DNA from: Candidatus Binatus sp.
Lineage (GTDB): Bacteria; Desulfobacterota; Binatia; Binatales; Binataceae
NCBI RefSeq assembly: GCF_049584895.1
Contig: NZ_JBAUYR010000001.1
Location: 321 to 64,320 of the forward strand
Length of the DNA: 64,000 nucleotides
Direction of reading: 5' to 3'
The translations under genes were made by a program, and so were the position numbers. The notes below the pieces were generated by a model. It worked only from the letters and a program-made list of their open reading frames with translations. It was not told the DNA's origin and made no database searches. Positions 1 through 64,000 of the stretch are shown here, piece by piece (within the stretch, counting starts at the first letter, position 1; every line of letters begins with the position of its first letter).

Positions 1-1
1 G

Positions 2-175
2 CTCGTCACGAGGATCTATTTTGCTGACGAGCCGCTGAACATCACCGATGCAGTGCTGAAGACCGTCGCGCCCGAACGACGATCGACGATGATTGCGCAT
101 ATCGATCAACCTGGCATCTTGCGATTCGATGTCGTGCTGCAGGGGGAGAACGAGACGGTGTTCTTCGACGTATGA
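2..175 (+). CDS. pcaG: protocatechuate 3,4-dioxygenase alpha subunit, C-terminal fragment (5' end lies outside the window)
   Basis: Frame-2 read-through from the window edge gives ...TRIYFADEPLNITDAVLKTV...RFDVVLQGENETVFFDV*. The RIYF-DE ... QGE-ETVFFD ending matches the PcaG C-terminus as I recall it from Pseudomonas. The stop TGA overlaps the pcaB ATG (ATGA). Confidence 0.7.
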   Translation, partial: LVTRIYFADEPLNITDAVLKTVAPERRSTMIAHIDQPGILRFDVVLQGENETVFFDV

Positions 176-1527
176 GCATTCATCCGGCCGACTCTCGAAT
201 TTTTGGATCGCTCTACGGCACTGACGAAGTCCGCGAGCTGTTTTCTGACAAGGCTCATCTGCAGTTCATGCTCGATGTCGAGGCTGCCCTTGCGCGTGCT
301 GAGTCGAAGCTTGGTTTGATTCCTGCGCCGATTGCCGACGCGATTGGCCGCGCGGCGCGGGTCGAGAACTTGCGGCTCGACTACATCGCCGATAGTACTC
401 GCCGCGTCGGTTATCCTGTCGTCGCGATCGTGAAGGAGCTGGGCCGAATCGCAGGCGACGAAGCTGCGCGCTACATCCATCTTGGCGCGACCACTCAGGA
501 CATTCTGGACACGGCGCTCGTTCTGCAACTGCGGCGCGCGTTCGCAATAGTTCGTCGCGACCTGATCGCGATCGCGCGCGCGCTCGCCGATTCAGCGGTT
601 AAGTTTCGCGACGTGCCGATCGCCGGCCGCACTCATCTGCAGCACGCAGTCCCAACCACGTTCGGTCTCAAGTGCGCGATGTGGGCGTCGCCGTTAGTCA
701 CTCATCTCGAGCGCCTGGATCAGGCGGCGCCGAGAATCCTGGTGGTCCAGTTTGGGGGCGCAGCGGGTACTCTGGCGGCGCTCGGCGCTGAAGGCCCAGC
801 GGTCGTCGAAGCACTTGCGCACGAGCTCGCACTCGGCGTCCCGGACGTGCCGTGGCACGCTCAGCGCGATCGCTTTGCCGAGGCGGCCGCGCTGCTCGCG
901 CTGATTTGCGGAAGTCTGTCGAAATTTGCGCTCGACATGACCTTGATGATGCAAACCGAAGTTGGCGAGGTGTCCGAGCCGCACGAAGAAGGTCGAGGCG
1001 GGTCGTCCACGATGCCGCAAAAGCGCAATCCAATCGCGAGCGAGTACATAATCGGGGCGACTCGTGCCGTGCAGGCGTTGGTGCCGGTGATGTTCGGGTC
1101 GATGATCGCGGATCACGAGCGCGCGACCGGACCATGGCAAAGCGAGTCGCTCGCGCTCCCGCAATGCGTGGCGCTGACCGCCTGCGCGTTGGCCCACGCG
1201 CGTTCGATTGCGGAAGGCATGACGGTCGACACCGAACGGATGCGTCGCAACCTCGAAATGACCAGTGGACTGATCATGGCTGAGGCAATCGCGACCGCGC
1301 TCGTGGACAGGCTTGGTCGTGCCGCCGCTGACGCAGCTGTTGCGCGCGCATGCGACAAGTCGATCGCCGAGCGGGTTCCGCTAGCGGAAGTCCTTCGCAA
1401 CGATTCCGAGTTGCGGCCGCTCTTGACTGACGCCGAGATAGAGCGACTCATCGATCCAGCGCAATACCTTGGGTCGGCCGGCGCGTTCATCGACCGAGTC
1501 GTCGCGCGGGTCGGCGCGCTCGCATAA
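172..1527 (+). CDS. pcaB: 3-carboxy-cis,cis-muconate cycloisomerase (fumarate-lyase superfamily)
   Basis: 451-aa ORF with the superfamily signature GSSTMPQKRNP. The N-terminus IFGSLYGTDEVRELFSD..LQFMLDVEAALARAE is typical of PcaB. It is translationally coupled to pcaG. Confidence 0.85.
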   Translation: MSIHPADSRIFGSLYGTDEVRELFSDKAHLQFMLDVEAALARAESKLGLIPAPIADAIGRAARVENLRLDYIADSTRRVGYPVVAIVKELGRIAGDEAARYIHLGATTQDILDTALVLQLRRAFAIVRRDLIAIARALADSAVKFRDVPIAGRTHLQHAVPTTFGLKCAMWASPLVTHLERLDQAAPRILVVQFGGAAGTLAALGAEGPAVVEALAHELALGVPDVPWHAQRDRFAEAAALLALICGSLSKFALDMTLMMQTEVGEVSEPHEEGRGGSSTMPQKRNPIASEYIIGATRAVQALVPVMFGSMIADHERATGPWQSESLALPQCVALTACALAHARSIAEGMTVDTERMRRNLEMTSGLIMAEAIATALVDRLGRAAADAAVARACDKSIAERVPLAEVLRNDSELRPLLTDAEIERLIDPAQYLGSAGAFIDRVVARVGALA

Positions 1528-1552
1528 ACACAATTCATCTAGGAGGCTTCAA

Positions 1553-2686
1553 ATGGCCAGCGATGCACCGCACGATCCTCCTTTTCGCGCTGACCACGTC
1601 GGCAGTCTGCTGCGCCCGGCCGAATTGCTGAAGGCGCGCGCCGACCGCGCAGCCGGCAAAATCTCTGTCGAAGAATTACGCGCCATTGAAGACGCATCGA
1701 TCCGGGAGGCGGTGGCGTTTCAGGAAAGTGTCGGACTTCAGTCGATCACTGACGGCGAATATCGCCGCGAGATTTTTTATTCGGACTTCTATTTCCGTGG
1801 CCTCGGCGGGGGTACGGTCGCGTACGACCCATCGTCGATCGATAAAATCTATTTCATCGACCGCGAAGGCCACAAGTTGCCGCTGTTGGTCCCGCGGGTG
1901 CAGGCGCGAATGCGCTGGCATGCCCCGATCCACGTGGACGACTTCAAATTTCTCCGTGCGGCAACCAAAAGAACGCCGAAGATCACGATTCCATCGCCGA
2001 CTATCATCCACTTCCGTGCGGGCCGGGAGAATATCAGCAAGGACGCGTATCCCGACATTGATCTTTTCTGGGAGGACATCGTCGACGCATTCCACCGGGA
2101 ATTGAAGGCACTGGCCGATGCCGGGTGCACGTACGTGCAAATCGATGAAACCACGCTCGCGTCATTGAGCGATCCTCGAATCTGGGAGCCGATGCGCAAG
2201 CGCGGCGACGACGCGCAGACGCTGCTGCTCGACACCTATCCAAACGTGATGAATCGCGCGTTTGCCGGACGTCCAGCGGGATTGCAGCTCTCAATGCACA
2301 TTTGCCGCGGCAACAATCAGAGTCATTGGAGCGCCGAAGGCAGCTATGATCTCGTGGCGGATACGTTGTTCAACAAGATCGACGTCGACTCCTATTTTCT
2401 GGAATACGACACGCCGCGCGCCGGAAGTTTCGAACCGCTTCGGCTGGTGCCGAAAAATAAGACCATCGTGCTCGGACTGGTGTCGAGTAAATTTCCCGAG
2501 CTCGAATCGAAAGACTCACTCAAGCGCCGGATCGACGAGGCCTCGAAGTTCATCGCACTTGATCGGCTCTCGATTAGTCCGCAATGCGGATTCGCGAGCA
2601 CTGCGCCCGGCAACAAGATCTCTGGAGCGGATCAGCGGGATAAGCTTGCGCTGGTGGTTGAAATCGCGAAGGAAGTTTGGGGTTGA
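1553..2686 (+). CDS. MetE C-terminal-domain-like (cobalamin-independent methionine synthase family) protein
   Basis: The ATG at 1553 is preceded by AGGAGG (1541-1546). The N-terminal FRADHVGSLLRP and C-terminal SPQCGF motifs are typical of the short MetE-like family. The ORF-track start at 1469 overlaps pcaB and has no RBS. Confidence 0.7.
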   Translation: MASDAPHDPPFRADHVGSLLRPAELLKARADRAAGKISVEELRAIEDASIREAVAFQESVGLQSITDGEYRREIFYSDFYFRGLGGGTVAYDPSSIDKIYFIDREGHKLPLLVPRVQARMRWHAPIHVDDFKFLRAATKRTPKITIPSPTIIHFRAGRENISKDAYPDIDLFWEDIVDAFHRELKALADAGCTYVQIDETTLASLSDPRIWEPMRKRGDDAQTLLLDTYPNVMNRAFAGRPAGLQLSMHICRGNNQSHWSAEGSYDLVADTLFNKIDVDSYFLEYDTPRAGSFEPLRLVPKNKTIVLGLVSSKFPELESKDSLKRRIDEASKFIALDRLSISPQCGFASTAPGNKISGADQRDKLALVVEIAKEVWG

Positions 2687-2699
2687 CCTGCCCTGACTT

Positions 2700-3431
2700 T
2701 TAGAAAAGATGACGGCCACCGTCGACTCGAATAAATTCGCCCGTCACGAAATCCGTCTCCACGAAGAACAGCACCGTCTTAGCGATCTCCTCGGCGCCGC
2801 CCCATCGCGCCAGCGGCGTTGCCTCAATCACTTGCGCATTTTCTTCGACGGTCAGATTGGGCGGCGCCAGGATGGGACCGGGCGCGATCGCGTTGACGAG
2901 AATTTCTGGCGCAAGCTGCAGCGCCAACGCCTCTGTCAGCGCTGCGACCGAAGCTTTCGAGACGTAGTACGGAATGTAGTCCTTGTAATGTGGGCGTCCG
3001 GTCACCGGCAGCCAGTCTGAAAAGTTTATTATCCGCCCCGCGCCGCCGTGCTTCATGAATGGCGCCGCGTGAATCGAATACATAAACGCGCTTTTCGCGT
3101 TCGCATCCTGGATAGCCGACCAATGTGCGCCGTCCGGATTCGGCGTTCGCTGATACACCGCTGCCATGTTGATCAAAATGTCGAGGCGTCCCAGCGACTT
3201 CAACGTCTCGTTCACGGCCGCGACGATTTCTGCCTCATTGGTCGCGTCCGCACGCAGCACGGTTGCCTTGACGCCCGCAGTGCTCGCCGCTTGCGCAGTT
3301 GCTTCGGCGGCATCGCGCGAGTCGCGGTAGGTCAACGACAGCGAGCATCCACGGTTTGCCAGGGCAGCCGCGACAACTTGTCCGATTCGTGCGCCACCTG
3401 TGATTAACGCTACCTTTCCGTTTGGATCCAT
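2700..3431 (-). CDS. short-chain dehydrogenase/reductase (SDR) family oxidoreductase
   Basis: 243 aa with the Rossmann motif KVALITGGARIGQ, the catalytic YYVSK and NAIAPGPI. The GGxRIG variant is reminiscent of pteridine-reductase/FolM-type SDRs. Confidence 0.85.
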   Translation of the reverse strand: MDPNGKVALITGGARIGQVVAAALANRGCSLSLTYRDSRDAAEATAQAASTAGVKATVLRADATNEAEIVAAVNETLKSLGRLDILINMAAVYQRTPNPDGAHWSAIQDANAKSAFMYSIHAAPFMKHGGAGRIINFSDWLPVTGRPHYKDYIPYYVSKASVAALTEALALQLAPEILVNAIAPGPILAPPNLTVEENAQVIEATPLARWGGAEEIAKTVLFFVETDFVTGEFIRVDGGRHLF

Positions 3432-3655
3432 AATGCCTCACGCGCCACAGCAACCAGCTATTCACGCTTTCGTTGTATATCTCAAAATGTGCCTGGCGCA
3501 GGTGCCTCTGCGCGGTTTTACACCAATCTATGTCGATGGTAGCTTCATCTTGAGATTATGTCGCTGGGGGGCGGTATCGACGCGCATCTCCAGGATTCCT
3601 CCTCGTCTCGGAATCGAATCAGGAGCTATGCGGCTGGTCGATCGAGGGGATACGA

Positions 3656-6600
3656 GTGGCAGAAAATGATGGCGGTTCAACCGAGCATCGAAGTCATCCC
3701 AAGTCGCGCCCAGTTACAGTCGGGCAGACTGGCATATTCGCGCGCAGCGGCGAATACTGGACCCTCGGCTACGGCAATAGCAGCTTCTCGCTGAAGGACG
3801 TAAAAGGACTCGGCTACATTCAACGGCTGCTGCAGCATCCCGGCGAAGAATTTCACTCACTGGATCTCCTGAGCAGTCCCGGAGGAAGTAGCGCTGCCGA
3901 ACTCGAGAGCGCGGACAAGACTTCGCTACTCGGCGATGCGACTGTCAGCGTCGGTGGACTTGGCGATTCCGGCGAGATGCTCGACGCCAAAGCCAAGCAG
4001 GATTACCACCGCAGACTCGTCGATCTTCGCGAGGAACTCGACGACTTGCGTGAGCGCGGTGATGAGACGCGCGCCGCTCAGATTGAGTCCGAGATTGATT
4101 TTCTCCATCGCGAGATAGCTCGCGCAGTTGGTCTTGGCGGGCGAGACCGGCGCGCAGGATCGGCAGCCGAGCGCGCGCGGCTCAACGTGACCCGTGCGAT
4201 CAAGTCGGCGCTCCAGAAAATTTCCGAGCATAACGGCCAACTGGGCGAATTACTGGATCGATCCATCAGGACTGGATCGTTCAGTTGTTATCTTGCCAAT
4301 CCTCGTACTCCTATAACCTGGCGATTCTATCTGGATGCGGCCGCCCAGCCCCTGGCAGCCGCTGAAATCAGCGCTCCGGTTTTTTCCCGGCCCGAAACCA
4401 GCCTCGTGCAGTCGCTCGCTGAGCGCACCACATTTGTCGGCAGAGAGGCGGAGCGTTCGGTCCTGCGCCGAATGCTCGAGCGTGCACTCGGCGGCGAAGG
4501 TGGGGTCGTGATGATCGGAGGTGTGCTTGGCGTTGGCAAGACCCGAATTGCCGCCGAGTTCGCGGCCGAGGCTTCGGCTCGAGGATTCGTTACGCTGGTA
4601 GGCAGTTGTTACGATCGCGAGAATTCTCTCCCCTTCAGCCCGTTCGTCGAAATTCTAGAGTCCGCGATGGCTCAGTCGACAAGCCTGGACGCCTTCCGAA
4701 CCGCACTCGGGAATGACGCGGGAGAGATGGCACGCTTGATGCCTCAGCTACGCCGCCTTTTTCCCGACATTCCGCCGCCGCTTGAACTCTCTCCGGAACA
4801 ATCGCGTAGGATCCTCTTCAATGCGGTCGTGGAACTTCTAGGAAGGACTGCGGCGAGTGGTCCTATCCTGATGCTCTTCGAAGACCTGCATTGGGCCGAC
4901 GAAGGTACCCTATCGCTGCTCAATCATATTGCGCGGTCGATCTCGAAACTTCCGGTTCTGATACTAGGGACCTTTCGCGATAACGAGGTCGACCCCGCCG
5001 GACCAATGGCACAAACTCTCGATGAGTTACTCCGCATCCACATGCTCGAGCGGATCAGCCTGAGAGGCCTGTCGCAGAGCGCGGTCTCTCAAATGATCAG
5101 CGCGCTAAGCGGAAAAGAGCCTCCGCAGGATATCGTGAACCTTATCTACTCGGGCACTAGCGGCAATCCTTTCTTCGTTGAAGAGCTGTTCCGCCATCTG
5201 GTTGAGCGCGGCAAGCTTATGGATGCAAGCGGGGAGTTTCGTCGCGATCTCAATATCGCCGAGGTTGACGTGCCGCAAAGCCTGCGTCTGGTAATAGGAC
5301 GGCGGCTCGCCCGACTAAGCGAAGAAGCGCGAAAAATCCTCGGCCCCGCAGCGGTCATAGGTCGATCGTTCACTTTCGAGCTGCTAGAGGCCTCAACCAA
5401 CATAGATGCGGACTCACTGCTGGATTCCGTCGAAGAAGTAGAAAAGTCAGGACTGATATACTCGACCTTGGGATACCCGGAGGCGAGCTTTCAATTTTCC
5501 CACGAGCTTATTCGGAATGCAGTCCTGAACGACTTATCGGCGCCGCGTCGTCAACGGCTTCATCTCAATGTAGTAAGTGCAATCGAGCGCGTTCACGCCA
5601 ATGCCCTCGAGGATCAAGCCGGAAATCTCGCGCATCACCTGTGGCAAGCAGGCCGCACCGCCGATCCCGATAAGACTGTTCGGTACTTGGCGCTGGCCGC
5701 TCGACACGCACTCAAGCAGAGTGCTTATGAAGGAGCACTTCGTTACTTTCAGAATGCTCTGGAGCTGCTCAAAGTGTTGCCCTATTCACAAGAGCGAGCG
5801 CGGCGGGAACTCGATATACAAATTGACTACGGCTTGGCGCTGCTCGCCACTAAAGGTTGGTATGCCCCTGAAATGGGAAGCACCTACAGGCGTGCCCATG
5901 AGTTGTGCCAGAGCGTTGACGATGATCTCAGCCTATTCTCGGTGCTTTCCGGACTATGGAGCTATCACCTGGTTCGCGGTGAGCACACTATGGCAATCAG
6001 TTACACGGAGGAAATGACTCGTCTCGCGCCGCGCATGCAGAATGACGGGATGCTCATTCAGGCTGATTGGGCCTCGGGTTGCAGCCGATTTTTCAAGGGT
6101 CAATTCGCCGAAGCGCATGCCAGTCTCGAACGAGGTCGCGGGCTGTACGATCAGCAAAAGCACCGAGCGCTGGCGCTTCAATTCGGACAAGATCCTTGCG
6201 TGAGTTGTCACAGCTTCGACGCGATGACACTTTGGATTCTGGGCTATCCAGATCAAGCCGAGAAAAAGGCGCGAGAAGCCATCAAGCTTGCCCGCGACCT
6301 GGGATATCCATTCACCCTGACCTGGTGCCTCTCGATGATCGGGAAGTACTACTCGATGCGCCGTGACTATGCAGGCGCGGAAAGAGTAATAGCTGAAGGT
6401 CTCACGCTTACAAAAGAGTACGGATTTTCTTTTTTTGCAGAGTCGCTGATTGCGTATCGTGTGATCGGGTCGGCAGCCCAGGGAAAAATAGATCAGATGA
6501 CTGCTGGCGGGGGCAGTCCAGGGGGGTTCTCTGCCGCCGGCTACGAGCTGGCGCATACCTGGGCTCGATCCGAGATAGCAGAGGCTATGGGCAATCTCGG

Positions 6601-7042
6601 ACTCCTGGACGTAGCATCGGCATTGCTCGCCGAAGCGCGCGATTTGATGGAACGCAACGATGAGCGATACGTTGAATCTGAGATACATCGGATTCATGGT
6701 GAATTGAAGCTGAAGCAAGCGGCGCGTGGCTCTTCCACTTCAGCCATTGTAACCAAGACCGAGTCCGAGGCTGAAGAGAGTTTCCTCAAGGCTATCGAAA
6801 TCGCTCGCGATCGCGGTGCGAAAACTTTGGAATTGCGCGCGGCCACCAGTCTGAGTCGCATGCTCATGAAAAACAGAAGACATTCAGAGGCACGTCGCCT
6901 GTTGCAACCGATTCATGACTGGTTCACCGAAGGATTTGATTGGCCGGAGCTCGTATCCGCGAAAGCCATTCTGGTCGATCTCAATTCAACCTCAGTGTCT
7001 GTTTCTGATACCAAGAGTCCTATTCCCACACTCGATCGCTGA
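3656..7042 (+). CDS. large STAND-type AAA ATPase with C-terminal TPR-like repeats and an N-terminal module of unknown function
   Basis: 1128-aa ORF with a GTG start and GAGGGGA upstream. It has a P-loop GVLGVGKTRIAAEF, a Walker B-like LMLFEDLHWADEGT and a long helical repeat C-terminus. The C-terminal block EIHRIHGELKL...GAKTLELRAATSLSRML...DWFTEGFD is shared with the 17125-20496 protein. Confidence 0.75.
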   Translation: MAENDGGSTEHRSHPKSRPVTVGQTGIFARSGEYWTLGYGNSSFSLKDVKGLGYIQRLLQHPGEEFHSLDLLSSPGGSSAAELESADKTSLLGDATVSVGGLGDSGEMLDAKAKQDYHRRLVDLREELDDLRERGDETRAAQIESEIDFLHREIARAVGLGGRDRRAGSAAERARLNVTRAIKSALQKISEHNGQLGELLDRSIRTGSFSCYLANPRTPITWRFYLDAAAQPLAAAEISAPVFSRPETSLVQSLAERTTFVGREAERSVLRRMLERALGGEGGVVMIGGVLGVGKTRIAAEFAAEASARGFVTLVGSCYDRENSLPFSPFVEILESAMAQSTSLDAFRTALGNDAGEMARLMPQLRRLFPDIPPPLELSPEQSRRILFNAVVELLGRTAASGPILMLFEDLHWADEGTLSLLNHIARSISKLPVLILGTFRDNEVDPAGPMAQTLDELLRIHMLERISLRGLSQSAVSQMISALSGKEPPQDIVNLIYSGTSGNPFFVEELFRHLVERGKLMDASGEFRRDLNIAEVDVPQSLRLVIGRRLARLSEEARKILGPAAVIGRSFTFELLEASTNIDADSLLDSVEEVEKSGLIYSTLGYPEASFQFSHELIRNAVLNDLSAPRRQRLHLNVVSAIERVHANALEDQAGNLAHHLWQAGRTADPDKTVRYLALAARHALKQSAYEGALRYFQNALELLKVLPYSQERARRELDIQIDYGLALLATKGWYAPEMGSTYRRAHELCQSVDDDLSLFSVLSGLWSYHLVRGEHTMAISYTEEMTRLAPRMQNDGMLIQADWASGCSRFFKGQFAEAHASLERGRGLYDQQKHRALALQFGQDPCVSCHSFDAMTLWILGYPDQAEKKAREAIKLARDLGYPFTLTWCLSMIGKYYSMRRDYAGAERVIAEGLTLTKEYGFSFFAESLIAYRVIGSAAQGKIDQMTAGGGSPGGFSAAGYELAHTWARSEIAEAMGNLGLLDVASALLAEARDLMERNDERYVESEIHRIHGELKLKQAARGSSTSAIVTKTESEAEESFLKAIEIARDRGAKTLELRAATSLSRMLMKNRRHSEARRLLQPIHDWFTEGFDWPELVSAKAILVDLNSTSVSVSDTKSPIPTLDR

Positions 7043-7056
7043 AGCCGATTTACGTC

Positions 7057-8058
7057 GTGGCGCGACGCTCTACCATCAACGCTCTCGTTATCGGCGCATC
7101 GGGGCATATAGGTAACGCGATCGTTCGTGCTTTTCTGGATAGGAACTACCGGGTCAGCGCGTGCAGCCGTCGAAGTACTTCACCCGCAAACTTATCTGAG
7201 CTGCCGGTACGCTATCTGTCGGGAGACATTGAAACTCCGGGGCAGCTTGACAAATGGATAGCGGGCCACGACTTGGTCGTTGATGCCGCCGCACCTTATC
7301 CCCTCAATGTATTTTCGCTCCTGACCGAGGCCGGCAAGGATCCAATCTCGCATGCCGAGCGACGAACGCGACTGATGCTCGACGCGCTACGCAGGCACAA
7401 GGCTCGGCTTGTATACGTAGGATCTTTTGTTACTGGCGTGCGTCCTCGCACGAGCGCGCAGCGCTTCCAGCATCAGGCGATGCGGCTCGCGCATCCTTAC
7501 TTTGAAATAAAGGAGCTGATCGAGTCGCAAATCCTTGACGCGAGTCGGCGAGGAATCCAAGTCATCATCGCTAATCCGACCTACTGCCTGGGCCCATGGG
7601 ACTTGCACGATCGCCGACTTTGCACGATTCCGTTACTGCTAAGCGGGGAGATACCTTCATCCATCGGCCAGACGCTGAACGTGATCGACGTGCGCGATGT
7701 GGCTGCTGCAATCTGTGCCGCCATTGAGGGGGAACGCTACGGCGAGCCAATACAGATGAGCGGTCACGACATCTCTACCGGGGAACTGTATTCGCTGATC
7801 TGCAAGATTGGCGGTGTACCTAGCCCCAGGATGTCGACGCCGACAACTGTAGCACTTGCCGGTGCTTACGCTATGGAACTGGTGCTAGGCACGATCGGCG
7901 AGAAGACCCTGCTGCCCGCAGGAGGTATGATGATGGCCACTTTGTTCGATTACCTGGTCTCCGGCAACGAGTTACAGCAGCTTGGCATAACTCCGTGGCC
8001 TCTTACTGAGACTCTGGTGGATGCCATCAAATGGTATCGCCAGATTGGCTATTGTTGA
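7057..8058 (+). CDS. NAD-dependent epimerase/dehydratase family protein (extended SDR)
   Basis: 333 aa with the N-terminal glycine motif ALVIGASGHIGNAIVRAFL. The length and pattern are typical of dihydroflavonol-reductase/HpnA-like extended SDRs. Confidence 0.7.
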   Translation: MARRSTINALVIGASGHIGNAIVRAFLDRNYRVSACSRRSTSPANLSELPVRYLSGDIETPGQLDKWIAGHDLVVDAAAPYPLNVFSLLTEAGKDPISHAERRTRLMLDALRRHKARLVYVGSFVTGVRPRTSAQRFQHQAMRLAHPYFEIKELIESQILDASRRGIQVIIANPTYCLGPWDLHDRRLCTIPLLLSGEIPSSIGQTLNVIDVRDVAAAICAAIEGERYGEPIQMSGHDISTGELYSLICKIGGVPSPRMSTPTTVALAGAYAMELVLGTIGEKTLLPAGGMMMATLFDYLVSGNELQQLGITPWPLTETLVDAIKWYRQIGYC

Positions 8059-8084
8059 AGCCATCACTCGGTACTGTCATGTCA

Positions 8085-10403
8085 CTATTTCTTTTTCCCG
8101 CGCTGCGGAGTGCCTGGGGTCCGAGTATTGCCGTTTGCGATGGTCGCGTCAAATATCGTGTTGCGTCGCCAGGCGGTTCCCACACGCGAACACATTTCCT
8201 GGCCGGTATCTCCTATCATCACACCTGAGACCCAGAATGGATCGATTGGGTTCAATGTATATATCGGGTATGCGCCAGTGCTATCGCATTGCTCCGGTAC
8301 AAGTCCAAGGGTTCCAACGATTGGGAAAGTTGGATAGTCGAAGACTCTGATCGACAGCGGTGCAAGCAGGCCTGTAGCCGGGTTTCCAGAAGAGTCTTTG
8401 ATTCCTGTGAATTGCCGAAGCAGTGCTACCAGCGATTGGTAATTCGCCAGAGCGCAGTCTTCCGCGTCCATGACCTGTTTTAGTGATATGCTGTGAAACT
8501 CGTTTCCAGTCAGGAAGTGACTCAGCCCGAGCTGCTTCAAATAAGTTACTATTGAACCCCGAGCTGGTGTTCCCGGTGCAGAAAGAATTTCGAGCACGCG
8601 CATATCCTGTGCTTCCTGACTTCTGCCGAGTTCAGGAAAGAGCTCGGTCTCGACAGTCACTAGCGGGTCGGGTTCGGGCGACCTCGTGACTCCGACCAGC
8701 CAGGAAATATCCGGATTAACTAGTTTCGACTTGAGAGATAGCTGCCCATACACTTCGTACGACGTTACAGCATTCCAATCGGTACCTGCGAAAATATACA
8801 GCGGGATTAACGCCGGGCGCTTGATGCGAGGATTGCGCTTTTCCCACCATGACACCGGCACCGCGAAAGCCAGTTCACGATCTGAATACCTGGTGTCTTT
8901 GTCGCCGGCTGCAGTCATCCCTTCGAAGTTGGTACCTATGAGACATACGACCGAGTGTGATCCATAAGCGTCCTTGATCTGACCCGAAACTTCAAACTTG
9001 AAGAAATCATTCTGCAGGTACCTATCGACCAGGTCTTGTAGCGTGTCTTTGTTCGCTCTAAGAGGCATCACGCGGAGCGTCATTTCCGGGAAATGGTAAG
9101 GACCGCTCACCTCCTCACTTGCACCGCTTCCCAGATTCAGATACGCGATCTCTCTGCGCGGTATTTGTTTGAGCGAATCGCCACTAGACCATGTGGTGGT
9201 ATTTGTGCGCCAGCATTGCGAGTAAGCCAGCCCATAGCCCAAGTCCATCTTTAGCCAGAATGGCATCGTAGGTCGCAGTGTCGATGCAGGCTTCCCTCCG
9301 ATGCTCGAATATTCAGAAGTCTCAAGTCCGAGAGTCCGCACGATCGGCTGAGCTACGCTATTGAGTAGGTTGATGTAAATTCCGCCGGAAATATCACCCG
9401 CAAGCGGATCGAAAAGAGAGCCACCATCGATCGTTCTCTCGATTTGCATCCTGGATCCGACAAGGGCTTGAAAGCATGCAGCCGAGGAACTATGCACGTC
9501 GCGGATTTGCTTCATAGTGACAATGTTGAAGGGAGCTACCACAGCACCTTGATCCGAGGGCTGACGGGATGCTGCATTTTCCGGAGGTGCGCGGAAAGAA
9601 CGAGGGGCAATCGAGTTCGCCAGTCCGTAAAAGCGCGACAACATCTCCTCCAGAGACTTCAGATCGCGATCGGAGTAGCCCACCGGGAAAAGGCCTGCAG
9701 TTTCGAAAATGCTGTAGGCAGCTGTTACCGAACCGGCTATTGCCCGCGGAATCGCGCTGAAAAGATCGGTCAGAGCCGAGCTTGCCGACACGAAAGCCCG
9801 GCGTTGAAAGATCTGGAGAAACTCCTCAATGTCCGAGGCTTCACCGTAGTTAGTGCCCGACGTCACGAGGCTGATGCTAGCCAGGCGGCGCGCGTTGCCC
9901 GCCTCGAAAATCGATGGGGAGGCGTCGAGCTTGATTGCAGACTTTGACCACCCATAGATCTTTCGACCACCGGATAATGAAAGTGGGTTATCCACGAATA
10001 TAAATGGAAATACCATCGCCCAGTCGACGAATACCCACTCGTTCTTGTCCTTCTTGTAGCATCTAAGCGGTACGCCAAATGCCAGCTCATGCTGCGAAAA
10101 CCATCCTAGATTTCTCGATGTAGTAGCCATCTCCCCGTAGTCAACGACCTGCATCAAGACCCATGGAACCGCGGGCTTGAAGTGAAGCGGTAATTCCTCG
10201 TCCAGGTTGAGATAGCTATCGCAAAATTCCTGGAGCCGGTTCATGCTGGCTTTCAGCGGAAATATCTGCGTCACCACGTCGCTGTATTTCTGCTCCAGAT
10301 GCGCCGGTAGAGCTAGAAATTCACCGAGCGCCAGGTTGTATTCAGGCAGGATAGTGCCGACAGGCTTAGATCTTCGATTCGTCCGGCGCTTTTTCTTCGC
10401 CAT
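8085..10403 (-). CDS. hypothetical 772-aa protein with two tandem homologous halves (possibly acetoacetate-decarboxylase-like folds) and Lys/Arg-rich termini
   Basis: Long uninterrupted ORF lying 9 nt downstream of the polyprenyl synthase. Both halves show the ordered motifs L[KR]A..+.LQ-[FL][CV]D.YL, [HR]ELAF[GA]VP[LV], an I[FY]-rich strand ending in YG and F+-I[TS][ML]KQ. The pattern VD....GR-.YG..K resembles the ADC family. No confident family match from memory. Confidence 0.6.
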   Translation of the reverse strand: MAKKKRRTNRRSKPVGTILPEYNLALGEFLALPAHLEQKYSDVVTQIFPLKASMNRLQEFCDSYLNLDEELPLHFKPAVPWVLMQVVDYGEMATTSRNLGWFSQHELAFGVPLRCYKKDKNEWVFVDWAMVFPFIFVDNPLSLSGGRKIYGWSKSAIKLDASPSIFEAGNARRLASISLVTSGTNYGEASDIEEFLQIFQRRAFVSASSALTDLFSAIPRAIAGSVTAAYSIFETAGLFPVGYSDRDLKSLEEMLSRFYGLANSIAPRSFRAPPENAASRQPSDQGAVVAPFNIVTMKQIRDVHSSSAACFQALVGSRMQIERTIDGGSLFDPLAGDISGGIYINLLNSVAQPIVRTLGLETSEYSSIGGKPASTLRPTMPFWLKMDLGYGLAYSQCWRTNTTTWSSGDSLKQIPRREIAYLNLGSGASEEVSGPYHFPEMTLRVMPLRANKDTLQDLVDRYLQNDFFKFEVSGQIKDAYGSHSVVCLIGTNFEGMTAAGDKDTRYSDRELAFAVPVSWWEKRNPRIKRPALIPLYIFAGTDWNAVTSYEVYGQLSLKSKLVNPDISWLVGVTRSPEPDPLVTVETELFPELGRSQEAQDMRVLEILSAPGTPARGSIVTYLKQLGLSHFLTGNEFHSISLKQVMDAEDCALANYQSLVALLRQFTGIKDSSGNPATGLLAPLSIRVFDYPTFPIVGTLGLVPEQCDSTGAYPIYTLNPIDPFWVSGVMIGDTGQEMCSRVGTAWRRNTIFDATIANGNTRTPGTPQRGKKK

Positions 10404-10412
10404 AGATTCCCC

Positions 10413-11444
10413 CTAGTTCCGTTCGATCACCCACGTGGCCATTTGTTCGAGAAATCTTTTGTCGCGTGAATCGGGCAGTCCGGCGCTAACGAGTGAGTAT
10501 TCGTGCAGAGCGGCGCCCGCCAATCCATGTGCTATCTGGCGCGCATACTCTGTGCATCCATACTTATCCATCAGCTTGCGTATCCACCGGACCTCCGAAG
10601 GTGCTCGTTCTTCTCTCGGCCTGCAAAGGATTTCCGATAGCCGCGCGCGCTCCTTTCTGGTTGATTCTTGTATGGTACGAATCAACATCAGCGTTCGCTT
10701 GCCTTCCCAGATATCGCCGTCAATCTCCTTGCCATAGCCGTCGTCCCCCACAAGGTTGAGCAGATCGTCCTGGATCTGAAACGCGGCACCGAGAAAAAAT
10801 CCGTAACGCACGAAAGGATCCAGATCCACTGAGTCGCGGCTCCCGATCAATGCACCGACGCGAACCGGATAAATCGTCGCCAGCCAACAGGTCTTCTTCA
10901 GTACCATTTCCATGTAGTCAGCGTCGTCGATTTCAGTTGTGTTGTATCGGCGCCACCCGAGTTCCATGGCCTGCCCCTCTGCACACTCACGGGCCATTCG
11001 CTGGGTCTCTTCGATAATTCGGATGGTAAGCCGTTCGCCGATCCGGGCTCGATTGTCGAGCAACGGTTTGAAGCTCATGAGTGTCAAAGTGTCGCCGGCA
11101 TTGAGCGCGAGTGGCACGCCGTGCAGAAGATGCAAAGTCGGACGGCCGCGCCGCTTCTCGCTTCCGTCTTCGATATCGTCATGGATAAGTAGCGCGTTGT
11201 GCAGCATCTCGATCGCGACTGCCGTCTGCATAGCATTCTCGAGTGGCGCGCCGAACAGACGCGCTGCCGCGATGCACATGCTAGAGCGCATCATTTTCCC
11301 GCCGCGTTGCGGATAATCACTCAGTAGATCATACAGGTAGCGCCTCGGTTCCCTGGATGGCAGGTATTTGATGAGAGCAGCGCGGGTGAGATCCCCGTAT
11401 TCACGCAGCATCTCGTGGACTAGCGATGATGTGGTAGCGCTCAA
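10413..11444 (-). CDS. trans-polyprenyl diphosphate synthase (GGPP-synthase-like)
   Basis: 343 aa with the first Asp-rich motif LIHDDIEDGSEKRRGRPT and the second FQIQDDLLNLVGD. A small residue (Ala) five positions before the first motif suggests a product of C20 or longer. Confidence 0.85.
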   Translation of the reverse strand: MSATTSSLVHEMLREYGDLTRAALIKYLPSREPRRYLYDLLSDYPQRGGKMMRSSMCIAAARLFGAPLENAMQTAVAIEMLHNALLIHDDIEDGSEKRRGRPTLHLLHGVPLALNAGDTLTLMSFKPLLDNRARIGERLTIRIIEETQRMARECAEGQAMELGWRRYNTTEIDDADYMEMVLKKTCWLATIYPVRVGALIGSRDSVDLDPFVRYGFFLGAAFQIQDDLLNLVGDDGYGKEIDGDIWEGKRTLMLIRTIQESTRKERARLSEILCRPREERAPSEVRWIRKLMDKYGCTEYARQIAHGLAGAALHEYSLVSAGLPDSRDKRFLEQMATWVIERN

Positions 11445-11462
11445 CGGGTTATAGCCAGTTCC

Positions 11463-12182
11463 TTAGTCAGCAATTCGAATGCTCAGCGTTCCTCGAACGT
11501 CGCCGCTGTTTCGATTCACGATTACGCCAGAGTAGATACCGGCAGGTTGACTGTCCAGAATTTGAAGGCGCAGTTTAATCCGGCCCGGAACCTCGTCGGG
11601 TACTAAGCTGATATCTCTCAGTGCTGGCTTGTTGGAATCGATTGCGTGCAAGCCCAGCGAAACGAGTGACTGAGCCTCGGAGTTCGGCTGGAGTTCAATT
11701 GACACCTGGACGGGTCGGACCGAGACTACTTCGATGGATACCGCCATCGTGTTGGTGTTCTTACCGTTAACAGGCGGTGGCTTGGCTTCGGGCGGCGGCG
11801 CTTGACCGTTTCGCGACGGATCTACCTTCACCAAGGTCGCCAGCGTCTCGATCCAGAGTGGAAGCATCTCAGCCTGGAACCGCAACGTGCGTTCGAGAAC
11901 GTCTTGCAAATTGTCGTTTGTCGCGCGGGTCGCATAAGGCTGACTGCTGAGGCCTTGGGCGGTTCGCCGTCCCTCGGCGATATACTTGTCGATCACGCTG
12001 TACGCCAGTTCGACGCCCTTCGCCAACGGACCGCCGCCGGCTTTCCGCGGCGGATCGGCCGGGACTGGCCTGGCAGGATGAGTTCCGTTCAAGGAATCCT
12101 GACGGCTGTAGAGTTTGGAGAAATCGCGACTAGGTCCAACTCGCGCCGGATCAACGCGATGAAGTCGTTTGCGAACGCTCAT
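11463..12182 (-). CDS. hypothetical protein (helical N-half, Pro-rich linker, beta-rich C-half)
   Basis: 239-aa ORF sitting 18 nt from both neighbours in the same operon. The linker reads QAPPPEAKPPPVNG. The C-half VSIEVVSVRPVQVSIELQP...GIYSGVIVNRNSGDVRGTLSIRIAD looks like a beta-sandwich. No family recognised. Confidence 0.55.
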   Translation of the reverse strand: MSVRKRLHRVDPARVGPSRDFSKLYSRQDSLNGTHPARPVPADPPRKAGGGPLAKGVELAYSVIDKYIAEGRRTAQGLSSQPYATRATNDNLQDVLERTLRFQAEMLPLWIETLATLVKVDPSRNGQAPPPEAKPPPVNGKNTNTMAVSIEVVSVRPVQVSIELQPNSEAQSLVSLGLHAIDSNKPALRDISLVPDEVPGRIKLRLQILDSQPAGIYSGVIVNRNSGDVRGTLSIRIAD

Positions 12183-12200
12183 GTTCCACCTGGCAAAGTC

Positions 12201-14408
12201 TCAAGGATGGTCGAAGGCGACTATGTCTTCAAGTGCAGGTGAAGATGAAATCGCGTGTGCCGCAAGCCTGCCGGAAATGACGGCCGCTTCGACGCATCCT
12301 GCATCCAGCCCGCACGTCGTCCAGTCGCCCGCTATTGTAAGGTTATCGTATGTGTTATCGAGTGGTGAGATTCGATATTTCTGGGTGCCGGGCAGCGAAA
12401 GGACATACCGTTCGCTGGGATTCACATTTGCCGTCCAATACTGGGAGTCAAAACGAGCTTCATCGCCGGCGCAAGCTCTACGGCCGGGTGCTTTCTCGTT
12501 AGAATCGATCAATAAGTCCCACTTGAATTTTCCCTGCTGCGTCGTCGCCTTAGGCCATAGCTGACCGATCTCACGATTGAGATAACGAATTGCGTTTTCC
12601 CGCACCTCTAATCGCCGCTGCACGAGGTAATTGTCAGCAGACACTTCGCGCGGCGATAGAGGATCTTTCAGTACGCTGCAGAAGTAAGCGATGGCCTTTG
12701 GGCTTACCTTCCACCGCTCCTCGCGGATCAGATGGCTCATGTCCGCCCAGGTCTCGAAGGGTTGCACGAATGCCGACAGCGCCAGCGGTGGGTCGTTCCA
12801 TCCTAGCTGTTCCATATCTTCGCGAAGCCAGATCTGATACGCTTGGGTGTTAACAGTTTTCAAATGCTTCACCATATCGCGCCAGCGCTCATCGCGTTCT
12901 ATAAGCTCTTGACACACATATGGAATAGCTCCCAATCCCACTCCCAGCACGACGAAATCGAAATCTTCGGCCACACGCAAGATCCTTGTCGCGATGCGTC
13001 TGCGGTCCCAATGCGATTCAAAATCCCGTTTTTCGCTTTCGAAACTACTGCCGTCGATCAACTGCGAGTAGTCTGGCCGCGACGGCCAACACGGTAGTCC
13101 GTCTACGTCGATCAGCGGTTCGTATTCCTTTCCGTTTCTGACTTTTGCCTGGACATCGAACTCCAACGCTTTGACGTAGGCGCGCTCTCCCGGCGCAAGA
13201 TCCGCGGGATCCGCCAACCTAACTCTTTCCAAGCGATGGAAAAATCTGAAACCTACTCCCCGCTTTTTGAGTAACTCGTACATCGGCGCAAAGACTGTGT
13301 CTCCCATGCCGGCATGCATCTTCCAAAAGATCGCGCCGCGCGAGCTGAATAGCATTCGCAATGCGCCGCGTAGCGCAACTCCCGCACCGTGTCGCGGACG
13401 CTGATAGTCGCCATTCTCATAGGCGAAAACCAGATCGTAAGCTCCGCGGATAAATGGCGACTCGAGCGACTTGTCCGACGCGCCGTTGATTCGCAACCAC
13501 TCGCGAAAGTCGTAGTCGTTGATCGCATCGAAACCTCGCGGATCCGAAATCAGCCCGAAGCGCAGAATCCCGCGCATCGATGCCATCGCCAAATCGATTC
13601 CTTGCCATAACACAAGCAACTCGGGGTCGTTCTCAATCATCGCCTCGATTTGACGGCGAGCACTCGATGCTATGACTTCCAGAAGCTGCGCGATCCCATC
13701 TAATGGATAAGTCAAACGCGGGGCAAGCAGCGTCTCGAGCATTTCGACTGCTTCGATCAGGCCGGCGGTCGTCGCAATCAGGCCTAACCTCAGGAGGCGT
13801 GCTATACGCTTAGCAGGATCATCAGCGGATTCGCCACTGTTCGGCATTGACTTATGCGACGGTCCCGCTTGGTAAGTGGCGCCCCCTTCGTTTGTCGAAG
13901 TTCTGCCGCTTCGGCCCGCTTGCACCGCGAGCAGCAGCGTCCGCACGATGCTGGCTGTACGCGCGAGATAGGATGTGACGGTAAATGGATCGTTCTCGTC
14001 GATAGGATCACCAGGGAGGCCGTCGCCTGGGGGGAAGTACGATAAAAAATTCCAATAGGTGCCGTTGCGCGACCGCTTGGCGAGGCCGATGAAGGGCGCT
14101 GGCGAGAATGCGTCGCGCCAATCTGCGATTCTGCATTTGCGCCGATCGCGCTTCAACTCCACGTAGCATTCGCGTATCAGCCGAAATGCATTCTCGTAGG
14201 ATCCCATCCATAGGTGAAGCCCGTGTTCTTCGATTCTATCGGCTGGACCGCGCCCCGAAGCTCCTTTGCCGCCAAGTCGCCAGCCGAGTTGATAGATTGT
14301 TACCTGGTATTTGCCCTTGTGCGCGGGGCGGCTCAGTTCGAAAGCAGCGGAGATCGCAGCGCATCCGCCACCTATGACGGCAACTCTGATCGGCTTCTGT
14401 TTGGGCAA
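12201..14408 (-). CDS. FAD/NAD(P)-binding oxidoreductase, phytoene-desaturase/HpnE-like (COG3349-type) with large insertions
   Basis: 735 aa with a TTG start and GAGGAA RBS. It has the dinucleotide motif IRVAVIGGGCAAISAAFEL, then RLGGK and EHGLHLWMGSYENAFRLIRE (compare EHGLH.FFGAY.N in plant-type desaturases). The C-terminal flavin motif is LTIAGDWT.CGLDAGCVEAAVISGRLAA. Confidence 0.75.
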   Translation of the reverse strand: MPKQKPIRVAVIGGGCAAISAAFELSRPAHKGKYQVTIYQLGWRLGGKGASGRGPADRIEEHGLHLWMGSYENAFRLIRECYVELKRDRRKCRIADWRDAFSPAPFIGLAKRSRNGTYWNFLSYFPPGDGLPGDPIDENDPFTVTSYLARTASIVRTLLLAVQAGRSGRTSTNEGGATYQAGPSHKSMPNSGESADDPAKRIARLLRLGLIATTAGLIEAVEMLETLLAPRLTYPLDGIAQLLEVIASSARRQIEAMIENDPELLVLWQGIDLAMASMRGILRFGLISDPRGFDAINDYDFREWLRINGASDKSLESPFIRGAYDLVFAYENGDYQRPRHGAGVALRGALRMLFSSRGAIFWKMHAGMGDTVFAPMYELLKKRGVGFRFFHRLERVRLADPADLAPGERAYVKALEFDVQAKVRNGKEYEPLIDVDGLPCWPSRPDYSQLIDGSSFESEKRDFESHWDRRRIATRILRVAEDFDFVVLGVGLGAIPYVCQELIERDERWRDMVKHLKTVNTQAYQIWLREDMEQLGWNDPPLALSAFVQPFETWADMSHLIREERWKVSPKAIAYFCSVLKDPLSPREVSADNYLVQRRLEVRENAIRYLNREIGQLWPKATTQQGKFKWDLLIDSNEKAPGRRACAGDEARFDSQYWTANVNPSERYVLSLPGTQKYRISPLDNTYDNLTIAGDWTTCGLDAGCVEAAVISGRLAAHAISSSPALEDIVAFDHP

Positions 14409-14417
14409 ACCATTTCC

Positions 14418-15543
14418 TCACGCAATCGGATCCTCGGCGCTCGCGCAACCGAACGAAACATCTAATATACGCGCGAGTACGTCAACCGTGATGATGCCGG
14501 TCGGCGACCGTGCTAGATAGCACTGTGCCGACGCCCCTATCGACGTCGGCACAGCCGCCAGCCCCTTGCTATCGCAAGGTTTATTTTCGAGCGTTCTCCG
14601 ACTACGGGTGACTGCTCGCGAGCTCCAGGTTCCCGGTTGTAAAGAACGCATTGTCCACAGCGCCGGCGCCAGCATTCGCCGCTCGCCAAGAAATCGATAG
14701 TCGAAGTTGGCGGGATTCGCGGAAAAGCCAAAGAGCGAATCCGAATCCACGTTGTTGGCAAAAGCCGCCACCGGACTATTTGCCACGCCCGCGAATGTCC
14801 CGCCGCCTTCACCTGCGCCAAAGGTCGGCGGTGATGCTATCGGATCCGATTGGGACGACTCGGTTTCGCGCCGCAGCCGTCGGGCCTCACGATTGTACAT
14901 CCAGATGTCATCGGCTCGGTTCGGATCTATGTAACGAAATCGAAGCAACCCGTAACCGTTCATTGCTGAAGGTTCAAGGGATCGGCGGTACTTCAACCCG
15001 TCCGACATTGTTGTACTGCGCCATGTGCCCCACGATGAAGTAGTTCACCGGAGTTGAGTCGTTCCATGGAGAATAGGTGGCCATTTCCGGATAGCGAATG
15101 TCGAAGTCGTCCGAATACATCGGCCGATAGGTGTAGTTCCAGATTATCTTGGTAGCTATCGCAGGATCGTTCGCATCGAGCAAAGGAAACGGGAGACCAG
15201 CGACGTATCCGTTGAGCGACCCATCCGCACTCAGGGTGACCTGCGGCGAATACCTTTCGGTTGCGACTCGGTATGGTGGTGGCCAATCAAGCCGGCTCGA
15301 AGCGACGATACGAACCGGGACTCCTCGCGTCACCAGCACGTAGCTGCCCGGACTCAAGTACGCTTGGGCAACCGAAGCATTCGTAGTGGTAATCGTTTCG
15401 TCCGGCCGGATTGTATCCGTAGGCTGCACAGAGTCGATAGTCGCTGTGGTTGTTACACTCACCTGCGCGGCTGAACTGTAGGAAGGTAGTGCGACCATCA
15501 TTGCGATGGTCAGGAGTGGGAGAAGATTTTTCCCGGTTCTCAT
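14418..15543 (-). pseudogene. DUF1329 (LolA-like outer-membrane lipoprotein-sorting family) gene, frameshifted and probably 3'-truncated
   Basis: Two overlapping ORFs in different frames (14974-15543 and 14418-15008). The first has a signal peptide plus GYVAGLPFPLLD...IIWNYTYR. The second has DIWMYNREARRLRRE and FDYRFLGERRML. Together they follow the DUF1329 order, but the tail after RRML is short and unlike the family. Confidence 0.55.
14510..14554. promoter_or_regulatory. 14-nt palindrome GTGCTAGATAGCAC abutting an 11-bp-stem hairpin, about 100 nt upstream of the isoprenoid-type operon
   Basis: Read directly from the sequence. GTGCTA-GA-TAGCAC lies at 14510-14523. CTGTGCCGACG (14523-14533) pairs with CGTCGGCACAG (14544-14554) around a 10-nt loop. 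The function (operator or terminator) is inferred only. Confidence 0.25.
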
Positions 15544-15718
15544 AGGGGTTGCCTCATATTCCCAAGCATAGGTTGGAAACGTCGGTGGATTTATCGAGCC
15601 CAGTTATCAAGCAATCAATGGACCAGCTCTCGTTTGTAGAGCTAAAACGGTGAGTCAATTGAAATCGTAGCGGAATAAGCCGACAAATGTTGAGGAATCA
15701 GTCGAGCGGTCGAACGTG

Positions 15719-16946
15719 CTACTCTCGCGTAATAATTTTGTGCGTGTCTAGATAGGACGTGATCGGTGTCGCGCTGGCTTCAGGATCCGCTATCGCCACG
15801 TAGCCATCGGGCCTCACCAAATATGCCGCGTTGCGTCGCAACCCAATGGCTCCCATTTCAGGACGCCATGGAAAGACGTGCAGCGGTAATTTCCGCGAGT
15901 TGCACGACGAGCGAAAATCGGGCGTTTCGTTACCGTAAATGTGGACTTGCCAATCCATCGAGGTCAGCGGCTTGAAGTTATCCGCATCGACGCCGTCCAT
16001 CTTCACCCAAGGCAACCGGTCGCCGCCGTGAACCTCGCCCGCGCGCCCCACGCTCAGCTTGCTCTCACGGTAGTTCACCCGTATCTGAGAAATTGTGAGA
16101 AACATAAACCGCCGCATCTGCGGGAGCTTGAACAGCGATGGAATCACGATCGGCACGAGATGCAATCGCACCAACCGCGCGAGCGCACTACGGCTGGTCA
16201 CACCGGTGAAGGCTCGATCTGTAGTGGCGACGAGCCGCCGGGCGAAAGCGATCCTTTCAGGCTCGTAACTGTCCAGGATCGAAGCGTCGGCATGTCCTCG
16301 CAGCACAGCAGCGAGTTTCCACGCGAGATTCACTGCGTCGCTGATGCCAGTATTCATCCCCTGTCCGCCCACGGGACTGTGGATGTGCGCGGCATCGCCG
16401 AGAAGGAACGCGCGTCCCTGGCTGAAATGATCCGCGACGCGATGATACACGCGATAGGTCGAAAACCAGTTCACGCGCTCGACCTCGATGCGCATCCGCC
16501 TGATCACCTCCTTGCTCACATCGTCCCACGAGAGGTCATCGTGCTGATGTTCGGCTTCCTCGCCCACCGTTCCGACCAGCCGAGCGCGGCCCTCGCCTTT
16601 CAGCGGGAAGGCGAACAGAAAATCGCTGGTGTCGAGCGCTAGGTGCAGCTCGCCGTTCATCGTCGGTCCCCACAACGTGTCCTTCTCTCTTGCCCGACAC
16701 CCACAGATTCGCTGCGACGGCCTTTCGCCCGCGCTCGACGACTGCTTTGGCAAGCCCGATTTGATCGTACAACTCGAGCGTGCGTGCCTGTACCGCGAGT
16801 GCCCGCGACGTCGTCCCCGGCTCCGACGTCTTATCGACGATCCTCACGCGCACACCAAATCGAGTCAGCCACAACCCCAACACCAGCCCAGTCGGCCCAG
16901 CGCCTACAATAAGAACCTCAGTGTCATGACTCGAAGGCGAATTCAT
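15719..16946 (-). pseudogene. FAD-dependent aromatic-ring monooxygenase (PheA/TfdB-type), frameshifted with an internal deletion
   Basis: The N-terminal ORF (16536-16946) has EVLIVGAGPTGLVLGLWL. The second ORF (15719-16753) has GDAAHIHSPVGGQGMNTGISDAVNLAWKL. The frames switch near 16660-16680. The expected roughly 100 aa carrying the GxDGxxS motif between them is absent. Confidence 0.6.
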
Positions 16947-17124
16947 CTCGAAGACAAGCCGATCTTACGACAGACTTCCCATCGAGACCACGAACGTCTG
17001 CAAGGCCCGGAGACGGAGCTACGGAGCACCCTTGATCGACCGCTCCTCCGCTTAACTTGATAGCCCCGTGCTGCTTCCGCCGTCCGCGCAGGGTGTGGTA
17101 GTAACCGAGGCCACAGGAGACCCG

Positions 17125-20100
17125 ATGCGCTGTTCGTCCTGCAACTACGACAACCCCGCCGACGCCTCGTTTTGCGAGGGATGCGGAGCGAAGCTGGGGT
17201 TGATTTGCCCGGTGTGTAAAGCGTCGGTGAGTCCTGGAGCGCGATTCTGCAAGAAGTGTGGAACTGCGATTGACCCCACAAAAGCCGCTGCCTCCACGAC
17301 CGTTTTTTCGCCTAAATCTCAAATCATAGTCACCGCCGATGGCGCGGCGCCCGAAGCAATCGACGGCGAGCGCAAGACGGTCACGGCGCTGTTCGCCGAT
17401 ATCAAGGGATCGACCGAACTCGAGCAGGATTTAGACCCCGAGGAGGCGCGCACGATTGTAGACCCGGCGCTGAAGCTTATGATCGATGCGGTCCATCGCT
17501 ACGATGGCTACGTCGTGCAAAGCACCGGCGACGGCATCTTTGCGATCTTTGGTGCACCGGTAGCTCACGAAGATCATCCGCAGCGCGCGCTCTACGCCGC
17601 GCTCAGGATGCAAGAAGAACTAAAGCGTTATTCGGCAAGATTGCGCGAGGCCGGCAACCTGCCGATCGAAGCGCGCGTCGGCGTGAACACTGGCGAAGTA
17701 GTAGTGAGGTCGATCTCGACCGGCGGTGGTCATACTGAATACACGCCGATCGGGCATACGACCAATCTCGCGTCGCGAATGCAGGCGCTCGCGCCTACAG
17801 GCTCGATCGCAATCAGCGAGCAGGCGCGCAAGCTGGTTGATGGCTATTTTGCGCTGAAGCCGCTCGGACCGACTAAAGTCAAAGGCGTCAGCGAGCCAGT
17901 CAATGTTTACGAGGTGACTGGTCTCGGACCGCTGCGTACGCGCCTGCAACGCTCTGTGGGTCGCGGGTTGTCAAAGTTCGTTGGGCGGCAGGCCGAGATG
18001 GACGCCCTCAAGCGCGCGGCGGAGCAGGCCAAGGCGGGCCGCGGGCAGATCGTCGCCACGATGGCGGAGGCCGGCACCGGGAAGTCACGGCTCTTTTTCG
18101 AATTCAAAGCGAAGAACCAGTCGGGCTGGATGGTGCTCGAAACGTTCTCAGTGTCGCACGGCAAGGCATCGCCATATCTTCCAGTACTCGATCTCCTCCA
18201 CGGTTATTTCCACATCGCGGCCGAAGATGATCCGAGGACCCGACGTGAGAAGGTAAATGGGCGGATTGTCACGCTCGATCCCGCCCTGGAGGACACCCGC
18301 CCGTATTTGTTCAGTCTGCTTGGAATCGTCGACGGTGACGATCCGCTCTCGCAGATGGGCGCACCGGTGAAGCGCCGCCGGACTCTCGATGCCATCAAAC
18401 GCATCATCCTGCGGGAATCGCTGAATCAGCCGCTGATGGTGATCTTCGAGGATCTCCATTGGATCGACGAGGCGACACAGGAATTTCTGAATCTGCTGGC
18501 CGACTCGATTGGGACTGCGAAGATTCTGTTGTTAGTTAATTACCGGCCCCAATACTCGCATCAATGGGGTTCCAGGACTTACTACACGCAACTTCGGCTC
18601 GATCCGCTCGGCCAGGACTCCGCGGAAGAGATGTTGTCCGCCCTGCTCGGGAGTGGCGTGGACCTCGCGCAACTCAAGCGGGTAATCATAGAAAAGACCG
18701 AGGGCAATCCTTTCTTCATGGAGGAGACCGTCCAGGTCTTGCTCGACGAAGGCGCGCTGCTGCGCAACGGCGCGATTCACCTCACGCGGCCGATAGCAGA
18801 ATTGAAGATTCCACCGACGGTCCAGGGAATCCTCGCCGCGCGCATTGATCGCCTGCCGCACGATGCCAAGGAATTACTGCAAACGCTGTCAGCAATTGGA
18901 CGGGAATTTCCGCTGTCCTTGATCCGCGCCGCGTTCCCCAAGCCGGAGGAGGAGCTTAACCGGACGCTGGATGATCTCCAGCTCGGCGAATTCATCTACG
19001 AACAGCCCGCGGTCGGAGATACCGAATACATTTTCAAGCACGCACTCACCCAGGAAGTCTCCTATAACTCTATCCTCCATGAGCGTCGCAAGCATTTGCA
19101 CGAATGCATCGGCGCTGCGCTTGAGAAGCTGCACTCAAGCTCCATCGACGACCATATTGACGGACTAGCGCACCACTATGGCAGAAGCGGCAACTCGCTG
19201 AAGGCGCTCGAATACCAGGAGCGGGCAGGCAGGCAAGCAGTTCAGCGCTCGGCTTATGGCGAGGCGACTCGAAACTTCACCGACGCTCTGGAATTTCTTC
19301 AGCGGCTACCGCCGAGCGCCGCACGCGACCAACGAGAATTCGTCCTGCAAACCAGCTTGGGACCGGTACTCATGGCGACAAGAGGATGGTCAGCGCAGGA
19401 AACTGAATGGGCCTTTCGTCGCGCGGAGGAACTCGCCGAGATCGGAGGTACTCCCGAGCAGCGTTTCGCACTGCTTGTGGGTTTGTTCGGAATCTTCTAT
19501 GTCGGTGGCAATTTGACGGCTGCCCGCGAGTGGTTGAAGGAAATTCTGGAGTTCACCAAGGAGTACCCGCAGCCCGCGTTCGTCCTCGAGACCTGTCATC
19601 ATGAGTGGTCGGCTGCGCTCTCGGCCGGAGAGTTGGACGCTGCCCAGCAGCACGTCGATCGTGGGCTGGCGCTCTACGAGGCGCAACTCCGCTCGGTTCC
19701 CATACCGCTCTATACCGCGCACCACCCCGCGGTATGTGGTCACGGCTGGGGCGCTCTCGTCTTGTGGCTGCACGGCTTTTCCGATGCCGCGCGGCAGCAC
19801 GCGAACCGGTCCATTTCACTCGCGCAGGAACTTGAAGATCCCCTTTCCCTCGCCTGGGCTCTAAGCACCAGAGCACTCGTTCACCAAGTCATGCGAGAAG
19901 CGCAGCCTGCTCTGGAAGTGGCTGAGGCCGCGATAACCAAAGCTGAGGAAATGGGTTTCCTCCACGTTCTGTGGAACGCGCGAATCGCGAAAGGTTGGGC
20001 ATTGGCCGAGCTTGGCAGAACAGAAGAAGGAGTGGCGCAGATTCACGAAGCGATTGCCGCCCTGTCTGCTGTCCGAGCGGAGTTGTGGCTCACACAGGAT

Positions 20101-20496
20101 TTGGCGATCCTCGCCGAAGTCTATGCGGGTGCCAGGCGGTTCGACGAAGGTCTCAAGACGGTCGCGGAGGCTTTGGAGCTCGCACAGCGGAGTGGCGAGG
20201 CTTTCTGGGAAGCCGAGATACATCGGCTTCGCGGCGAGTTACTGATCCGGCAAGACCCTTTAGATCGTGTGGGAACCAAACAGTGCTTTGAGCTGGCGAT
20301 TCAGACCGCGCGCAAGCAGGGGGCGAAATCGCTTGAGTTACGCTCGACCACCAGCCTCGCGCGATTGCTGCGCGACAGCAATCGACGCGATGAAGCGCGC
20401 ACGATGCTCGCCGAAATCTACGACTGGTTCACTGAAGGCTTCGACACCGCAGACCTGAAGGACGCCAAGGCGCTGCTCGATGAACTCGGTTCGTAA
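17125..20496 (+). CDS. double-zinc-ribbon / class III adenylate-guanylate cyclase / STAND ATPase / TPR protein
   Basis: The ATG at 17125 follows AGGAGA. The zinc ribbons read CSSCNYDNP..FCEGCG...CPVCKA...FCKKCG. The cyclase core reads ERKTVTALFADIKGSTEL...VQSTGDGIFAIFGAP...VGVNTGEVV. The P-loop is AEAGTGKSRLFFEF, followed by VIFEDLHWIDEAT and a TPR-like C-terminus. Confidence 0.8.
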   Translation: MRCSSCNYDNPADASFCEGCGAKLGLICPVCKASVSPGARFCKKCGTAIDPTKAAASTTVFSPKSQIIVTADGAAPEAIDGERKTVTALFADIKGSTELEQDLDPEEARTIVDPALKLMIDAVHRYDGYVVQSTGDGIFAIFGAPVAHEDHPQRALYAALRMQEELKRYSARLREAGNLPIEARVGVNTGEVVVRSISTGGGHTEYTPIGHTTNLASRMQALAPTGSIAISEQARKLVDGYFALKPLGPTKVKGVSEPVNVYEVTGLGPLRTRLQRSVGRGLSKFVGRQAEMDALKRAAEQAKAGRGQIVATMAEAGTGKSRLFFEFKAKNQSGWMVLETFSVSHGKASPYLPVLDLLHGYFHIAAEDDPRTRREKVNGRIVTLDPALEDTRPYLFSLLGIVDGDDPLSQMGAPVKRRRTLDAIKRIILRESLNQPLMVIFEDLHWIDEATQEFLNLLADSIGTAKILLLVNYRPQYSHQWGSRTYYTQLRLDPLGQDSAEEMLSALLGSGVDLAQLKRVIIEKTEGNPFFMEETVQVLLDEGALLRNGAIHLTRPIAELKIPPTVQGILAARIDRLPHDAKELLQTLSAIGREFPLSLIRAAFPKPEEELNRTLDDLQLGEFIYEQPAVGDTEYIFKHALTQEVSYNSILHERRKHLHECIGAALEKLHSSSIDDHIDGLAHHYGRSGNSLKALEYQERAGRQAVQRSAYGEATRNFTDALEFLQRLPPSAARDQREFVLQTSLGPVLMATRGWSAQETEWAFRRAEELAEIGGTPEQRFALLVGLFGIFYVGGNLTAAREWLKEILEFTKEYPQPAFVLETCHHEWSAALSAGELDAAQQHVDRGLALYEAQLRSVPIPLYTAHHPAVCGHGWGALVLWLHGFSDAARQHANRSISLAQELEDPLSLAWALSTRALVHQVMREAQPALEVAEAAITKAEEMGFLHVLWNARIAKGWALAELGRTEEGVAQIHEAIAALSAVRAELWLTQDLAILAEVYAGARRFDEGLKTVAEALELAQRSGEAFWEAEIHRLRGELLIRQDPLDRVGTKQCFELAIQTARKQGAKSLELRSTTSLARLLRDSNRRDEARTMLAEIYDWFTEGFDTADLKDAKALLDELGS

Positions 20497-20574
20497 CTAA
20501 CCGGGTCCACTGCCCCTGATCAATTCTGAAATCGGAAAATCGGAAGACTTGGACTATAAGGTGAAAAGAAGCTC

Positions 20575-20928
20575 ATGAAATACACGCGCATCTACGCAGA
20601 CAGGAATGGAGAGTCGCACTTCGAGGACGTCGAAATTGGCATGAAGCCGGGGCCCGCCAACGCCGGCACGATCTCGGAGATGATCGCGGCCAAAGGCGTG
20701 ATGTTCCGGCAGTCGGGTGAATACTTCATAAACTGGCACAACGCGCCACGCCGCCAGTTCGTCGTCAACCTCACCGGCACGGTCGAAATCGTCGCAAGCG
20801 ATGGAGAGAAGCGACGCCTCGGGCCCGGCAGCATCCTGCTGGCGGAAGACCTTACCGGCAAGGGGCACACCTCGCGAGGGCTGGGCGGCGAAGAGCGCAT
20901 CTCACTTTTCATTCCGCTTGCGGACTAA
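20575..20928 (+). CDS. small cupin-like protein
   Basis: 117-aa ORF. The beta-rich sequence with FINWHNAPRRQFVVNLTG.VEIV..DGEKRRLGPGSILLAED fits a single cupin barrel. The call is weak. Confidence 0.5.
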   Translation: MKYTRIYADRNGESHFEDVEIGMKPGPANAGTISEMIAAKGVMFRQSGEYFINWHNAPRRQFVVNLTGTVEIVASDGEKRRLGPGSILLAEDLTGKGHTSRGLGGEERISLFIPLAD

Positions 20929-21051
20929 ACCTATCGACGGAGGCTCGTCCCGTGGCCTTTCGTGGCATTCAAGCCGAAACGGTCAAGTTCCAAGGCCCCG
21001 GTGGCGTGACGCTTCCAACAATCGCTAACAGTCTCGTCGACATAAATTTTC

Positions 21052-22161
21052 CTATCCGGCGACGCGCCCGGCGACGGCAACGCCCTTGTGTCCCTCGCGC
21101 TCAGCGATCTCGCGTCGCACGAGGGGGATCAGTTCGCGGCCATAGTCGATAGCGTCTTCAAGCGGATCGAAACCACGAATCAGAAAAGTCGTAACGCCAA
21201 GGTCGTAGTAGGCGAGCATTGATTCTGCGACTTGCTCAGGCGTCCCGACCAGCGCGGTCGTATTACCGCGCGCGCCGGTCGCCGCGGCTACCGCGGTCCA
21301 CAGCCGCTGGTCGAGCACTTCACCCTCCGCGGCCGCAGCCAGCAATCGTTGCGAGCCAACGGCGCCGGGAGTTTTCGCCGGTGCTCCCGACATCGCTTGC
21401 CCGCGGATTTCACTGATCGTTTCTATGATTCGTCGAGCGCGCGCCCACGCCGCATCTTCTGTGGATGCCAGAATTGGACGGGTTGACAGGCTGAATCTCA
21501 CCGTACGTCCATGTCGCGCGGCCGATGCGCGCACGCGCGCGATCGTTTTCGCTGCCTCTGCCAAGGGCTCACCCCACAGGGCGTAAACGTCGGCATGCTT
21601 TCCCGCGATTGCAATCGCCGCATCCGAGGAACCGCCGAAGTAGATCGGTATGTGAGGCTTCTGAAGCGGCTTCACGTCCGAGAACGAGCGGGTAAACTTG
21701 TAGTACTCGCCCTCGTGATCGATTGGCTTGTCCGCCGTCCAGATGCGGCGAAGGATTTCGACATACTCGTCGGTGCGCTCGTAGCGCTCGTCATGCGTGA
21801 TGAAATCGCCGTCTTTGCGCTGTTCGCCGTCGTCGCCGCCCGAGATGATATGCACCGCGAGCCGGCCGCCGCTGAAATGATCGAGCGTCGCGAGCTTGCG
21901 CGCGGCGACCGTCGGCGCGACGAAGCCGGGACGATGCGCCAGCATCAGGCCGAGCTTTTCCGTCACGAACGCGGCGTACTGCGCGACGATAAACCCGTCG
22001 GCGCCGTTGGAAAAGTATCCGATGAGTATCCGGTCGAAGCCTGACTCCTCGTGCGCCTGCGCGAAGCGCCGCACGTAGTCGACATCGATCGCCGGTCCCC
22101 GCGGCGGGTGAATCTCCGATGCGGGTTGCGTGCCGATCATCCCGATGAACTCGACGCTCAT
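21052..22161 (-). CDS. LLM-class flavin-dependent oxidoreductase (SsuD/[14 protein letters not shown] monooxygenase family)
   Basis: The start was moved to the internal ATG at 22161 (MSVEFIGMIG), which has AGGAGA upstream. This gives 370 aa with typical LLM blocks: RILIGYFSNGADG, HRPGFVAPT.AARK.ATLDHFSGGRL, IPIYFGGSS and LVGTPEQVAESMLAYYDLGVTTFLIRGFDP. Confidence 0.8.
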   Translation of the reverse strand: MSVEFIGMIGTQPASEIHPPRGPAIDVDYVRRFAQAHEESGFDRILIGYFSNGADGFIVAQYAAFVTEKLGLMLAHRPGFVAPTVAARKLATLDHFSGGRLAVHIISGGDDGEQRKDGDFITHDERYERTDEYVEILRRIWTADKPIDHEGEYYKFTRSFSDVKPLQKPHIPIYFGGSSDAAIAIAGKHADVYALWGEPLAEAAKTIARVRASAARHGRTVRFSLSTRPILASTEDAAWARARRIIETISEIRGQAMSGAPAKTPGAVGSQRLLAAAAEGEVLDQRLWTAVAAATGARGNTTALVGTPEQVAESMLAYYDLGVTTFLIRGFDPLEDAIDYGRELIPLVRREIAEREGHKGVAVAGRVAG

Positions 22162-22291
22162 GGACGCTCTCCTTCGCTGGCGGTCGAAGCTAACGCTCAG
22201 CCTGCGGCGAGCGCTTCCGGCTGCCAGGCTGGTCGCCGAATTGGCAGTTTCGGAAACAGCAACTCTGCCACATAGTACGCTTCTTCCTTCC

Positions 22292-22408
22292 CGGATAACC
22301 CGAAAGCACGAACGTGTCGATACCGAGATCGAGGTACTCCTCGAAGCGTCGCGACAGAGTTTTAGGATCTCCGCCCAGCGTGGTCCCTGCTCCTCCGCGA
22401 ACGAGACC
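22292..22408 (-). pseudogene. remnant of the C-terminus of an SsuD-type alkanesulfonate monooxygenase
   Basis: The frame of ORF 22190-22831 reads [39 protein letters not shown]. This closely parallels the E. coli SsuD C-terminus ([14 protein letters not shown]...EYAALGIDSFVLSGYP). No intact upstream body is present. Confidence 0.45.
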
Positions 22409-22545
22409 AGGTAGCGTCCGTCGCTGTGAGTGTTCGGCTTGTGCTCGCGATCGATGAGCAAACGGCCGCTCATGGGTGATCGCCAGTTCGCTCGCGGCGA
22501 TGACGCGGCGCGGCGTGAACGATCCGCCTCGCTGGCGGTAGATGC

Positions 22546-22743
22546 GAATTGCAGCTCGCGCTCGACCTGGTGCCGTAGTATCCGCAGCGTCGCATCGAGC
22601 TTGTGACCGACGAAGTAATCGACTCCTTCCTCGGTGAAATCCGCCAGGCCGAAATGGGTCGGAAAGAGGGCCGCGAACAGCCCGTCGATGATTTCGCGGA
22701 GCGCTTCGCGCGACGGCATCTCGATGATCGCACCGTCGCGCAT
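22546..22743 (-). pseudogene. remnant of the N-terminal region of an EpsC-type serine O-acetyltransferase
   Basis: The translation is [57 protein letters not shown]. This matches the PSREA..II..L...LFP..FG N-terminal helix region of long-form CysE. No hexapeptide-repeat body follows. Confidence 0.35.
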
Positions 22744-22870
22744 GCGCTCCTGGGATTTCCCCGGTGACGCTCGTAGTTCGGCGACGATTCGGCCCAGATC
22801 CCATCGCGCGCCCCAAGCGCTCCAACTTCACTTCACTACATCCCGGTAGCTGGCAAAAACTCGACTGCCG

Positions 22871-23491
22871 TTACTGTCTGAGGGTGGACCCCACCAGCGT
22901 CCGCAGGAAGTGATCGACTTTATCTGCCGGGCAGCGGGTAAATTTCAGCTGCGCGATCATGTGGGCCGAGCCGACTATTAATCGCGCATCGTCTTCGGCC
23001 TCGTCATCGATGATTCCGCGCTCGTGGCGCCAGCGACGAATGGTGTTGGCGATGATCGCTACTATTCTTTCCTGAAATTCCAGATAGTGCGGCCAGATCT
23101 CTTCGCGTATCGCAGTACTCCAATCCAGCCAGACGCGCGCATAGTCGGTATGGGTCTCGACTGAATCGGCAAACGCCTGCGCATGAGCGAGTACAATCCG
23201 GGGAGCGGCGCCGCCGCCTGAATGAATCGTTACAGCCATCTCGGTCAGAAATCGCGCGACCTCATCGAGCACCGCCATCACCAGGGCTTCGCGGGTCGGG
23301 AAGTAGAAGAACACGGTCGGGACGGATACGCGCGCCTCCCTGGCTATTTCGGCGTGATGAGCGCCCCCCAGGCCGCGACGGGCGAAGACCACGATCGCGC
23401 ACTTCAGCAGTTGCGGCCGGCGCTCGGCTGGATCGAGTCGGCGCGCCCTGACACGTTTCGTCGAAGATTTCCGTTCCACTTTTTTCACCAT
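22871..23491 (-). CDS. TetR/AcrR family transcriptional regulator
   Basis: The HTH reads RRPQLLKCAIVVFARRGLGGAHHAEIAREARVSVPTVFFYFPTREAL. The start was placed at MVKKVERK (23491), because the longer ORF (to 23515) would run through the divergent promoter and palindrome. Confidence 0.8.
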   Translation of the reverse strand: MVKKVERKSSTKRVRARRLDPAERRPQLLKCAIVVFARRGLGGAHHAEIAREARVSVPTVFFYFPTREALVMAVLDEVARFLTEMAVTIHSGGGAAPRIVLAHAQAFADSVETHTDYARVWLDWSTAIREEIWPHYLEFQERIVAIIANTIRRWRHERGIIDDEAEDDARLIVGSAHMIAQLKFTRCPADKVDHFLRTLVGSTLRQ

Positions 23492-23498
23492 ATCAGCT

Positions 23499-23528
23499 AT
23501 TGACAATACTATCAATATCTCCTATATT
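23499..23528 (+). promoter_or_regulatory. near-consensus sigma70 promoter overlapped by an imperfect 18-nt palindrome (candidate TetR operator)
   Basis: TTGACA lies at 23500-23505, followed by a 17-nt spacer and TATATT at 23523-28, 33 nt before the ATG at 23561. ATTGACAATACTATCAAT (23499-23516) matches its own reverse complement at 14 of 18 positions. Confidence 0.45.
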
Positions 23529-23560
23529 CCGAGCAACCAAACTTTCGAGCGAGGTCATCC

Positions 23561-24751
23561 ATGTCAAATGCATCACGGGTCGAATCGCTGAGACCGTTGC
23601 CACCTTCGCCTTCGATGAATGAAGAGGCGGTGGCTACGTACGAGTCCGAGTTCAAACAGTACGCCACCAAGTGGGCCGAAATCCTCGACCGCAACGCGGA
23701 GCGGATGAAGAGGGGTTCCTACTCGTTGCATTGGATGAACACCGACAAGGCGTCGTGGGGCAAGCGCGCAAAGCCATCGTCGCGCGGACTTACCTACACC
23801 GACATCAACCACGTGCCTGGTTACGGTCTGATCCCGGAGAAGGCGACCTGGCTGAACTTCGCAGCGCGCGGCTCGGTTCGCGACGAGTACGCAGCCGAAA
23901 TGCCGATCGTTGATAACTACACGCTGGTGAATCGCGACGAGTCATGGGCTGACAACGTCGTGACGCTGTACGAGGAAGCGAAGGCGCGCCAGTGGAACGC
24001 GACTCGCGACATCCCGTGGAGCGAGCTCGAACGCTTGCCCGACGATCTCGAGAAAGCGACTTGCCAGCTCTGCACCTTTCTCACCGAGGTCGAATTCGTT
24101 GCGGGCGACTTCCCGGCGAAGTGGCTCTATCGAATCCCGCAGGACTTCCTGGAAGTGAAGAGCTTCCTTGTGACGCAGTTGATGGACGAGGCGCGTCATC
24201 AGGAGGTCTTCCGCAAGCGTGCGATTGCCGGCGGCGGTCTGTTGCATGCGTCGCCCGGTTTCGAGTGGGCTCTCAAGGCGATCATCGACGCGCCAACGCA
24301 TACGATGGGAACCTTCCTGTTGAACCTGCTCGGCGAAGGCTTGGTGCTTTCGATTTTCCGTTCGGGCGAGATGATCGCCAAGACTCACGTGGATAAGGAA
24401 ATCTTCCGGCGCTGCCTGCAGGACGAGGCGCGTCACGTTTCTTACGGGGTGTTGGAACTCAAGAACTACCTTGATCACGCTCCCGATCGCCCGGCGGCTA
24501 TCGAGGAGATGCATCGGTTTGCCGACGTCGGAGAGCAGGTGATCCTCACATCTTTCACCGAGGCCGCGCTGGTGGAGCCCGTTGCGATTCTGCTCGGCGG
24601 CGGACTCGACAAGATCGATCAAGGCATGGAAGGCCAGGGGCGGCTCTGGAAGATGTCGGTCGAGGAGTATCTGCAGCGATGCGATCGCGCGGGATTCAGC
24701 CGCCGCGAACGCTGCACGATCCCGCTGGAATCACCATGGGGACAAAACTGA
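23561..24751 (+). CDS. ferritin-like diiron-carboxylate oxygenase (family unassigned)
   Basis: 396 aa with four ligand helices in the classical order E...ExxH...E...ExxH: TFLTEVEFVAG, QLMDEARHQEVF, LLGEGLVLSIF and CLQDEARHVSYG. An N-terminal extension of about 130 aa is of unknown function. Confidence 0.7.
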   Translation: MSNASRVESLRPLPPSPSMNEEAVATYESEFKQYATKWAEILDRNAERMKRGSYSLHWMNTDKASWGKRAKPSSRGLTYTDINHVPGYGLIPEKATWLNFAARGSVRDEYAAEMPIVDNYTLVNRDESWADNVVTLYEEAKARQWNATRDIPWSELERLPDDLEKATCQLCTFLTEVEFVAGDFPAKWLYRIPQDFLEVKSFLVTQLMDEARHQEVFRKRAIAGGGLLHASPGFEWALKAIIDAPTHTMGTFLLNLLGEGLVLSIFRSGEMIAKTHVDKEIFRRCLQDEARHVSYGVLELKNYLDHAPDRPAAIEEMHRFADVGEQVILTSFTEAALVEPVAILLGGGLDKIDQGMEGQGRLWKMSVEEYLQRCDRAGFSRRERCTIPLESPWGQN

Positions 24752-25236
24752 TGGAAGCACAGGCTATCACTGAGCAGCAGCGCGCGATTGCATTCCCGAC
24801 CAGCGAGTGGTTTGAGCGACTCGCGCAGCTGATGAAAATAAACAGCACTCTGCACGAGCATCTTGGATACATCGACTGTGTTGCGCAGTTCACCGTGCTC
24901 GACGGCGGACTCGGCGGGAAGCCGTGGAGTGTGCAGGTCACGTTCGAGGAATTCGAGGCGACCGATGTGCGCGAAGCCGGCGCGGTTGACGTCGCGCGCG
25001 CCGACTTCACATTGGAGGCGTCGCTCGCGACGTGGCGCGAAATGATCGAGGTTATCGCGCGGGGTCGCGGGCGCCCCGACCTGACTCATACGCTCAACTA
25101 TCTGAGCCATACCGGCACGCCGATACGCGTGTGGTCCGAAGATCCGCTGCGCAAGGATTTATTCTTCCGCTACAACCAGAGCCTGCAGGAGTTCATCAAC
25201 GCGTCGGCCGCCTTTCGCACGATCTTTGAGGGCTAG
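24751..25236 (+). CDS. SCP2-like (sterol/lipid-carrier fold) small protein, putative
   Basis: The ATG overlaps the upstream stop by 1 nt (TGATG). It is 161 aa. WFERLAQLMK...FTVLDGGLGGKPWSVQVTF...ADFTLEASLATWREMI follows the SCP2 pattern (f.l.d..g.w.l....ad..l..s...w..l). Confidence 0.45.
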   Translation: MEAQAITEQQRAIAFPTSEWFERLAQLMKINSTLHEHLGYIDCVAQFTVLDGGLGGKPWSVQVTFEEFEATDVREAGAVDVARADFTLEASLATWREMIEVIARGRGRPDLTHTLNYLSHTGTPIRVWSEDPLRKDLFFRYNQSLQEFINASAAFRTIFEG

Positions 25237-25239
25237 CAA

Positions 25240-25524
25240 ATGGCTCACAAGCCGGGACACTTCTATATCGACGAGACCTGCATCGGATGCGGTGCATGCG
25301 ATCACGCCTGTCCCGGCAAGGTAGATGCGATCTACCGGGTGGAAGACGACTTCCTAGGACGATTCGCGATCGTGCTCGAAGAGTGCATCGACTGCGGCTT
25401 CTGCGTTCCACTGTGCCCGGTCGATTGCATTCATGACGCGCGCAAGGAAGGCATCATCGAGGGTAGTGGTGGATACACTCGCATCAAGGAACTCCAGGCA
25501 TGGGCCCGCGCCCGCGCCTTATGA
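25240..25524 (+). CDS. 2x[4Fe-4S] ferredoxin
   Basis: 94 aa with two cluster motifs, CIGCGACDHACP and CIDCGFCVPLCP. It starts 3 nt after the preceding gene. Confidence 0.85.
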   Translation: MAHKPGHFYIDETCIGCGACDHACPGKVDAIYRVEDDFLGRFAIVLEECIDCGFCVPLCPVDCIHDARKEGIIEGSGGYTRIKELQAWARARAL

Positions 25525-25834
25525 CAGCAGCCTAATGAGGGCACTATCCGCCGCTGATGCCCGTAACCTTTCATCGATGCCTCCTGGTCGCAGCAAGCGC
25601 CGCGCGTTTCAGAGGTTCTAATATCACGGTCTGATTGCCTCTTTATGCACAGGTTAGAGAGCTGCAGACGCCTGACCCGGCTCGACCTTCTTTAGAAAGA
25701 GCATGAGCGTACTCGCGCTGCATGCGGGTCAGCTTGCAACTATGCGAGTGCCGAGGGTATTCGTCTCTTCAAACCTGCCCTTCGCAAGACCGAAGAGTAG
25801 CTAGAATCCATCCTCTGAAAGTGCTGTTGGGGAA

Positions 25835-28800
25835 TTGAGTTTGTTCAAGCGAGTATTGATTGCCAACCGAGGTGAAATCGCGATCCGCGTCGCGCGCGCC
25901 GCGTCGGCGCTCGGGCTGGAGTCGGTCAGTGTATACGCCCCGGCTGACGCACTCTCGCTCCATATCCGCGTTACGACCGAGTCGCGCGAGATTGGCAGCT
26001 CGCGCGGGCCGTCGAGCGATCCGGTGCGCGCCTATCTCGACATCGAAGCGCTGATCGAGGCCGCCAAGGCCACTCGCTGCGACAGCGTGCATCCCGGCTA
26101 CGGCTTCTTGTCCGAGAATACCAGCTTCGCCAAGCGATGCCTTGAAGAGGGTATCGCCTTCATCGGGCCGCGTCCCGAGACGCTGGCGCTGTTCGGCGAC
26201 AAGACCAAGGCGCGCGCTCTGGCCCGCTCACTCGACATTCCGATCATTCCAGGCAGTTCCACAGCCTTGGCGAGCGTCGAGGATGCCTTGGCGGTCAGCA
26301 AGACGATCGGCTATCCGGTCATGCTGAAAGCGGCAGGAGGCGGCGGCGGCCGGGGTATGCGCGTCGTCGCAAGCGCCGACGAAATGTCAGCGGCGTTGGC
26401 CAGATGCCGCAGCGAAGCTCTGGCGGCGTTCGGCGACGACTCAGTGTTTGTCGAGAAGCTGGTTGCGCGGCCACGGCATATCGAGGTCCAGATCCTGGCC
26501 GACAGTCACGGAAACATCGTTCATCTCTACGAACGCGATTGCTCGGTCCAGCTTCGAAATCAGAAAGTTGTCGAGATCGCGCCGGCTCCGGGGCTGGAGG
26601 CTGGCCTTCGGCGACGCTTGCTGGAAGACGCGATTCGCCTCGCGCGCGCTGCTGGCTTTGTGAACGCCGGCACCATCGAGTTCCTGGTCAACCCGGAGCG
26701 CGCCGAACACTTTTTCATCGAGTGCAATCCCCGCATCCAGGTTGAGCACACCGTGACCGAGCAGGTTACGGGCATCGACCTGGTCGAGTCCCAATTCCGC
26801 ATCGCGGCGGGCGAGTCGCTGAAAACTCTCGGGATCCCGGATCAAGCCGCGGTCAAAACGCCGCGCGGTTTTGCCGTACAAGCGCGCATCGTCGCGGTCG
26901 GGCCCGGCGTACTGACCGCGTACAAGGAGCCGACGGGTCCCGGAGTGCGAGTCGATTCATCCGCATATCTCGGCTACGCGCCGCCGCCGCAATTCGATCC
27001 GATGTTCGCCAAGCTCATCTGCCAGTCGAACTCGACGCATTCGTTCGAGTCGGCACTCGACCACACGTTGCGCGCGCTGGATGAGTTCCACATCGCCGGT
27101 CTGCCGACCAATCTTCGACGACTGCGCGCAGTCCTCTCTCATCCGGCGGTACGGGCGGGCGACGCGCGGACCAGCTTTTTCTCCGAGTATCCCGAGCTGG
27201 CCGTGCCGACTGGTGCGGAGGCCTCCGCCTCGGGCTCAGTGGCGCTGCTCGAACAGCAGGCGACGGCTCTCCGCGGCGGCAAGAACGCGCTCGGCCTGTC
27301 GGCTGCACGGATCGCATCGGACAGCTTGGCCGTGCCGAGCGGCGAGGAAGGGGTCGAAAGCCCAATGGAGGGTGCGATCATCGAGCTCCCGGTGGAGGCC
27401 GGCGCTACGGTTGAGGCCGGTGCGACGCTAATGATCATCAGCGCCATGAAAATGGAAACCGCGATCACCGCACCCTGTGCCGGCGTCGTGACCGCGATCA
27501 GGCCCGCCGAGATCGGCGCCATTGTCGCGTCTGGTCAGATTGTCGCCACGATCGCTCCGGCTAAACGCGACAGTGACGCAGCCTCGCCACGCCGCTATGG
27601 CGACGATACCTGGGCGCCAATGCTCGCCGACGTGCAGACGTTGCAGGCGATCGCCCATCACCGCTTCGCGCCGGGGTCGACCGATCCGGGCGTGGTCCGC
27701 CAGCGCTCTCGCGGCAAGCTGACCTGCCGGGAGCGAATCGATCTGCTGCTCGACGCCGGCAGCTTTCGCGAGGTCGGGAGCCTCGCAGGCTTCGCAGACT
27801 ACGACGAAGATGGAAAGGTCGCGGGCTTCACGCCCGCCAACCATATCGGTGGCTGGGGCAAGATTGACCGCCGGACGGTCGTGGTATGCGCCGACGATTT
27901 CACCTCGCGCGGCGGGCATGCCGACGGCGCGATTGGCGGCAAGAGCGCGCATCTCGATCGGCTGTCGATCGACCTTCGGTGCCCGTCGATCCGATTGCTC
28001 GACGGCTCGTCAGGCGGCGGCAGCATCGCAGCCATGGTCCCCAAACAGCAGAAGGCCGGCGAGAGCAGCGCGCAGGAAAGCTCGGGCGCAATAGTCGCTG
28101 GCCGGCCCCGGGTGTCTGGCGAGGGTGGATCGTTCCTGCCGGGCCACCTCGGCAGCACTATGTACGTCGCGCAGCTTAGCCAGGTGCCGGTGGTCAATCT
28201 GCTGCTCGGCAGCGTAGTCGGCATCGGCGCTGCCAAGGCTGTGCTCGGCCATTTCTCGGTCATGGTGCGCGACATCGCGCAGCTGTTCGTGGCGGGACCG
28301 CCGGTGGTCAGGCACGCAATGGGTTACGACATCACGAAAGAGGAATTGGGCGGCTGGCATATCCATTGCCGGAACGGCTCGGTCGACAATCTCGCGGAGT
28401 CGGAGCAAGCGGCAGCTTCGATGACGAAGCGGTTCCTCTCCTACCTACCCTCGAGTGTCTACGAAGCGCCGCCTGTCCATGAGCCAAACCCAGCTGATCC
28501 GATTGACCGTCGGGAAGAAGAGCTGTTTACGATTGTTCCCCGCAAGCGCACCACGACCTTCGACATGCGCCGAGCCATCCGGTTGATGGGGGACCAAGGC
28601 TCGTTCTTCGAGATCGGGCCGCTGTGGGGTACCGACCAGATTGTTGGCTTCGTACGCTTCAACGGCTATCCCATGGGCGTCGTCGCATCTGACTCTCGGC
28701 ACGTCAATGGCGGCGCGCTAACGGCCGATGGTTGCGACAAGCTCAAGCGTCACCTCGACCTGTGCGACCTGTTCCATCTTCCCCTGCTGAACCTGATCGA

Positions 28801-29269
28801 CAATCCGGGGTTCGCGGTGGGCCTCGAGCACGAAATAGCCGGCACCATTCGCAAGGGTGGCGAGTGGATGATCGCATTCGCGCAGGTAGCAGTTCCGATC
28901 TTCACCGTCATTATGCGCCGCAGCTTTGGCGTCGCCGGCAACAACTTTGCAACGCCTCGCAGCGGCGCCAGTGCGCGCGTCGCGTGGCCCGCGGCTGACG
29001 TCGGCGGCATCCCGCCCGAAGGTGGCATCGAGGCCGCTTACAAACGCCAGCTTGCCGAGGCCGCCGATCCAGCAGCACTGCGAGCCGAGATCAATGCGCG
29101 TATCGAAAGCGCGCGGGGACCCATCGGGCCACTCAACCGGTTCCAGATGGAGGAAATGATCGACCCGCGCGACACACGGCGTTGGATTTGCGAATGGGTC
29201 GAGAATGCCTATCGCATCGTCACGCAACCCGCCTTGCTGGTGCCTCGAGCGCTGCAATTCAGGCCATAG
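25835..29269 (+). CDS. single-chain multidomain biotin-dependent acyl-CoA carboxylase (BC-linker-BCCP-CT; LCC-type)
   Basis: 1144 aa. The biotin carboxylase N-terminus reads KRVLIANRGEIAIRVARAA with an ATP-grasp (MLKAAGGGGGRGMRVV). The biotinyl-lysine motif is ISAMKMETAI. The C-terminal roughly 550 aa is a carboxyltransferase domain (GGWGKIDRRTVVVCADDFT..GG, LIDNPGF). The domain order matches the long-chain acyl-CoA carboxylase described from Mycobacterium avium subsp. paratuberculosis. Confidence 0.8.
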   Translation: MSLFKRVLIANRGEIAIRVARAASALGLESVSVYAPADALSLHIRVTTESREIGSSRGPSSDPVRAYLDIEALIEAAKATRCDSVHPGYGFLSENTSFAKRCLEEGIAFIGPRPETLALFGDKTKARALARSLDIPIIPGSSTALASVEDALAVSKTIGYPVMLKAAGGGGGRGMRVVASADEMSAALARCRSEALAAFGDDSVFVEKLVARPRHIEVQILADSHGNIVHLYERDCSVQLRNQKVVEIAPAPGLEAGLRRRLLEDAIRLARAAGFVNAGTIEFLVNPERAEHFFIECNPRIQVEHTVTEQVTGIDLVESQFRIAAGESLKTLGIPDQAAVKTPRGFAVQARIVAVGPGVLTAYKEPTGPGVRVDSSAYLGYAPPPQFDPMFAKLICQSNSTHSFESALDHTLRALDEFHIAGLPTNLRRLRAVLSHPAVRAGDARTSFFSEYPELAVPTGAEASASGSVALLEQQATALRGGKNALGLSAARIASDSLAVPSGEEGVESPMEGAIIELPVEAGATVEAGATLMIISAMKMETAITAPCAGVVTAIRPAEIGAIVASGQIVATIAPAKRDSDAASPRRYGDDTWAPMLADVQTLQAIAHHRFAPGSTDPGVVRQRSRGKLTCRERIDLLLDAGSFREVGSLAGFADYDEDGKVAGFTPANHIGGWGKIDRRTVVVCADDFTSRGGHADGAIGGKSAHLDRLSIDLRCPSIRLLDGSSGGGSIAAMVPKQQKAGESSAQESSGAIVAGRPRVSGEGGSFLPGHLGSTMYVAQLSQVPVVNLLLGSVVGIGAAKAVLGHFSVMVRDIAQLFVAGPPVVRHAMGYDITKEELGGWHIHCRNGSVDNLAESEQAAASMTKRFLSYLPSSVYEAPPVHEPNPADPIDRREEELFTIVPRKRTTTFDMRRAIRLMGDQGSFFEIGPLWGTDQIVGFVRFNGYPMGVVASDSRHVNGGALTADGCDKLKRHLDLCDLFHLPLLNLIDNPGFAVGLEHEIAGTIRKGGEWMIAFAQVAVPIFTVIMRRSFGVAGNNFATPRSGASARVAWPAADVGGIPPEGGIEAAYKRQLAEAADPAALRAEINARIESARGPIGPLNRFQMEEMIDPRDTRRWICEWVENAYRIVTQPALLVPRALQFRP

Positions 29270-29326
29270 TCCGCCGTAATGGATAATCTCTAACCAACGT
29301 AGTAAGACGGGCAAAGGAGACAGCCT

Positions 29327-29818
29327 ATGGCCCGGAAGAACCTCGGTGATGCCTTCGGCGGCAAGATCACCACCCTGGAAGAACAGCGCGCAATCTGGCG
29401 CGACGCCCTGCACCAGGACGCCATCTGGGAGGGACCGACGTTCGAGATCCCGGTGACGCTGATTGGGTACGAGGCCGCGAGCCGTTTTATGGAATTTCTG
29501 CTGAGCGTGGTTCCGCGCTTCAGCACAACGCCGGCAACGGTGTATCCCACAGCCGATCCGGATACCACCATCGTGGAATCATCGGGCGGTGGCGATACCG
29601 TGGACGGCGGCCGCTATACGCAGCGCTATTTCACCCTGATCACCATCAGAAACGGTCAGGCTTTCCGCATGCGCGAATACGTTAATCCATTCCAGACCTA
29701 CAAGAGCTTCGGGAAGGAGCGCTGGGAGCGTGTCGTCTCCGAGATTGCGGCGAAGTACAACCGGCCCTGGCCCGCGTCGCAACTCCCCGACCCAATCGTG
29801 TTGCCGCCACTCAGGTAA
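29327..29818 (+). CDS. NTF2/SnoaL-like fold protein (PhzA/B-like)
   Basis: 163 aa with a good RBS (AAGGAGA). The size and alpha+beta pattern (...RYFTLITIRNGQAFRMREYVNPF) fit the NTF2-like superfamily. The specific function is unknown. Confidence 0.55.
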   Translation: MARKNLGDAFGGKITTLEEQRAIWRDALHQDAIWEGPTFEIPVTLIGYEAASRFMEFLLSVVPRFSTTPATVYPTADPDTTIVESSGGGDTVDGGRYTQRYFTLITIRNGQAFRMREYVNPFQTYKSFGKERWERVVSEIAAKYNRPWPASQLPDPIVLPPLR

Positions 29819-29863
29819 ACGCCGTCGCCCGCCTCTAAAGCTTAATCTGAGACACTACCGCAA

Positions 29864-31072
29864 ATGGGAAGTCACCGCTCCAACGAAAACTATCCATCCG
29901 CCGACGTGGCCGAGTCGAACAGTCTTCTGGTTGCCCCGCTGCTACCTTTGATAGCAGGGCAGGCGGCTGAGGCCGACGCCACGCGGTCCGTCGCTCCGAC
30001 GGTGATCGCGGCGCTGAAGGGCAACGATGTTATGCGCATGTCAGCCGTCCGAGCCTTGGGCGGGCTTGAAAGTAGCGTAACCGCGATGGGACGAGAGCTG
30101 GAAGCAGTGGCCGCGGCCTGCGGCTCAACCGGCTGGTGTCTTTGGAACCACCTGTGTGTGTTCCATTTCTACTGCGGCCTTCTGGGTCCCGCGCATATCG
30201 GGTTGCTGCGCAGTATCACTGCCAACCGGCACTGGGTCTGCTTGCCGGCCGGCGCTGGGACCGGAGTGATTGGCAGAGTGGACGGGGATGAGGTCGTGCT
30301 GAACGGAATCGCCTCCTTTGGCTCCGGTGGCCGCTATTCGGACTATGCGGGCGTCACTTTCGTCTTCGAGGGCGAACGGCAGCCGCACTTGACCTTAGTG
30401 CGTACCGATCAGCAGGGCGTGCGCATCGACCCAACCTGGAAGGCAATGAGCCTTCGCGCCTCCGCGACTGATCACGTGCACTATGAAGAAGTGCGAGCAC
30501 CTCTCTCGGGGGTGGTGCCGTTCCCGTTGCCATACAGGGTTGCCTTCCGCGATCCGGCCTACGCAGTCATCGACGATCGCTATCGCGAGGATTGGGTGGC
30601 CCTTTCCGACCTTTGGCTCGGCTGTATGGCGGTGGGAGTCGCCGACGCGGCATTGAAGGACGCGTGCATAGGCATCCAAGGCCGAATCGCTATCATGGGA
30701 GTCAAGATGGTGGAGAGACCCACCATCCACGTAAATCTCGGCCATGCCGTCGCCCTGATCTACGCGGCGCGCGCGGCAGTCTATGACTCCTGCGCCGCGA
30801 CGGATGCTCGTATTGCGGCGCATCAGACTCCGACGGAGGGCGACTATTTGGAACAGCTCGGGGCCAGCATGATAGCTCTGCGCTTGTGCGACGAGGCCAT
30901 GCGGCTGATCCTGCGCGTGCTGGGCGGAAATGGTCTCCGAGAGGGGCAGTCCTTCGAACGCCGCTACCGTGATTTTCAGGCGATGCCTCTGCACATCAAC
31001 GCGCATCCTGATCGGGTGTCGGAACAACTTGGACGTCACGCGCTTGGCCTGGCGACCGAGAACCCGTTCTGA
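29864..31072 (+). CDS. acyl-CoA dehydrogenase family protein
   Basis: 402 aa. The C-terminal helical domain ...AMRLILRVLGGNGLREGQSFERRYRDFQAMPLHI is typical of ACAD and ACAD-like flavin monooxygenases. Confidence 0.7.
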   Translation: MGSHRSNENYPSADVAESNSLLVAPLLPLIAGQAAEADATRSVAPTVIAALKGNDVMRMSAVRALGGLESSVTAMGRELEAVAAACGSTGWCLWNHLCVFHFYCGLLGPAHIGLLRSITANRHWVCLPAGAGTGVIGRVDGDEVVLNGIASFGSGGRYSDYAGVTFVFEGERQPHLTLVRTDQQGVRIDPTWKAMSLRASATDHVHYEEVRAPLSGVVPFPLPYRVAFRDPAYAVIDDRYREDWVALSDLWLGCMAVGVADAALKDACIGIQGRIAIMGVKMVERPTIHVNLGHAVALIYAARAAVYDSCAATDARIAAHQTPTEGDYLEQLGASMIALRLCDEAMRLILRVLGGNGLREGQSFERRYRDFQAMPLHINAHPDRVSEQLGRHALGLATENPF

Positions 31073-31080
31073 ACCTCAGG

Positions 31081-31384
31081 CTACTCGTGCGAATGAGACA
31101 GTCGGTTTGTCAAACCCCGCGCGCTCAGACCGAGCCCGGCGTCCGCGGCTACTCGAGCCGACTTGGCGAGGAACTGGCGCCGAGTCAGAGCGACGTCACT
31201 TATAGACAATTCGCCACATTCACTCGACCCCAAAACATCATCCATCTCCCGTCCAACGGAATGGCGTCAATTCGATATTAATTCTCGCAGTCGCTCAAAT
31301 TCCGGTTCGGATAGAATTTTTGATAGCGACACGGGCTTCGGCCGCGCCTTGTCCTCGCGCGCCGCCGGAAATCAGAGCAAGCAC
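31081..31384 (-). pseudogene. decayed N-terminal part of an SDR gene
   Basis: The minus-strand translation is V-LALISGGARGQGAAEARV, then a stop. A shifted frame continues ...GELSISDVALTRRQFLAKSARVAADAGLGLSARGLTN. This follows the order of SDR motifs (TGGxxGxG ... DV(T/S) ... G.l..LVNN). It lies in an otherwise unexplained 438-nt gap. Confidence 0.3.
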
Positions 31385-31510
31385 AGCTCTCGGATATGGA
31401 ATGTCACCGCACTCGCATCGAGGCTCCGGCGGGCTGATAATGAACCAAAATGGATGCAGGTAACGTGGTTAGGTATGGATGATTGCTCTTCTTGATCGGG
31501 TGATTGTGCG

Positions 31511-33022
31511 ATGGAAACGCCAGCGAAGATCGAAGGGACGGCGGCTCCCGGAAGGAACAACCGAGCGTTCGAATTCCTGCGCGACATTCCGAAGCAGCTG
31601 CTGATCGCCGGGAAATGGGCGCCGGCTCAAGCTGGCGGTACTTTCCACACAATCAACCCGGCGACTGAAGAAGTGCTCACGACGGTGGCGGAAGGAGACG
31701 CGCGTGACGTCGACGCCGCTGTTAAGGCTGCTCGCGAAGCATTCGAGAACGGCCCGTGGTCTCACATCACGCCCCATCAGCGAGCCAAATATCTGCTGAA
31801 GATTGCTGAACTAGTCCAGAAGCACGCCGATGAATTGGCGCACGTGATCACGCTGGATAACGGCAAGCCGATCTCCGAGGCGAGAAACGAAGTTGCCAGA
31901 ACTGCAGAAGTCTTCATCTACTACGCCGGCTGGACGACGAAGATCTGCGGTGAGACCAATCCTTCCGATCCGTCTCTGTTCAACTACACCCTGCGGGAGC
32001 CGCTTGGTGTTTGCGGCCAGATCATTCCGTGGAATGGCCCGCTCTCGATGGTGGCATGGAAAGTCGCCCCAGCTCTCGCATGCGGCAATACCGTCGTTCT
32101 CAAGCCTGCCGAACAAACTCCTTTGCCCGCCCTCGCCTTCGGCAAGCTAACCCTCGAGGCCGGGCTTCCTGCCGGCGTCGTCAACATCATCACCGGCTTC
32201 GGTCCAACCGCGGGTGCAGCCATCGCGCGGCATCGGGATATCGACAAGGTCGCCTTCACCGGTTCCACCTCGGTGGGCAGAGAGATCTTGCAGGCGGCAG
32301 CCAGCAATTTGAAACGCGTTTCTCTCGAACTCGGGGGCAAGTCACCGAACATTATCTTCGACGACGCCAACCTCGAGTTGGCTGTGGCGGGTTCGGCTAT
32401 GGGAATTTTCAGAAACCAGGGGCAGGTGTGCTGTGCGGGCTCGCGAATTTTCATCCAGCAGAAAATTTACGACGAATTCGCAGAACGCCTCACGCAAGTC
32501 GCATCGGGCATCACCCTGGGAGATCCTCTTCAGCCTGGCACCACGATGGGGCCGCTGGTCTCCGATGAACAGTACGAGCGTGTGCTCGGTTATCTGAACG
32601 TCGGCCAGCAGGAAGGCGCCTGCGTCCGCGCGGGCGGCGAGCGCGGACCGCAGTCCAGGGGCTACTTCGTCGCGCCGACGGTCTTCGCCGACGTCAAGAG
32701 CGACATGCGGATAGCTCGCGAGGAAATTTTCGGCCCGGTCGCTTCCCTGATTCCCTTCCGGGACGAGACCGATGCAGTGCTGCAGGCAAACGATACCATT
32801 TACGGACTCGCGGCGGCGGTATGGACCCGAAACGTCAATCGCGCCCTCGCACTCGCGCGCCGTCTCAGGGCCGGCACAGTGTGGATCAACTGTTACGGGA
32901 TACTTGATCCGATCTCGCCGTTCGGCGGTTACAAGCAATCTGGTTTCGGCCGTGAGCTGGGCAAAGACTCGATCGAACTTTACACCCAGCCCAAGTCCGT
33001 CTTCATCAAGTTCCAGAAGTAG
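31511..33022 (+). CDS. NAD(P)-dependent aldehyde dehydrogenase
   Basis: 503 aa with VAFTGSTSVGREI, the catalytic Glu in LELGGKSPNII and the catalytic Cys in GQVCCAGSR. Confidence 0.9.
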   Translation: METPAKIEGTAAPGRNNRAFEFLRDIPKQLLIAGKWAPAQAGGTFHTINPATEEVLTTVAEGDARDVDAAVKAAREAFENGPWSHITPHQRAKYLLKIAELVQKHADELAHVITLDNGKPISEARNEVARTAEVFIYYAGWTTKICGETNPSDPSLFNYTLREPLGVCGQIIPWNGPLSMVAWKVAPALACGNTVVLKPAEQTPLPALAFGKLTLEAGLPAGVVNIITGFGPTAGAAIARHRDIDKVAFTGSTSVGREILQAAASNLKRVSLELGGKSPNIIFDDANLELAVAGSAMGIFRNQGQVCCAGSRIFIQQKIYDEFAERLTQVASGITLGDPLQPGTTMGPLVSDEQYERVLGYLNVGQQEGACVRAGGERGPQSRGYFVAPTVFADVKSDMRIAREEIFGPVASLIPFRDETDAVLQANDTIYGLAAAVWTRNVNRALALARRLRAGTVWINCYGILDPISPFGGYKQSGFGRELGKDSIELYTQPKSVFIKFQK

Positions 33023-33071
33023 TCTAGCGATAGCGCTGAATTGCGCCGCGGGTTTTCCGACTTCAACTCAT

Positions 33072-34070
33072 ATGCCAAGAACGATCCTGATGGGCGATCC
33101 GCAATACTTCTCAGTGAAGGGCGGGGCCAACCCGCACACGCGCAACATCCTTGGGCTTAAGAAGAGAGTCGATCCGGACCGGGCCCGCCGCCAATGGCAC
33201 ACGATGGCGAGGACATTGCTCGCGCATGGCGCAGAGGTGCTGGTGGTAGAGCCGCACGAGCTTCTTCCCGGTCTGGTCTATCCCGCCAACGCCGGTTTTC
33301 TTTACCCGCGAGAGGGTATCCCGGCCGCATGGAAGGTGTTTCACCTCGCCAACTTACTGCCCTCCCGGGCCCCCGAGCGTGATGTCTACCGATCATTCAT
33401 CCGATCGCTCGGTTTTGTCACCAACGAAATCGAGGCGCGGTTCGAAGGCGAAGCAGATTTCTTCCCAGCCGGCGCCTACATGCTGTTTACGCACGGGCCA
33501 ATCGAGCGGCAGCGCTTCGTACTGACGATCGGCCTGCCGCCGTGGAAACGGTTGTACGGGTTCCGCTCGGACGATCGCGCGATCGGCGAATTAGGGCGGA
33601 TCGCAGCCGGCGCGCAAATACTTTCTCTGGAACTGTGCCTTGAGGCCCATTACCACGGAGATACGGTGCTGTGCTCGTTCGGGCCTCGACGCGAGTTCGT
33701 GCTTGCTCACATGGATGGGCTGACGCGTCAGTCGGGGGAAGAATTGCGGAACGCATTTGCCTCTAATCTAGTAGAATTGCAAGCCGCCGATGCGGCACTC
33801 TATGCGGCCAACTCTTTTCAGGTCGAGTATCAGGGCAAGTACTATTTGTTCATGCCGCTGGGCGTTGGGGAAACGCTATGCCAACAGATTCGGGAGCGCG
33901 GCGTCGAGCCGGTACTGATAGATGTCAGCGAATTTCTGGCCAAGGGCGGTGGCTCGATTAAGTGCATGATCCTGGATCTCGGACCGTCGGCCGACCAGCC
34001 AAAAGGGGCCGAAGCGGCTTCGTTCCGAGCTCAGCGTAGTTACGGGCAGCTCTTTGAAATGGAATCTTGA
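33072..34070 (+). CDS. pentein (guanidino-group-modifying / amidinotransferase-DDAH) superfamily hydrolase
   Basis: The start is at MPRTILMGDP (33072); the longer ORF overlaps the ALDH gene. It is 332 aa with a C-terminal nucleophile motif AKGGGSIKCMILDL, typical of DDAH/amidinotransferase-fold enzymes. Confidence 0.6.
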   Translation: MPRTILMGDPQYFSVKGGANPHTRNILGLKKRVDPDRARRQWHTMARTLLAHGAEVLVVEPHELLPGLVYPANAGFLYPREGIPAAWKVFHLANLLPSRAPERDVYRSFIRSLGFVTNEIEARFEGEADFFPAGAYMLFTHGPIERQRFVLTIGLPPWKRLYGFRSDDRAIGELGRIAAGAQILSLELCLEAHYHGDTVLCSFGPRREFVLAHMDGLTRQSGEELRNAFASNLVELQAADAALYAANSFQVEYQGKYYLFMPLGVGETLCQQIRERGVEPVLIDVSEFLAKGGGSIKCMILDLGPSADQPKGAEAASFRAQRSYGQLFEMES

Positions 34071-34128
34071 GCAAACTCTTTTTCTCCCTGATCGCGAAAC
34101 CCCATATTGCGAGTGCTAGTCTCTTCGC

Positions 34129-35166
34129 ATGGCTTCAGCGCTTCCCTCGTTTCTCTTGCGCCAGGCCGGCCTGCAGGATCATCGCCAAATCCTCCGTCTC
34201 GCGCGCGAACTCGACTCGACTAACCTTCCGACCGATTCGGCAGAGCTGGCGGAGGTGCTCGAGCGATCAACAAAATCCTTCACGGGCGAAATCGCGAAGC
34301 GAGAGCATTCCATCTATGTATTTTGCGCGGAGGAGATAGGTAGGCGTCGAATCGTTGCGGCTTCGATGATCATCGGCAAGCACGGCACTCCGAGCTCACC
34401 GCATTACTACTTCGAGATGGATGCCGACGAGCGCTACTCGCACACGCTCCGCCGGAAGTTCCGGCATCCCTACCTGAGACTGCGCTATTCGATGGATGGG
34501 CCCTCAGAACTAGGAGGGCTGATTGTGAGTGCAGCAATGCGGGGGCATCCAGAGCGAATCGGCAAGCAGATCTCGTGGGTGAGATTCCTGTACATCGCGC
34601 GGCATCGCAGGCGCTTCCAGCGACAACTCATCGCAGAGATGCTTGCCTCCGGCGAGCCGGGACACGGAAATCGCTTCTGGGATCACTATGGACGGCTGGT
34701 CACCGGGCTCTCGTATCGGGAGGCGGATCGCATGTCAACGCGTGACAAGGAATTCATTCGCACGCTCTTTCCTGACGCGCCGCTGTACACATTCATGCTT
34801 CCGGAGCAGGTCCGCAGCTCGCTCGGCGTGGTTGGCGAGAACGCGCGCGGGGCAGTGAAGATCCTGGAGCAGGCCGGGATGCGATTCCTCAAGCAGATGG
34901 ATCCATTTGATGGCGGACCGTACTATGGCGCTGAAATCGAAAATCTTGCACCGGTAAAGTCCTTCGCATGGTATCGTGCAACGAAGGTTGAATCAGCGGA
35001 AAAAGAAGGGATACGCTACCTCATATCGCGCGAGGATGCCCGGGGATTTCGCGCGGTCGCGGCAACGGCGGCGGTCGATACCCGGCGGATGATCATCCCA
35101 CGCGCGATCCTCGATATCTTGAGCACGAAGTACGGCGACCGCATAGACGCCGCGCCCTTGCCATAG
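34129..35166 (+). CDS. astA: arginine N-succinyltransferase family protein
   Basis: 345 aa, collinear with E. coli AstA as recalled. Matching blocks are LPTDSAELAEVLERSTKSF, PSELGGLIVSAAMRG...IAEML, FWDHYGR...SYREADRM and FIRTLFPDAPLYTFMLPEQV...MDPFDGGPYYGAEI. Confidence 0.7.
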   Translation: MASALPSFLLRQAGLQDHRQILRLARELDSTNLPTDSAELAEVLERSTKSFTGEIAKREHSIYVFCAEEIGRRRIVAASMIIGKHGTPSSPHYYFEMDADERYSHTLRRKFRHPYLRLRYSMDGPSELGGLIVSAAMRGHPERIGKQISWVRFLYIARHRRRFQRQLIAEMLASGEPGHGNRFWDHYGRLVTGLSYREADRMSTRDKEFIRTLFPDAPLYTFMLPEQVRSSLGVVGENARGAVKILEQAGMRFLKQMDPFDGGPYYGAEIENLAPVKSFAWYRATKVESAEKEGIRYLISREDARGFRAVAATAAVDTRRMIIPRAILDILSTKYGDRIDAAPLP

Positions 35167-35330
35167 CTCGCGACTCGCACCGCGCAATTGCGCGACCTCG
35201 CGATCAAGAAGCGAGATATACGCGAGTGCATCACGCACTTCGCCGAGCGCGCGACCGTTTCACGTCGTTCAGGCTTACCTGAAGAAAGCCCGACTGTCAG
35301 CGGTGCGCGTTTGAGCGGATAAGGTTTCTT

Positions 35331-36188
35331 ATGCTGTCCCATTTTCAAGCGGCTGTATTGGGCGTGCTGCAAGGTGTCTCAGAGCTATTCCCGATTTCGA
35401 GCTTAGGTCATAGCGTGATTTTGCCCGGCCTTTTGGGCTGGCCAATCGATCAAAACGCGGACTACTTTGTGACGTTTGTCGTGGCAACGCATTTCGCAAC
35501 GGCGTTAACCCTCTTCATTGTATATTGGGATGATTGGGCTCGCATCGTATCCGGACTGCTCGGCTCCATATGGGCGCGGGAGTTCAGGCCTACAAATCCT
35601 GGCGCGAAATTAGGTTTGCTGTTGATCATTGGCACTGTTCCGGCAGGTGCAGCCGGGCTTGTCTTCCAAAAGCAACTGCAGGAGCTCTTCATCTCGCCGG
35701 CGGCAGCCGCGCTTTTTCTCATGTTAAATGGCGGGTTGCTCTATTTGGCAGAGCGCCTGAGAAGAACCGCCAAGCCGAGCGAAGAGTTCGACCGCATAGA
35801 CAGGCGGATTGCCGCCCGGATGTCGTGGTGGCAGGCCGCGAAGGTCGGAATAGCGCAGGTGCTCGCCCTGTTACCGGGATTTTCGCGAACCGGATCGACG
35901 ATTGCCGGTGGACTTTTGATCGGTTTCTCTCATGAAGAAGCGCTCAGATTCTCGTTTCTTTTGGCCACCCCGATAATTGGAGCGGCTGCCCTTCTCAAGC
36001 TACCCGTGCTCTTCCATTCGGGCAGCGTTGCGGCGATCGAGAATGCCTTGCTGGGCGCGGTCTGCGCGGCAGCCGCCGCATCCGTTTCCATTAAGATTCT
36101 GACGAGATATTTCCACACCAAGACCCTTACTCCGTTTGCAATCTATTGTGCCGCCGTCGGCTTGCTGAGCTTGATCGCGCTAGGCTGA
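35331..36188 (+). CDS. uppP: undecaprenyl-diphosphate phosphatase
   Basis: 285-aa polytopic membrane protein. VLQGVSELFPISSLGHSVI and PGFSRTGSTIAGGL are the two conserved BacA/UppP motifs. Confidence 0.9.
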   Translation: MLSHFQAAVLGVLQGVSELFPISSLGHSVILPGLLGWPIDQNADYFVTFVVATHFATALTLFIVYWDDWARIVSGLLGSIWAREFRPTNPGAKLGLLLIIGTVPAGAAGLVFQKQLQELFISPAAAALFLMLNGGLLYLAERLRRTAKPSEEFDRIDRRIAARMSWWQAAKVGIAQVLALLPGFSRTGSTIAGGLLIGFSHEEALRFSFLLATPIIGAAALLKLPVLFHSGSVAAIENALLGAVCAAAAASVSIKILTRYFHTKTLTPFAIYCAAVGLLSLIALG

Positions 36189-36289
36189 TTGCCGACACGC
36201 CTGACCGCGATTGGATTGCAAGATGAGGTCGGGATTGAACGGCTGCCTCACACCACTTCGATGAAAGCGGAGCACTTAACCAATTCGAG

Positions 36290-38029
36290 ATGAATGAATA
36301 CAAGTCCGTGAATGAAAATAAGGATGATGATCGAGCCACCTCCGATCGTTTCGATCGAGTTTTCTGGGAACGCTTTTGGCGCTTGGTCCGCCCGTACTGG
36401 GCATCGGATAGACGCGGCCGAGCTTTCGTGCTGGTTTCGGCAATGACGGTGTTGAATCTGGGCACGGTTGGGATGCAGGCGGTTTTCAGTTACGTGTCGC
36501 GCGACGTGATGAACGCGCTGCAAGCGAAGGACGCCGCACGGTTTCATCATCTCTTGATGCTATTCGCGCTTTGGATCGTGGTCTTCGTGCCCATCGCCGC
36601 CTTATACCCATACTTGAGCGGACTCCTCAGCATCGACTGGCGGGATTGGATGACGGAGAGGTTCGTGAAGGGCATGCTGCAGGGCAACGCGCTTTACTAC
36701 ATCATGCGCGATCGTACGGTCGACAATCCCGACCAGCGGATCAGCGAAGACGTCAACAGTTTTGGCAGCGGTGCGCTCAGCTACTCGATGACGGTGCTGC
36801 AAGCGGTCGTAACCGCAATGGCGTTTTTCGGAATCCTCTGGGGAATCTCGCGATGGCTGGCCGCAAGCTTGATCGGTTATTCGCTGGCGGGCAGCTGGTT
36901 GGCCGTGGTGATCGGCCGCCGCCTGGTGGTGATCAACTTCAATCAGCAACGTTACGAAGCCGACTACCGGTTCGCATTAGTCCACGCGCGCGACAATGCG
37001 GAAGCGATCGCGCTGTACAACGGGGCGCGCGATGAAGCTCAACAACTGCGGCAGCGCTTTGCCAAGGTTGTCGACAATTTCAAGCTGCTCATTCTATGGC
37101 AGCGCCATTTGACCCTTTTCACCGCCGCCTATGACAACGCGGCAGGCCTCGTGCCATATTTCGTGTTGGCCGGCGCCTACTTTTCCGGACGTTTTGCGTT
37201 GGGCGAATTTACCCAAGCGGCGTATGCATTTTCGGTTCTGCAGGGTTCGATGTCGCTGGTAGTCGATCAATTCCAGGCACTTACCGACTACGCATCGGTG
37301 GTTAATCGTCTGGCTGTATTCGAGGAGTCCTGTGAAAAGGCAGCCACCAAGGAGAGCGATGACCAGCGGCAAATCGAGGTGGTCGAAGATGACTCACAGA
37401 TTGCTCTTAAGAACATCACCCTGGAGACGCCGGATCGGGTGCGAGTTTTGCAGCAGGATATTTCGCTCGCGGTCGCCGATGGCGACGCTCTGTTGGTCAC
37501 CGGTCCGACCGGTGCGGGCAAGACCTCACTCATGAGGGCTGTCGCGGGCCTATGGAGAGCCGGCAGCGGGCGGATCTTGCGGCCGTCGGTGAATCATATC
37601 CTGTTCATGCCGCAAAAGCCTTATTTGATCCTGGGCTCGATTCGCCAACAGATTCAGTACCCACGGGCCGACGCTGTCAGCGACGAAACCCTCATGGAAG
37701 TGCTGCGGGAAGTCGACCTTGCCTATCTCCCCGGCCGGTTTGGCGGTCTCGACGCCGAGCTCAACTGGGCGGACTTGCTGTCGGGCGGCGAGCAGCAGCG
37801 TCTGGCTTTCGCGCGGCTCCTCCTCAGTAGACCGCGCTTTGCAATCCTCGACGAAGCAACCAGCGCGCTCGATATTGCCTCTGAAGAGCGCTTGTACTCG
37901 CGCCTTGCGAGCCTGCCCATCGCCTTCATCAGCATCGGGCACAGGCCCAGCCTGCGCAAATTCCATAAGCAGGTGATCGAGCTGTCCCTTGGCGTCGAGT
38001 CCACAACCGAAAGTGCGCTGCTTTCCTGA
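36290..38029 (+). CDS. fused ABC transporter permease/ATP-binding protein (ABCD / YddA-SbmA-like type)
   Basis: 579 aa. An N-terminal transmembrane domain is followed by Walker A GPTGAGKTS, the signature LSGGEQQRLAFARLLL and Walker B FAILDEATSALD. Confidence 0.85.
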   Translation: MNEYKSVNENKDDDRATSDRFDRVFWERFWRLVRPYWASDRRGRAFVLVSAMTVLNLGTVGMQAVFSYVSRDVMNALQAKDAARFHHLLMLFALWIVVFVPIAALYPYLSGLLSIDWRDWMTERFVKGMLQGNALYYIMRDRTVDNPDQRISEDVNSFGSGALSYSMTVLQAVVTAMAFFGILWGISRWLAASLIGYSLAGSWLAVVIGRRLVVINFNQQRYEADYRFALVHARDNAEAIALYNGARDEAQQLRQRFAKVVDNFKLLILWQRHLTLFTAAYDNAAGLVPYFVLAGAYFSGRFALGEFTQAAYAFSVLQGSMSLVVDQFQALTDYASVVNRLAVFEESCEKAATKESDDQRQIEVVEDDSQIALKNITLETPDRVRVLQQDISLAVADGDALLVTGPTGAGKTSLMRAVAGLWRAGSGRILRPSVNHILFMPQKPYLILGSIRQQIQYPRADAVSDETLMEVLREVDLAYLPGRFGGLDAELNWADLLSGGEQQRLAFARLLLSRPRFAILDEATSALDIASEERLYSRLASLPIAFISIGHRPSLRKFHKQVIELSLGVESTTESALLS

Positions 38030-38219
38030 AGGCAGGGCTCGGGTCGCAGGTACTGGCTGAACCAAGGCACTGAGCAAATCGACAAGGACATTGCTGACAT
38101 CGATGCCCTGGGAGCGCAAAGCTGATTTCGAATGAAGCCCCGCCACGCTGCCGCGCTCGGGCTTGTGATTGCCGTTGTTGGTGCAGGCTGTGCGCGGCCC
38201 ATTTGTGAAGCCAATGATT

Positions 38220-38470
38220 CGCCGCGAGGCGTTCGTAGCGATGGTGCAACCCACCGACTTGTGGAACGGCGATGATTCGTCCGTTCTGTGGCGACTGGAT
38301 CGGTCGCCAGTGCAAGACAGTCTTTGTCCAGTGAAAGATGCGTCCGGGTGCCGTGGCCAGTAGGGAGCTATTTCGATCGTAGCCGGTTCCGTTCGCACGC
38401 GGCGAACGAGGTCCAAGCACTCCCGTCGAATCGAACCAATGACTCTCTCGAAGTAGGCGTTCTGCTTCAT
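38220..38470 (-). mobile_element. 3'-terminal remnant of a transposase (rve integrase-core C-terminus), frameshifted, with no inverted repeats seen
   Basis: One frame reads KQNAYFERVIGSIRRECLD. The next reads ...RPIQSPQNGRIIAVPQVGGLHHRYERLAA. Together these form the conserved tail (QN.Y.ER.IGSIRRECLD ... GGLHH.YER) of DDE transposases. The catalytic core is missing. Confidence 0.55.
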
Positions 38471-38532
38471 GCGGCAACTTACGGTCCAACATTTGCGTGT
38501 TGGGCTAGGTACGACATCAGGAGGTCAATCGC

Positions 38533-39276
38533 ATGTTGTTCGCCCCCTTTCTTTTCATCTACGTACTCATTTGCGTGGCCCTTTTGGCCGGGCTTTTCAT
38601 CCTGATCGAACTCGAGGTGATCAGTTATGCATTTTTGGTTCTAGGCCTTTCGCCCAGGGCTGCGATTCTGGCTTTGTTCGCGAGTCTCATAGGCAGCTAT
38701 ATCAACATTCCTCTCTACGCCGTCCCGTCCGATGCTATTCCGACCGCGACCACGGTGAACAATTTCGGCGTGCTCTATCAAATTCCCATGCAATACGCCG
38801 GCTCGAGTACCACGGTCGCGATAAATGTCGGTGGTGCGCTGATTCCACTATTTATCTGTGCCTATGCGTTGTTCCGATGGCCATCGGCCCTCCTGCCGTC
38901 AGTACTGGGAACGGCACTCGTCGCATACGTGGCTCATCAGTTTGCCTACCCGGTGGAAGGACTCGGGATTGCACTTCCATTGTTTATTCCGCCGCTTACG
39001 GCAGCGATCGTCGCGGTTTTGATTGGCAAAGCCATGGGAGCGAGGGACAGCCTGCACGTGATCGCGTACGTCAGTGGCGTCCTCGGCACGCTGATCGGAG
39101 CTGATCTGACCAACCTGAACAGAATCGCCGAGCTCAGGACCCCGGTCGCGTCAATTGGTGGCATGGGAACTTTCGATGGCGTGTTTCTTACCGGGATTGT
39201 GGCGGTACTACTTGCTGGCGCTGGCCGCAGACGTGCGGTTGAGCCCTATGAAGAGGTTGTGATCAGTCGCGAGTAA
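38533..39276 (+). CDS. DUF1614-like integral membrane protein
   Basis: 247 aa with a strong RBS (AGGAGG). It is multi-pass hydrophobic. The N-terminal ...ELEVISYAFLVLGLSP..A...LFASLIGSYINIPL resembles DUF1614. Confidence 0.55.
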   Translation: MLFAPFLFIYVLICVALLAGLFILIELEVISYAFLVLGLSPRAAILALFASLIGSYINIPLYAVPSDAIPTATTVNNFGVLYQIPMQYAGSSTTVAINVGGALIPLFICAYALFRWPSALLPSVLGTALVAYVAHQFAYPVEGLGIALPLFIPPLTAAIVAVLIGKAMGARDSLHVIAYVSGVLGTLIGADLTNLNRIAELRTPVASIGGMGTFDGVFLTGIVAVLLAGAGRRRAVEPYEEVVISRE

Positions 39277-39287
39277 CGTGACCGAGG

Positions 39288-39324
39288 CTCGGCGGAGTCA
39301 GCGAATGGCGCCGACTCCGCCGAG
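39288..39324 (+). terminator. 12-bp-stem hairpin after the DUF1614 gene
   Basis: CTCGGCGGAGTC (39288-39299) pairs with GACTCCGCCGAG (39313-39324). The hairpin starts 12 nt after the stop and is followed by the T-rich CATTTCACTTTCCCTT. Confidence 0.4.
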
Positions 39325-39448
39325 CATTTCACTTTCCCTTGCCACAGCAATCTCTGTAGAGCTTCAGGGATCCGCACGGGCATGGTTCAATTGGGTGTGG
39401 CATTGCAACACCTCCTGTAACGGTTAGTTCCCCAAATTCGAGACTCAG

Positions 39449-39946
39449 CTACTTATTCTTTGAGCTGGCGTTGCTGCCGTTGCCGCCGCCATTCCCGCTT
39501 TGAACCTGAACCTTCTTGGTCGAGGTTTCCTTTGGAATTGGCACAGTCAATTCGAGGATTCCGTTTTTGTAAGATGCCTTAATCCCTTCGCCGGTCGTCC
39601 CAGGCGGGAGCGTGATCGAGCGTTCCATTTCCTCGTGGCTGATCTCCCGCTGCAGAAAGTCGCGACCCTTCTCCTCATGCTGATCTTCACGAGCGCCGCG
39701 AATCGTCAGCATGTTTCCATTGACCGTCACTTCGATGTCTTTCGGATCCATACCCGGCATCTCCGCCCGCACCACCATCTTGTCGCCCTCGACGTACGAC
39801 TCGATCGCCGGTTCTTTCAGCAGCGCGTTAAGACGCTGCATCGAGCGCGGTGTTCCTCCGAGGAACCTGTCAATTAGATCGTCGAACTCGCGCCGTACAT
39901 TCTCCAATGCCGGCGCCGCATGCCTTTCCTGAAGTGCGTTCGCCAT
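39449..39946 (-). CDS. Hsp20/alpha-crystallin family small heat-shock protein
   Basis: 165 aa. The alpha-crystallin domain reads PAIESYVEGDKMVVRAEMPGMDPKDIEVTV.GN.LTIRG...F.R.ITLP...ASYKNGILELTVP. Confidence 0.9.
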   Translation of the reverse strand: MANALQERHAAPALENVRREFDDLIDRFLGGTPRSMQRLNALLKEPAIESYVEGDKMVVRAEMPGMDPKDIEVTVNGNMLTIRGAREDQHEEKGRDFLQREISHEEMERSITLPPGTTGEGIKASYKNGILELTVPIPKETSTKKVQVQSGNGGGNGSNASSKNK

Positions 39947-39994
39947 TGTGTTTACCTCCTGAGCAAAGTTTCAAAAAAATCGGCACGTGGATTG

Positions 39995-40606
39995 TCAAGT
40001 CGCGAATGATGGCTTCTGCGACTGATGCAATGCGCCGCTGTGTCTCAAAAGCTTGAAGCTTAGTCCTATCAACAGGACTCCGAAGACGACGGCCCAGACT
40101 GCGATCAGCCACAGCAGCCCGATTGCTGCCGCGAACGGATTCAACATCAAGAGGAACGCAAAGATGACCGAACAGATGCCGCTCAGCAGCAGCCAGAGCT
40201 CACCCTTCATCACTTTGCGCAGTTCGATTGCCGCGACGATTTCAAGCGCACCGGTCGCGAGGCTCCAGGCCGCAATGTAGATAAGCAGGCCGAGGGCGGT
40301 GACCGCGGGCAAGCGGAAGGTCAACACGCCGACGAATACACCGAGAATTCCTTGCAGCATCGGGAGCCAATGATTTTCCATATGACGCCAATTCGCCAGC
40401 GTGGCGCCGATAATGAAGGCCCCATCCACGAGTGCATACGCGCCGAAAAAGATCACCAGCACCGCTAATGTGATTCCGGGATACGTGAAGGCAATCACAC
40501 CGAATGCGATGGCGAGCAGCCCTCTCAGCAGGAATACCCACCAATATCGCGCCATTGTCGATGCAATATCCTCGACTACAACTTCTTCGACTACCAGTTC
40601 TGCCAT
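39995..40606 (-). CDS. HdeD/DUF308 family membrane protein
   Basis: 203 aa with a strong RBS (AAGGAGAG). YWWVFLLRGLLAIAFGVIAF..P is the DUF308 repeat signature, and the protein has six hydrophobic segments. Confidence 0.75.
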   Translation of the reverse strand: MAELVVEEVVVEDIASTMARYWWVFLLRGLLAIAFGVIAFTYPGITLAVLVIFFGAYALVDGAFIIGATLANWRHMENHWLPMLQGILGVFVGVLTFRLPAVTALGLLIYIAAWSLATGALEIVAAIELRKVMKGELWLLLSGICSVIFAFLLMLNPFAAAIGLLWLIAVWAVVFGVLLIGLSFKLLRHSGALHQSQKPSFAT

Positions 40607-40636
40607 GTCACTCTCCTTTGATGATTAGTGACGCCT

Positions 40637-41485
40637 CTAAAGCACCGGGAGGCGCTGCCGGATTCCGATCGGAAATGCTTCGTCGATCATCGCAAGCTCG
40701 CGCCCGTTCAACCGTAGATCGCCGGCGCCTGCATTTTCTTCGACGTGCTCCGGGCTCGACGCCTTCGGGATCGTGAAGAGCGAGGGTCGCCTGACCAGGA
40801 ACGCGAGCGCGACCTGGCGCGGGGTTGCGTTGTGCTTGGCGGCAATCGCGCTCAACACGCGACCGGCTGACGTGTGCGGGCCCGGAAAAGCCCCCGAATG
40901 GCCGAACGGGCTGTAGCCGACGACAGATACGCCGTGCCGTTCGCACCAGGGAAGCACGGCGTGCTCAATCGATCGTTCTCGCAAGTGATACAGGACCTGA
41001 TTGCATGCGATGCGGGCCGGGCCGACGATGCTCCAGAGCTCATCGAGGTCGCCTACGTCGAAATTGCTCACACCCCACGACAGGATCTTCCCGTCGCGCT
41101 GAAGCGTCTCGAAGCCGGCGACCGTATCTTCCAAGGGATATGGTCCGCGCCAATGCAGCAAGTAGCAGTCGAGCCTGTCGGTCCGGAGCCGGTAGAGCGA
41201 TCTCTCGCAAGCGGCGACGGTACCCTCAATCGAGGCGTTCTCGGGCAGCACCTTCGATACCAGGAAGACCTCATCGCGATGACCGGCAATCGCGCGACCA
41301 ACTAATTCCTCGGCGTCGCCAGAACCGTACATCTCGGCTGTGTCGATATGCGTCATGCCGAGGTCGAGGCCGCGGCGAATCGCAGCGATCGCGCGATCAG
41401 GAATACCGGTGTCGATGTACCAGGTGCCTTGGCCGATAACCGGCACCTCATGCCTGGTGGCGCCGAAGCGATGATATTTCATCAT
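40637..41485 (-). CDS. aldo/keto reductase
   Basis: 282 aa with GQGTW, HIDTAEMYG, CNQVLYHL and FGHSG blocks typical of the AKR family. Confidence 0.9.
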   Translation of the reverse strand: MMKYHRFGATRHEVPVIGQGTWYIDTGIPDRAIAAIRRGLDLGMTHIDTAEMYGSGDAEELVGRAIAGHRDEVFLVSKVLPENASIEGTVAACERSLYRLRTDRLDCYLLHWRGPYPLEDTVAGFETLQRDGKILSWGVSNFDVGDLDELWSIVGPARIACNQVLYHLRERSIEHAVLPWCERHGVSVVGYSPFGHSGAFPGPHTSAGRVLSAIAAKHNATPRQVALAFLVRRPSLFTIPKASSPEHVEENAGAGDLRLNGRELAMIDEAFPIGIRQRLPVL

Positions 41486-42009
41486 GCCCTCAAGGCAGTG
41501 ATTTGTTCGATCGCCGCCAGCATTGAGCCGAGATCGCGAGGGCCGTCGTAGCGCAATCCGTTGATGAAGATCGTCGGAGTGCCATTGACGCCGCTGCGAA
41601 CTCCGCTGAGAAAATCTTCCCGCACGCGCGCGGCGTAGCGGTTCTCAGCCATGTCGTTGACGAACTGATCCAGGTTGCAGCCGACCTCGGCCGCGTAGTC
41701 GATCAGATCCTCGTCTTCAAGCGCATCCTGATGTTCAAACAAACAATCATGCATCTCCCAGAATTTTCCCTGCGCGCCCGCAGCCTCGGCCGCTTCTGCG
41801 GCGTGCAGGGCGTAAGGATGCGCCTCGGCCAGCGGGAAGTGGCGGAACGCGAACAGTAGGGAGCCCGCCAGTGCTTGCCGCAATGCCCTAAGGACGGGCT
41901 CAGCAGCAGCGCAGTAGGGACATTCAAAATCGCCGTATTCCACAACGACGATTTTCGCGTTCCACGGACCGATAACATGATCGCGTTTGCCGACTGGTGG
42001 GGTGAGCAT
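41482..42009 (-). CDS. DsbA-like thioredoxin-fold protein
   Basis: The start is at MLTPPVGK (42009), with AGGAGA 6 nt upstream. The active site is GDFECPYCAAAEP. GTPTIFING lies near the C-terminus. Confidence 0.75.
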   Translation of the reverse strand: MLTPPVGKRDHVIGPWNAKIVVVEYGDFECPYCAAAEPVLRALRQALAGSLLFAFRHFPLAEAHPYALHAAEAAEAAGAQGKFWEMHDCLFEHQDALEDEDLIDYAAEVGCNLDQFVNDMAENRYAARVREDFLSGVRSGVNGTPTIFINGLRYDGPRDLGSMLAAIEQITALRA

Positions 42010-42065
42010 GACGTGTCTCCTGTTTGTTTGAATAAATCCTGCGCCGATTAAGTTCGCGCCGGCGA

Positions 42066-42641
42066 TCAAGCGTGAGTCTGGCGAGAATGTTCGCTTGCTG
42101 TGGCGGCTTGGCCGAACAACTTGATCATCTCGCGGTTGAACGCTGGAATGTCGTCGGGCTTGCGACTGGACACGAGGTTCCTATCGACCACAACTTCCTG
42201 GTCCATCCATTCCGCACCGGCATTCCGAAGATCAGTCTTGAGTGACGGCCACGATGCGATCCGGCGTCCTTTCGCGGCTCCGGCCTCAATCACTGTCCAT
42301 GGGCCGTGGCAGATAGCGGCGACCGGCTTGCCGGCGTCGAAGAACTCCTTTATGAATGCGACCGCTTTCGGAATTATTCGTAGAGCGTCGGGGTTCATGA
42401 CGCCTCCGGGCAGCAGCAGCGCGTCGAAGTTTCGCGAAGAGGCTTTGTCCAGTGGCACATCGACCGGTATCACCTCGCCCCAATCCGTGAATTTCCAGGC
42501 TTTGACGCGTTGGTCCTTGGGCGAAACGACGCGCGTCTCGGCGCCGGCTTGATTGAGAGCCTTGCGCGGTTCGAGGAGTTCAACCTGCTCGAAACCGTCG
42601 GTGACCAGTATCGCGACTTTCAGTCCTTTAAGATTTTCCAT
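42066..42641 (-). CDS. DJ-1/PfpI family (type 1 glutamine [20 protein letters not shown]) protein
   Basis: 191 aa. The nucleophile elbow is AAICHGPW, with the DALLLPGG motif. Confidence 0.85.
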   Translation of the reverse strand: MENLKGLKVAILVTDGFEQVELLEPRKALNQAGAETRVVSPKDQRVKAWKFTDWGEVIPVDVPLDKASSRNFDALLLPGGVMNPDALRIIPKAVAFIKEFFDAGKPVAAICHGPWTVIEAGAAKGRRIASWPSLKTDLRNAGAEWMDQEVVVDRNLVSSRKPDDIPAFNREMIKLFGQAATASEHSRQTHA

Positions 42642-42686
42642 TGTAAACCTCAGGTCGTAAAAAATTTCTCAAGTGACCACATATGT

Positions 42687-43733
42687 TCAGGTCTGATGAG
42701 TTCGCAGCACGATCTTGCCAAGCACGTGACCGGCTGCCAGCCGTTCATGTGCCTTCGCCGCATCGGCGAGGGGGTAAGCAGCAGCAATCGGGACCTGAAG
42801 CTTGGCCGCTTCGACGGCGCGTCCCAGGCGATCGAACTCGTGAACGCCCGGAACGGCGTCATAGGGGATGACCTGCATTTTGGGCCGCTTCTTTGGCTCC
42901 GGGTCTATTCCGTTTGGATAGGCGAGGCGGCCACCGGGTCGGAGCGTATCGAGGCATCGCTCCAGAGCCTCACCACCAGCCAGGCCAAGCACGGCATCGA
43001 TGCCGTCGGGTGCGAACTCGCGTGCGGCGGCGACGATATCGCTGTGGCGTCCGTCCATCACCATGTCCGCTCCGAGGCGGCGGGCGAAATCCATGCCGTC
43101 CTGGCCCGACGCGGTCGCAAGCACTCGCGCCTCGCGCAGCTTGGCGAACTGCACGGCCAGACTTCCCACGCCGCCAGTCGAGCCGTGTATGATGATGGTT
43201 TCGCCTTTCTTTAGATGTAGTGCGTCGTCGATGCCCTGGAGCGCGGTGAGCCCGGTGGTCGGGATTGCGCCCGCGTGCTCGAGGTCGAGCGTCTTCGGTA
43301 TATGAGCAGTCATTTTGGCGGAGACCACTACGTATTCAGCGTAAAAGCCGCCCTTGCGGTTTTCGAACGCATACGAATACACGCGATCGTCAAGTTTGAA
43401 ACGGCGCACCCCTGAGCCAATCGCCGCAATAACCCCGGAGCCATCGGTGCCAAGCACCAGCGGGAACTTTTTTCGACTGCTTGCGAGGCTGCCATCGCGC
43501 ATCTCAGCGTCCCACACTCCGACGCCTGCAGTATCGACTGCGATCAGCACCTCTCCCGCGTCGGGCATCGGCGTCGGCAGAGTGTGGAGCGTGAGGACCT
43601 CGGGTCCGCCAAAACGATCAATCGCGGCAGCCTGCATAGTCGCGGGGATGTTGGATTCGGCTATTCGGCTTCGCGAATGATCGCGGGCCACTGGATGCGT
43701 TTTTGTTTTTCGTGCTGCCGTGGTGGTAGCCAT
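42687..43733 (-). CDS. zinc-independent MDR-family NADPH:quinone oxidoreductase
   Basis: 348 aa with a strong RBS (AAGGAGAG) at the long start. It has MQAAAIDRFGGPEVL, the GxGxxG-like IIHGSTGGVGSLAVQ and the C-terminal GHVLGKIVL. Confidence 0.85.
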   Translation of the reverse strand: MATTTAARKTKTHPVARDHSRSRIAESNIPATMQAAAIDRFGGPEVLTLHTLPTPMPDAGEVLIAVDTAGVGVWDAEMRDGSLASSRKKFPLVLGTDGSGVIAAIGSGVRRFKLDDRVYSYAFENRKGGFYAEYVVVSAKMTAHIPKTLDLEHAGAIPTTGLTALQGIDDALHLKKGETIIIHGSTGGVGSLAVQFAKLREARVLATASGQDGMDFARRLGADMVMDGRHSDIVAAAREFAPDGIDAVLGLAGGEALERCLDTLRPGGRLAYPNGIDPEPKKRPKMQVIPYDAVPGVHEFDRLGRAVEAAKLQVPIAAAYPLADAAKAHERLAAGHVLGKIVLRTHQT

Positions 43734-43744
43734 TGGTGCTCTCC

Positions 43745-44275
43745 TTAAGAGCGTGACGCTTCGCGGGTTGACGCCTGCTGCCGAGGCGCGAGACCTTCAA
43801 GAGCGGTGAGAATACCGTCGGCGCCGGGATTCACTCCGATAGGTGACAGGTAGCTCCATCGGATCGTTCCCTCGGAATCGATCACGAACAATGCGCGCTC
43901 GCATACGCCGTCCTGGTGCCGATACGCGCCGTAGCTCTGTGCCGTCTCTCCTTTAGGGTGGAAATCAGCGAGCAGCGGGAAGTGCAGTCTGCGATCCTTG
44001 GCGTACGCGGCATGACACCAGGCGCCGTCGACCGAGATACCGAGCAGCGCGGCGCCGAAGCGCCTGAACTCCGGCAATACCTCGTTGTACAGAGCCAACT
44101 GATCGCCGCACACAGGGCTCCAGTCCGCGGGGTAGAACGCGAGGATCACAGGCGCGCCGCGAAAATCACTCAACGAAACGGATTGGTCCGGCGTGCACTT
44201 CAGGGTGAAGTCCGGCGCCTTGGTTCCGGGTCCCAGAACCGATTTGCCATTGTTGGTGGTCTGATCGTTTTTCAT
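43745..44275 (-). CDS. peroxiredoxin (AhpC/TSA-redoxin family)
   Basis: The start is at MKNDQTT (44275), which avoids overlap with the upstream gene. APDFTL...PVILAFYPADWSPVCGDQL carries the peroxidatic Cys. Confidence 0.8.
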   Translation of the reverse strand: MKNDQTTNNGKSVLGPGTKAPDFTLKCTPDQSVSLSDFRGAPVILAFYPADWSPVCGDQLALYNEVLPEFRRFGAALLGISVDGAWCHAAYAKDRRLHFPLLADFHPKGETAQSYGAYRHQDGVCERALFVIDSEGTIRWSYLSPIGVNPGADGILTALEGLAPRQQASTREASRS

Positions 44276-44297
44276 CGGTGGCTTTCCTCTGTGTGAT

Positions 44298-44552
44298 TTA
44301 AGTGCCTGGCTTTTCAGCGTCGTGCGCGTGATCGATTGCCTTCTGAACGCGGCGGTTGAGCCGCGCGTAATCCAAAATAACTTTTCCGGAATGCACCGAT
44401 TTGACGGCGTCGAGCGGAACGACGAACTCGCCAGCATTCTCGATGTAGACCACTAGTTGGCTGCCGTCCGGCGCAACCTCACGCACCGCGCCGAACTCCT
44501 CGCCGCCGTCGTAAATGTAGGTTTGATATCCAACTTTAATTTGCTCGTTCAT
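44298..44552 (-). CDS. small conserved hypothetical protein (DUF2171/PRC-barrel-like?)
   Basis: 84-aa ORF packed between the BON and peroxiredoxin genes. The beta-rich pattern ..GEEFGAVREV...QLVVYIENAGEFVVPLDAVKSV..GKVIL supports the call. The family call is tentative. Confidence 0.5.
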   Translation of the reverse strand: MNEQIKVGYQTYIYDGGEEFGAVREVAPDGSQLVVYIENAGEFVVPLDAVKSVHSGKVILDYARLNRRVQKAIDHAHDAEKPGT

Positions 44553-44561
44553 CGCGAAAGC

Positions 44562-45209
44562 TCACGGTTTGACGGTCAGCTTGTTTTCAACCTCGGTGAC
44601 GCCCGGCGTGCGCCAGGCTGCCGCTTCTGCTTCGCCGCGCTCGGCGAACGAGCGGACAGTGCCGGTGAGAATAACCTTGCCGTTGAGGCTCTCGACCGAA
44701 ATGCGGTTCGCGTCGATTTGCGCGCTTCGCTTGAGAGCTTCTTCGATCTTTGCTTTGACTTCCCTGGGCGATGCGCTCGGCGTGATGGCGATCGAATTGG
44801 TGATGCCACGGACGCCCGCGAGCTCTCGCGCGAGGTTCTCGGCCTCCGTTTTCGGAAAGTGGTGATTGACGGTTCCCCCCAGCGTCACCCAGCCATTTGA
44901 AACGGCGACTTTGATGCTGTCGGCGGGGATCCGGTTGTCCATCTTGAACGCCAGTCTTAAGTCCTCGGCGATGTCGGCGTCGGTCCGCTCGTGCATCAGC
45001 TCGACCTCGATCTCGTTGGCGATCGCCACTACTCCGGCGACACGTTTCGCGACACTCTCGGCGCGCCACTTTTCGCCAAGCGTCGGGACACGACCCGTCA
45101 GCGTGACGACACCGTTCTTGGCCGTTACCGCAATGTCGCGCGCGTCGACGCTGGGATCTTCCTCGAGCTCGCGTTCGACGTCGTGGCGCAATTCAAAGTC
45201 GGTCTTCAT
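44562..45209 (-). CDS. BON-domain protein (OsmY-like, three BON repeats)
   Basis: The start is at MKTDFEL (45209), with AGAGG upstream. It carries repeats of the type I.V.V.NG.VTL.G.V......aE..A....GV..V.N.I. Confidence 0.8.
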   Translation of the reverse strand: MKTDFELRHDVERELEEDPSVDARDIAVTAKNGVVTLTGRVPTLGEKWRAESVAKRVAGVVAIANEIEVELMHERTDADIAEDLRLAFKMDNRIPADSIKVAVSNGWVTLGGTVNHHFPKTEAENLARELAGVRGITNSIAITPSASPREVKAKIEEALKRSAQIDANRISVESLNGKVILTGTVRSFAERGEAEAAAWRTPGVTEVENKLTVKP

Positions 45210-45237
45210 ATGGATACCTCTGGCGTTTGTCTCGGCC

Positions 45238-45963
45238 TCATTGCGGTGCGACGTCAAGATGAAGCCGTAAGTAAAAGTTGTGGATGCCGAGGCCGCGCAA
45301 GGGAATTTCGATCTGCTGATGAGGTTCGAACATCGCGGGAATCTGCACCGGTATCGATTCCTTTTCTTCGACCACGCCTAGCTCATCGCAGACCTGGCAG
45401 GGTAAGCCGTTGTCTTGTCCGGACCCGTGGCACGCCGGGCATGGATAGATGGCGGGAGCTTCGATCATCGCGACGCCGCCGCGGGCCGCGTCCTCCGGCG
45501 TGAGCGTGAGCTGGACGTCGATCGCCTCGGCGCGCTTTTGCCGCGGCGGCCGGGCTCGAAGAAAGTTTTTCAACACCTGCTCCCGGACCAGATCGAGAGA
45601 AGGCCACGAAATCCGGGAATTGCTCAGAAGGTGGGCGGCGGTCGGAAGATCAGAATCGAGTGGCGAATTCAAATCGGGGAGCGCCCATGTGCGCCTGCTG
45701 GTCACGGCTGGTCCCGCGTCGCTCAAGCCTCGAGCGTAGTCGTCTCTTCGGTCGGGGTCCGACAAAAGGTGATATGCCTCGACGATTTCCTGGTAGAACG
45801 GAGTGCCGTTAGCCCCGACGCTGTCCGGATGGTAGTGCCGCACCAGCTCGTAGAATGCGTGTCTGAGCCCGTTTTCGTGTTCCGTCACGCGGAGGCCCAA
45901 AGTCAGGTAGTAATTTCTCTTCAGCAACGCTTTACCTCCTTCGTCGACGGCGCCTTCAATCAC
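45238..45963 (-). CDS. J-domain protein with a single CxxCxGxG zinc-finger segment (truncated DnaJ-like)
   Basis: 241 aa. The J-domain reads YYLTLGL...LVRHYHPDS...AYHLLSDPDRRDDY, with an intact HPD. The zinc module is CPACHGSGQ...CQVCDELG. There is no Gly/Phe region and no full C-terminal domains. Confidence 0.75.
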   Translation of the reverse strand: MIEGAVDEGGKALLKRNYYLTLGLRVTEHENGLRHAFYELVRHYHPDSVGANGTPFYQEIVEAYHLLSDPDRRDDYARGLSDAGPAVTSRRTWALPDLNSPLDSDLPTAAHLLSNSRISWPSLDLVREQVLKNFLRARPPRQKRAEAIDVQLTLTPEDAARGGVAMIEAPAIYPCPACHGSGQDNGLPCQVCDELGVVEEKESIPVQIPAMFEPHQQIEIPLRGLGIHNFYLRLHLDVAPQ

Positions 45964-46523
45964 ACGACGACCACCCTCAGCTGCAACATCAGGTTGTGAA
46001 TTCCGATCCCGCTTAGATCCATCTCGAATACTTCGCCGTCGTGGGTATCGCGCGGAATCTCAAACATCACTTGCGAGCGGCGGCTGAAGAGGCTCACCGG
46101 CAAATGGCATCCGAAGCGCGCATCCTCGCGATGCAACGTCGCGTCAAGACCAAGACGGCGGTAGGGTCCGTCACTTTTGCGGCGATACCCGTGAAAGTTC
46201 TGCGAAATGTGGTCGCGCAACTCTTCGAGAGAAGGCGTCATGGAAGTGAAATCATCAGGAATCGTGACCGGCGGTTTCCATCGCGGCGTCTCGGCCGCGA
46301 AAGTCCGCCGGCCAGTCAACAGCTCGATATCGTGCGCGCGACGCCGATCCGGATTGCTCAAGACGAGGTAGGCATCCTGGGTATCCCGGTATTGCTCCGG
46401 ATCGGGACGCGCGCCAACGTTGGGATCGACGGTAAACATGATTCGCCGGTATGCGAGCAGAATCTCAGCCGGATCGGCTCGCATCGGGACCGCCAGTCGC
46501 TGGTAAAAGTTGCTCTTGCGCAC
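45960..46523 (-). CDS. J-like domain protein lacking the HPD motif
   Basis: 187 aa. NFYQRLAV...AYRRIMFTVDPN...DAYLVLSNPDRRRAHD follows the J-domain layout, but VDP replaces HPD. The C-terminal GIGIHNLMLQLRVVV parallels GLGIHNFYLRLHLDV of the downstream partner. There is a 4-nt overlap with that gene. Confidence 0.65.
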   Translation of the reverse strand: MRKSNFYQRLAVPMRADPAEILLAYRRIMFTVDPNVGARPDPEQYRDTQDAYLVLSNPDRRRAHDIELLTGRRTFAAETPRWKPPVTIPDDFTSMTPSLEELRDHISQNFHGYRRKSDGPYRRLGLDATLHREDARFGCHLPVSLFSRRSQVMFEIPRDTHDGEVFEMDLSGIGIHNLMLQLRVVVV

Positions 46524-46538
46524 GAGCGATCACCGCGG

Positions 46539-47000
46539 TTACGTAGCTCGAACTTCGATCCGCTTCGCCTTTGCATCTTCGGCCTTCGGAAGAACGATGC
46601 GCAGCAGCCCATTTTTGAATTTGGCGCGGGCGCTGTCCGCGTCGATTCCCGGCGGCAGGGGAATCACCCGCGTGAATTCGGTGACACCCCTCTCCAGGCG
46701 GTAGTAGTTGCTGCCGCGCTCCTCATTCTCGAGGTTTTTCTGGCCGCGCAGGATCAGTCGATTGTCCATGACCTCGATTTGGACGTCGTTCTCGTCGAAG
46801 CCCGGAATCTCCGCGACGACTACGACTTCATCGTCTTTATCTTCGAAATCCACCGGCGGACCGAAGGCCATGCTCGACAGTTGCTGTCCATCTGTTGTGC
46901 CGTCTTTGCGCCGACGCCTCCATCGATCGAGCATGGAGTGAATGTCCTCTCGCAAGCGGCTGATCGATCGCTTCACAGGTTCAGGGATTATCTGGGCCAT
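46539..47000 (-). CDS. Hsp20 family small heat-shock protein
   Basis: 153 aa. The alpha-crystallin domain reads PPVDFEDKDDEVVVVAEIPGFDENDVQIEV....LILRG...F.R.IPLP...AKFKNGLLRIVLPK. Confidence 0.9.
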   Translation of the reverse strand: MAQIIPEPVKRSISRLREDIHSMLDRWRRRRKDGTTDGQQLSSMAFGPPVDFEDKDDEVVVVAEIPGFDENDVQIEVMDNRLILRGQKNLENEERGSNYYRLERGVTEFTRVIPLPPGIDADSARAKFKNGLLRIVLPKAEDAKAKRIEVRAT

Positions 47001-47046
47001 ATAGCTGACCTCCCGATCTGACTGTTCGGGGCGTTCCGCCCCGGTA

Positions 47047-47478
47047 TCAGCTCACCTTGACGTCGATTTTCTTTGGCTTCGCCTTTTCCGATTTCGGGAG
47101 ATTGAGCGACAACACCCCGTATTTGAGTTCCGCGTTGATTTTGTCGGTTGCGATGTCTTCGCTGATCTCGAACTGCCGGAAGAAACCAGTCAGCTCGATC
47201 TCGCGATATATCGGTTCTCCCTTGACGAGATGCTGCGCCTTGCCCTGGATAGTCAGCGTGTCCTGATCGACACGAACTTCGAGGTTCTCCTTGGGAACTC
47301 CCGGCATATCGGCCAGCAGGACCAGCGAGTTCTGAGTTTCATAGATATCCACCGGCGGAGGCGCGTAGCGCTCGGCTGCACGCGTCATCTCCGAGGAGCT
47401 GCCATTCGTCTGTGACCCATTTGATCCATTCATAGCGGGTACTGTTTTCTCTGGCATGGCTGTTATCCTCTTGCGCAC
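47047..47478 (-). CDS. Hsp20 family small heat-shock protein
   Basis: 143 aa. The sequence reads PPVDIYETQNSLVLLADMPGVPKENLEVRV....LTIQG...F.RQFE....AELKYGVLSLNLPK. Confidence 0.9.
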   Translation of the reverse strand: MRKRITAMPEKTVPAMNGSNGSQTNGSSSEMTRAAERYAPPPVDIYETQNSLVLLADMPGVPKENLEVRVDQDTLTIQGKAQHLVKGEPIYREIELTGFFRQFEISEDIATDKINAELKYGVLSLNLPKSEKAKPKKIDVKVS

Positions 47479-47511
47479 TTTTGGCGATTCAGTTGAGCGG
47501 GCTCAGGAGAC

Positions 47512-47958
47512 CTACACTTGAATCTGCCTGGGTTTTGCTTTTTCGGATTTGGGCATCGTGATGAGAATCAGCCCGTTCTTGTATTCCGCGCTGATCTTGT
47601 CCTCGTCAATTTCGACCGGCAGCGTGATGGTGCGCACAAATTTGCCGGTCGCGCGCTCCTCGCGATGGAACATTTCGGGCTTGATCTCGCTCGGCAGCCG
47701 CCTTTTTTCGCCCGAGATAGTCAGGTCGTTGCGCACGACGGTGAGGTTCAGAGACTCCGGATCGATTCCGGGAGCCACCGCCTCAACGTAGAGATTGTCC
47801 TTGTCCCCGTGAAGGTTGATGAGCGGATAGGCGCGCGCGAGCCGGCCCGGCAGAAACGCCTTGCGCAAAAACGGCTCCGTCGGGACGAAATCGTCGAACG
47901 CGCGATCTATCTCGCGATGAAGCATGTCCATTTCGTCAACTGCGGTTGATTGATTCAT
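47512..47958 (-). CDS. Hsp20 family small heat-shock protein
   Basis: 148 aa. The sequence reads PLINLHGDKDNLYVEAVAPGIDPESLNLTV....LTISGEK...F.RTITLP...AEYKNGLILITMPK. Confidence 0.9.
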   Translation of the reverse strand: MNQSTAVDEMDMLHREIDRAFDDFVPTEPFLRKAFLPGRLARAYPLINLHGDKDNLYVEAVAPGIDPESLNLTVVRNDLTISGEKRRLPSEIKPEMFHREERATGKFVRTITLPVEIDEDKISAEYKNGLILITMPKSEKAKPRQIQV

Positions 47959-48017
47959 AGATGCACTCTCCTTGTGAGCGGCTAGTCTCTAACTTGCGGT
48001 ATGGATAAGCTGGGGGG

Positions 48018-48034
48018 TAGCAAACACCGCGCCG
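48018..48034 (-). promoter_or_regulatory. candidate sigma54 (-24/-12) promoter for the hsp20-led stress array
   Basis: The minus strand reads TCGGCGCGGTGTTTGCTA. The GG and GC dinucleotides are spaced exactly as in TGGCAC-N5-TTGC. The site lies about 60 nt upstream of the first hsp20 start (47958), and a sigma54 activator gene is 2.7 kb away. Confidence 0.45.
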
Positions 48035-48239
48035 AAGGAGATCGTCGCAGTCCGTTAATCTTCGGATCGCAGAAGTACCCGCGGTCTGGGGAATTTGCTC
48101 TGCGGCGGTGGGGTAGAAGCCACACCGGCCCGCAAGTGCCAATTCGATCTGAATGGGCTGAGGAAGTCGCGGACTTCGGAGCCGCCATCGCCGCCGGCTA
48201 ATTAATCAAAGCGGCCCTCAAACACTGAGGGGAACCATC

Positions 48240-49532
48240 ATGAGTGAATTCCTGAGCAAGCTGTTCTCGTCGGATTTCATGCCGCACGGTGACTGCTATC
48301 TGTGGAGGCCGGAAATTGTCTGGTTGCACGCGACGTCCGACACGCTGATTGCGCTGTCGTATTATCTGATTCCGATCGTCCTGATTTATTTCGTCCGCAA
48401 GCGGACGGATCTTCCGTTCAACTGGATATTCGTGATGTTTGGAGTCTTCATCCTGGCGTGCGGAACTACGCACGTGATGGAAGTGGTGACGCTCTGGGAT
48501 CCCGTGTACCGGCTCTCCGGAGTCATCAAAGCTTTCACCGCAGTAGTATCAATCGCGACGGCGGTGATGCTGGTGAAGTTGATTCCTAACGCGCTGGCGC
48601 TTCCCAGCCCAACGCAGCTTCGGACGGCCAACCTCAATCTCGAAAATGAAATCAAACACCGGCGCCGGGTCGAGGAGGCGCTGCATCAGGCGCACGATGA
48701 ATCGGAAGCCAAGGTCCAGGAACGCACCGCCCAACTTGCCAGTACCAATGAAGAACTGCGCAAACAAATCGTCGAACGGCAACATGCGGAGGAGGCATTG
48801 CATACCGCGCAGAGCGGGCTTGCGCATGTGACTCGGGTCACGTCGATGGGCGAGCTGATGGCGTCGATCGCGCACGAAGTGAATCAGCCACTCTCCGCTA
48901 TCATCACCAATGGCAGCGCGGCCCAACGCTGGCTCGCGGGCGAGACACCGAACCTGGAAGAAGCCCGGACGTCGATAACCCGGATGATCAGGCAGGGAAA
49001 CCGGGCGAGTGAGTTGATTAAGGAGATTCGCGCGTTCGTAAAGAAATCTCCTCCGCAGAAGAGCCGAGTGGAAATCAACGATGTCATTCGCGAGACGGTG
49101 ACGTTAGTGAGCAGAGAGAGTCTACGGAACAACGTGGCGCTGCTAACCGATTTAGGCACCGACTTGCCGGCGCTGACTGCGGATCGTGTGCAACTGCAAC
49201 AGGTGCTGCTGAATCTGATGATGAACGGGATCGAAGCCATGAGCGCGATCGAAAACCGGTCCCGGCAACTCTCGATCAGGTCGGAGCCACAAGAGAACCC
49301 GGACGGCGTGCTGGTCGCGGTGCGGGACAGCGGCATGGGAATCAGTCCGCAGAATCTCGAGAGATTGTTCGAGACGTTCTTCACCACCAAAGCCGAAGGC
49401 ATGGGCATGGGACTCGCGATCGGACGTTCAATCGTGGAGGCGCACGGCGGCAGGCTGTGGGCCGAAGCGAATCCGGACCATGGCGCGACATTTCGATTTA
49501 TGATTCCGACTGTCGGTGAAGCCTCACCATGA
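48240..49532 (+). CDS. sensor histidine kinase with an ethylene-receptor-like N-terminal transmembrane domain
   Basis: 430 aa. The N-terminal 125 aa align with the ethylene-binding domain of plant ETR1 (see findings). This is followed by a coiled coil, the DHp motif [13 protein letters not shown] and the HATPase motifs ([23 protein letters not shown]). Confidence 0.85.
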
Positions 49533-50170
49533 GCAAGCAGGAAATGAGCAAGCCGGAATCGATCGTCTATGTAGTCGACGACGACGAGTCGGTGCGCGAG
49601 GCGATTGAAAATCTGATCCGCTCGGTGGGCCTGCACGTCGAGGCCTTCGCGTCCGCGCAGGATTTTCTCCGCAGCAAGCGGCCCGACGTTCCAGGATGCC
49701 TCGTGCTCGACATCCGGTTACCGGGCTTCAGCGGTCTCCAACTCCAGCGCAAGCTGGCCGATGCTGATATCAAGATCCCGATCGTCTTCATGACCGGTCA
49801 CGGCGACATCCCGATGACCGTGAAGGCGATGAAGGCCGGCGCGGTCGAGTTTTTGACCAAGCCGTTTCGCGATCAGGATCTGCTCGACGCGATCCAGCAG
49901 GGGATCGAGACCGATCGCTCGGCGCGGCGTGAACGAAGTTTGACCGACGATTTGCGCGAGCGTTACGAGTCGCTAACTCCGCGCGAACGGGAAGTGATGC
50001 GGCTGGTTGTCTCAGGCCTGCTCAACAAACAGATTGCCGGCGAGCTCGGGACCAGTGAAATCACGGTCAAGACTCAGCGCGGCCAGGTCATGCAAAAGAT
50101 GGGTGCGGGTTCGCTGGCGGATCTAGTCAGGATGGCGGAAAGACTCGGAGTGCGGGCACCTAAGGATTAG
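49529..50170 (+). CDS. FixJ/LuxR-type response regulator
   Basis: 213 aa with an ATGA overlap with the kinase. The receiver reads [13 protein letters not shown]...LVLDIRLPG...TGHGD...KPF. The LuxR HTH reads [36 protein letters not shown]. Confidence 0.9.
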
Positions 50171-50266
50171 AACTCAGACACCAACGTATAATAGACGCCA
50201 CAGCGCATTGCGCGGTACTTTTTGTTCATGACGAACACAAGTACACGCTCAACAACGGAGGCGGAC

Positions 50267-50653
50267 ATGAAATCCGTACAGCCAGCGTTGTTTGCGATTG
50301 TCGACGATGATGAATCGGTCCGCGACGCGGTCGGGAGCCTGTTCCGATCGATGGGATTCCAGGCCGAGCCGTTTGCAGGCGGCCAGGAGTTCCTGGGATC
50401 GCCTAAGCTGCGCGCCTTCCGGTGCTTGATCCTCGACGTGCAGATGCCGGGAATGGACGGTCTGGAACTGCAGCAGCGATTGGCCGCGGCATCTTTCCCA
50501 ATTCCGATCATCTTCATCACTGCGTATAACGACGAAAACGCGCGGTCGCGCGCGCTGCGAGGCGGCGCTGTGAGCTTCCTTACCAAGCCATTCAGCGAAG
50601 ATGCGCTGCTGGGTGCAGTGCAATCGGCGATAGAAGTCGAAGTTCTAAACTAG
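50267..50653 (+). CDS. stand-alone receiver-domain response regulator
   Basis: The start is at MKSVQPA (50267), with GGAGG upstream. It is 128 aa and reads [13 protein letters not shown]...[12 protein letters not shown]...ITAY...KPF, with no output domain. Confidence 0.8.
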
Positions 50654-50768
50654 CGGAGAGAAATTTGTGGCGACACGCGGCGCATCGAAATTGATGCGAC
50701 CCTGGAAGGATCTATGTGATTTGAGGAAATAGGTTCTCTGAACGTTCCTCACCTCGAGGTGAATTATC

Positions 50769-51968
<1,200 letters not shown>

Positions 51969-51987
51969 TGCGCCTTTCGTGAGCCAA

Positions 51988-52020
51988 AGTCGGCGGTCCC
52001 GCGGATGTGGACCGCCGACT
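51988..52020 (+). terminator. 12-bp-stem hairpin after the sigma54 activator gene
   Basis: AGTCGGCGGTCC (51988-51999) pairs with GGACCGCCGACT (52009-52020) around a 9-nt loop. It starts 20 nt after the stop. There is no clear U-tract. Confidence 0.35.
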
Positions 52021-52153
52021 ACAGTAGTGTGGCGCGCAGGCCACAGACGTCATTTTCCGCCTGCTTTCTAAATCGTTTTGCAACAACGGTGAGCGGGTGT
52101 CGGACTATGGCATGAAATACGCAGGGCCCTGTGGATGTAAGAGGGCCTCGCTT

Positions 52154-52804
52154 GTGAAGACTGACACTGAACTGAAGCGCGACGTCGAGCGGGCGCTTGA
52201 CTGGGATCCCAGCATCGACGCCCGCGAAATAGCGGTCACGGTTAAAAACGGCGTCGTCACTCTCACGGGGCACGTATCTAGCTACGCAGAAAAATGGACC
52301 GCGGAGCGCGTGGCGAAAAATGTCGCTGGTGTAACAGCCTTGGCCAACGACATCCGGGTCAAGCTGGACAATCAACGAACCGACGCTGAGATAGCAGAAT
52401 CCGCGAGGGCGGCACTCAAGCTCGATAGCAGAATACCCGCCGACCGCGTGAAAGTGATCGTGTCGAATGGCTGGGTCACGTTGGAAGGAACGGTTGATTA
52501 CTACTACCAGAAAGCGGCGGCCGAGAGTCAGGTTCGTTACATAGTAGGGGTAAAGGGCGTCACGAACGCAATCGAGGTCGTGCCGCCGATAGCATCGCCC
52601 GCAGACGTCAAGACCAGGATCGAAGAGGCGCTCAAACGAACCGCGCAACTCGATGCCAAAAACATAACTGTCGAGACCAGGGGCAGCAAGGTAATCCTGA
52701 CCGGCACTGTACATTCATGGGCTGAACGCCACGAAGCCGAGTTGGCTGCGTGCTCGGCGCCGGGAGTCTCGGAAGTCGAAAACCATCTGATCGTTGTGAC
52801 CTGA
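52154..52804 (+). CDS. BON-domain protein (paralogue of 44562-45209)
   Basis: The GTG at 52154 (GAGGG upstream) gives MKTDTELKRDVERALDWDPSIDAREIAVTVKNGVVTLTGHV. This is collinear with the paralogue MKTDFELRHDVERELEEDPSVDARDIAVTAKNGVVTLTGRV. The ORF-track start at 52097 is an alternative. Confidence 0.8.
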   Translation: MKTDTELKRDVERALDWDPSIDAREIAVTVKNGVVTLTGHVSSYAEKWTAERVAKNVAGVTALANDIRVKLDNQRTDAEIAESARAALKLDSRIPADRVKVIVSNGWVTLEGTVDYYYQKAAAESQVRYIVGVKGVTNAIEVVPPIASPADVKTRIEEALKRTAQLDAKNITVETRGSKVILTGTVHSWAERHEAELAACSAPGVSEVENHLIVVT

Positions 52805-53382
52805 TGATACTTACAAGGCTCACTCACTACTGGTGGACATATGTAGTCCGCGGCATTCTGGCCATTGCGTTCGGCATGGTCGCCGCTGGGTGGCCTCGAT
52901 TAACCGTCGGGGCTCTGACTATTGCTTTCGGAGCATATGCCCTGGCCGATGGGTTATTTCTGTTTGGCTGCGCGATCGGCGAATGGCGTCACGTAAACGA
53001 TCCCTGGCTGATGCTCCTTGAAGGGATCATAGGAGTCCTTATCGGCGCTATCGTGACAATCTACGCGCCTGCACTCATAGGGCTAGGCCTGCCTATCTGC
53101 GTCGCCGCCTGGAGTCTCGCTGTAGGCGTGTTCGAGACTGCCACGGCTATTCTGCTCCGCCGGGAAGCGGAGAGTGAGCTATGGCTGTTGACGACTGGCA
53201 TCGCCGCGATCGCGTTTGCGGTGCTGCTGGTGTTCCTGATGGGCTTTCCGGCCGCCGAAGCATTCGTATTGCGATGGCTGATTGCAACCTATGCGATTTT
53301 CTTTGGAGTCCTATTGATGGGTTCAGGTATCAGTCTGCACGAGCTGCTGATGGACCTGGAGCTGGGAGTCATTGGAGATTGA
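52804..53382 (+). CDS. HdeD/DUF308 family membrane protein (paralogue of 39995-40606)
   Basis: The ATG overlaps the BON stop by 1 nt (TGATG). HYWWTYVVRGILAIAFGMVAAGWP is the DUF308 signature. Confidence 0.75.
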   Translation: MILTRLTHYWWTYVVRGILAIAFGMVAAGWPRLTVGALTIAFGAYALADGLFLFGCAIGEWRHVNDPWLMLLEGIIGVLIGAIVTIYAPALIGLGLPICVAAWSLAVGVFETATAILLRREAESELWLLTTGIAAIAFAVLLVFLMGFPAAEAFVLRWLIATYAIFFGVLLMGSGISLHELLMDLELGVIGD

Positions 53383-53404
53383 AGATCGGGAGGGGATCCA
53401 GAAC

Positions 53405-54574
53405 GTGTTGAGCAAAAACGATATTCAGTTCATCAAGGAATCTATCGCTCCACACACCGCGCCGGTGCTGTCTCTCTACTTCGATGCTAACCCCGCGGAA
53501 CCGACTAACCAAAAGCGCGGATGGTTGGTGCGGGTCAAGGATTCGTTGAAAGGTCTCGACCTCCCACGAGAGCTCGCGCCAAAGGTTATCAAGGAACTTG
53601 ATTTGATAATTCCTGCGGCACGCACGTATGTCGTCTTCGCAGACAATAATGATCTCATGAAGATCTACGCGCTCCAGGTGGATCTGCCGGTGGTCGACCT
53701 AGCTCACAGTCGAATCGAGGTTCGATGGGGCAAGCCCTACGTCTTCCCGCTGGTGTATGCCATCGATGAATATTCGCGGCAGGGAGTCGTATTGCTCGAC
53801 AAGGCGAAGTGGCACTTCTACACGTTGCATCTCGGCGAAATCCACGAAGTCGCCGACGCGTTCCTCGATATACCGCGGGACCACTCACGCAAGGACGAGA
53901 AAAGGCCGGCGATGCGCTTCGAGCAAGGTCTGGTCTTACGGGGCGGTGCGGAAGGCGATCACTTCGAACGACACATAGAAGCTTCAGTCCAACGCTTCTA
54001 CAAGCACAATGCAAGTGTTCTCGAGAAATTGGTCGCTGCCTGGCATATCGATGAGCTGATCTTCATGGGCCCGAACGAAGACACTCGCTTCTTTGAGAGC
54101 TACCTTCCGAAGGCGCTTCGCCAACGGGTTATAGGATACGCGCCATCGCTTCCCAAGCCGGCTCCATCGGCGGGTGAAGTGTTACAGAAGGTCGCGCCTA
54201 TCATCGAGGAGAAGATGCAGGCGACCGAACAGGCGCTTCTGGACGAGATTCGCGATGTTGGCAGATGGACAATCCCTACCGTCCTTAATGATCTGCAGAT
54301 GGGCAGGCTCCATCTGCTGGTAGCTCCCTGGAAGGTAGAAAGCGACGTGTTGCGTTGCGCTCGAGGACTGGTGGTTGAAGACCAGGCCGCGGCAAAAGCG
54401 TACTGCCCGGGACAAGCTACCCAAGAGGTAGCCTTGCGTGACGTGCTGCCTGACCTTGCGGTAGCTCACGGCGCGCGGCTCGAGTTTGTTCATGGCGAAT
54501 CTGAATCACGTTTGCTCAACGAGTTCGGCGGACTGGCCGGACTTTCACGATGGAGAAGAGTCAAGGAGGACTAA
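53405..54574 (+). CDS. bacterial eRF1-like (baeRF / VLRF1-Vms1-type) protein
   Basis: The N-terminal ...APVLSLYFDANP, the central LRGGAEGDHFERHIE.SVQRFYKHNA and the C-terminal LEFVHGE....L..FGGLAGLSRW follow the layout of bacterial eRF1/Vms1-like proteins as I recall them (pvlSvYLD ... GG....qrr.e ... GGigA.LRy). The start is uncertain: GTG at 53405 with GGGAGGGG upstream, or TTG at 53372. Confidence 0.55.
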   Translation: MLSKNDIQFIKESIAPHTAPVLSLYFDANPAEPTNQKRGWLVRVKDSLKGLDLPRELAPKVIKELDLIIPAARTYVVFADNNDLMKIYALQVDLPVVDLAHSRIEVRWGKPYVFPLVYAIDEYSRQGVVLLDKAKWHFYTLHLGEIHEVADAFLDIPRDHSRKDEKRPAMRFEQGLVLRGGAEGDHFERHIEASVQRFYKHNASVLEKLVAAWHIDELIFMGPNEDTRFFESYLPKALRQRVIGYAPSLPKPAPSAGEVLQKVAPIIEEKMQATEQALLDEIRDVGRWTIPTVLNDLQMGRLHLLVAPWKVESDVLRCARGLVVEDQAAAKAYCPGQATQEVALRDVLPDLAVAHGARLEFVHGESESRLLNEFGGLAGLSRWRRVKED

Positions 54575-54575
54575 C

Positions 54576-55196
54576 ATGATGAAACCTGAAACCCGGCTAT
54601 ATGCCCTGCTGACACTTATCGGTGCCATAGTAGGAGGCGCCATGACCCAACTCGGCGCGAGTGCTGCGGTGGCGTCGGGGCATGTGCGGACGCTGAGCGC
54701 CGAACAGTTTGTGCTTCTCGATCGCGACGGAACCCAGCGCGCGGTGATGAAGGTGGCGTCGGACGGGACCACCCACCTGGCGATGTACGACGGTTATAAA
54801 CGCGATCGCGCGGATTTCCGCGTGACTAAGGATGGAGCCGCCGCGATAGGCTTTTACGATCAAAGCGGATCGCCACGCGTGCTCGTAGGCGCATCTATTG
54901 ACGGCAGGAACGGCCTCGCAATCTACAGCACCGGCGGCAAGCAAATCGCGAGCTTGGCCGTCACGGAAAATAACGAGGCCAGCCTGACGTTGTACGACCC
55001 TAAAACTGGAATGGCGCGCGCCGGCCTGGGCACCGGTCCCAATGGTACACCTGCGTTGGCGCTGTTCGATCAGAGCGGCACCGACCGCGCCGAAATTCAC
55101 GTCAGAGCCGACGGCAAGGGCGGACTCGTGCTCGTCGACGAGAACAACAAGGCCATCAGGCTGCCCGAACTCTCAACAACAACGGCGCAGCGCTAG
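54576..55196 (+). CDS. exported protein made of about seven 23-residue repeats
   Basis: The ATG at 54576 is preceded by AAGGAGGA. The signal-like N-terminus reads LYALLTLIGAIVGGAMTQLGASAAVA. The repeats have the form L.[LF][YF]D..G..R........DG... Confidence 0.7.
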   Translation: MMKPETRLYALLTLIGAIVGGAMTQLGASAAVASGHVRTLSAEQFVLLDRDGTQRAVMKVASDGTTHLAMYDGYKRDRADFRVTKDGAAAIGFYDQSGSPRVLVGASIDGRNGLAIYSTGGKQIASLAVTENNEASLTLYDPKTGMARAGLGTGPNGTPALALFDQSGTDRAEIHVRADGKGGLVLVDENNKAIRLPELSTTTAQR

Positions 55197-55205
55197 GAGG
55201 ATCCA

Positions 55206-55559
55206 ATGAACTCTTTTGTGAAAAGAGCATTAGCAGTCGTACTCGCGGCGATGATGGTGTTGGCCGTAGTTGGATGTGAGGGCGAACCTTTATCAACCCG
55301 CGAGAAAGGCACATTCGTTGGAACCGGACTCGGTGCCGCGACCGGCGCGATCATCGGAGCCGCCACCGGGAATCCTTTGGCTGGTGCAGCGATCGGCGGA
55401 GTGCTGGGCGGAGGAACAGGCTTCCTGGCCGGAAACGCGCTGCAGAACGAGGAGCATCACCAGAAACAAATCGACGAGGAACTGAGCGAGCAGCAGAGGG
55501 AAATTGAGCGGCAACGCCGCGAGATCGAGGAGCTCAAGCAAATGGCGGAGCTTGAGTGA
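55206..55559 (+). CDS. glycine-zipper lipoprotein with a C-terminal coiled coil
   Basis: 117 aa with the RBS AGGAGG. It has a lipobox-like LAVVGC and a glycine zipper GTGLGAATGAIIGAATGNPLAGAAIGGVLGGGTGFLAG. The tail is charged and heptad-like: EELSEQQREIERQRREIEELK. Confidence 0.75.
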   Translation: MNSFVKRALAVVLAAMMVLAVVGCEGEPLSTREKGTFVGTGLGAATGAIIGAATGNPLAGAAIGGVLGGGTGFLAGNALQNEEHHQKQIDEELSEQQREIERQRREIEELKQMAELE

Positions 55560-55634
55560 GTAGCGTCTTGGCGGCGATTCTCTCGACGGACTAATGCGCC
55601 TGCCGTAATCGCATCAGTGGCACGTCAGGTACCT

Positions 55635-55784
55635 AATGATGCGGTCATCGAGGCGTTCGGACACGTAAAGTATCCCGGTTACTCCGCTGACATTGTTGCG
55701 CTGGGATCAAGAGAAAGGCGAGATGCCACGCATTCGCCTGAACAACGATGCCCCACCGAGGGAGGCACCAGCGCGTGCCCCTAG
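55635..55784 (+). pseudogene. possible remnant of a DUF59/Mrp N-terminal domain gene
   Basis: The translation NDAVIEAFGHVKYPGYSADIVALGS...EGGTSACP* resembles the v..al..VkyPGfs.dIv.lG ... t.aCP pattern of the Mrp/ApbC N-terminal domain. It ends in a stop and has no ATPase body. Confidence 0.25.
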
Positions 55785-56059
55785 GCATGGAGATGCGCCA
55801 TCTGTCGTTGTGGCGTCCGCATCGTTCCGGCTGCCCTACGGAGGAGATCCGTGAAGGTTTCTGCTGCCATGTTTGACCTCGCGCCCCCCGCGAGGTGCTC
55901 AAACCATCGCGCAAAATTCCATTGAAAGCGAGCGCCGAATTGACAGTCTCCGCAGATCGTTGTCGAAGGGCGTTCCGTTTTGGTTAGAAATTTAGTAGAG
56001 ACGGTGAAGCGAATCACTCGAGCAAATCTCCTGGCGACATCGCGCTCACGGAGGCCTAC

Positions 56060-57379
56060 ATGACGCCACAATCCATCGACTACGATGCGCTGGTCAGCGA
56101 GGACAGGGTCCACGGCCGGGTCTATCTCGATCCCGATATCTTCGAGGACGAGATCGCCAGGATCTTTCATCGAGGTTGGGTCTACGTGGGGCACAGCGGC
56201 GAGATTCCGGCGGCAGGTGACTACAGGCTGAAGAAGATCGGACGCGCACCCGTGATCATGGTGCGCGATGATGGTGGCGAGGTGCGCCTATTGCTAAACA
56301 GATGCCGCCATCGGGCCGCTACTGTATGTCAGATCGCACAGGGCAACGCGAAGTTTTTCCGATGCGCGTATCACGGCTGGACTTATCGGAACAACGGCGA
56401 GCTCAGCGCCGTCACCTATCAGGACGGCTATGGTGGAACGTTGCGCAAAGAAGAGCTGGGCCTTACCAACGTTCCACGAATGGGAACCTATCGCGGCTTT
56501 GTGTTCGGCAGTCTCGCGGCGGACGGAATCTCGCTCGATGAACATCTTGGTGCGGCCAAGGATCAGATCGACTTGTTTGTCGATCTGTCGCCCGAAGGCG
56601 AGCTCGACGTGCGCGCGGGCGTGAACAAATACAGCTATACGGGCAACTGGAAGCTGCAGATCGAGAACGCGATCGACGGCTATCATCCGAACCTGGTACA
56701 TCAGTCGACTTTCGAGATCATTCGGAAGCGGACCAGGAGCACGATGGATGTGTTTAACGGCAATTCGATCGGCGAGACGCGCGATCTGGGCAATGGTCAT
56801 GTGATGCTCGATTTCCGCAAGTACAATCGGGCCGCGGCTCGCGGGCCGAGGGTCCTGCCAACAATCTCCGGCCGAGGCCCTGGATATAAGGATGCGATGG
56901 TCCAGCGCTACGGAGCCGCGCGCGCTGAGGAGATTATCAATGCGGGTGGCACTCATCTGTTGGTGTTCCCGAACTTGATTCTTATTGGCGTGCAGATTCG
57001 CGTGGTCCAGCCCGTAAGCACCGAATACACAGAGGTCTACCTGTATCCGACGCTTCTAAAGGGCGTTGCACCGGAGATGAACATCGCGCGTCTGCGCGGT
57101 CATGACGGATTCTACGGTCCTGCGGGCGGAGTTGCTCCTGATGATATCGAGATGTTCGCGCGGGTGCAGGATGGGCTGCGTGCGGAAGTCGATCCGTGGC
57201 TTCTGTTCTCGCGCGGATTACATCGTGAACGCCGCGACGCCGACGGCAGCATCGTCGGACAGATGACCGATGAAGTTCCACAGCGCGGTATATGGTCCCA
57301 TTGGAAAAAGGTGATGACGGGCGAGTCTGAACTTTCGCATCATCGGGTGGACCTCCGCAAAGTTGCAGCAGCCGACTGA
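56060..57379 (+). CDS. aromatic ring-hydroxylating dioxygenase, large (alpha, Rieske) subunit
   Basis: 439 aa. The Rieske motif reads CRHRAATVC...CAYHGWTY. The mononuclear-iron region reads NWKLQIENAIDGYHPNLVHQS. Confidence 0.9.
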   Translation: MTPQSIDYDALVSEDRVHGRVYLDPDIFEDEIARIFHRGWVYVGHSGEIPAAGDYRLKKIGRAPVIMVRDDGGEVRLLLNRCRHRAATVCQIAQGNAKFFRCAYHGWTYRNNGELSAVTYQDGYGGTLRKEELGLTNVPRMGTYRGFVFGSLAADGISLDEHLGAAKDQIDLFVDLSPEGELDVRAGVNKYSYTGNWKLQIENAIDGYHPNLVHQSTFEIIRKRTRSTMDVFNGNSIGETRDLGNGHVMLDFRKYNRAAARGPRVLPTISGRGPGYKDAMVQRYGAARAEEIINAGGTHLLVFPNLILIGVQIRVVQPVSTEYTEVYLYPTLLKGVAPEMNIARLRGHDGFYGPAGGVAPDDIEMFARVQDGLRAEVDPWLLFSRGLHRERRDADGSIVGQMTDEVPQRGIWSHWKKVMTGESELSHHRVDLRKVAAAD

Positions 57380-57391
57380 AGGAAGGCGGAC

Positions 57392-57865
57392 GTGTCGGAG
57401 GAACGATCGAAAGTCGAGAGTTTTCTCTATCGTGAAGCGCGCCTGATGGACGAGAACGTCTACGATGAATGGCTTTCGTTGTGGACGGAGGACGCGCTCT
57501 ACTGGGTCCCATGCAATCGCGACGATAGCGATCCCGCGCGCGAAATCTCGGCGATCTATGACGACCGCGCGCGGCTGCAGGTCCGCATCGATCGCCTGAA
57601 GAGCGGGGTGGCATACGCGCAGGACCCAAAATCGCGAATGCGCCGTCTCATTTCGAATATTGAAATCGAGAAAGCAGACAACGGCGATCTGATCGTGAGT
57701 TCGAACTTCCTGCTGGTCGAGCTCAGGCGCTCAAAACAGGACGTCTTTGCCGGACGCACGATTCATCGGCTCCGGTCCGAGGGCGACAGCTTCAGAATTT
57801 CTCACAAGAAAGTGCTGCTGGTTAACAACGATGAGGTGATCGACAACCTGACCTTTCTTCTCTGA
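57392..57865 (+). CDS. aromatic ring-hydroxylating dioxygenase, small (beta) subunit
   Basis: 157 aa with a GTG start and GAAGGAAGG upstream. VESFLYREARLMDE..YDEWLSLWTED..YW is the typical beta-subunit (SnoaL-like) N-terminus. Confidence 0.85.
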   Translation: MSEERSKVESFLYREARLMDENVYDEWLSLWTEDALYWVPCNRDDSDPAREISAIYDDRARLQVRIDRLKSGVAYAQDPKSRMRRLISNIEIEKADNGDLIVSSNFLLVELRRSKQDVFAGRTIHRLRSEGDSFRISHKKVLLVNNDEVIDNLTFLL

Positions 57866-57871
57866 AAGCTG

Positions 57872-58246
57872 GTGTGCCTATTAGCCGAATATCTATCCAA
57901 CCCACCTGCCGAAGAGATCGTCCGATCGTGGTTGCAACGCGGCAACTTTCGCAATGCCGCCAAAGCGGTAATCGACGATTCGTGGGTGCCGAATGCGACT
58001 CCGCAGCCTCGGCTCACGTCGATCAAGACGGCGATCAATGATCTCTTCTCGGCCGGCGATCGGGCTCCGTTTCACATCACACAGCATGGCAAATACGACA
58101 GCGGAATCGACGGCCTCACGGCGGAGCATGTCGGCCGCGACGCGACTCTCTATGTAGCTGGAGTTGCGCGGGTCCAGGACCGGATGGTGAGTGAGGTTCG
58201 GGCGATCAGCGACAGATGGGGCCTGAAGCGCCAGCTGCAACGTTGA
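57872..58246 (+). CDS. hypothetical protein
   Basis: 124-aa GTG-initiated ORF filling the gap between the dioxygenase beta subunit (ends 57865) and the P450 gene. No family was recognised. An antisense ORF of similar length also exists, so coding status is uncertain. Confidence 0.4.
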   Translation: MCLLAEYLSNPPAEEIVRSWLQRGNFRNAAKAVIDDSWVPNATPQPRLTSIKTAINDLFSAGDRAPFHITQHGKYDSGIDGLTAEHVGRDATLYVAGVARVQDRMVSEVRAISDRWGLKRQLQR

Positions 58247-58261
58247 CAAGGAGTGATGGCG

Positions 58262-59479
58262 ATGAACTTGGATTACGACCCTTTTTCTCCTGAGTTTCGC
58301 AGAGATCCCTATTCAGTATACGAAGAGCTGCGCCGCTCCGCGCCGGTCTATTGGGCAGAGCGGTCGAAGACCTGGGTGGTCTCGCGGTACGACGACGTGG
58401 CCGGCATCCTCAAGGACACCCGGCGTTTCTCTTCAGATGCGATGGCGACGGTCCTGACGGGCTCGACCCGCCCTCAGCCAGGCGCATCCATGCCTGCGGG
58501 TTCCCCGCGGCCAAGTCTGGTGACCAGCGATCCACCGGTGCACACGGGACTGCGCAACATTCTCAATCGCGGTTTCACCCCAAGGCAGATCTCGGCCTGG
58601 AAGCCGGCGGTCGAAAGAGCAGTGAGCGAATCCATCGATTCGATCCGCGCCGCGCGCCGCTTCGATGTGATCGCGCAGCTCGCAATTCCGGTGCCTGTCA
58701 TCGTGATCGCGCAGGTGCTGGGAGTCGAACCCGAGCGCTACCCGGATTTCAAGCGGTGGGCCACCGTCATTACCGTGGGAATGAACGGTTCGAAGCGCCA
58801 TCTCGGCTTTGTCGGGAGCGGTGCGGCCGCGGCGAGCGCCGAGATGTCAGAGTATTTGCGCGGCACCATCGCACGCCGCACGGCTGAAGACGGACACGAT
58901 CTGATAAGCGTCCTGGTCCGCGCCAGCGAAGGCGAAGTTCTGACGCCAGACGAGGCGATCATCTTCGCGAACCTGCTATTGTTCGCAGGAACCGAGACGA
59001 CAGCAAACCTGATTGGCAATGCCGCCTATGCGTTGCTCACCCATCCTGAAGTTCTGGCGCGCGTGCATGCCGCCCCGGATCTAATACCCGCGACAATCGA
59101 GGAGACGCTTCGCGGGGATCCTCCAGTGCACTATCTGTTTAGGCGCGCGACTGAGCCGGTAGAGATTGCCGGCATCGCAATTCCCAAGGACGCTATCGTG
59201 ACGGTGCTGCTGGGTTCGGCGAATCGCGACGAGACCGCATTCGGAAGCGATGCAGCGGTTTTCAATATTGACCGCAAGAACCAAGTGCCACACATCGCCT
59301 TCGGCTTCGGCATCCATTTCTGTCTCGGCGCCGCGCTCGCCAGAATGGAAGCGACAACGTCGCTCCAGCAGCTCGTTCCAGTATTGGCCAGCGCTCGCAG
59401 GGTAACTGAGCAATTGGAATTTGTCGATTCATTTCAATTCCGCGGGCTCGCCTCGCTGGAAATGGAATGGAGGTGCTGA
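58262..59479 (+). CDS. cytochrome P450
   Basis: The haem-binding loop is FGFGIHFCLGAALAR, with AGTETT in the I-helix and ETLR in the K-helix. The ATG at 58262 lies 8 nt after AAGGAG; the ORF-track GTG at 58253 overlaps that RBS. Confidence 0.9.
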   Translation: MNLDYDPFSPEFRRDPYSVYEELRRSAPVYWAERSKTWVVSRYDDVAGILKDTRRFSSDAMATVLTGSTRPQPGASMPAGSPRPSLVTSDPPVHTGLRNILNRGFTPRQISAWKPAVERAVSESIDSIRAARRFDVIAQLAIPVPVIVIAQVLGVEPERYPDFKRWATVITVGMNGSKRHLGFVGSGAAAASAEMSEYLRGTIARRTAEDGHDLISVLVRASEGEVLTPDEAIIFANLLLFAGTETTANLIGNAAYALLTHPEVLARVHAAPDLIPATIEETLRGDPPVHYLFRRATEPVEIAGIAIPKDAIVTVLLGSANRDETAFGSDAAVFNIDRKNQVPHIAFGFGIHFCLGAALARMEATTSLQQLVPVLASARRVTEQLEFVDSFQFRGLASLEMEWRC

Positions 59480-59708
59480 CGCGGGACCGTAACGCCCCCG
59501 GTGCCTTCTCACTACTTGAGAAGTGGCGGAATAATCTGGGAAGCGAAGACGAAAAATAGCTTACCCTCTTATGCAATATTCAGGCAAGGCGAGCGAGGCG
59601 AGTTATCAAAAAACTTGAAGCCGGAAAGCCCATTTCGTGTAATCGCGGCAATCTCTTCAATCTCAACTAAAGCCGCCGTCGATTCGCGCGCCGCTAACGA
59701 GCAAATTC

Positions 59709-60017
59709 CTACATAGGAGAACCAGCGCTCTTGGGCGCTGCCATCGGCGGCTCGTTGCCGGACTGGGCCTGCTTCGACGACTTGGCCGAGGCCTTGGCCG
59801 CGGCTTCCGCCTGCCGCTTGCAGCTATTGACGCTCGAAGTCGAGATATTCAGATCCGTAGCGATATCCTTGGCATGCTTGCCGCTATTGACCTCGTTCAT
59901 CACCGCGTCGCAATCGACCCAATCGTCAGCGAATGCGGGGGGTGCACTGGTCGCGAATGTGACAGTCGTCACAAGCATCGCCGAGGCCGCTGCAAGCAAA
60001 ACTTTTTTCGTCAGCAT
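59709..60017 (-). CDS. small exported protein
   Basis: 102 aa. The signal peptide MLTKKVLLAAASAMLVTTVTFATSAPPAFA is followed by a short helical segment and an Ala/Lys/Ser-rich tail. Confidence 0.55.
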   Translation of the reverse strand: MLTKKVLLAAASAMLVTTVTFATSAPPAFADDWVDCDAVMNEVNSGKHAKDIATDLNISTSSVNSCKRQAEAAAKASAKSSKQAQSGNEPPMAAPKSAGSPM

Positions 60018-60244
60018 CTTCTTTCCGCGCCGAGGTTAGTGTTCCTTCAAACGACTGACAGTATTTCAAAATACAGCTGTAGCTACTAGAGACTCCGAAT
60101 GCCGCAAAAGGCCCCTAGTTTTGGGCGTATTTGGAATTTCTAGTAGCCGCAGCCGCACGTTCGGCAATTGCGTGCAGTATCAGTGCCCGCACCCTGGATT
60201 CACACCGTCCGCGATAGCACAGCGTTCGACGACCGATGCACTGG

Positions 60245-61123
60245 TCAGCGACTTGTATTCATTTGCTGGCGGATGTCGCTGATCTGTTGCCGTAGCTGGT
60301 TGATATAGGTCTGCTGCTCCTGGATTTGCCGCTGCAGCTCAAAGGAAGAGGCCGACCAGTTGTTGCCGGCTCCGCTAGCAGGAGCAGCTTGCCATTCTTC
60401 CACTGGTGTCTTTTGAGTCTCACAGCTTGCAGCCGGTACTTCCTGCTCGAGGCATTGTCGCAACTGAGAGCGTTCAGCCTGTAAGTGTGCGATCTCTTCG
60501 CGCTGTTCCTGAAGCCGCCGAATGATTTGGGCTTGCTGATCGGCGGTGTCGGGCGCTTGCGCTGTACCTGCGATGCTCGCGCCAATTGCGGCGCCGCTCA
60601 TTGCTGTCGAAGGCTGCCCGTTGCTGAATGATCCAACCATACCGCCGATGGCCGCTCCTGTTGCTATCGCCGCAGTCTTGTTCACCACGGCCGGTATCTG
60701 ACGTACCGCGCACCCGACGGTCTCATGGTCCACTAGCTCGACCGCCTTACCGGTTATCGTCACCTCAGAGCCGATGGCGTTCTGCTGCGATTTCACGTCG
60801 ATCACAGCGTCCACGTCGTTGGGATATTTGCCGAGCGCCATGGACTGCAGCCGCTTCGCCATCTGCGTCCCATCCGGATCGATGACCGAATCGGTGAACG
60901 ACTCGTCGAATTTCAGGGTGCCCAGCTCGTGATAACACTGCCCCGGCAGATCCTGCTCCGAAACATAGATCCAGCGATCGGACGATCGCGGCTGCATCGA
61001 CTCGGGCCGCGGAACCTGAGTCGCACAGGCACAAGCGATCGTAGCAAGAGCTAAAATCCACAGTCTTTCAAAGTTAGCGGCAAGCAGGCCACGACCTATC
61101 TTCAATGATCGTCGTACTTCCAT
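60245..61123 (-). CDS. lipoprotein-like envelope protein with a glycine zipper and Gln-rich coiled coil
   Basis: It has a hydrophobic leader LWILALATIACAC and a globular segment YHELGTLKFDE...VDAVIDVKS...ITGKAVEL. The glycine zipper reads ATGAAIGGMVGS...GAAIGASIAG. Coiled-coil segments read IIRRLQEQREEIAHLQAERSQL and ...QTYINQLRQQISDIRQQ. The start is uncertain (61123 or 61168). Confidence 0.6.
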   Translation of the reverse strand: MEVRRSLKIGRGLLAANFERLWILALATIACACATQVPRPESMQPRSSDRWIYVSEQDLPGQCYHELGTLKFDESFTDSVIDPDGTQMAKRLQSMALGKYPNDVDAVIDVKSQQNAIGSEVTITGKAVELVDHETVGCAVRQIPAVVNKTAAIATGAAIGGMVGSFSNGQPSTAMSGAAIGASIAGTAQAPDTADQQAQIIRRLQEQREEIAHLQAERSQLRQCLEQEVPAASCETQKTPVEEWQAAPASGAGNNWSASSFELQRQIQEQQTYINQLRQQISDIRQQMNTSR

Positions 61124-61295
61124 AACACTGGTACGTCTTGCGCATCTCACGGCTTCAAAAAATGCCAAGTTGGGTTCCAGTCCGTCGAGTCACGGCGCAG
61201 GGGATGACGGCTGCGGCGGATCGTTCGAGAGCGCGATCGCTGGCAGGCGATCGCGGCACTGACGCGGCGGTGTTATGCGTCATCGCGTTTCGCGG

Positions 61296-61386
61296 GGAGA
61301 GGTGGCCGAGCCCGGTTTAAGGCGCACGCCTGGAACGCGTGTAGACTCGAAAGGGTCTCGGGAGTTCGAATCCCCCCTCTCCGCCA
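61296..61386 (+). tRNA. tRNA-Ser (anticodon GGA), type II with a long variable arm and encoded CCA
   Basis: Hand fold. The acceptor GGAGAGG pairs with CCTCTCC. U8 is present. The anticodon stem CACGC/GCGTG carries the loop CTGGAAC. The variable arm is GACTC-GAAA-GGGTC, the T-loop is TTCGAAT, and the discriminator G is followed by CCA. The T-stem does not pair canonically in my fold (see findings). Confidence 0.75.
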
Positions 61387-61480
61387 TTCAGTTTTCACCT
61401 CCAGCGTTTCTCCACGGAATTCGTGGAAAATGTCGCGATCCATCGTCTTGTTCGCAAGATCGCCTGCTGATGCGAGTGCT

Positions 61481-62911
61481 TTATAAGGGTCGGCGCCGAT
61501 GCCACTCAGTAGTTGTCTGGTAAGCATGAGCTACTCGTAGAATGGTCGCTTCTTCGAAAGGCCTTCCTATGATCTGAAAACCTAGCGGCAGCCCTTCGGT
61601 CGAAAATCCACACCTCACGGAAATGGCAGGTAATCCCATCATGTTAGCGGGTCTCGTCAGTCGCGATAAGCTTGTACCGACCGCTATCTGTCTGTTGCCG
61701 AGCGTAATAACTTCCTGGCCGATTGGAGTCGCCGCAATCGGAGTGGTCGGCGCTACCAGCACGTCGAACCGGTTCATTGCCTGGGCGGTTTGCTCACACA
61801 ATAGCCGGCGGAAACGCTGGGCCTTCAGGTATTGCGAAGCCGACACCATTGCGCCCATGAGCAGCCGGAGCCTTACGTCGGCGCCATATTCATAGGCGCG
61901 CTCGCGAAGGAAGTGCTCATGCACCGCATAAGACTCTGCTGTCATGATGGCCAGGGAAGTGCCCGGCACGTGGTTCATCAGAGGCAACGAAAGTTCCTCC
62001 ACCTGCGCACCCAGGTCGAGCAAGTGTCCGACCGCCGTCTCGACGGCGCTTTTTACGTCGTCGCTGAGGTCTTCTGCGAAGAAACCGCGCAAGCAACCGA
62101 CACGAATTCCTCGTATGCTATCTTCCAATCCTTGTGAGTAATCCGGAACCTGCCGATGAGCACTGGCCGGATCTCGAGAATCCGTTCCGGCAATCGCACG
62201 CAATACCAGCGCTGCATCGCGAGCATTTTTCGTGAGCACTCCGATATGATCCAGAGAGTTGCACAGCGGAAAGACGCCATCGCGGCTGATGCGGCCGTAG
62301 GTCGGCTTGAGTCCGGTCGTACCGCAAAGCGAAGACGGTATCCGGACCGAGCCGCCGGTATCGGTGCCAAGGGTTGCCATCGCCATCGAAGCGGCGACCG
62401 CCACGGCCGAACCGCCACTCGAGCCACCGGGGATGCGATCCGGATTCCATGGATTCCGGGCATTGCCGAAGTGCGGATTAATTGAGGTCGCGCCCCACGC
62501 AAACTCGTGGAGGTGCAAGGTGCCGAGCAATACCGCGCCCGCTTCCCTCAACCTAGCCACGACCGTCGCATCGCGCGTCGACACGCGATCGCCAAGTACC
62601 CTGGAACCACAAGTCATGCGCACGCCCTTAACCGCGATGATGTCCTTCAGCGCAATCGGGATGCCGTGAAGCGGGCCTCGGTAATGTCCGCGGGCGATTT
62701 CGTTTTCAGCAGTCCGGGCCTGGCTAATGGCGTCATCGGCCAGCACGGTCAGAAAAGCATTCAGCGAGCCGTTGAGCTTAGAGATGCGCTCAAGATGCCA
62801 GCGAGTAATCTCGACTGGCGAGAGCTTTCGTTCCTGGATCAGCGGGCTGAGGTCGCTGATCGTTGCTGAGACAAAGTCCTGGTCACTCACTGTCATTCGG
62901 CTTTGCGACAA
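61481..62911 (-). CDS. amidase-signature family hydrolase (GatA/AtzE-like)
   Basis: 476 aa with the catalytic Lys in IALKDIIAVKG and the signature GGSSGGSAVAVA. Confidence 0.85.
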   Translation of the reverse strand: MSQSRMTVSDQDFVSATISDLSPLIQERKLSPVEITRWHLERISKLNGSLNAFLTVLADDAISQARTAENEIARGHYRGPLHGIPIALKDIIAVKGVRMTCGSRVLGDRVSTRDATVVARLREAGAVLLGTLHLHEFAWGATSINPHFGNARNPWNPDRIPGGSSGGSAVAVAASMAMATLGTDTGGSVRIPSSLCGTTGLKPTYGRISRDGVFPLCNSLDHIGVLTKNARDAALVLRAIAGTDSRDPASAHRQVPDYSQGLEDSIRGIRVGCLRGFFAEDLSDDVKSAVETAVGHLLDLGAQVEELSLPLMNHVPGTSLAIMTAESYAVHEHFLRERAYEYGADVRLRLLMGAMVSASQYLKAQRFRRLLCEQTAQAMNRFDVLVAPTTPIAATPIGQEVITLGNRQIAVGTSLSRLTRPANMMGLPAISVRCGFSTEGLPLGFQIIGRPFEEATILRVAHAYQTTTEWHRRRPL

Positions 62912-63095
62912 CCATGATTAGCGCAGGTTCGACCTGGTCCGGCGTCAAATCCAGTTGGTCGAGCCGATCTAACCCTTCGAGTAATGTCGCGGTTTGCGAT
63001 TCCAATTGAGTAAGCTCAGTCGGATCCAAAGATACGCATGAATTCTCGATACCAGCTTTGACAATGGCGGCGAGCCTCGCACGATCTATAGTCAT
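62883..63095 (-). CDS. GatC/AtzG-like small subunit (DUF4089-type)
   Basis: 70-aa ORF overlapping the amidase start. LDPTELTQLESQTATLLEGLDRLDQLDL..DQVEPA follows the GatC pattern (l...l..il.....l.e.d...vEP). Confidence 0.5.
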   Translation of the reverse strand: MTIDRARLAAIVKAGIENSCVSLDPTELTQLESQTATLLEGLDRLDQLDLTPDQVEPALIMVVAKPNDSE

Positions 63096-63220
63096 ATCGG
63101 AATTGGCTCCTTGTACTTAAACAAAGGACGTTACGGCCTCTTACTCAGTCCCACGAGTCTGTCCCGATGCGTCATGAGCCTTGCCAATCTCACAATCCGC
63201 GGTACCGAATACCTGGCTGG

Positions 63221-64000
63221 TCAAGCGGCTTTCGCGATAACCGGCTCCAGGAAGAAATCGTAAGTCAGCGTGTAGTAAGGCTCAGTCAAATTTTTCTGAC
63301 GGAGGTCATCTGGGTCATCGTGCTTCACGGGATCGACAATAAGGGCGCTTTTGACAGCACCCTCGACCACATCGGATTCGAGCCACGGGTCGTTGTTCAT
63401 GAAGACTTGTGTCGTCAGATTTCGATAGCCTTGACGTCCGATCTTCATATGGAGATGGGCCGGCCTCCAGGCATGACGACCCATCGCAGCTAGCAGGGCG
63501 CCGGTAGGTCCTGCTTTCGGAATCTCATAGGGCCCCGGCAGCCGTGTCTTCACATCAAATTTCCCGTTATGATCGACTGCCACTCGCGCACGTAGGTTGT
63601 AAGGCGCCACTGCTTCAGGAATATCGAAATGCGAGTAGCGTCCTTGCTGATCTGATTGCCATAGATCGAGAATAGTTCCCGGAAGTGGGTCACCATTTGG
63701 CGAACGCACCACTCCCGAAAGGAACAGTACTGGCCCTTTTTCGTCCGGCCTATGAGGAAGCTCGCAGGGGGATTTCATTGCGGGAGCGTTGGGCACGTAA
63801 AATGGTCCCTCGATTGTAGTGATCGTGCCCCCGCGGCCGTTGTTAGCGACCTCGTCCACGGTCACTTCAACAAACACGTCGCATATCAGAGAGACCTCGC
63901 CCTTTTGACCTACCTCGGCCAGGAACGCTACTGCACGACGATACTCTTCGTGAGTGATTCGATTCTCGCGAATGAAATTCCTGAGAGTACCGAGCAATTT
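63221..64000 (-). CDS. intradiol ring-cleavage dioxygenase (catechol / hydroxyquinol 1,2-dioxygenase), N-terminus outside the window
   Basis: It reads TIEGPFYV, LDLWQSDQQGRYSHFD and RPAHLHMKI (iron-ligand His). The reading frame stays open to the window edge. Confidence 0.85.
   Translation of the reverse strand, partial: KLLGTLRNFIRENRITHEEYRRAVAFLAEVGQKGEVSLICDVFVEVTVDEVANNGRGGTITTIEGPFYVPNAPAMKSPCELPHRPDEKGPVLFLSGVVRSPNGDPLPGTILDLWQSDQQGRYSHFDIPEAVAPYNLRARVAVDHNGKFDVKTRLPGPYEIPKAGPTGALLAAMGRHAWRPAHLHMKIGRQGYRNLTTQVFMNNDPWLESDVVEGAVKSALIVDPVKHDDPDDLRQKNLTEPYYTLTYDFFLEPVIAKAA

What the first reader, a model, noticed from the sequence alone, without database searches (positions are those of the whole stretch)
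8085..14408. Orphan four-gene isoprenoid-type operon with no canonical scaffold-forming enzyme
Four genes are co-directional on the minus strand with gaps of only 18, 18 and 9 nt. They encode:
- a 735-aa phytoene-desaturase/HpnE-like flavoprotein, much longer than the roughly 450-500 aa I associate with that family
- a 239-aa protein with no recognisable family
- a trans-polyprenyl-PP synthase with both Asp-rich motifs
- a 772-aa internally duplicated protein with no recognisable family

The window contains no phytoene/squalene synthase, terpene cyclase, UbiA-type prenyltransferase, lycopene cyclase or quinone-pathway gene that would explain why a prenyl-PP synthase and a desaturase-type flavoprotein are coupled.

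The simplest reading is a prenyl-diphosphate-derived product whose committed step is carried out by one of the two unknown proteins. That would be an undescribed pathway.
Basis: partly seen in the sequence, partly recalled or inferred. Interest (0 to 1): 0.75.

Follow-up and report, generated by a model that had tools for sequence, protein, structure and literature searches.

The report
Conserved orphan prenyl-synthase/flavoenzyme/decarboxylase-fold gene cluster
A tightly packed operon in an uncultured soil bacterium (Binatia) is one copy of a widespread, undescribed gene module that pairs a geranylgeranyl-diphosphate-synthase-like enzyme with an oversized flavoenzyme and a duplicated decarboxylase-fold enzyme, so it probably makes an unknown isoprenoid-derived molecule.

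Summary
The four minus-strand ORFs, their lengths and the 9/18/18-nt gaps are as described.

Two descriptions need correcting.
- The 772-aa protein is a tandem duplication of the acetoacetate-decarboxylase (ADC) fold. Its N-terminal copy keeps the Schiff-base Lys and the Glu of ADC (K154, E106), which are nearly invariant in about 230 relatives.
- The 239-aa protein looks non-enzymatic: a conserved basic tail, a helical hairpin and a beta-sandwich with no significant structural match.

The prenyl synthase is closest to Thermus GGPP synthase. The flavoprotein resembles HpnE/PDS only at its FAD-binding ends.

The unit is larger than reported. A convergent SDR (7057-8058) and a STAND NTPase (3656-7042) travel with it.
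- The order FAD–small protein–IDS–ADC recurs in Binatia, Woeseiaceae, Methylococcaceae and Holophagales.
- In FAD-anchored metagenome loci, IDS follows FAD in 48 of 49.
- One cultured bacterium encodes FAD and ADC as a single fused protein.

No canonical scaffold enzyme, literature report or defence-system match was found.

My reading is an undescribed GGPP-derived pathway in which the ADC-fold enzyme does iminium/enamine chemistry. The product is unknown. Interest 0.65.

The parts
12201..14408 (-). 735-aa FAD/NAD(P)-binding flavoprotein of the amine-oxidase / PDS / HpnE superfamily. It has an enlarged, divergent middle region and is the first gene of the operon.
   Evidence: Pfam NAD_binding_8 (residues 11-80) and Amino_oxidase (645-720). 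HpnE scores 59.5 bits against a cutoff of 283, and PDS 30.5 against 569. The best solved relative is rice PDS 5MOG, matched only at the ends. Mean column identity is 71% among the 23 aligned sequences (61-88% identical to the window protein). It is 57-64% identical across phyla.
11463..12182 (-). 239-aa accessory protein. It has a conserved basic N-terminal peptide (residues 1-25), a disordered linker, a helical hairpin (52-117) and a C-terminal 7-strand beta-sandwich (148-237).
   Evidence: No Pfam, NCBIfam or PDB sequence hit. AF2 gives pLDDT 63 overall and about 80 for the sandwich. Foldseek finds nothing significant. The best non-significant hits are the lipid-binding sandwiches MD-2 (E 0.19), NPC2 and GM2 activator. 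A small ORF always sits between FAD and IDS in related loci.
10413..11444 (-). 343-aa trans-isoprenyl diphosphate synthase, GGPP-synthase-like. It carries DDIED (nt 11166-11180) and DDLLN (nt 10755-10769).
   Evidence: Pfam polyprenyl_synt 187.6 bits. The NCBIfam best hits are IdsA, GGPP_syn and the encapsulin cargo prenyltransferase, all below their cutoffs. The closest solved structure is Thermus thermophilus GGPP synthase 1WMW, E 7e-62.
8085..10403 (-). 772-aa tandem ADC-fold protein. The N-domain spans about residues 20-420 (nt 9144-10346) and contains a disordered insert at 205-290. The C-domain spans about residues 421-760 (nt 8124-9143).
   Evidence: AF2 gives pLDDT 78 and pTM 0.80. Foldseek against PDB hits ADCs 3CMB, 3C8W and 3BGT and MppR 4JMD at E about 1e-8, with TM up to 0.67 on the target. 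The weak Pfam ADC hit scores 17.7 bits, but relatives pass the gathering score. The N/C duplication has hhalign probability 99.7%.
9942..9944 (-). Codon for Lys154, the predicted Schiff-base lysine, in the motif FVDNPLSLSGGRKIYGWSK. Its partner Glu106 is encoded at nt 10086-10088.
   Evidence: MAFFT with bridging single-domain ADC-like proteins aligns K154 with K115 and E106 with E76 of Clostridium acetobutylicum ADC. Pfam profile coordinates agree. K154 is present in 226 of 227 aligned family members, and E106 and R147 in 227 of 227. The equivalent Lys in the C-domain (K558) is present in only 121 of 226.
7057..8058 (+). 333-aa extended SDR (NAD(P)-dependent oxidoreductase), convergent with the operon. 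Its stop codon lies 26 nt from the stop of the 772-aa gene.
   Evidence: Pfam Epimerase, NAD_binding_10 and 3Beta_HSD. HpnA scores 148 bits against a cutoff of 368, and SdmB 89 bits. It sits next to the ADC gene in nearly all Binatia loci and in L023 and L024. It is replaced by a Sacchrp_dh_NADP-type reductase in 23 other loci. A NAD(P) reductase is present in 32 of 37 long loci.
3656..7042 (+). 1128-aa STAND-type NTPase (AAA_16 plus TPR) with an unassigned 250-aa N-terminal domain. It is the likely sensor or regulator of the module.
   Evidence: Pfam AAA_16 and TPR_12. The N-terminus has no family match. It is 30% identical over about 900 residues to the cyclase-bearing paralogue at 17068-20496. 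It is adjacent to the SDR in all close relatives. In other lineages the partner carries an adenylate/guanylate cyclase domain or is a Ser/Thr kinase-TPR protein. A STAND or kinase is present in 30 of 37 long loci.
14409..14618 (-). About 210 nt upstream of the FAD gene, between it and the remnant of a decayed DUF1329 gene. This is the probable promoter region, by inference only.
   Evidence: tblastn with the intact L006 genes shows that the DUF1329 homology ends at 14619. The consensus promoter scan is not above shuffle expectation.

Best explanation
The region is one copy of a widespread, so far undescribed six-gene module. The order is flavoenzyme, small beta-sandwich protein, GGPP-synthase-like prenyl synthase and tandem ADC-fold enzyme. 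A convergent NAD(P)-dependent reductase and a STAND sensor NTPase travel with them.

Proposed working (mostly inferred):
1. The prenyl synthase makes a short-chain all-trans prenyl diphosphate, most likely C20 GGPP.
2. The small protein binds the lipid or bridges the enzymes.
3. The oversized PDS/HpnE-type flavoenzyme oxidises, desaturates or reduces the prenyl chain or a derivative.
4. The N-terminal ADC domain uses Lys154 and Glu106 to form an iminium/enamine with a carbonyl partner. This carries out the pathway-defining C-C step: decarboxylation of a beta-keto acid, an aldol or retro-aldol step on a prenal, or enamine attack on the allylic diphosphate. The C-terminal copy has lost the lysine and probably acts as a pseudo-dimer partner.
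5. The SDR (or, elsewhere, a saccharopine-dehydrogenase-like reductase) reduces the resulting carbonyl or enone.
6. The STAND protein senses the substrate or product and controls output. That output is transcription or unknown here, and cAMP/cGMP or phosphorylation in other lineages.

Shown: gene content, folds, the conserved catalytic pair, synteny across phyla, a FAD-ADC gene fusion, and the absence of canonical scaffold enzymes. Inferred: chain length, substrates, order of steps, and the existence of a small-molecule product.
For: - Tight operon.
- The IDS is closest to Thermus GGPP synthase, E 7e-62, with the same DDxxN second motif.
- ADC fold, twice over.
- K154 and E106 align to the catalytic K115 and E76 of ADC and are nearly invariant in about 230 relatives, while the C-domain Lys is not.
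- The order FAD-small ORF-IDS-ADC, plus SDR and STAND, is conserved in 23 of 28 genome loci, including Woeseiaceae, Methylococcaceae and Holophagales.
- In FAD-anchored metagenome loci, IDS follows FAD in 48 of 49. In 37 long loci, IDS is present in 37, ADC-like in 32, a NAD(P) reductase in 32 and STAND/kinase in 30.
- FAD and ADC are fused into one 968-aa protein in Qingshengfaniella alkalisoli. They are adjacent in Azospirillum and Catenovulum.
- In this window the operon stays intact while the two genes upstream have decayed.
- No canonical terpene, carotenoid or quinone scaffold gene was found in the window.
- There are no PADLOC hits.
Against: - There is no experimental or metabolite evidence.
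- No phosphatase or carbonyl-generating enzyme that would link GGPP to ADC-type chemistry recurs in the neighbourhoods.
- The window's own 772-aa protein is below the Pfam ADC threshold (17.7 against 29.8 bits). Its match to ADC rests on fold plus a motif-level alignment, and HMM or pairwise comparison to CaADC alone is not significant.
- ADC Arg29, the carboxylate binder, is not conserved.
- Distant FAD+ADC+cyclase versions lack an IDS. The Mycobacterium plasmid version has the IDS but no detectable ADC. The two halves can therefore work apart.
- The 80 metagenome loci are the best-ranked of 538, so they are biased towards the IDS-containing subfamily.
Confidence: 0.45

Rival explanations
1. 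The ADC-fold protein is not a catalyst. It is a hydrophobic-ligand binding or structural protein (a beta-cone pocket used as a carrier), and any product is made by the prenyl synthase and the flavoenzyme alone.
For: - The ADC fold has a deep hydrophobic funnel (established knowledge of ADC structures).
- The protein is only 27-44% identical across lineages, while FAD and IDS are 57-73% identical.
- Copy number and domain architecture vary widely: single, tandem, or 900-1350 aa with extra domains such as a jacalin lectin.
- The Mycobacterium plasmid version has no detectable ADC.
Against: - K154, E106 and R147 are invariant across about 230 diverse relatives, while the surrounding sequence drifts. 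That pattern is typical of a catalytic site.
- The equivalent Lys has decayed in the duplicated C-domain, which shows that selection is specific to the N-site.
- Fusion to the flavoenzyme suggests consecutive enzymatic steps.
Confidence: 0.15
2. The module is a conflict, defence or signalling island. A STAND NTPase senses an invader or stress and signals by cyclic nucleotide, and the enzymes are effectors that make a toxic or signalling molecule.
For: - A STAND NTPase with TPR sensor is nearly always present. It often carries an adenylate/guanylate cyclase domain.
- A Crp/Fnr regulator follows the cyclase in Qingshengfaniella.
- Cultured examples sit on plasmids, some mobilizable, next to recombinases, a PDDEXK nuclease and a patatin-like protein.
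- An IS21 element lies inside the L003 cluster.
- The phyletic distribution is patchy, and the GC content dips at 8-10 kb.
Against: - None of the six proteins has a PADLOC match.
- The STAND output domain varies between unknown N-domain, cyclase and kinase while the enzymes stay. This fits a MalT-like metabolic regulator better.
- The copy in this window has no cyclase domain.
- In Binatia the cluster lies in large chromosomal contigs with stable flanks.
Confidence: 0.12
3. The module transforms or degrades an imported hydrophobic compound. The flavoenzyme, ADC-fold enzyme and reductase act on an exogenous lipid or terpenoid, and the prenyl synthase is an add-on in one subfamily.
For: - A FadL/TodX-type outer-membrane channel lies between the FAD and ADC genes in Azospirillum.
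- TonB-dependent receptors flank the cluster in Woeseiaceae and in L036/L037.
- A LolA-like DUF1329 gene lies next to the cluster in close Binatia relatives.
- FAD+ADC versions without an IDS exist.
Against: - A prenyl diphosphate synthase is an anabolic enzyme. It is present in 37 of 37 long loci of the subfamily to which this window belongs, always two genes from FAD.
- The transporter genes are lineage-specific, not core.
- In this window the DUF1329 gene has decayed while the operon is intact.
Confidence: 0.12
4. It is a fragment or variant of a known carotenoid or squalene/hopanoid pathway (CrtE plus CrtI/PDS, or FPP synthase plus HpnE plus HpnA), with the synthase step encoded elsewhere in the genome.
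For: - The N-terminus of the flavoprotein is nearest to HpnE, PDS and ZDS.
- The SDR's best NCBIfam hit is HpnA.
- Binatota have been reported to carry pigment genes (my own recollection of the literature, not checked here).
Against: - Every equivalog score is far below its cutoff: HpnE 59.5 against 283, PDS 30.5 against 569, HpnA 148 against 368, CrtE 98 against 460.
- No phytoene/squalene synthase, HpnC/D or cyclase appears in the window or in about 100 related loci.
- The constant partners are an ADC-fold enzyme and a STAND NTPase, which neither pathway contains.
Confidence: 0.05

Closest known systems
Acetoacetate decarboxylase superfamily (C. acetobutylicum ADC; MppR of enduracididine biosynthesis; Sbi00515-type aldolase-dehydratases)
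   Same: - Same beta-cone fold for each half of the 772-aa protein.
- The motif D-N-x5-G-R-x5-K and the upstream Glu align with catalytic K115 and E76 of ADC.
- Relatives pass the Pfam ADC threshold.
   Different: - It is a tandem duplication of 772 aa with a dead second site and an insert of about 85 residues. Known members are single domains of about 245-290 aa.
- There is no second lysine (K116 becomes S, A or V) and no Arg29 equivalent.
- It is linked genetically to a prenyl synthase and a flavoenzyme, which has not been described for the superfamily.
- The substrate is unknown.
HpnE (hydroxysqualene dehydroxylase) and PDS / ZDS / CrtI-type desaturases
   Same: The FAD-binding Rossmann start with the GLH-W-G-Y-N motif, and the C-terminal AGD-T segment.
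   Different: - It is about 250 residues longer, with an unalignable middle region.
- Scores are 5- to 20-fold below the family cutoffs.
- No squalene or phytoene synthase partner is present.
Thermus thermophilus GGPP synthase (PDB 1WMW) and archaeal IdsA-type short-chain prenyl synthases
   Same: Full-length alignment at E 7e-62, with the same DDIEDGSE-RRGRP first motif and a DDxLN second motif.
   Different: It falls below every NCBIfam equivalog cutoff. It is embedded in an operon with no carotenoid genes. Its chain length has not been measured.
MalT-type STAND regulators and mycobacterial cyclase-ATPase-TPR proteins (for example the Rv0386 class; named from my own knowledge)
   Same: AAA_16 NTPase plus a TPR sensor, next to the operon it presumably controls. 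Most other lineages carry an N-terminal class III cyclase domain.
   Different: The copy beside this operon has an unassigned N-terminal domain instead of a cyclase or an HTH. No ligand is known.
Family 2 encapsulin cargo polyprenyl transferase systems (terpenoid enzymes coupled to cyclic-nucleotide sensing)
   Same: The IDS scores 170 bits against the cargo prenyltransferase model. A thematic link between a prenyl enzyme and cNMP signalling is also shared.
   Different: The score is below the cutoff of 450. No encapsulin shell gene was seen among the scanned ORFs. No disordered cargo-targeting extension was identified on the IDS (the ORF is 343 aa and the polyprenyl_synt match covers residues 36-285).

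Membership tests
ADC superfamily (Pfam PF06314 / ADC fold) | ADC beta-cone fold | tested here: met
   Foldseek of the AF2 model against PDB hits 3CMB, 3C8W, 3BGT and 4JMD at E 1.6e-8 to 5e-7, probability 1.00, TM (target) 0.52-0.67. Both halves are homologous.
ADC superfamily (Pfam PF06314 / ADC fold) | Score at or above the Pfam gathering threshold (29.8 bits) | tested here: not met
   The window protein scores 17.7 bits. Relatives of the same family do pass: P0395 36.1, P0407 35.4, L026 single-domain paralogue 44.0, Azospirillum neighbour 41.4.
ADC superfamily (Pfam PF06314 / ADC fold) | Schiff-base lysine (K115 of CaADC) and its glutamate partner (E76) | tested here: met
   K154 and E106 align to K115 and E76 in a MAFFT alignment with bridging sequences. 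Pfam coordinates are consistent. K154 is present in 226 of 227 relatives and E106 in 227 of 227. This is motif-level only; no residue-level structural superposition was available.
True acetoacetate decarboxylase (EC 4.1.1.4) | Adjacent second lysine (K116), the Arg29 carboxylate binder, and a single-domain protein of about 245 aa | tested here: not met
   Position 155 is S, A or V in most relatives. Arg29 aligns to S/D. The protein is a 772-aa tandem.
ADC superfamily | Decarboxylase or aldolase-dehydratase activity through a lysine imine | not testable with these tools
   This needs enzyme assays and borohydride trapping.
HpnE (TIGR03467) | Equivalog score of at least 283 bits, with HpnC/HpnD neighbours | tested here: not met
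   The score is 59.5 bits, and only the two ends match. No squalene/phytoene-synthase-family gene was found in the window or in related loci.
Phytoene desaturase (TIGR02731) / zeta-carotene desaturase (TIGR02732) | Equivalog score of at least 569 or 622 bits, with a phytoene synthase partner | tested here: not met
   The scores are 30.5 and 28.4 bits. The PDS 5MOG profile match has E 0.043.
trans-Isoprenyl diphosphate synthase (PF00348) | Family score above the cutoff and two Asp-rich motifs | tested here: met
   The score is 187.6 bits against a cutoff of 27. DDIED lies at 89-93 and DDLLN at 226-230. The N-ending second motif is shared with 1WMW.
GGPP synthase (NF041003 / IdsA NF040698) | Equivalog score (500 / 468 bits) and a C20 product | tested here: not met
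   The scores are 177.9 and 210.6 bits. The closest solved structure is a GGPP synthase. Chain length cannot be tested here.
Family 2 encapsulin cargo prenyltransferase (NF041169) | Score of at least 450 bits and an adjacent encapsulin shell gene | tested here: not met
   The score is 170.5 bits. No shell-like gene was found among the scanned neighbours.
HpnA hopanoid-associated epimerase (TIGR03466) | Score of at least 367.65 bits | tested here: not met
   The score is 148 bits.
STAND NTPase regulators (AAA_16 + TPR) | AAA_16 NTPase followed by TPR repeats | tested here: met
   AAA_16 scores 89 bits and a TPR_12 match is present. The protein is homologous over about 900 residues to the cyclase-bearing paralogue.
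Cyclase-STAND proteins | N-terminal class III adenylate/guanylate cyclase domain | tested here: not met
   The 1128-aa neighbour has no Guanylate_cyc hit. The domain is present in the paralogue at 17068-20496 and in the cluster partners of other lineages.
Known anti-phage defence systems (PADLOC-DB 2.0) | A match of any component to a defence-system model | tested here: not met
   All six proteins give zero hits at E up to 0.01.

The most novel reading that the evidence does not exclude
The tandem ADC-fold protein may be a new class of scaffold-forming enzyme of isoprenoid metabolism. In this reading a lysine iminium/enamine couples to, or cleaves, a C20 prenyl unit. Two possible routes are enamine attack on GGPP to give a prenyl ketone or keto-acid, or aldol/retro-aldol chemistry on a desaturated prenal. 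The product would be a signalling lipid read out by the co-inherited STAND sensor.

A more extreme version (about 5%) is also not excluded. The flavoenzyme and SDR would turn the C20 chain into a conjugated aldehyde that stays bound to Lys154 as a chromophore or ligand, making a soluble sensor coupled to cyclic-nucleotide output.
Probability: 0.2. Interest if true: 0.85.

Novelty: new variant of a known kind. Interest (0 to 1): 0.65.

Why it matters
Isoprenoid pathways are normally recognised by their scaffold enzymes: terpene cyclases, squalene/phytoene synthases and UbiA-type transferases. Genome-mining tools key on exactly these, so this module would be missed.

The module is inherited as a unit across at least Binatota, Gammaproteobacteria and Acidobacteriota. 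Reduced or rearranged versions occur on plasmids of cultured Actinomycetota, Alphaproteobacteria and Gammaproteobacteria; a Bacteroidota plasmid (Rufibacter) carries the flavoenzyme and a cyclase, but no ADC or IDS was detected there.

If its product is prenyl-derived, three things follow:
- It would define a new route of isoprenoid diversification.
- It would give the ADC superfamily its first lipid-linked role.
- It would supply a ligand for a very large, orphan family of cyclase/STAND sensors.

The cultured carriers make the question directly testable. They are Mycobacterium sp. JS623 pMYCSM01, Azospirillum brasilense Sp7 p3 and Qingshengfaniella alkalisoli.

Tried and rejected
- Sequence-only links of the 772-aa protein to solved structures failed. 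These were phmmer and a profile hmmsearch against PDB, hhalign against CaADC (which picked up only a weak C-domain start match), an HMM against CaADC and local pairwise alignment (not above shuffles). The ADC assignment therefore rests on the fold search, the Pfam profile and a bridged alignment.
- The 239-aa protein gave no Pfam, NCBIfam or PDB sequence hit, even at E up to 10, and no significant Foldseek hit. The resemblance to ML-type lipid-binding sandwiches is only a hint.
- A heteromeric small-subunit role for the 239-aa protein, like HepS or HexA, was considered and rejected because the predicted fold is a beta-sandwich plus hairpin, not an IDS-like helical bundle. The comparison with HepS/HexA rests on my own knowledge.
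- Hopanoid, carotenoid, encapsulin-cargo and defence-system memberships were tested and not met.
- The consensus promoter/terminator scan was not above shuffle expectation.
- tblastn of the tandem ADC protein against plasmids found nothing.
- Six literature searches found no description of the cluster. Two Binatota/Binatia searches gave nothing relevant.
- The FAD monooxygenase and DUF1329 genes upstream were considered as extra pathway members. They were rejected as core because they are lineage-specific and decayed in this window.
- The N-terminal 250 residues of the STAND protein could not be assigned.

Full report
**Observation**

The four ORFs exist exactly as described, all on the minus strand:
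- 12201-14408, 735 aa
- 11463-12182, 239 aa
- 10413-11444, 343 aa
- 8085-10403, 772 aa

The gaps are 18, 18 and 9 nt. Best hits of all four proteins (92-96% identity) come from Candidatus Binatus / Binatia metagenome-assembled genomes. The window is therefore from an uncultured member of Binatota.

**The four proteins**

*Prenyl synthase (343 aa).* It is a bona fide trans-isoprenyl diphosphate synthase (polyprenyl_synt 187.6 bits). It carries DDIED (residues 89-93) and DDLLN (226-230). Its closest solved relative is Thermus thermophilus GGPP synthase 1WMW (E 7e-62), which has the same N-ending second motif. NCBIfam ranks IdsA, GGPP synthase and the encapsulin-cargo prenyltransferase first, but all far below their equivalog cutoffs. 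A C20 product is a reasonable inference, not a result.

*Flavoprotein (735 aa).* It matches the amine-oxidase / PDS / HpnE superfamily only at its FAD-binding N-terminus and C-terminal segment. About 250 additional residues lie in between. It fails the HpnE, PDS and ZDS equivalog cutoffs by 5- to 20-fold. It is extremely conserved within its own family: mean column identity is 71% among the 23 aligned sequences, which are 61-88% identical to the window protein, and identity across phyla is 57-64%.

*The 772-aa protein.* It is not family-less.
- AlphaFold2 (pLDDT 78, pTM 0.80) followed by Foldseek against the PDB gives acetoacetate decarboxylases (3CMB, 3C8W, 3BGT/3BH2) and MppR (4JMD) at E about 1e-8, probability 1.0 and target TM up to 0.67. 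Nothing else is significant.
- The two halves are homologous to each other (hhalign probability 99.7%, E 3.5e-26). This confirms the internal duplication.
- Pfam gives a sub-threshold ADC hit for this protein (17.7 bits). Relatives of the same family pass the threshold.
- I took the real C. acetobutylicum ADC sequence from pSOL1 and aligned it with two single-domain ADC-like neighbours as bridges. The motif FVDNPLSLSGGRKIYGWSK then aligns with YLDNEPAIAVGRELSAYPKK. That places Lys154 on the Schiff-base Lys115 and Glu106 on Glu76.
- Across 233 family sequences, K154 is present in 226 of 227 aligned, and E106 and R147 in 227 of 227. The equivalent lysine of the C-terminal copy is kept in only 121 of 226.
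- ADC's second lysine (K116) and Arg29 are not conserved.
- My conclusion is an ADC-superfamily enzyme with one live and one dead active site, and not a true acetoacetate decarboxylase.

An exhaustive profile search finds 1,965 50%-identity clusters of this tandem family. Many are 900-1350 aa long with extra domains.

*The 239-aa protein.* It has no sequence or significant structural match. The model shows four elements:
- an invariant basic N-terminal peptide, predicted disordered
- a helical hairpin
- a linker
- a 7-strand beta-sandwich, pLDDT about 80

The top hits are non-significant. They are the lipid-binding sandwiches MD-2, NPC2 and GM2 activator. It looks like an accessory or lipid-handling protein, not the committed-step enzyme.

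**Extent and conservation**

*The unit is larger than four genes.* A convergent extended SDR (7057-8058) and a 1128-aa STAND NTPase with AAA_16 and TPR (3656-7042) travel with the operon.

*Genome loci.* I anchored a scan of GTDB species genomes on the tandem ADC protein. It returned 28 loci.
- tblastn with the window's proteins shows the order FAD-small ORF-IDS-ADC, usually followed by SDR and STAND, in 23 of them.
- These include Woeseiaceae (L026), Methylococcaceae (L029), Holophagales (L030) and an unclassified proteobacterium (L024).
- Solo paralogues also exist (L001, L028).

*Metagenome loci.* I anchored a metagenome scan on the flavoprotein, with 80 loci kept down to 43% identity.
- IDS starts within 2.5 kb downstream of FAD in 48 of 49 loci that have enough sequence.
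- Among 37 loci with at least 8 kb of flanks, IDS is present in 37, an ADC-like gene in 32, a NAD(P) reductase in 32, a STAND or Ser/Thr-kinase-TPR protein in 30, and IDS, ADC-like, reductase and a STAND NTPase together in 25.
- The reductase is either the SDR type or a saccharopine-dehydrogenase-like protein.
- A UbiE-like methyltransferase occurs in eight lineages.
- These 80 loci are the top-ranked of 538, so the figures describe the IDS-containing subfamily.

*Cultured organisms.* tblastn of the flavoprotein against plasmids found 33-41% identical homologues.

| Organism and replicon | Gene content |
|---|---|
| Mycobacterium sp. JS623 pMYCSM01 | IDS, a 229-aa positional equivalent of the small protein, a cyclase-STAND, the flavoprotein and a saccharopine-dehydrogenase-like reductase; no detectable ADC |
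| Azospirillum brasilense Sp7 p3 | Flavoprotein, FadL-type channel, ADC-family protein, a second flavoprotein and a large AAA ATPase |
| Catenovulum adriaticum | ADC next to the flavoprotein |
| Rufibacter tibetensis | Cyclase next to the flavoprotein |
| Qingshengfaniella alkalisoli | Flavoprotein and ADC domain fused in one 968-aa polypeptide (Pfam ADC 31.3 bits, above threshold), followed by a cyclase-STAND and a Crp/Fnr regulator |

The fusion is independent evidence that the flavoenzyme and the ADC-fold enzyme act together.

**What is absent**

- The larger ORFs of the window that I scanned encode no phytoene/squalene synthase, terpene cyclase, UbiA-type transferase, lycopene cyclase or quinone-pathway enzyme.
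- No such gene recurs in the roughly 100 related loci. No phosphatase recurs either.
- None of the six proteins matches a PADLOC defence model.
- Six full-text searches found no paper that describes this gene combination.

**Interpretation**

The most economical reading is an undescribed biosynthetic module.
- *Supply:* a GGPP-synthase-like enzyme provides a prenyl diphosphate.
- *Modification:* a PDS/HpnE-like but much enlarged flavoenzyme modifies a hydrophobic chain.
- *Pathway-defining step:* the ADC-fold enzyme performs lysine-iminium/enamine chemistry on a carbonyl partner. The candidates are:
  - decarboxylation of a beta-keto acid
  - an aldol or retro-aldol step on a prenal
  - attack of an enamine on the allylic diphosphate, which needs no phosphatase
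- *Finishing:* a NAD(P)-dependent reductase completes the product.
- *Sensing:* the STAND protein keeps its NTPase-TPR sensor, while its output domain changes between lineages (unassigned N-domain here, cyclase or kinase elsewhere). That behaviour is typical of MalT-like ligand-sensing regulators.

All chemical steps are inference. What is shown is the anatomy, the conserved catalytic pair, the synteny and the fusion.

Several facts weaken a strictly isoprenoid reading:
- FAD+ADC versions exist without an IDS.
- The Mycobacterium version has an IDS but no ADC.
- Outer-membrane uptake genes flank some versions.
- Several versions are plasmid-borne or lie next to mobile elements.

These keep the rival readings alive: a non-catalytic ADC protein, a signalling or conflict island, and transformation of an imported lipid.

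**Verdict**

The unit is orphan, conserved, IDS-linked and lacks a canonical scaffold enzyme. One 'unknown' is an ADC-superfamily enzyme, the other is probably not an enzyme, and the unit is a six-gene module with a sensor.
- The enzymes belong to known superfamilies, but the combination is undescribed. I therefore rate it a new variant of a known kind (a specialised lipid or isoprenoid gene cluster).
- I give a 20% chance that the ADC-fold protein is a truly new type of isoprenoid scaffold-forming enzyme.

Noticed in passing
window 14619-16946 (minus strand): The two genes upstream of the operon are decayed. Compared with intact homologues in L006 (463 and 515 aa), the DUF1329 gene is split over two frames and lacks its last ~140 codons. 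The FAD_binding_3 monooxygenase lacks ~100 internal codons and changes frame. The four-gene operon next to them is intact.
   Followed up: yes
window 17068-20496 (+): A second STAND paralogue (1142 aa) has a double zinc ribbon, a class III adenylate/guanylate cyclase domain, AAA_16 and TPR. In other lineages it is this cyclase-bearing type that sits beside the cluster.
   Followed up: partly
L120 9001-11907 (Qingshengfaniella alkalisoli plasmid, FPZ52_RS14105): A natural fusion joins the large flavoprotein to an ADC domain in a single 968-aa protein. A cyclase-STAND and a Crp/Fnr regulator follow it.
   Followed up: yes
L030 8756-19017 (Holophagales MAG): The IDS is followed by two large ADC-fold genes (an 856-aa tandem protein and a 1085-aa protein carrying an extra ADC domain). 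Then come an Hsp70-like 813-aa protein, an unassigned 799-aa protein and a Ser/Thr kinase-TPR protein. L103 likewise has three tandem ADC paralogues.
   Followed up: partly
L003 16965-19238: An IS21-type transposase pair (Mu-transpos_C_2 and IstB_IS21) is inserted between the IDS and the SDR of a related cluster. A single-domain ADC-like gene also lies upstream of the tandem one.
   Followed up: no
window 8001-10000: GC content falls to 0.53 over the tandem ADC gene, against 0.56-0.62 in the flanks. This may be a sign of foreign origin.
   Followed up: no
window 48240-49532 (+) and 50769-51968 (+): A histidine kinase has an ethylene-receptor-like N-terminal domain (ETR1_N, 2e-42). A sigma-54 activator lies downstream of it.
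   Followed up: no
window 25835-29269 (+): A single 1144-aa polypeptide fuses biotin carboxylase, a biotin carrier domain and carboxyltransferase. It is a one-chain acyl-CoA carboxylase-like enzyme.
   Followed up: no
window 53372-54574 (+): A 400-aa protein carries a bacterial archaeo-eukaryotic release-factor-like domain (baeRF family 10, 1.7e-27).
   Followed up: no
window 31511-35166 (+): There is an arginine succinyltransferase-pathway-like set: an aldehyde dehydrogenase, a DDAH-like protein and AstA. The first two ORFs as listed overlap by about 250 nt, so one start codon is probably mis-called.
   Followed up: no
window 35331-36188 (+): BacA (undecaprenyl-diphosphate phosphatase) is the only other isoprenoid-linked gene seen in the window. 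It is housekeeping and lies 21 kb from the operon.
   Followed up: no

Follow-up and report, generated by a model that had tools for sequence, protein, structure and literature searches.

The window analysed here, a 64,000-nucleotide stretch of a Candidatus Binatus sp. contig, carries at positions 22871–25524 what appears to be a single copy of a four-gene module that is discrete and spreads horizontally. It consists of a gene for a TetR-family regulator and, divergent from it, an operon for a ferritin-like dimetal-carboxylate protein, an SCP2-fold partner and a ferredoxin (Table 1). Our best reading, to which we assign a probability of about 0.6, is that the module encodes a ligand-derepressed, ferredoxin-driven and O2-dependent hydroxylase or desaturase, acting on an aliphatic or lipid substrate that is held by the SCP2 partner. 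As the enzyme falls in no characterised family, the cassette probably uses an unstudied route to oxidise some greasy molecule. Within the best reading, a rough split gives hydroxylation and desaturation of the chain the same tentative weight, with some other oxidation slightly ahead of either.

Table 1. Features of the four-gene cassette, numbered from the first nucleotide of the window
Feature	Position	Strand	Details
tetR	22871–23491	-	206 aa from ATG at 23491; divergent from the operon
Operator box TATTGACAATACTATCAATA	23498–23517	.	Predicted; 20-bp dyad, TATTGA-N8-TCAATA
Sigma-70-type promoter	23500–23528	+	From promoter scan and sequence reading; serves the three-gene operon
Ferritin-like dimetal-carboxylate gene	23561–24751	+	396 aa
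SCP2-fold partner gene	24751–25236	+	161 aa
2x[4Fe-4S] ferredoxin gene	25240–25524	+	94 aa; ATG at 25240

The layout of the locus agrees with the original prediction, whose interpretation is also supported. The promoter, described there as near-consensus, is composed of TTGACA (23500–23505), a 17-nt spacer and TATATT (23523–23528), and matches 11 of 12 consensus positions in a promoter scan, in which two promoter-like sites turned up over 3.3 kb where 0.6 would be expected. The 18-nt palindrome said to overlap it, ATTGACAATACTATCAAT, lies at 23499–23516 and is the core of the larger 20-bp box. The left half-site of this box contains the −35 hexamer, and the family form of the box is TATTGAcA-N4-TaTCAATA. 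The divergent gene facing the promoter does encode a TetR protein (Pfam TetR_N, 37.5 bits); an alternative, longer ORF starting at a TTG would extend into the operator. The three operon genes are as tightly coupled as had been proposed: the diiron TGA and the ATG of the 161-aa gene share one nucleotide (TGATG at 24749–24753), and a 3-nt gap separates the end of the latter gene from the ferredoxin ATG.

Comparison of genomes indicates that the four-gene cassette is real and discrete, that it recurs across phyla and that it is strongly conserved. It was followed through 80 genome loci from Binatia, Myxococcota, Gamma- and Alphaproteobacteria, Thermodesulfobacteriota and Mycobacterium, where the trio is retained amid differing flanks. 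After the diiron gene comes the SCP2-like gene in 78 of the 80 loci and the ferredoxin gene in 76, and all but one of the cases lacking the SCP2-like or ferredoxin gene are contig ends. When all ORFs were clustered, no gene family beyond the four occurred in more than 16 of the 80 loci. The boundaries are sharp, as nucleotide homology to the nearest loci (75–91%) spans 22873–25526 and ends exactly at the stop codons of tetR and the ferredoxin gene. Orthologues of the dimetal enzyme stay 66–80% identical across phyla. A search of the literature found no description of a diiron-SCP2-ferredoxin-TetR module.

The cassette is accessory: of the 121 Binatia genomes sampled, 13 carry it. Several cultured non-tuberculous mycobacteria have copies with 100% identical protein sequence, which sit on a mobile island beside IS21 and integrase genes. 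Within the window, neither flanking terminal repeats nor a GC anomaly were found, and there is therefore no evidence for a defined mobile element there. A tblastn search of the PLSDB plasmids returned no orthologue, only a 26%-identical Xenorhabdus protein.

The 1144-aa carboxylase, SnoaL/NTF2 and ACAD genes downstream of the cassette were considered as partners and rejected, since they are absent even where the diiron protein is 95–99% identical. Neighbouring SDR, LLM, zinc-ADH, BVMO and PF10118 genes occur at approximately background rates or in a single clade. The first four of these identify no pathway because their frequency is near background and their occurrences are not phylogenetically independent.

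Judged by its sequence, the regulator is a TetR protein of the LuxR/HapR/SmcR type with an SmcR-like box. Its best NCBIfam match is the HapR/LuxR/OpaR model NF040929, with 93.8 bits over residues 17–180 against an equivalog cutoff of 350, and the next family scores 43.9 bits. The best PDB matches are OpaR, HapR, LuxR and SmcR (E about 1e-29 to 1e-21), followed by the next TetR at 6e-9. The similarity is full-length, with a wide gap to all other TetR proteins. The recognition helix is nearly identical, VSVPTVFFYFPTREALV in the cassette TetR versus VSVATVFNYFPTREALV in the Vibrio regulators. Of the 18 residues of the SmcR pocket (listed in PMC2859563), 4 are identical in the cassette protein and 7 are conservatively replaced. 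Similarly, the 20–22-bp dyad box of the cassette closely resembles the SmcR consensus, TTATTGATWWRWTWNTNAATAA (PMC2859563), and among 53 distinct 22-bp boxes compared with this consensus by sequence, all but four match at 17–21 of the 22 positions.

The predicted box and the regulator appear to be co-inherited. When a box was counted as present if at least 10 of 12 half-site positions matched, it was found in 57/57 loci that carry the TetR gene versus 1/21 loci that do not, which lends strong comparative support to the proposal that the operon is gated by TetR. A position weight matrix of the box was then scanned over the whole host genome (5.17 Mb). The cassette box scored 35.4 bits and the next best site, which is inside a gene, 23.7; no regulon was seen elsewhere in this genome, all other candidate sites being at or below 24 bits and inside genes. 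In the mechanism that we propose, the LuxR/HapR-type TetR occupies the one 20-bp box as a dimer and probably also controls tetR itself. Because the −35 hexamer lies within the box, binding is expected to occlude RNA polymerase, and a hydrophobic ligand would then release the repressor.

The LuxR, HapR, SmcR and OpaR proteins of Vibrio are global quorum-sensing master regulators under the control of Qrr sRNAs. In contrast, the cassette TetR appears to act locally on one operon, with one strong genomic site, and occurs outside the Vibrionaceae, in Binatia, Myxococcota and Proteobacteria. In other Binatia, AurF-family diiron genes are guarded by sister HapR-like TetRs, again with a box of this type, and two of these loci have a FabF/B-like ketoacyl synthase nearby. 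This ketoacyl-synthase link concerns a different, AurF-type, diiron family and two loci from one taxonomic family, which weighs against it. The cassette and the sister TetR/AurF-type pairs raise the speculative and rather doubtful idea that the ancestral job of the LuxR/HapR/SmcR proteins was ligand-sensing, local repression of a lipid-oxidising dimetal enzyme. If this were true, the molecule handled by the diiron and SCP2 proteins, plausibly fatty-acyl, would be the ligand class that fits the orphan pocket of the Vibrio master regulators, for which no native ligand is known as of 2026 (PMC12977469). In that case, the enzyme would also start a family of its own, made up of aliphatic hydroxylases or desaturases that depend on ferredoxin and are assisted by an SCP2 protein. 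With one box, one operon and a clear non-vibrio relative of LuxR/HapR/SmcR, the cassette offers a simple system for finding that ligand class.

The 396-aa protein contains the full E/ExxH/E/ExxH ligand set with which it had been credited: E178, E210-x-x-H213, E259 and E289-x-x-H292. None of the six residues varies among 41 orthologues or in any ligand-bearing relative, and the first ligand is taken to be E178, not E176, because E176 varies in ligand-intact relatives. On profile evidence, the protein lies outside every characterised enzyme family. Its Pfam and NCBIfam scores all stay below the cutoffs, and at E≤1 these scans matched only AurF (PF11583; 13.8 bits, E 0.032, gathering cutoff 29.6), RNR-R2 (PF00268; 11.8 bits, cutoff 33.6) and R2lox (NF006200; 33.1 bits, cutoff 194), the last match being limited to residues 118–219. 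Coq7, PaaA, MiaE, the bacterial multicomponent monooxygenases and the acyl-ACP desaturases gave no Pfam or NCBIfam match at E≤1. The original prediction likewise could not place the oxygenase in the AurF, PaaA, MiaE or soluble methane monooxygenase families.

The family is large, comprising approximately 2000 clusters at 90% identity, with 852 representatives matching at E≤1e-3. Neither Pfam nor NCBIfam has a model for it, no structure has been solved, no paper describes it, and its members are named at most "ferritin-like domain-containing protein". More distant relatives, in place of an SCP2-like neighbour, are fused or adjacent to NTF2/SnoaL hydrophobic-ligand domains, and some reach the AurF cutoff. 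The N-terminal extension, presented originally as a novelty of this protein, is present and without a Pfam homologue, and its 132 residues searched alone against the PDB gave no match, but it is a feature of the whole family: it measures about 100 aa relative to R2lox and is conserved from around residue 45–55 family-wide.

By sequence comparison, the nearest solved relatives are a VlmB homologue and the R2-like ligand-binding oxidases, both O2-activating enzymes. The VlmB homologue (6d9f/8wvr) is the best single-sequence PDB match (E 6.5e-4); with the family profile, its E value falls to 2e-8 and GkR2lox is reached at 2e-7. AlphaFold2 modelled the enzyme poorly (mean pLDDT 61, with 41 close homologues in the alignment), and Foldseek returned only R2, desaturase, R2lox, ADO and PaaA folds (E≥0.03, TM-score 0.2–0.36). 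These generic matches are therefore used at the superfamily level only. The small ADO-like enzyme BioE, which is controlled by a GntR regulator, is unrelated (PMC12704756).

The rank of the VlmB homologue, the weak AurF Pfam match and the similar helix motifs in both halves of the site might suggest an N-oxygenase of the AurF/CmlI/VlmB type, with an amine from a small secondary-metabolite or xenobiotic pathway as its substrate. We consider this very improbable, as the AurF score is under its cutoff and the SCP2 partner argues for a lipid substrate. Furthermore, the extra His ligand of AurF/CmlI, which we take to lie four residues before the second ExxH Glu, corresponds to Cys285, a position occupied by Cys, Val or Ala in ligand-intact relatives, and a biosynthetic-cluster context was found in 0/80 loci.

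The third gene was predicted to encode a 2x[4Fe-4S] ferredoxin, and this is confirmed by two CxxCxxCxxxCP motifs, with cluster cysteines C14/C17/C20/C24 and C49/C52/C55/C59, and by a Pfam Fer4_21 score of 42.1 bits against a cutoff of 35. Several Pfam Fer4 cutoffs are passed and NCBIfam FdxA_fam scores 51.9 bits. In the best reading, the ferredoxin would be reduced by a housekeeping reductase and would give two electrons per turnover. Counting against this reading, there is no reductase gene within the module, ferredoxins of the 2x[4Fe-4S] type are unusual donors for O2-dependent diiron enzymes, and a few carrier MAGs are labelled as often-anaerobic taxa (Thermodesulfobacteriota and Spirochaetales).

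A low-potential ferredoxin would instead be the natural reductant of a rubrerythrin-like reductase or peroxidase. Such an enzyme would be no oxygenase but would receive lipid hydroperoxides or other hydrophobic oxidants from the SCP2 protein and detoxify them. The same often-anaerobic labels fit such an enzyme, and a module that needs no downstream pathway would suit a self-contained detoxification unit. It is nevertheless improbable: the 396-aa protein has no rubrerythrin/erythrin Pfam match at E≤1 and no rubredoxin-like domain, and both its six-ligand site, with two E/ExxH halves, and its best profile matches are of the R2lox/AurF/desaturase class.

The 161-aa protein, predicted to be SCP2-like, adopts the SCP2 alpha/beta fold in a high-confidence AlphaFold2 model (pLDDT 88.6, pTM 0.85). 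All top Foldseek matches of this model are SCP2 or UbiJ-SCP2 structures, led by 1wfr (E 1.6e-5), 2cx7 and UbiJ-SCP2 6h6o. The Foldseek probability is 1.00 for these three and for 1ikt and 2c0l, with TM-scores up to 0.73. By sequence, the protein scores below the Pfam SCP2 cutoff (PF02036; 12 bits, E 0.27, cutoff 21.3), and a profile of 39 homologues reaches the SCP2 chains 1wfr and 2cx7 only at E 0.01.

Rather than carrying a substrate, the SCP2-fold protein might be an obligate structural or effector subunit, akin to PaaB or MmoB, that gates O2 activation or bridges protomers. The one-nucleotide overlap means that its gene is translationally coupled to the diiron gene, and an SCP2-like gene adjoins all three paralogous diiron loci of the host genome. 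One paralogous system places it beside an active and a ligand-less diiron protein, which recalls PaaA/PaaC/PaaB. Actinobacterial loci carry a second, canonical SCP2 gene, whose product could be the true carrier. On the other hand, the modelled fold is that of a genuine SCP2 lipid-binding protein, we know of no effector of a diiron oxygenase with an SCP2 fold, and a search of 390 retrieved proteins for a diiron-SCP2 fusion found none. A subunit role is thus unlikely, although it deserves consideration. Separately, a 1243-aa "open frame" in another genome was rejected as a spurious high-GC frame.

The original prediction drew a parallel with Coq7 and UbiJ, which stands as a logic, in which a diiron hydroxylase works with an SCP2-fold lipid presenter. 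Taken literally, it would make the cassette enzyme a quinone or isoprenoid ring hydroxylase. Coq7 is itself a ferritin-like diiron hydroxylase, and UbiJ-SCP2 is among the top structural matches of the partner protein. However, the enzyme has no Coq7 match at E≤1, the cassette is accessory and inducible, and a repressor of this kind is atypical for cofactor biosynthesis. Mycobacterium uses menaquinone and makes no ubiquinone; because carriers of the mobile-island copy belong to this genus, the parallel is one of logic only and a ring hydroxylase is scarcely credible.

Returning to the preferred hydroxylase or desaturase, the operon would produce a soluble, O2-activating dimetal (Fe/Fe or Mn/Fe) enzyme together with its SCP2-fold protein and ferredoxin. 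The SCP2-fold protein would hold and deliver a hydrophobic substrate, most likely aliphatic, such as a fatty-acyl, alkyl or other lipid chain, which the dimetal enzyme would hydroxylate or desaturate. The modelled SCP2 fold, the SCP2-like genes beside the three paralogous diiron loci and the NTF2/SnoaL domains of more distant relatives speak for this role of the partner. That the enzyme has an SCP2-fold protein and its own ferredoxin as obligatory partners suggests an unstudied way of oxidising hydrophobic molecules. This bears on biocatalysis and on how hydrocarbons and lipids are turned over in soils and sediments, and the mycobacterial copies in culture make the cassette experimentally tractable.

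Among known systems, R2lox (GkR2loxI, 4hr0, and M. tuberculosis Rv0233, 3ee4) shares with the cassette enzyme the ferritin-like fold, the six E/ExxH x2 ligands, DEA(R/K)H-type motifs and, where RNR carries its radical tyrosine after the first ExxH, a Phe (Phe217, invariant in the 41 orthologues). R2lox proteins have a Mn/Fe cofactor, bind a long-chain fatty acid and contain a hallmark Tyr-Val ether cross-link, whose Tyr lies about 5 residues before the third ligand Glu. In the cassette enzyme, residues 250–258 are GTFLLNLLG, with L254 invariant, and the cross-link cannot form because there is no Tyr within the 9 residues before E259. The cassette also differs in its score, far below the R2lox cutoff, its extra conserved N-terminal region, its obligate SCP2-like neighbour and its dedicated HapR-type repressor. 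In haloarchaea, R2lox genes lie in clusters with genes for ferredoxin and sterol carriers (PMC9314684), and an R2lox gene of the haloarchaeon Halorientalis hydrocarbonoclasticus is described there, citing Kumar 2020, as upregulated on hexadecane. GkR2loxI was reported to oxidise alkanes (PMC10867098). These clusters, the hexadecane response and the alkane report, along with the ketoacyl-synthase neighbours of the sister loci, are hints of a lipid substrate.

The acyl-ACP desaturase system, in which stearoyl-ACP delta-9 desaturase works with ferredoxin and ACP, likewise has three parts, a soluble diiron enzyme, a ferredoxin donor and a small carrier protein for an aliphatic substrate, and desaturase structures are among the Foldseek matches of the low-confidence enzyme model. 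In Pseudomonas, desaturase genes are controlled by the TetR-family regulator DesT. The differences are that the cassette enzyme has no desaturase match in Pfam at E≤1, that its ferredoxin is 2x[4Fe-4S] versus the plant-type [2Fe-2S], and that the carrier would be an SCP2 fold, binding non-covalently, versus a phosphopantetheinylated ACP. By analogy, the triad mirrors both the plant acyl-ACP desaturase system and the haloarchaeal clusters of R2lox, ferredoxin and sterol-carrier genes.

The 396-aa ferritin-like dimetal-carboxylate protein belongs to a four-gene cassette, in which a divergent tetR gene faces an operon for the enzyme, an SCP2-like protein and a ferredoxin. Within the operon, the TGA of the enzyme gene and the ATG of the SCP2-like gene share one base (TGATG), and the ferredoxin gene begins 3 nt beyond the end of its neighbor. 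On re-checking, all coordinates given in the original prediction were correct, and the 18-nt palindrome it described at 23499–23516 is present as the core of a longer, 20-bp dyad. The promoter scan also gives a doubtful minus-strand promoter for tetR, at a site that overlaps its start codon.

Positions of the cassette features in the window and of related loci elsewhere
Feature	Position	Strand	Description
tetR	22871–23491	-	gene
diiron gene	23561–24751	+	gene, 396 aa
SCP2-like gene	24751–25236	+	gene, 161 aa
ferredoxin gene	25240–25524	+	gene, 94 aa
promoter	TTGACA 23500–23505; TATATT 23523–23528		17-nt spacer; 11/12 consensus positions (promoter scan); in the 69-bp divergent spacer
20-bp dyad	23498–23517		TATTGACAATACTATCAATA
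paralogue set, host contig C15	41215–42216 (L011 7730–10307)		order diiron, SCP2, LLM
paralogue set, host contig C97	67297–69580 (L012 11265–14121)		order SCP2, ligand-intact diiron, ligand-less diiron
HapR-like TetR/AurF-type loci	L098 5543–6703; L099 5838–8994; L102 5628–9904		other Binatia genomes

The integrity of the unit is evident from 80 genome loci searched by tblastn for the trio genes around the diiron gene. The SCP2-like gene is directly downstream of the diiron gene in 78 and the ferredoxin gene is present in 76; the missing genes fall at contig ends in all cases but one. Identity to the window proteins is 66–99% for the enzyme, 42–97% for the SCP2-like protein, 65–98% for the ferredoxin and 45–94% for TetR. 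When all flanking ORFs were clustered, no further gene family appeared in more than 16 of the 80 loci. Nucleotide homology to the nearest relatives (75–91%) covers exactly 22873–25526, bounded by the stop codons of tetR and of the ferredoxin gene, and the flanks beyond are unrelated. Therefore, neither the LLM monooxygenase gene adjoining tetR nor the carboxylase, SnoaL and ACAD genes downstream belong to the unit. The four genes form a cassette.

The downstream genes (25835–31072), which encode a single-chain BC-BCCP-CT carboxylase (1144 aa), a SnoaL/PhzA-like protein and an ACAD-fold protein, were considered as module parts and rejected: they are syntenic in 0/80 related loci, including those with a diiron protein 95–99% identical. 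Upstream of tetR, the 563-aa ORF at 21052–22870 is longer than its LLM monooxygenase domain, with the Pfam match lying within the last 382 residues; as DNA homology stops exactly at the tetR stop codon, it too is outside the module. Further upstream, at 17068–20496, is a large gene with zinc-ribbon, adenylate/guanylate cyclase, AAA_16 (STAND) and TPR domains, unrelated to the cassette.

The cassette is found in Binatia, Myxococcota, Gamma- and Alphaproteobacteria, Thermodesulfobacteriota and Actinomycetota, the taxon labels of metagenome-assembled genomes (MAGs) being those of the submitters. Only 13 of 121 sampled genomes of Binatia, the class of the window itself, have an orthologue of at least 75% identity, and phylum labels are intermixed in the protein tree, save for one actinobacterial clade. 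Together, these observations suggest that the cassette has spread horizontally. The window copy has no terminal repeats and its GC content is unremarkable. In alphaproteobacterial MAGs (L076–L078, L088 and L091, approximately 8200–13200), the cassette is followed by genes for a NirB-type nitrite reductase and an assimilatory nitrate reductase, probably an unrelated neighboring cluster.

The enzyme family is uncharacterised. The window protein reaches no curated cutoff in Pfam or NCBIfam, scoring 13.8 bits against Pfam AurF (cutoff 29.6), 11.8 against Pfam RNR-R2 (cutoff 33.6) and 33 against NCBIfam R2lox (cutoff 194). By sequence, the closest solved structure is a VlmB homologue (6d9f/8wvr; E 6.5e-4); with a family profile this match rises to 2e-8 and Geobacillus R2lox enters at 2e-7. 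The AlphaFold2 model is poor (pLDDT only 61) and its Foldseek matches are generic R2, desaturase, R2lox, ADO and PaaA folds. Approximately 2000 clusters (90% identity) match the enzyme; among the top 120, identity is 72–97% and no name is more specific than ‘ferritin-like domain-containing protein’. Searched exhaustively, the 50%-identity representatives gave 852 matches at E<=1e-3, with 102 at E<=1e-30.

Residues E178, E210, H213, E259, E289 and H292 are invariant in 41 aligned orthologues. The first ligand is E178, because all ligand-intact members of a wider alignment retain it, in contrast to the variable E176; ligands are lost in many distant relatives. An exact 15-nt direct repeat, GGACGAGGCGCGTCA (24184–24198 and 24421–24435), encodes both DEARH metal-binding motifs, D209–H213 and D288–H292, one per half of the four-helix bundle. 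Alignments show that the window enzyme lacks the R2lox cross-link tyrosine (no Tyr at residues 250–258), the RNR radical tyrosine (Phe217 is at that position) and the third AurF histidine (replaced by Cys285). The N-terminal region of approximately 100–130 residues, originally described as a novel extension, is indeed without a homologue in Pfam or PDB. It is not a local novelty: it is conserved family-wide from about residue 45–55, and therefore defines the family.

The SCP2-like gene is an obligatory neighbor of the enzyme gene. Against Pfam SCP2, its 161-aa product reaches just 12 bits. Its structural model is confident (pLDDT 88.6, pTM 0.85) and the top Foldseek matches are all SCP2 domains, namely Thermus TT1886 (1wfr, 1.6e-5), 2cx7, UbiJ-SCP2 and human SCP2. 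Structure prediction of this protein, named beforehand as a test that could weaken the original idea, thus fails to refute it. The SCP2-fold protein may be a carrier that presents substrate to the enzyme; a rival view makes it an effector subunit. With its two CxxCxxCxxxCP motifs, the 94-aa protein is the predicted 2x[4Fe-4S] ferredoxin.

The regulator is of the LuxR/HapR/SmcR/OpaR type. Along its entire length, window TetR matches Vibrio OpaR, HapR, LuxR and SmcR (E 4e-29 to 1e-21), the remaining TetRs of the PDB reaching 6e-9 at best, and in alignment its recognition helix is almost identical to those of the Vibrio proteins. The NCBIfam HapR model is the top family at 93.8 bits, far below its equivalog cutoff of 350. 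The putative operator, a TATTGA-N8-TCAATA dyad upstream of the enzyme gene that may differ at no more than two of 12 half-site positions, is found in 57/57 loci with TetR and in 1/21 without. Its consensus is TATTGAcAatatTaTCAATA and the published SmcR consensus is TTATTGATWWRWTWNTNAATAA (PMC2859563); all but four of 53 distinct 22-bp boxes match the latter at 17–21 of 22 positions. When a 50-site position weight matrix was scanned over the 5.17-Mb host genome, the window box scored 35.4 bits and no other site exceeded 23.7, the runners-up being inside genes. This single strong site argues that TetR is a local regulator dedicated to the operon. As the -35 hexamer is inside the left half-site, bound repressor would occlude the promoter. 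The closest non-module TetR homologues (54–59% identical; L094–L097, other Binatia) are orphans, with neither box nor diiron gene within 5 kb. Their neighbors include a TrmA/RlmD-like methyltransferase (twice), a DUF2127 membrane protein and a giant Big_5-repeat protein.

The mycobacterial copy looks like a recently mobile island. The cassette has cultured hosts here: enzymes are 100% identical in M. nebraskense DSM 44803, M. gordonae DSM 44160, M. scrofulaceum DSM 43992, M. helveticum and Mycobacterium sp. WUMAC-067, and the whole trio is 100% identical at the protein level in five Mycobacterium species (L079–L083, about 1300–12400), where it adjoins phage-type integrase and IS21 genes (Mu-transposase-like plus IstB). 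The identical SCP2-like protein occurs on 336 contigs under the record ‘MULTISPECIES: hypothetical protein [Mycobacteriaceae]’, and its 90%-identity cluster also has close variants from M. avium subsp. hominissuis and M. lentiflavum. The actinobacterial version is without the HapR-type TetR and the box, and has a second SCP2-family gene, which narrowly misses the Pfam cutoff (20.8 vs 21.3 bits). In L079–L083 this second gene lies downstream, together with an SDR, a PF10118 ‘metal-dependent hydrolase’ and a Baeyer–Villiger-type flavin monooxygenase. Mycobacteria are without ubiquinone. Their possession of the cassette, together with its accessory distribution, disfavors a Coq7-like quinone hydroxylase as the role of the dimetal protein.

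Several clues bear on the substrate class, which we infer to be aliphatic. The host genome has three diiron paralogues (54%, 44% and 40% identity), each with its own SCP2-like neighbor. The ligand-less protein on C97 carries E210A, H213L, E259A, E289A and H292Q, and its pairing with an intact protein resembles PaaA/PaaC. In more distant relatives, SnoaL/NTF2 domains are part of the protein or lie next to it. These arrangements indicate that the enzyme family habitually partners with small proteins predicted to bind hydrophobic ligands. R2lox proteins bind long-chain fatty acids. Haloarchaeal R2lox genes occur in clusters with those for ferredoxin and sterol carriers (PMC9314684); growth on hexadecane upregulates an R2lox gene of the haloarchaeon Halorientalis hydrocarbonoclasticus (PMC9314684, citing Kumar et al. 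2020); and crude GkR2loxI lowered alkane levels (PMC10867098).

In other Binatia, HapR-like TetRs (45–52% identical to window TetR) are divergent from AurF-family diiron genes (56–72 bits on PF11583; 26–29% identical to the window enzyme), with the same box type (TATTGA...TCAA) between them. Two such loci, both from one taxonomic family, have a FabF/B-like ketoacyl synthase nearby, and one also a zinc-ADH; these two recall DesT/FabR logic, which is that of a TetR sensing fatty-acyl thioesters. Over the 18 pocket residues of SmcR (list in PMC2859563), window TetR has 4 identical and 7 conservatively replaced in alignment. None of the clues, from paralogues, R2lox, TetR/AurF loci or pocket residues, identifies the substrate.

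The best-supported reading is that of a derepressed, ferredoxin-fed dimetal enzyme that hydroxylates or desaturates an aliphatic chain. Here, a hydrophobic ligand would dislodge the HapR-type repressor from the one box it has, and the operon would then yield a soluble, O2-activating dimetal enzyme, an SCP2-fold substrate presenter and their own 2x[4Fe-4S] ferredoxin, supplied by a housekeeping reductase. What the data show are the gene layout, its conservation, the folds and the operator box; the O2 chemistry, the role of SCP2 as carrier and the class of substrate are inferred. Rival roles for the dimetal protein are those of a lipid-peroxide reductase or an N-oxygenase. The LuxR/HapR/SmcR family has no native ligand known as of 2026 (PMC12977469), and it is an unlikely, long-odds prospect that the lipid of this module represents the ligand class for that orphan pocket.

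No description of a diiron–SCP2–ferredoxin–TetR module was found in the literature. The module is of a known kind, in which a TetR repressor controls a ferritin-like diiron oxygenase and a ferredoxin. It is set apart by the uncharacterised enzyme family, the obligatory SCP2-fold partner, a LuxR/HapR-type repressor outside the vibrios and the cassette-like behavior of the four genes.

What the first reader, a model, noticed from the sequence alone, without database searches (positions are those of the whole stretch)
48240..48614. Histidine kinase sensor domain matching the plant ethylene-binding domain, including the Cu(I)-ligand Cys and His
Residues about 30-125 read [54 protein letters not shown]...[21 protein letters not shown]. 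They align, from my memory of Arabidopsis ETR1, with [53 protein letters not shown]...AKVLTAVVSCATALMLVHIIP.

The Asp, Tyr and Ile-Pro of helix 1 are conserved. So are the Ile, Cys and His of helix 2 (ETR1 D25, Y32, I35, P36, I62, C65, H69).

Unlike plant receptors there is no GAF domain. The three-helix sensor connects through a coiled coil straight to the DHp histidine (SIAHEVNQP).

Ethylene-binding-domain proteins are known in cyanobacteria and predicted in other bacteria, but their outputs are largely unknown. Here the kinase sits between two stress operons, next to a FixJ-type regulator.
Basis: partly seen in the sequence, partly recalled or inferred. Interest (0 to 1): 0.7.

Follow-up and report, generated by a model that had tools for sequence, protein, structure and literature searches.

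The report
Bacterial ethylene-receptor-type histidine kinase
This gene from an uncultured soil bacterium encodes a sensor kinase whose membrane domain is a true relative of the plant ethylene-binding domain with every known binding residue intact, but such bacterial receptors are already known and common, so it is a good new example, not a new kind of thing.

Summary
ORF 48240..49532 (+, 430 aa) matches Pfam ETR1_N (PF25487) over the whole model (E 2e-42). A profile-profile alignment to plant receptors (99.7% probability, E 1.9e-25) puts D34/Y41/I44/P45/I71/C74/H78 on ETR1 D25/Y32/I35/P36/I62/C65/H69, and K97 on K91.

The domain is 55% identical to AzoEtr1 of Azospirillum, which was shown in 2025 to bind 14C-ethylene. 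There is no GAF or PAS domain. The model has three membrane helices, then one continuous helix (residues 124-233) running into the phospho-His H212. In relatives the linker length changes in steps of seven residues.

The kinase core is FixL-like. Its stop codon overlaps the start of a FixJ-like regulator. A receiver-only protein and a receiver-less sigma-54 activator follow. This four-gene cassette recurs in other phyla, often near BON, Hsp20, Hsp70 or DUF308 genes.

The family is large (about 7,000 clusters at 50% identity), and about 50 of the 120 closest relatives share this minimal architecture.

Verdict: a new member of a known kind, most likely a Cu(I)-dependent ethylene sensor. Binding, the sign of regulation and the target genes are untested.

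The parts
48240..49532 (+). EBD-histidine kinase gene (430 aa)
   Evidence: ORF. Pfam finds ETR1_N, HisKA and HATPase_c. The RBS-like GAGGGG lies about 8 nt upstream of the ATG.
48315..48602 (+). Ethylene-binding domain (residues 26-121), Pfam ETR1_N
   Evidence: E 2.1e-42, full model length; hhalign to plant receptors, probability 99.7%.
48276..48329 (+). Motif specific to bacterial EBDs, on the periplasmic side: F13-x-P-H16-G-x-C19-Y-x-W22 ... L29-H30
   Evidence: Among 137 relatives, H16 is kept in 137, C19 in 137 and H30 in 134. The motif is present in AzoEtr1, Acaryochloris and Pseudanabaena. It is absent in plant ETR1 and in the Deinococcus and Chondrinema homologues.
48309..48401 (+). 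Membrane helix 1 (residues 24-54), carrying D34, Y41, I44 and P45
   Evidence: AF2 helix 24-54, hydropathy peak, residue alignment.
48423..48488 (+). Membrane helix 2 (residues 62-83), carrying I71, C74 (48459-48461) and H78 (48471-48473), the predicted Cu(I) ligands
48507..48596 (+). Membrane helix 3 (residues 90-119), carrying K97 (48528-48530), equivalent to ETR1 K91
   Evidence: The role of K91 is described in PMC10266040.
48609..48845 (+). Coiled-coil linker (residues 124-202), continuous with DHp helix 1
   Evidence: AF2 gives a single helix 124-233 with pLDDT 91-95 over residues 130-180. It has a heptad pattern, and the P116-to-H212 spacing is 96, 103 or 89 in 48 of 54 relatives.
48846..49046 (+). 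DHp / HisKA domain (residues 203-269), phospho-acceptor H212 at 48873-48875
   Evidence: H212 is invariant in alignment A3.
49182..49511 (+). Catalytic ATP-binding domain (residues 315-424)
   Evidence: The N, G1, F and G2 box residues are invariant. The best Foldseek hit is the FixL-derived YF1 structure 4gcz at 39% identity.
49529..50170 (+). FixJ-like response regulator (REC + GerE/LuxR HTH). Its start overlaps the kinase stop codon (ATGA).
   Evidence: It is conserved next to the kinase in L001, L002, L004 and L086-L089.
50222..50653 (+). Receiver-only response regulator
   Evidence: It is conserved in every EBD-HK cassette examined, including L003, which lacks the LuxR-type regulator.
50769..51968 (+). 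Sigma-54 activator (AAA+ plus Fis-type HTH) without a receiver domain
   Evidence: It is conserved in the cassette.
48019..48034 (-). Candidate sigma-54 -24/-12 element, CGGCGCGGTGTTTGCT, about 60 nt upstream of hsp20c
   Evidence: A near-identical element (CGGCGCGTTGTTTGCT) lies 56 nt upstream of a DUF308 gene in L003. The window-wide count of such motifs is at chance level, so this is tentative.
46539..47958 (-). Three tandem Hsp20 genes transcribed divergently from the kinase (candidate output genes)
   Evidence: Synteny is kept in L001, L002 and L004. Hsp20 triplets and BON genes lie near the cassette in L089.

Best explanation
The gene encodes a homodimeric, membrane-embedded two-component sensor kinase. 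Its input domain is a Cu(I)-dependent ethylene-binding domain of the ETR1, SynEtr1 and AzoEtr1 family.

Shown by the sequence and the searches:
- The protein has three membrane helices with the N-terminus outside and the C-terminus inside.
- All seven ETR1 ethylene-binding residues are present, along with the D34-K97 pair.
- One uninterrupted helix runs from membrane helix 3 to the phospho-His H212.
- The kinase core is intact and FixL-like.
- A FixJ-like regulator is translationally coupled to the kinase, followed by a receiver-only protein and a receiver-less sigma-54 activator.

Inferred from homology:
- Cu(I) is held by C74 and H78, with D34 assisting. Ethylene, or a closely similar small alkene, binds this copper inside the membrane.
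- The change passes through D34-K97 to helix 3 and along the coiled coil. This shifts the balance between kinase and phosphatase activity at H212.
- Phosphate flows to the two neighbouring receivers. These alter transcription through the LuxR-type HTH and possibly through the sigma-54 activator.
- The most likely targets are the adjacent chaperone and BON/DUF308 stress genes.

Whether ethylene raises or lowers kinase activity is unknown.
For: - Domain identity is supported.
- The seven residues and K97 are each kept in at least 135 of 137 relatives at 50% or lower mutual identity.
- The EBD is 55% identical to AzoEtr1. Residues 1-130 of AzoEtr1 bind 14C-ethylene saturably (PMC11819568).
- The roles of D25 and K91 are described in PMC10266040.
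- The catalytic boxes are invariant, and the core is FixL-like.
- The kinase and regulator genes overlap by ATGA.
- The four-gene cassette is conserved with kinases of only 56-60% identity in other phyla. BON, DUF308 and HSP70 (L086/L087) or BON and HSP20 (L089) lie within 6 kb in two of those three contexts; L088 has none.
Against: - No binding, copper or phosphotransfer data exist for this protein or for any relative that lacks PAS and GAF.
- No solved EBD structure exists for comparison.
- The model's confidence in the membrane domain is only moderate (pLDDT 66-84) and is low for residues 1-20.
- The link to the stress genes rests on proximity alone. L003 and L088 carry the cassette without Hsp20 genes.
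- The candidate sigma-54 element is not statistically supported window-wide.
- The same HK-RR-REC-activator cassette also occurs with a DUF4118 sensor. The outputs therefore belong to the cassette and are not specific to ethylene sensing.
Confidence: 0.75

Rival explanations
1. The domain keeps the ETR1 fold and the copper site, but in this soil bacterium it reports something other than ethylene. Candidates are copper availability, the redox state of the Cu/Cys site (oxidants, O2), or another small ligand that binds Cu(I), such as CO, other alkenes or alkynes, or isocyanides.
For: - The neighbouring genes are oxidative and protein-damage stress genes: peroxiredoxin, DsbA-like thioredoxin, DJ-1/PfpI, Hsp20 and DnaJ-like.
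- An extra invariant His/Cys/His set (H16, C19, H30) sits on the periplasmic side and is absent from plant receptors.
- From my own knowledge, plant receptors also bind other alkenes, CO and isocyanides with lower affinity.
Against: - All residues that alanine scanning found necessary for ethylene binding are invariant.
- AzoEtr1 carries the same extra N-terminal motif and binds ethylene (PMC11819568).
- Soil ethylene reaches concentrations well above receptor thresholds (PMC11819568, Introduction).
Confidence: 0.15
2. The membrane domain is only an anchor and dimerisation module. The kinase is controlled by something else, such as the receiver-only protein, the chaperone load or membrane state, and the conserved residues are structural.
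For: There is no cytoplasmic sensor domain. The same cassette works with a different membrane domain, DUF4118.
Against: An anchor role does not explain near-absolute conservation of polar residues buried in the membrane (D34, C74, H78, K97) across about 137 diverged relatives. It also does not explain a linker kept in heptad register.
Confidence: 0.05

Closest known systems
AzoEtr1 of Azospirillum brasilense Sp7 (PMC11819568)
   Same: - The ethylene-binding domain is 55% identical, including the PHGxCxxW...LH N-terminal motif and all seven binding residues.
- The transmitter has the same H-box type (AHE..QPL).
- A downstream response regulator gene overlaps the kinase stop codon.
   Different: - AzoEtr1 has a PAS domain of about 120 residues between the sensor and the kinase, where this protein has 45 residues of coiled coil.
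- AzoEtr1 is followed only by a 135-aa receiver-only protein, with no LuxR-type regulator or sigma-54 activator.
- The transmitter domains are only 29% identical.
SynEtr1 (Slr1212/UirS/PixA) of Synechocystis and other cyanobacterial EBD kinases
   Same: The N-terminal ethylene-binding domain has a single N-terminal Cys (PMC6682694). Signalling goes through a histidine kinase to a response regulator. Cyanobacterial homologues found here are 46-55% identical in the EBD.
   Different: According to PMC6682694 and PMC11819568, SynEtr1 carries a light-sensing cyanobacteriochrome GAF domain. This protein has no second sensor.
Plant ETR1/ERS1 (subfamily 1 ethylene receptors)
   Same: The domains are homologous (41% identity; hhalign 99.7%). 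They share the same Cu ligands, the same D-K pair and the same three-helix topology, followed by a histidine-kinase-type transmitter.
   Different: - Plant receptors have a GAF domain after the sensor, two N-terminal Cys residues (C4, C6) and no PHGxC motif.
- They signal mainly through CTR1 and EIN2, not by phosphotransfer (PMC11819568, Introduction).
- This protein has no GAF domain and sits in a classical bacterial two-component operon.
FixL/FixJ two-component system
   Same: The transmitter core is most similar to FixL (NCBIfam top hit; 39% identity to the FixL-derived 4gcz). The partner regulator's best hit is FixJ.
   Different: There is no haem-PAS oxygen sensor. Both scores fall below the equivalog cut-offs (204 against 850 for FixL, 217.5 against 255 for FixJ). 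The proteins are FixL/J-like in transmitter and regulator class only.
DUF4118-sensor kinases on the same HK / FixJ-like RR / REC / sigma-54 activator cassette (Acidobacteriota, Verrucomicrobiota)
   Same: The kinase core is 45-58% identical, the S-helix linker motif is the same, and the downstream gene order is the same.
   Different: The membrane sensor is DUF4118, not the ethylene-binding domain.

Membership tests
Ethylene-binding domain family (Pfam ETR1_N, PF25487) | Profile match above the curated threshold over the full domain | tested here: met
   143.7 bits against a cut-off of 27; model positions 2-97 of 97. hhalign to the plant profile gives 99.7%.
Ethylene-binding domain family (Pfam ETR1_N, PF25487) | Three membrane helices, N-terminus outside, C-terminus cytoplasmic | tested here: met
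   AF2 helices 24-54, 62-83 and 90-119. Three hydropathy peaks, and positive charge on loop 1 and after helix 3.
Ethylene-binding domain family (Pfam ETR1_N, PF25487) | Cu(I) ligands Cys65 and His69 in helix 2 | tested here: met
   C74 and H78 align to C65 and H69. They are kept in 137 and 136 of 137 relatives.
Ethylene-binding domain family (Pfam ETR1_N, PF25487) | The seven residues required for ethylene binding in AtETR1 (D25, Y32, I35, P36, I62, C65, H69) | tested here: met
   D34, Y41, I44, P45, I71, C74 and H78 are all present.
Ethylene-binding domain family (Pfam ETR1_N, PF25487) | Asp25-Lys91 polar pair linking the binding site to helix 3 (PMC10266040) | tested here: met
   D34 and K97 are present. 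K97 is kept in 135 of 137 relatives.
Ethylene-binding domain family (Pfam ETR1_N, PF25487) | Binds Cu(I) | not testable with these tools
   Needs purified protein, for example a BCA competition assay as in PMC10266040.
Ethylene-binding domain family (Pfam ETR1_N, PF25487) | Saturable, high-affinity ethylene binding | not testable with these tools
   Needs a 14C-ethylene assay. It has been shown for the 55%-identical AzoEtr1 domain (PMC11819568).
Ethylene-binding domain family (Pfam ETR1_N, PF25487) | Disulfide-linked homodimer through N-terminal Cys | tested here: inconclusive
   A single invariant Cys (C19) lies before helix 1, as noted for cyanobacterial receptors (PMC6682694). Dimerisation was not tested.
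Plant-type ethylene receptor (ETR1/ERS1 architecture) | GAF domain between the sensor and the kinase | tested here: not met
   No GAF hit. Residues 124-233 form one helix.
Bacterial ethylene-receptor two-component system (AzoEtr1 / SynEtr1 type) | EBD fused to a catalytically intact histidine kinase, with an adjacent co-oriented response regulator | tested here: met
   H212 and the N, G1, F and G2 boxes are invariant. The regulator start overlaps the kinase stop codon.
Bacterial ethylene-receptor two-component system (AzoEtr1 / SynEtr1 type) | Intervening PAS (AzoEtr1) or cyanobacteriochrome GAF (SynEtr1) domain | tested here: not met
   The domain is absent. About 50 of the 120 closest relatives also lack it, so it is not a required feature of bacterial EBD kinases.
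FixL / FixJ | Equivalog-level match and a haem-binding PAS sensor | tested here: not met
   FixL scores 204 bits against a cut-off of 850, matching the transmitter only. FixJ scores 217.5 against 255. No PAS domain is found.

The most novel reading that the evidence does not exclude
In many uncultured soil bacteria (Binatia, Acidobacteriota and others), ethylene acts as an anticipatory stress cue, for example for waterlogged, diffusion-limited soil. A minimal EBD kinase feeds a conserved cassette of a FixJ-like regulator, a free-standing receiver and a receiver-less sigma-54 activator. The receiver acts on the activator in trans, like a split NtrC. The cassette switches on chaperone, BON and DUF308 protection genes. 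In addition, the invariant periplasmic H16-x2-C19...H30 motif, found in bacterial EBDs but not in plant ones, is a built-in copper-capture site. It would replace the RAN1 and chaperone delivery route that plants use.
Probability: 0.2. Interest if true: 0.6.

Novelty: new member of a known kind. Interest (0 to 1): 0.35.

Why it matters
The outputs of bacterial ethylene receptors have been worked out in only two organisms, and no experimental structure of any ethylene-binding domain was found.

This protein is about the simplest receptor possible: sensor, one continuous helix, then kinase. That could make it, or a cultured relative, a convenient subject for structural work and for in vitro tests of how ethylene binding changes kinase activity.

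The repeated pairing of the cassette with a sigma-54 activator and with chaperone and BON genes across phyla gives a concrete, testable hypothesis for what ethylene sensing controls in soil bacteria that are not known to associate with plants.

It also shows that current annotation hides the family. Sources name these proteins 'C4-dicarboxylate-specific histidine kinase' or 'sensor histidine kinase'. Yet about 7,000 clusters at 50% identity carry the domain, against 1,221 sequences analysed in 2023 (PMC10266040).

Tried and rejected
- **Solved structures.** A PDB sequence search with residues 1-147 gave no hit at E<=1. Foldseek of the full model against the PDB returned only histidine-kinase cores and nothing for the membrane domain. 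No structural comparison of the EBD was possible.
- **Model coordinates.** The tool does not expose them. I could not measure whether H16, C19 and H30 lie near C74 and H78.
- **Sigma-54 promoter scan.** TGGCAC-N5-TTGCW with up to 2 mismatches gave 26 matches against 27.6 expected. Enrichment as an argument is rejected. Only the position and the recurrence of one element in L003 remain as a lead.
- **RNA thermometer upstream of hsp20c.** There is no Rfam (ROSE) match, and the fold is only modestly better than shuffles (z = -2.0).
- **Orthology of the regulators to AzoRR.** Both regulators are only 27-28% identical to it, which is uninformative.
- **Papers not held.** Lacey & Binder 2016 and Wang et al. 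2006 could not be read. I could not check whether the PAS-less and GAF-less architecture has been described explicitly.
- **FixL and FixJ orthologues.** Rejected, because both scores are below the equivalog cut-offs and there is no haem-PAS domain.

Full report
**1. What is at the coordinates**

Pfam finds three domains:
- ETR1_N (PF25487) on residues 26-121, covering model positions 2-97 of 97, at 143.7 bits against a gathering score of 27, E 2.1e-42.
- HisKA on residues 203-269.
- HATPase_c on residues 315-424.

No GAF or PAS domain is found. The weak UPF0242 and CREPT hits fall on the helical linker and lie below their cut-offs, so I treat them as coiled-coil noise. The window holds only this one copy of the domain.

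**2. The alignment test**

I did not want to rely on a remembered ETR1 sequence, so I used it only as a search query. That search returned database proteins named 'ethylene receptor'. P0121 is a Brassicaceae ETR1 fragment, 98% identical to the recalled sequence and with the same numbering.

I also recovered AzoEtr1, the experimentally validated Azospirillum receptor. It is the 525-aa ORF L081:2971-4548 on plasmid p1 of strain Sp7, and its length matches PMC11819568. A cyanobacterial homologue came from Acaryochloris.

Three alignments agree:
- MAFFT of seven sequences.
- BLASTP to P0121, 41% identity, E 8e-23.
- hhalign of 54 bacterial relatives against 25 plant, liverwort and charophyte receptors, probability 99.7%, E 1.9e-25, 128 columns.

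All place window D34, Y41, I44, P45, I71, C74 and H78 on ETR1 D25, Y32, I35, P36, I62, C65 and H69. These are the seven residues that the literature treats as required for ethylene binding (PMC11819568, PMC6682694). K97 aligns with ETR1 K91, the partner of D25 in the proposed signal relay (PMC10266040).

**3. Conservation and family size**

A search of residues 1-130 against 1.84 billion cluster representatives found 9,127 proteins at E<=1e-3, 6,984 at E<=1e-10 and 2,354 at E<=1e-30. I aligned the 134 best full-domain hits together with the window protein, AzoEtr1 and Acaryochloris, giving 137 counted sequences. The seven residues and K97 are each kept in 135-137 of them.

The same alignment shows a second set of invariant residues before helix 1: F13-x-P15-H16-G17-x-C19-Y20-x-W22, then L29-H30. 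H16 is kept in 137 of 137, C19 in 137 and H30 in 134. AzoEtr1 and the cyanobacterial proteins have this motif. Plant ETR1, a Deinococcus homologue and a divergent Chondrinema homologue do not. The single Cys has been noted before as a possible dimer disulfide (PMC6682694). I found no discussion of the two histidines in the papers I could read.

**4. Architecture and coupling**

An AlphaFold2 model built on 54 same-architecture relatives (mean pLDDT 80.3) gives these elements:
- Helices 24-54, 62-83 and 90-119.
- A single helix 124-233 that contains H212.
- A second DHp helix 239-269.
- An alpha/beta catalytic domain.

Hydropathy and charge distribution fit an N-out, C-in topology.

The linker has a heptad pattern. 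The distance from the invariant P116 to H212 is 96 residues in 35 of 54 relatives, 103 in 12 and 89 in one. These lengths differ by exact multiples of seven. That is what one expects if the sensor drives the kinase through a rigid coiled coil.

Compared with AzoEtr1, 45 residues of helix (146-190) replace the roughly 121 residues that hold its PAS domain. The kinase boxes are invariant. The core is closest to FixL, which is the NCBIfam top hit at 204 bits against a cut-off of 850. It is 39% identical to the FixL-derived structure 4gcz.

**5. Is the minimal layout unusual?**

It is not. All 120 closest full-length relatives carry PF25487:
- About 50 have only ETR1_N, HisKA and HATPase_c (417-461 aa). 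They come from Candidatus Binatus, a 'Burkholderiales' MAG, Vicinamibacterales and Dormibacteraeota.
- About 65 have PAS domains.
- One has a GAF domain.

Their source names are generic ('C4-dicarboxylate-specific signal transduction histidine kinase', 'sensor histidine kinase').

**6. Organism**

The nearest genomic loci are soil MAGs labelled 'uncultured delta proteobacterium' (L001-L004, 77-96% identity). The nearest named proteins are from Candidatus Binataceae and Binatus. The window is most likely from a member of the Binataceae. The one paper that mentions both Binatota and ethylene concerns di-iron monooxygenases.

**7. Context and likely output**

Downstream of the kinase lie:
- A REC+GerE regulator whose ATG overlaps the kinase stop codon (ATGA). 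Its best hit is FixJ at 217.5 bits against 255.
- A receiver-only protein.
- A sigma-54 activator with AAA+ and HTH domains but no receiver.

Upstream on the other strand are three Hsp20 genes, two DnaJ-like genes, a BON protein and a peroxiredoxin. Further out are DJ-1/PfpI, a DsbA-like thioredoxin, an aldo-keto reductase and DUF308. Downstream are a second BON gene, DUF308 and a baeRF-family protein.

The whole block is kept in L001, L002 and L004. In L003 (kinase 77% identical), only DUF308, the kinase, the receiver-only protein, the activator and the baeRF protein remain.

The four-gene cassette of EBD kinase, REC-GerE, REC and activator also recurs with kinases only 56-60% identical:
- A Vicinamibacterales MAG and two metagenome contigs all carry it.
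- BON, DUF308 and HSP70 lie next to it in one case.
- BON and three HSP20 genes lie next to it in another.

The same chassis also occurs with a DUF4118 membrane sensor in place of the EBD. The sensor is therefore a swappable input to a conserved output module.

A sigma-54-like element, CGGCGCGGTGTTTGCT, lies about 60 nt upstream of hsp20c and is invariant in the four close loci. A near-identical element lies 56 nt upstream of the DUF308 gene in L003. Window-wide, such motifs occur at chance frequency, so this is a lead only.

**8. Mechanism**

The most likely mechanism is given under Best explanation. Domain identity, topology, the helical connection, kinase competence and operon structure are shown. 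Copper binding, ethylene binding, the relay through D34-K97, phosphotransfer to the two receivers and control of the stress genes are inferred. The sign of regulation is unknown.

**9. Comparison with known systems and novelty**

This is a member of the ethylene-binding-domain family and of the bacterial ethylene-receptor two-component class (AzoEtr1, SynEtr1). It is not a plant-type receptor, because it has no GAF domain. It is not FixL/FixJ.

The new elements are modest:
- The lineage (Binataceae).
- The minimal architecture, seen clearly with its heptad-locked linker.
- The conserved cassette with a sigma-54 activator and chaperone and BON neighbours.
- The invariant H-x2-C...H motif.

I rate it a new member of a known kind, with interest 0.35.

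Noticed in passing
window 49529-51968; L086/L087, L088, L089, L003: A receiver-only protein is always followed by a sigma-54 activator that lacks its own receiver domain and has a GAYTGA loop variant. The pair looks like a split NtrC-type regulator. It is conserved even where the LuxR-type regulator is missing (L003).
   Followed up: partly
window 48019-48034 (-); L003 7470-7485 (-): A sigma-54-like -24/-12 element, CGGCGCG-N4-TTTGCT, lies 56-60 nt upstream of hsp20c in the window and of a DUF308 gene in L003. The element is 15 of 16 bases identical although the downstream genes differ. Further TGGCAC-type elements lie 50-70 nt upstream of the baeRF gene and an unknown gene in L003.
   Followed up: partly
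window 47950-48060 (-): The Shine-Dalgarno sequence AAGGAGA of hsp20c can pair with an upstream UCUCCUU (MFE -31 kcal/mol, z = -2.0). This is a possible RNA-thermometer-like hairpin. There is no Rfam ROSE match, and it overlaps the sigma-54-like element, so the two readings compete.
   Followed up: partly
window 48276-48329 (residues 13-30 of the kinase): The invariant F-x-P-H-G-x-C-Y-x-W...L-H motif before helix 1 is as conserved as the ethylene-binding residues. It is found in the closest bacterial relatives, including AzoEtr1 and cyanobacterial EBDs, but is absent from plant receptors and from the more divergent Deinococcus and Chondrinema homologues.
   Followed up: partly
window 48060-48200; L003 7790-7960: Blocks upstream of the kinase start are conserved between the window and the 77% orthologue locus: CTTCGGATCGCA, TGGAATTYGCTC, GGTGGGGTRGAWGCCACAC (a near-palindrome) and CGCCGCCGGCTA. 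They may be the operon's promoter or operator.
   Followed up: no
window 52097-52160: The BON gene's listed GTG start at 52097 is probably too far upstream. The paralogue at 44562-45257 and its relatives begin at 'MKTD...'. An in-frame GTG encoding that 'KTD' start lies near 52152, preceded by AAGAGGG. A weak TGGCAT-N5-ACGCA element (TGGCAC in L001) lies about 30 nt before it.
   Followed up: no
L001 and L002 (two contigs of MAG MFD00964.bin.2.270): The same 14-gene block occurs on two contigs of one MAG, with the proteins mostly 86-99% identical to those of the window. This reflects either a strain mixture in the bin or a recent duplication.
   Followed up: no
L004 9050-9062; L001 10661-10667; L002 11467-11486; L004 10916-10954: tblastn matches to the kinase (L004) and to the sigma-54 activator (L001, L002, L004) are split into two pieces. 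This suggests frameshifts or assembly errors in those MAGs. The window's copies are intact.
   Followed up: no
window 53372-54574; L003 13172-14317: A bacterial eRF1-like protein (baeRF_family10) lies downstream of the cassette in both the window and L003.
   Followed up: no
L005, L011, L012: Kinases with the same transmitter, linker motif and downstream cassette carry DUF4118 (with or without GAF) in place of the ethylene-binding domain. This is an example of sensor swapping on a fixed output module.
   Followed up: yes
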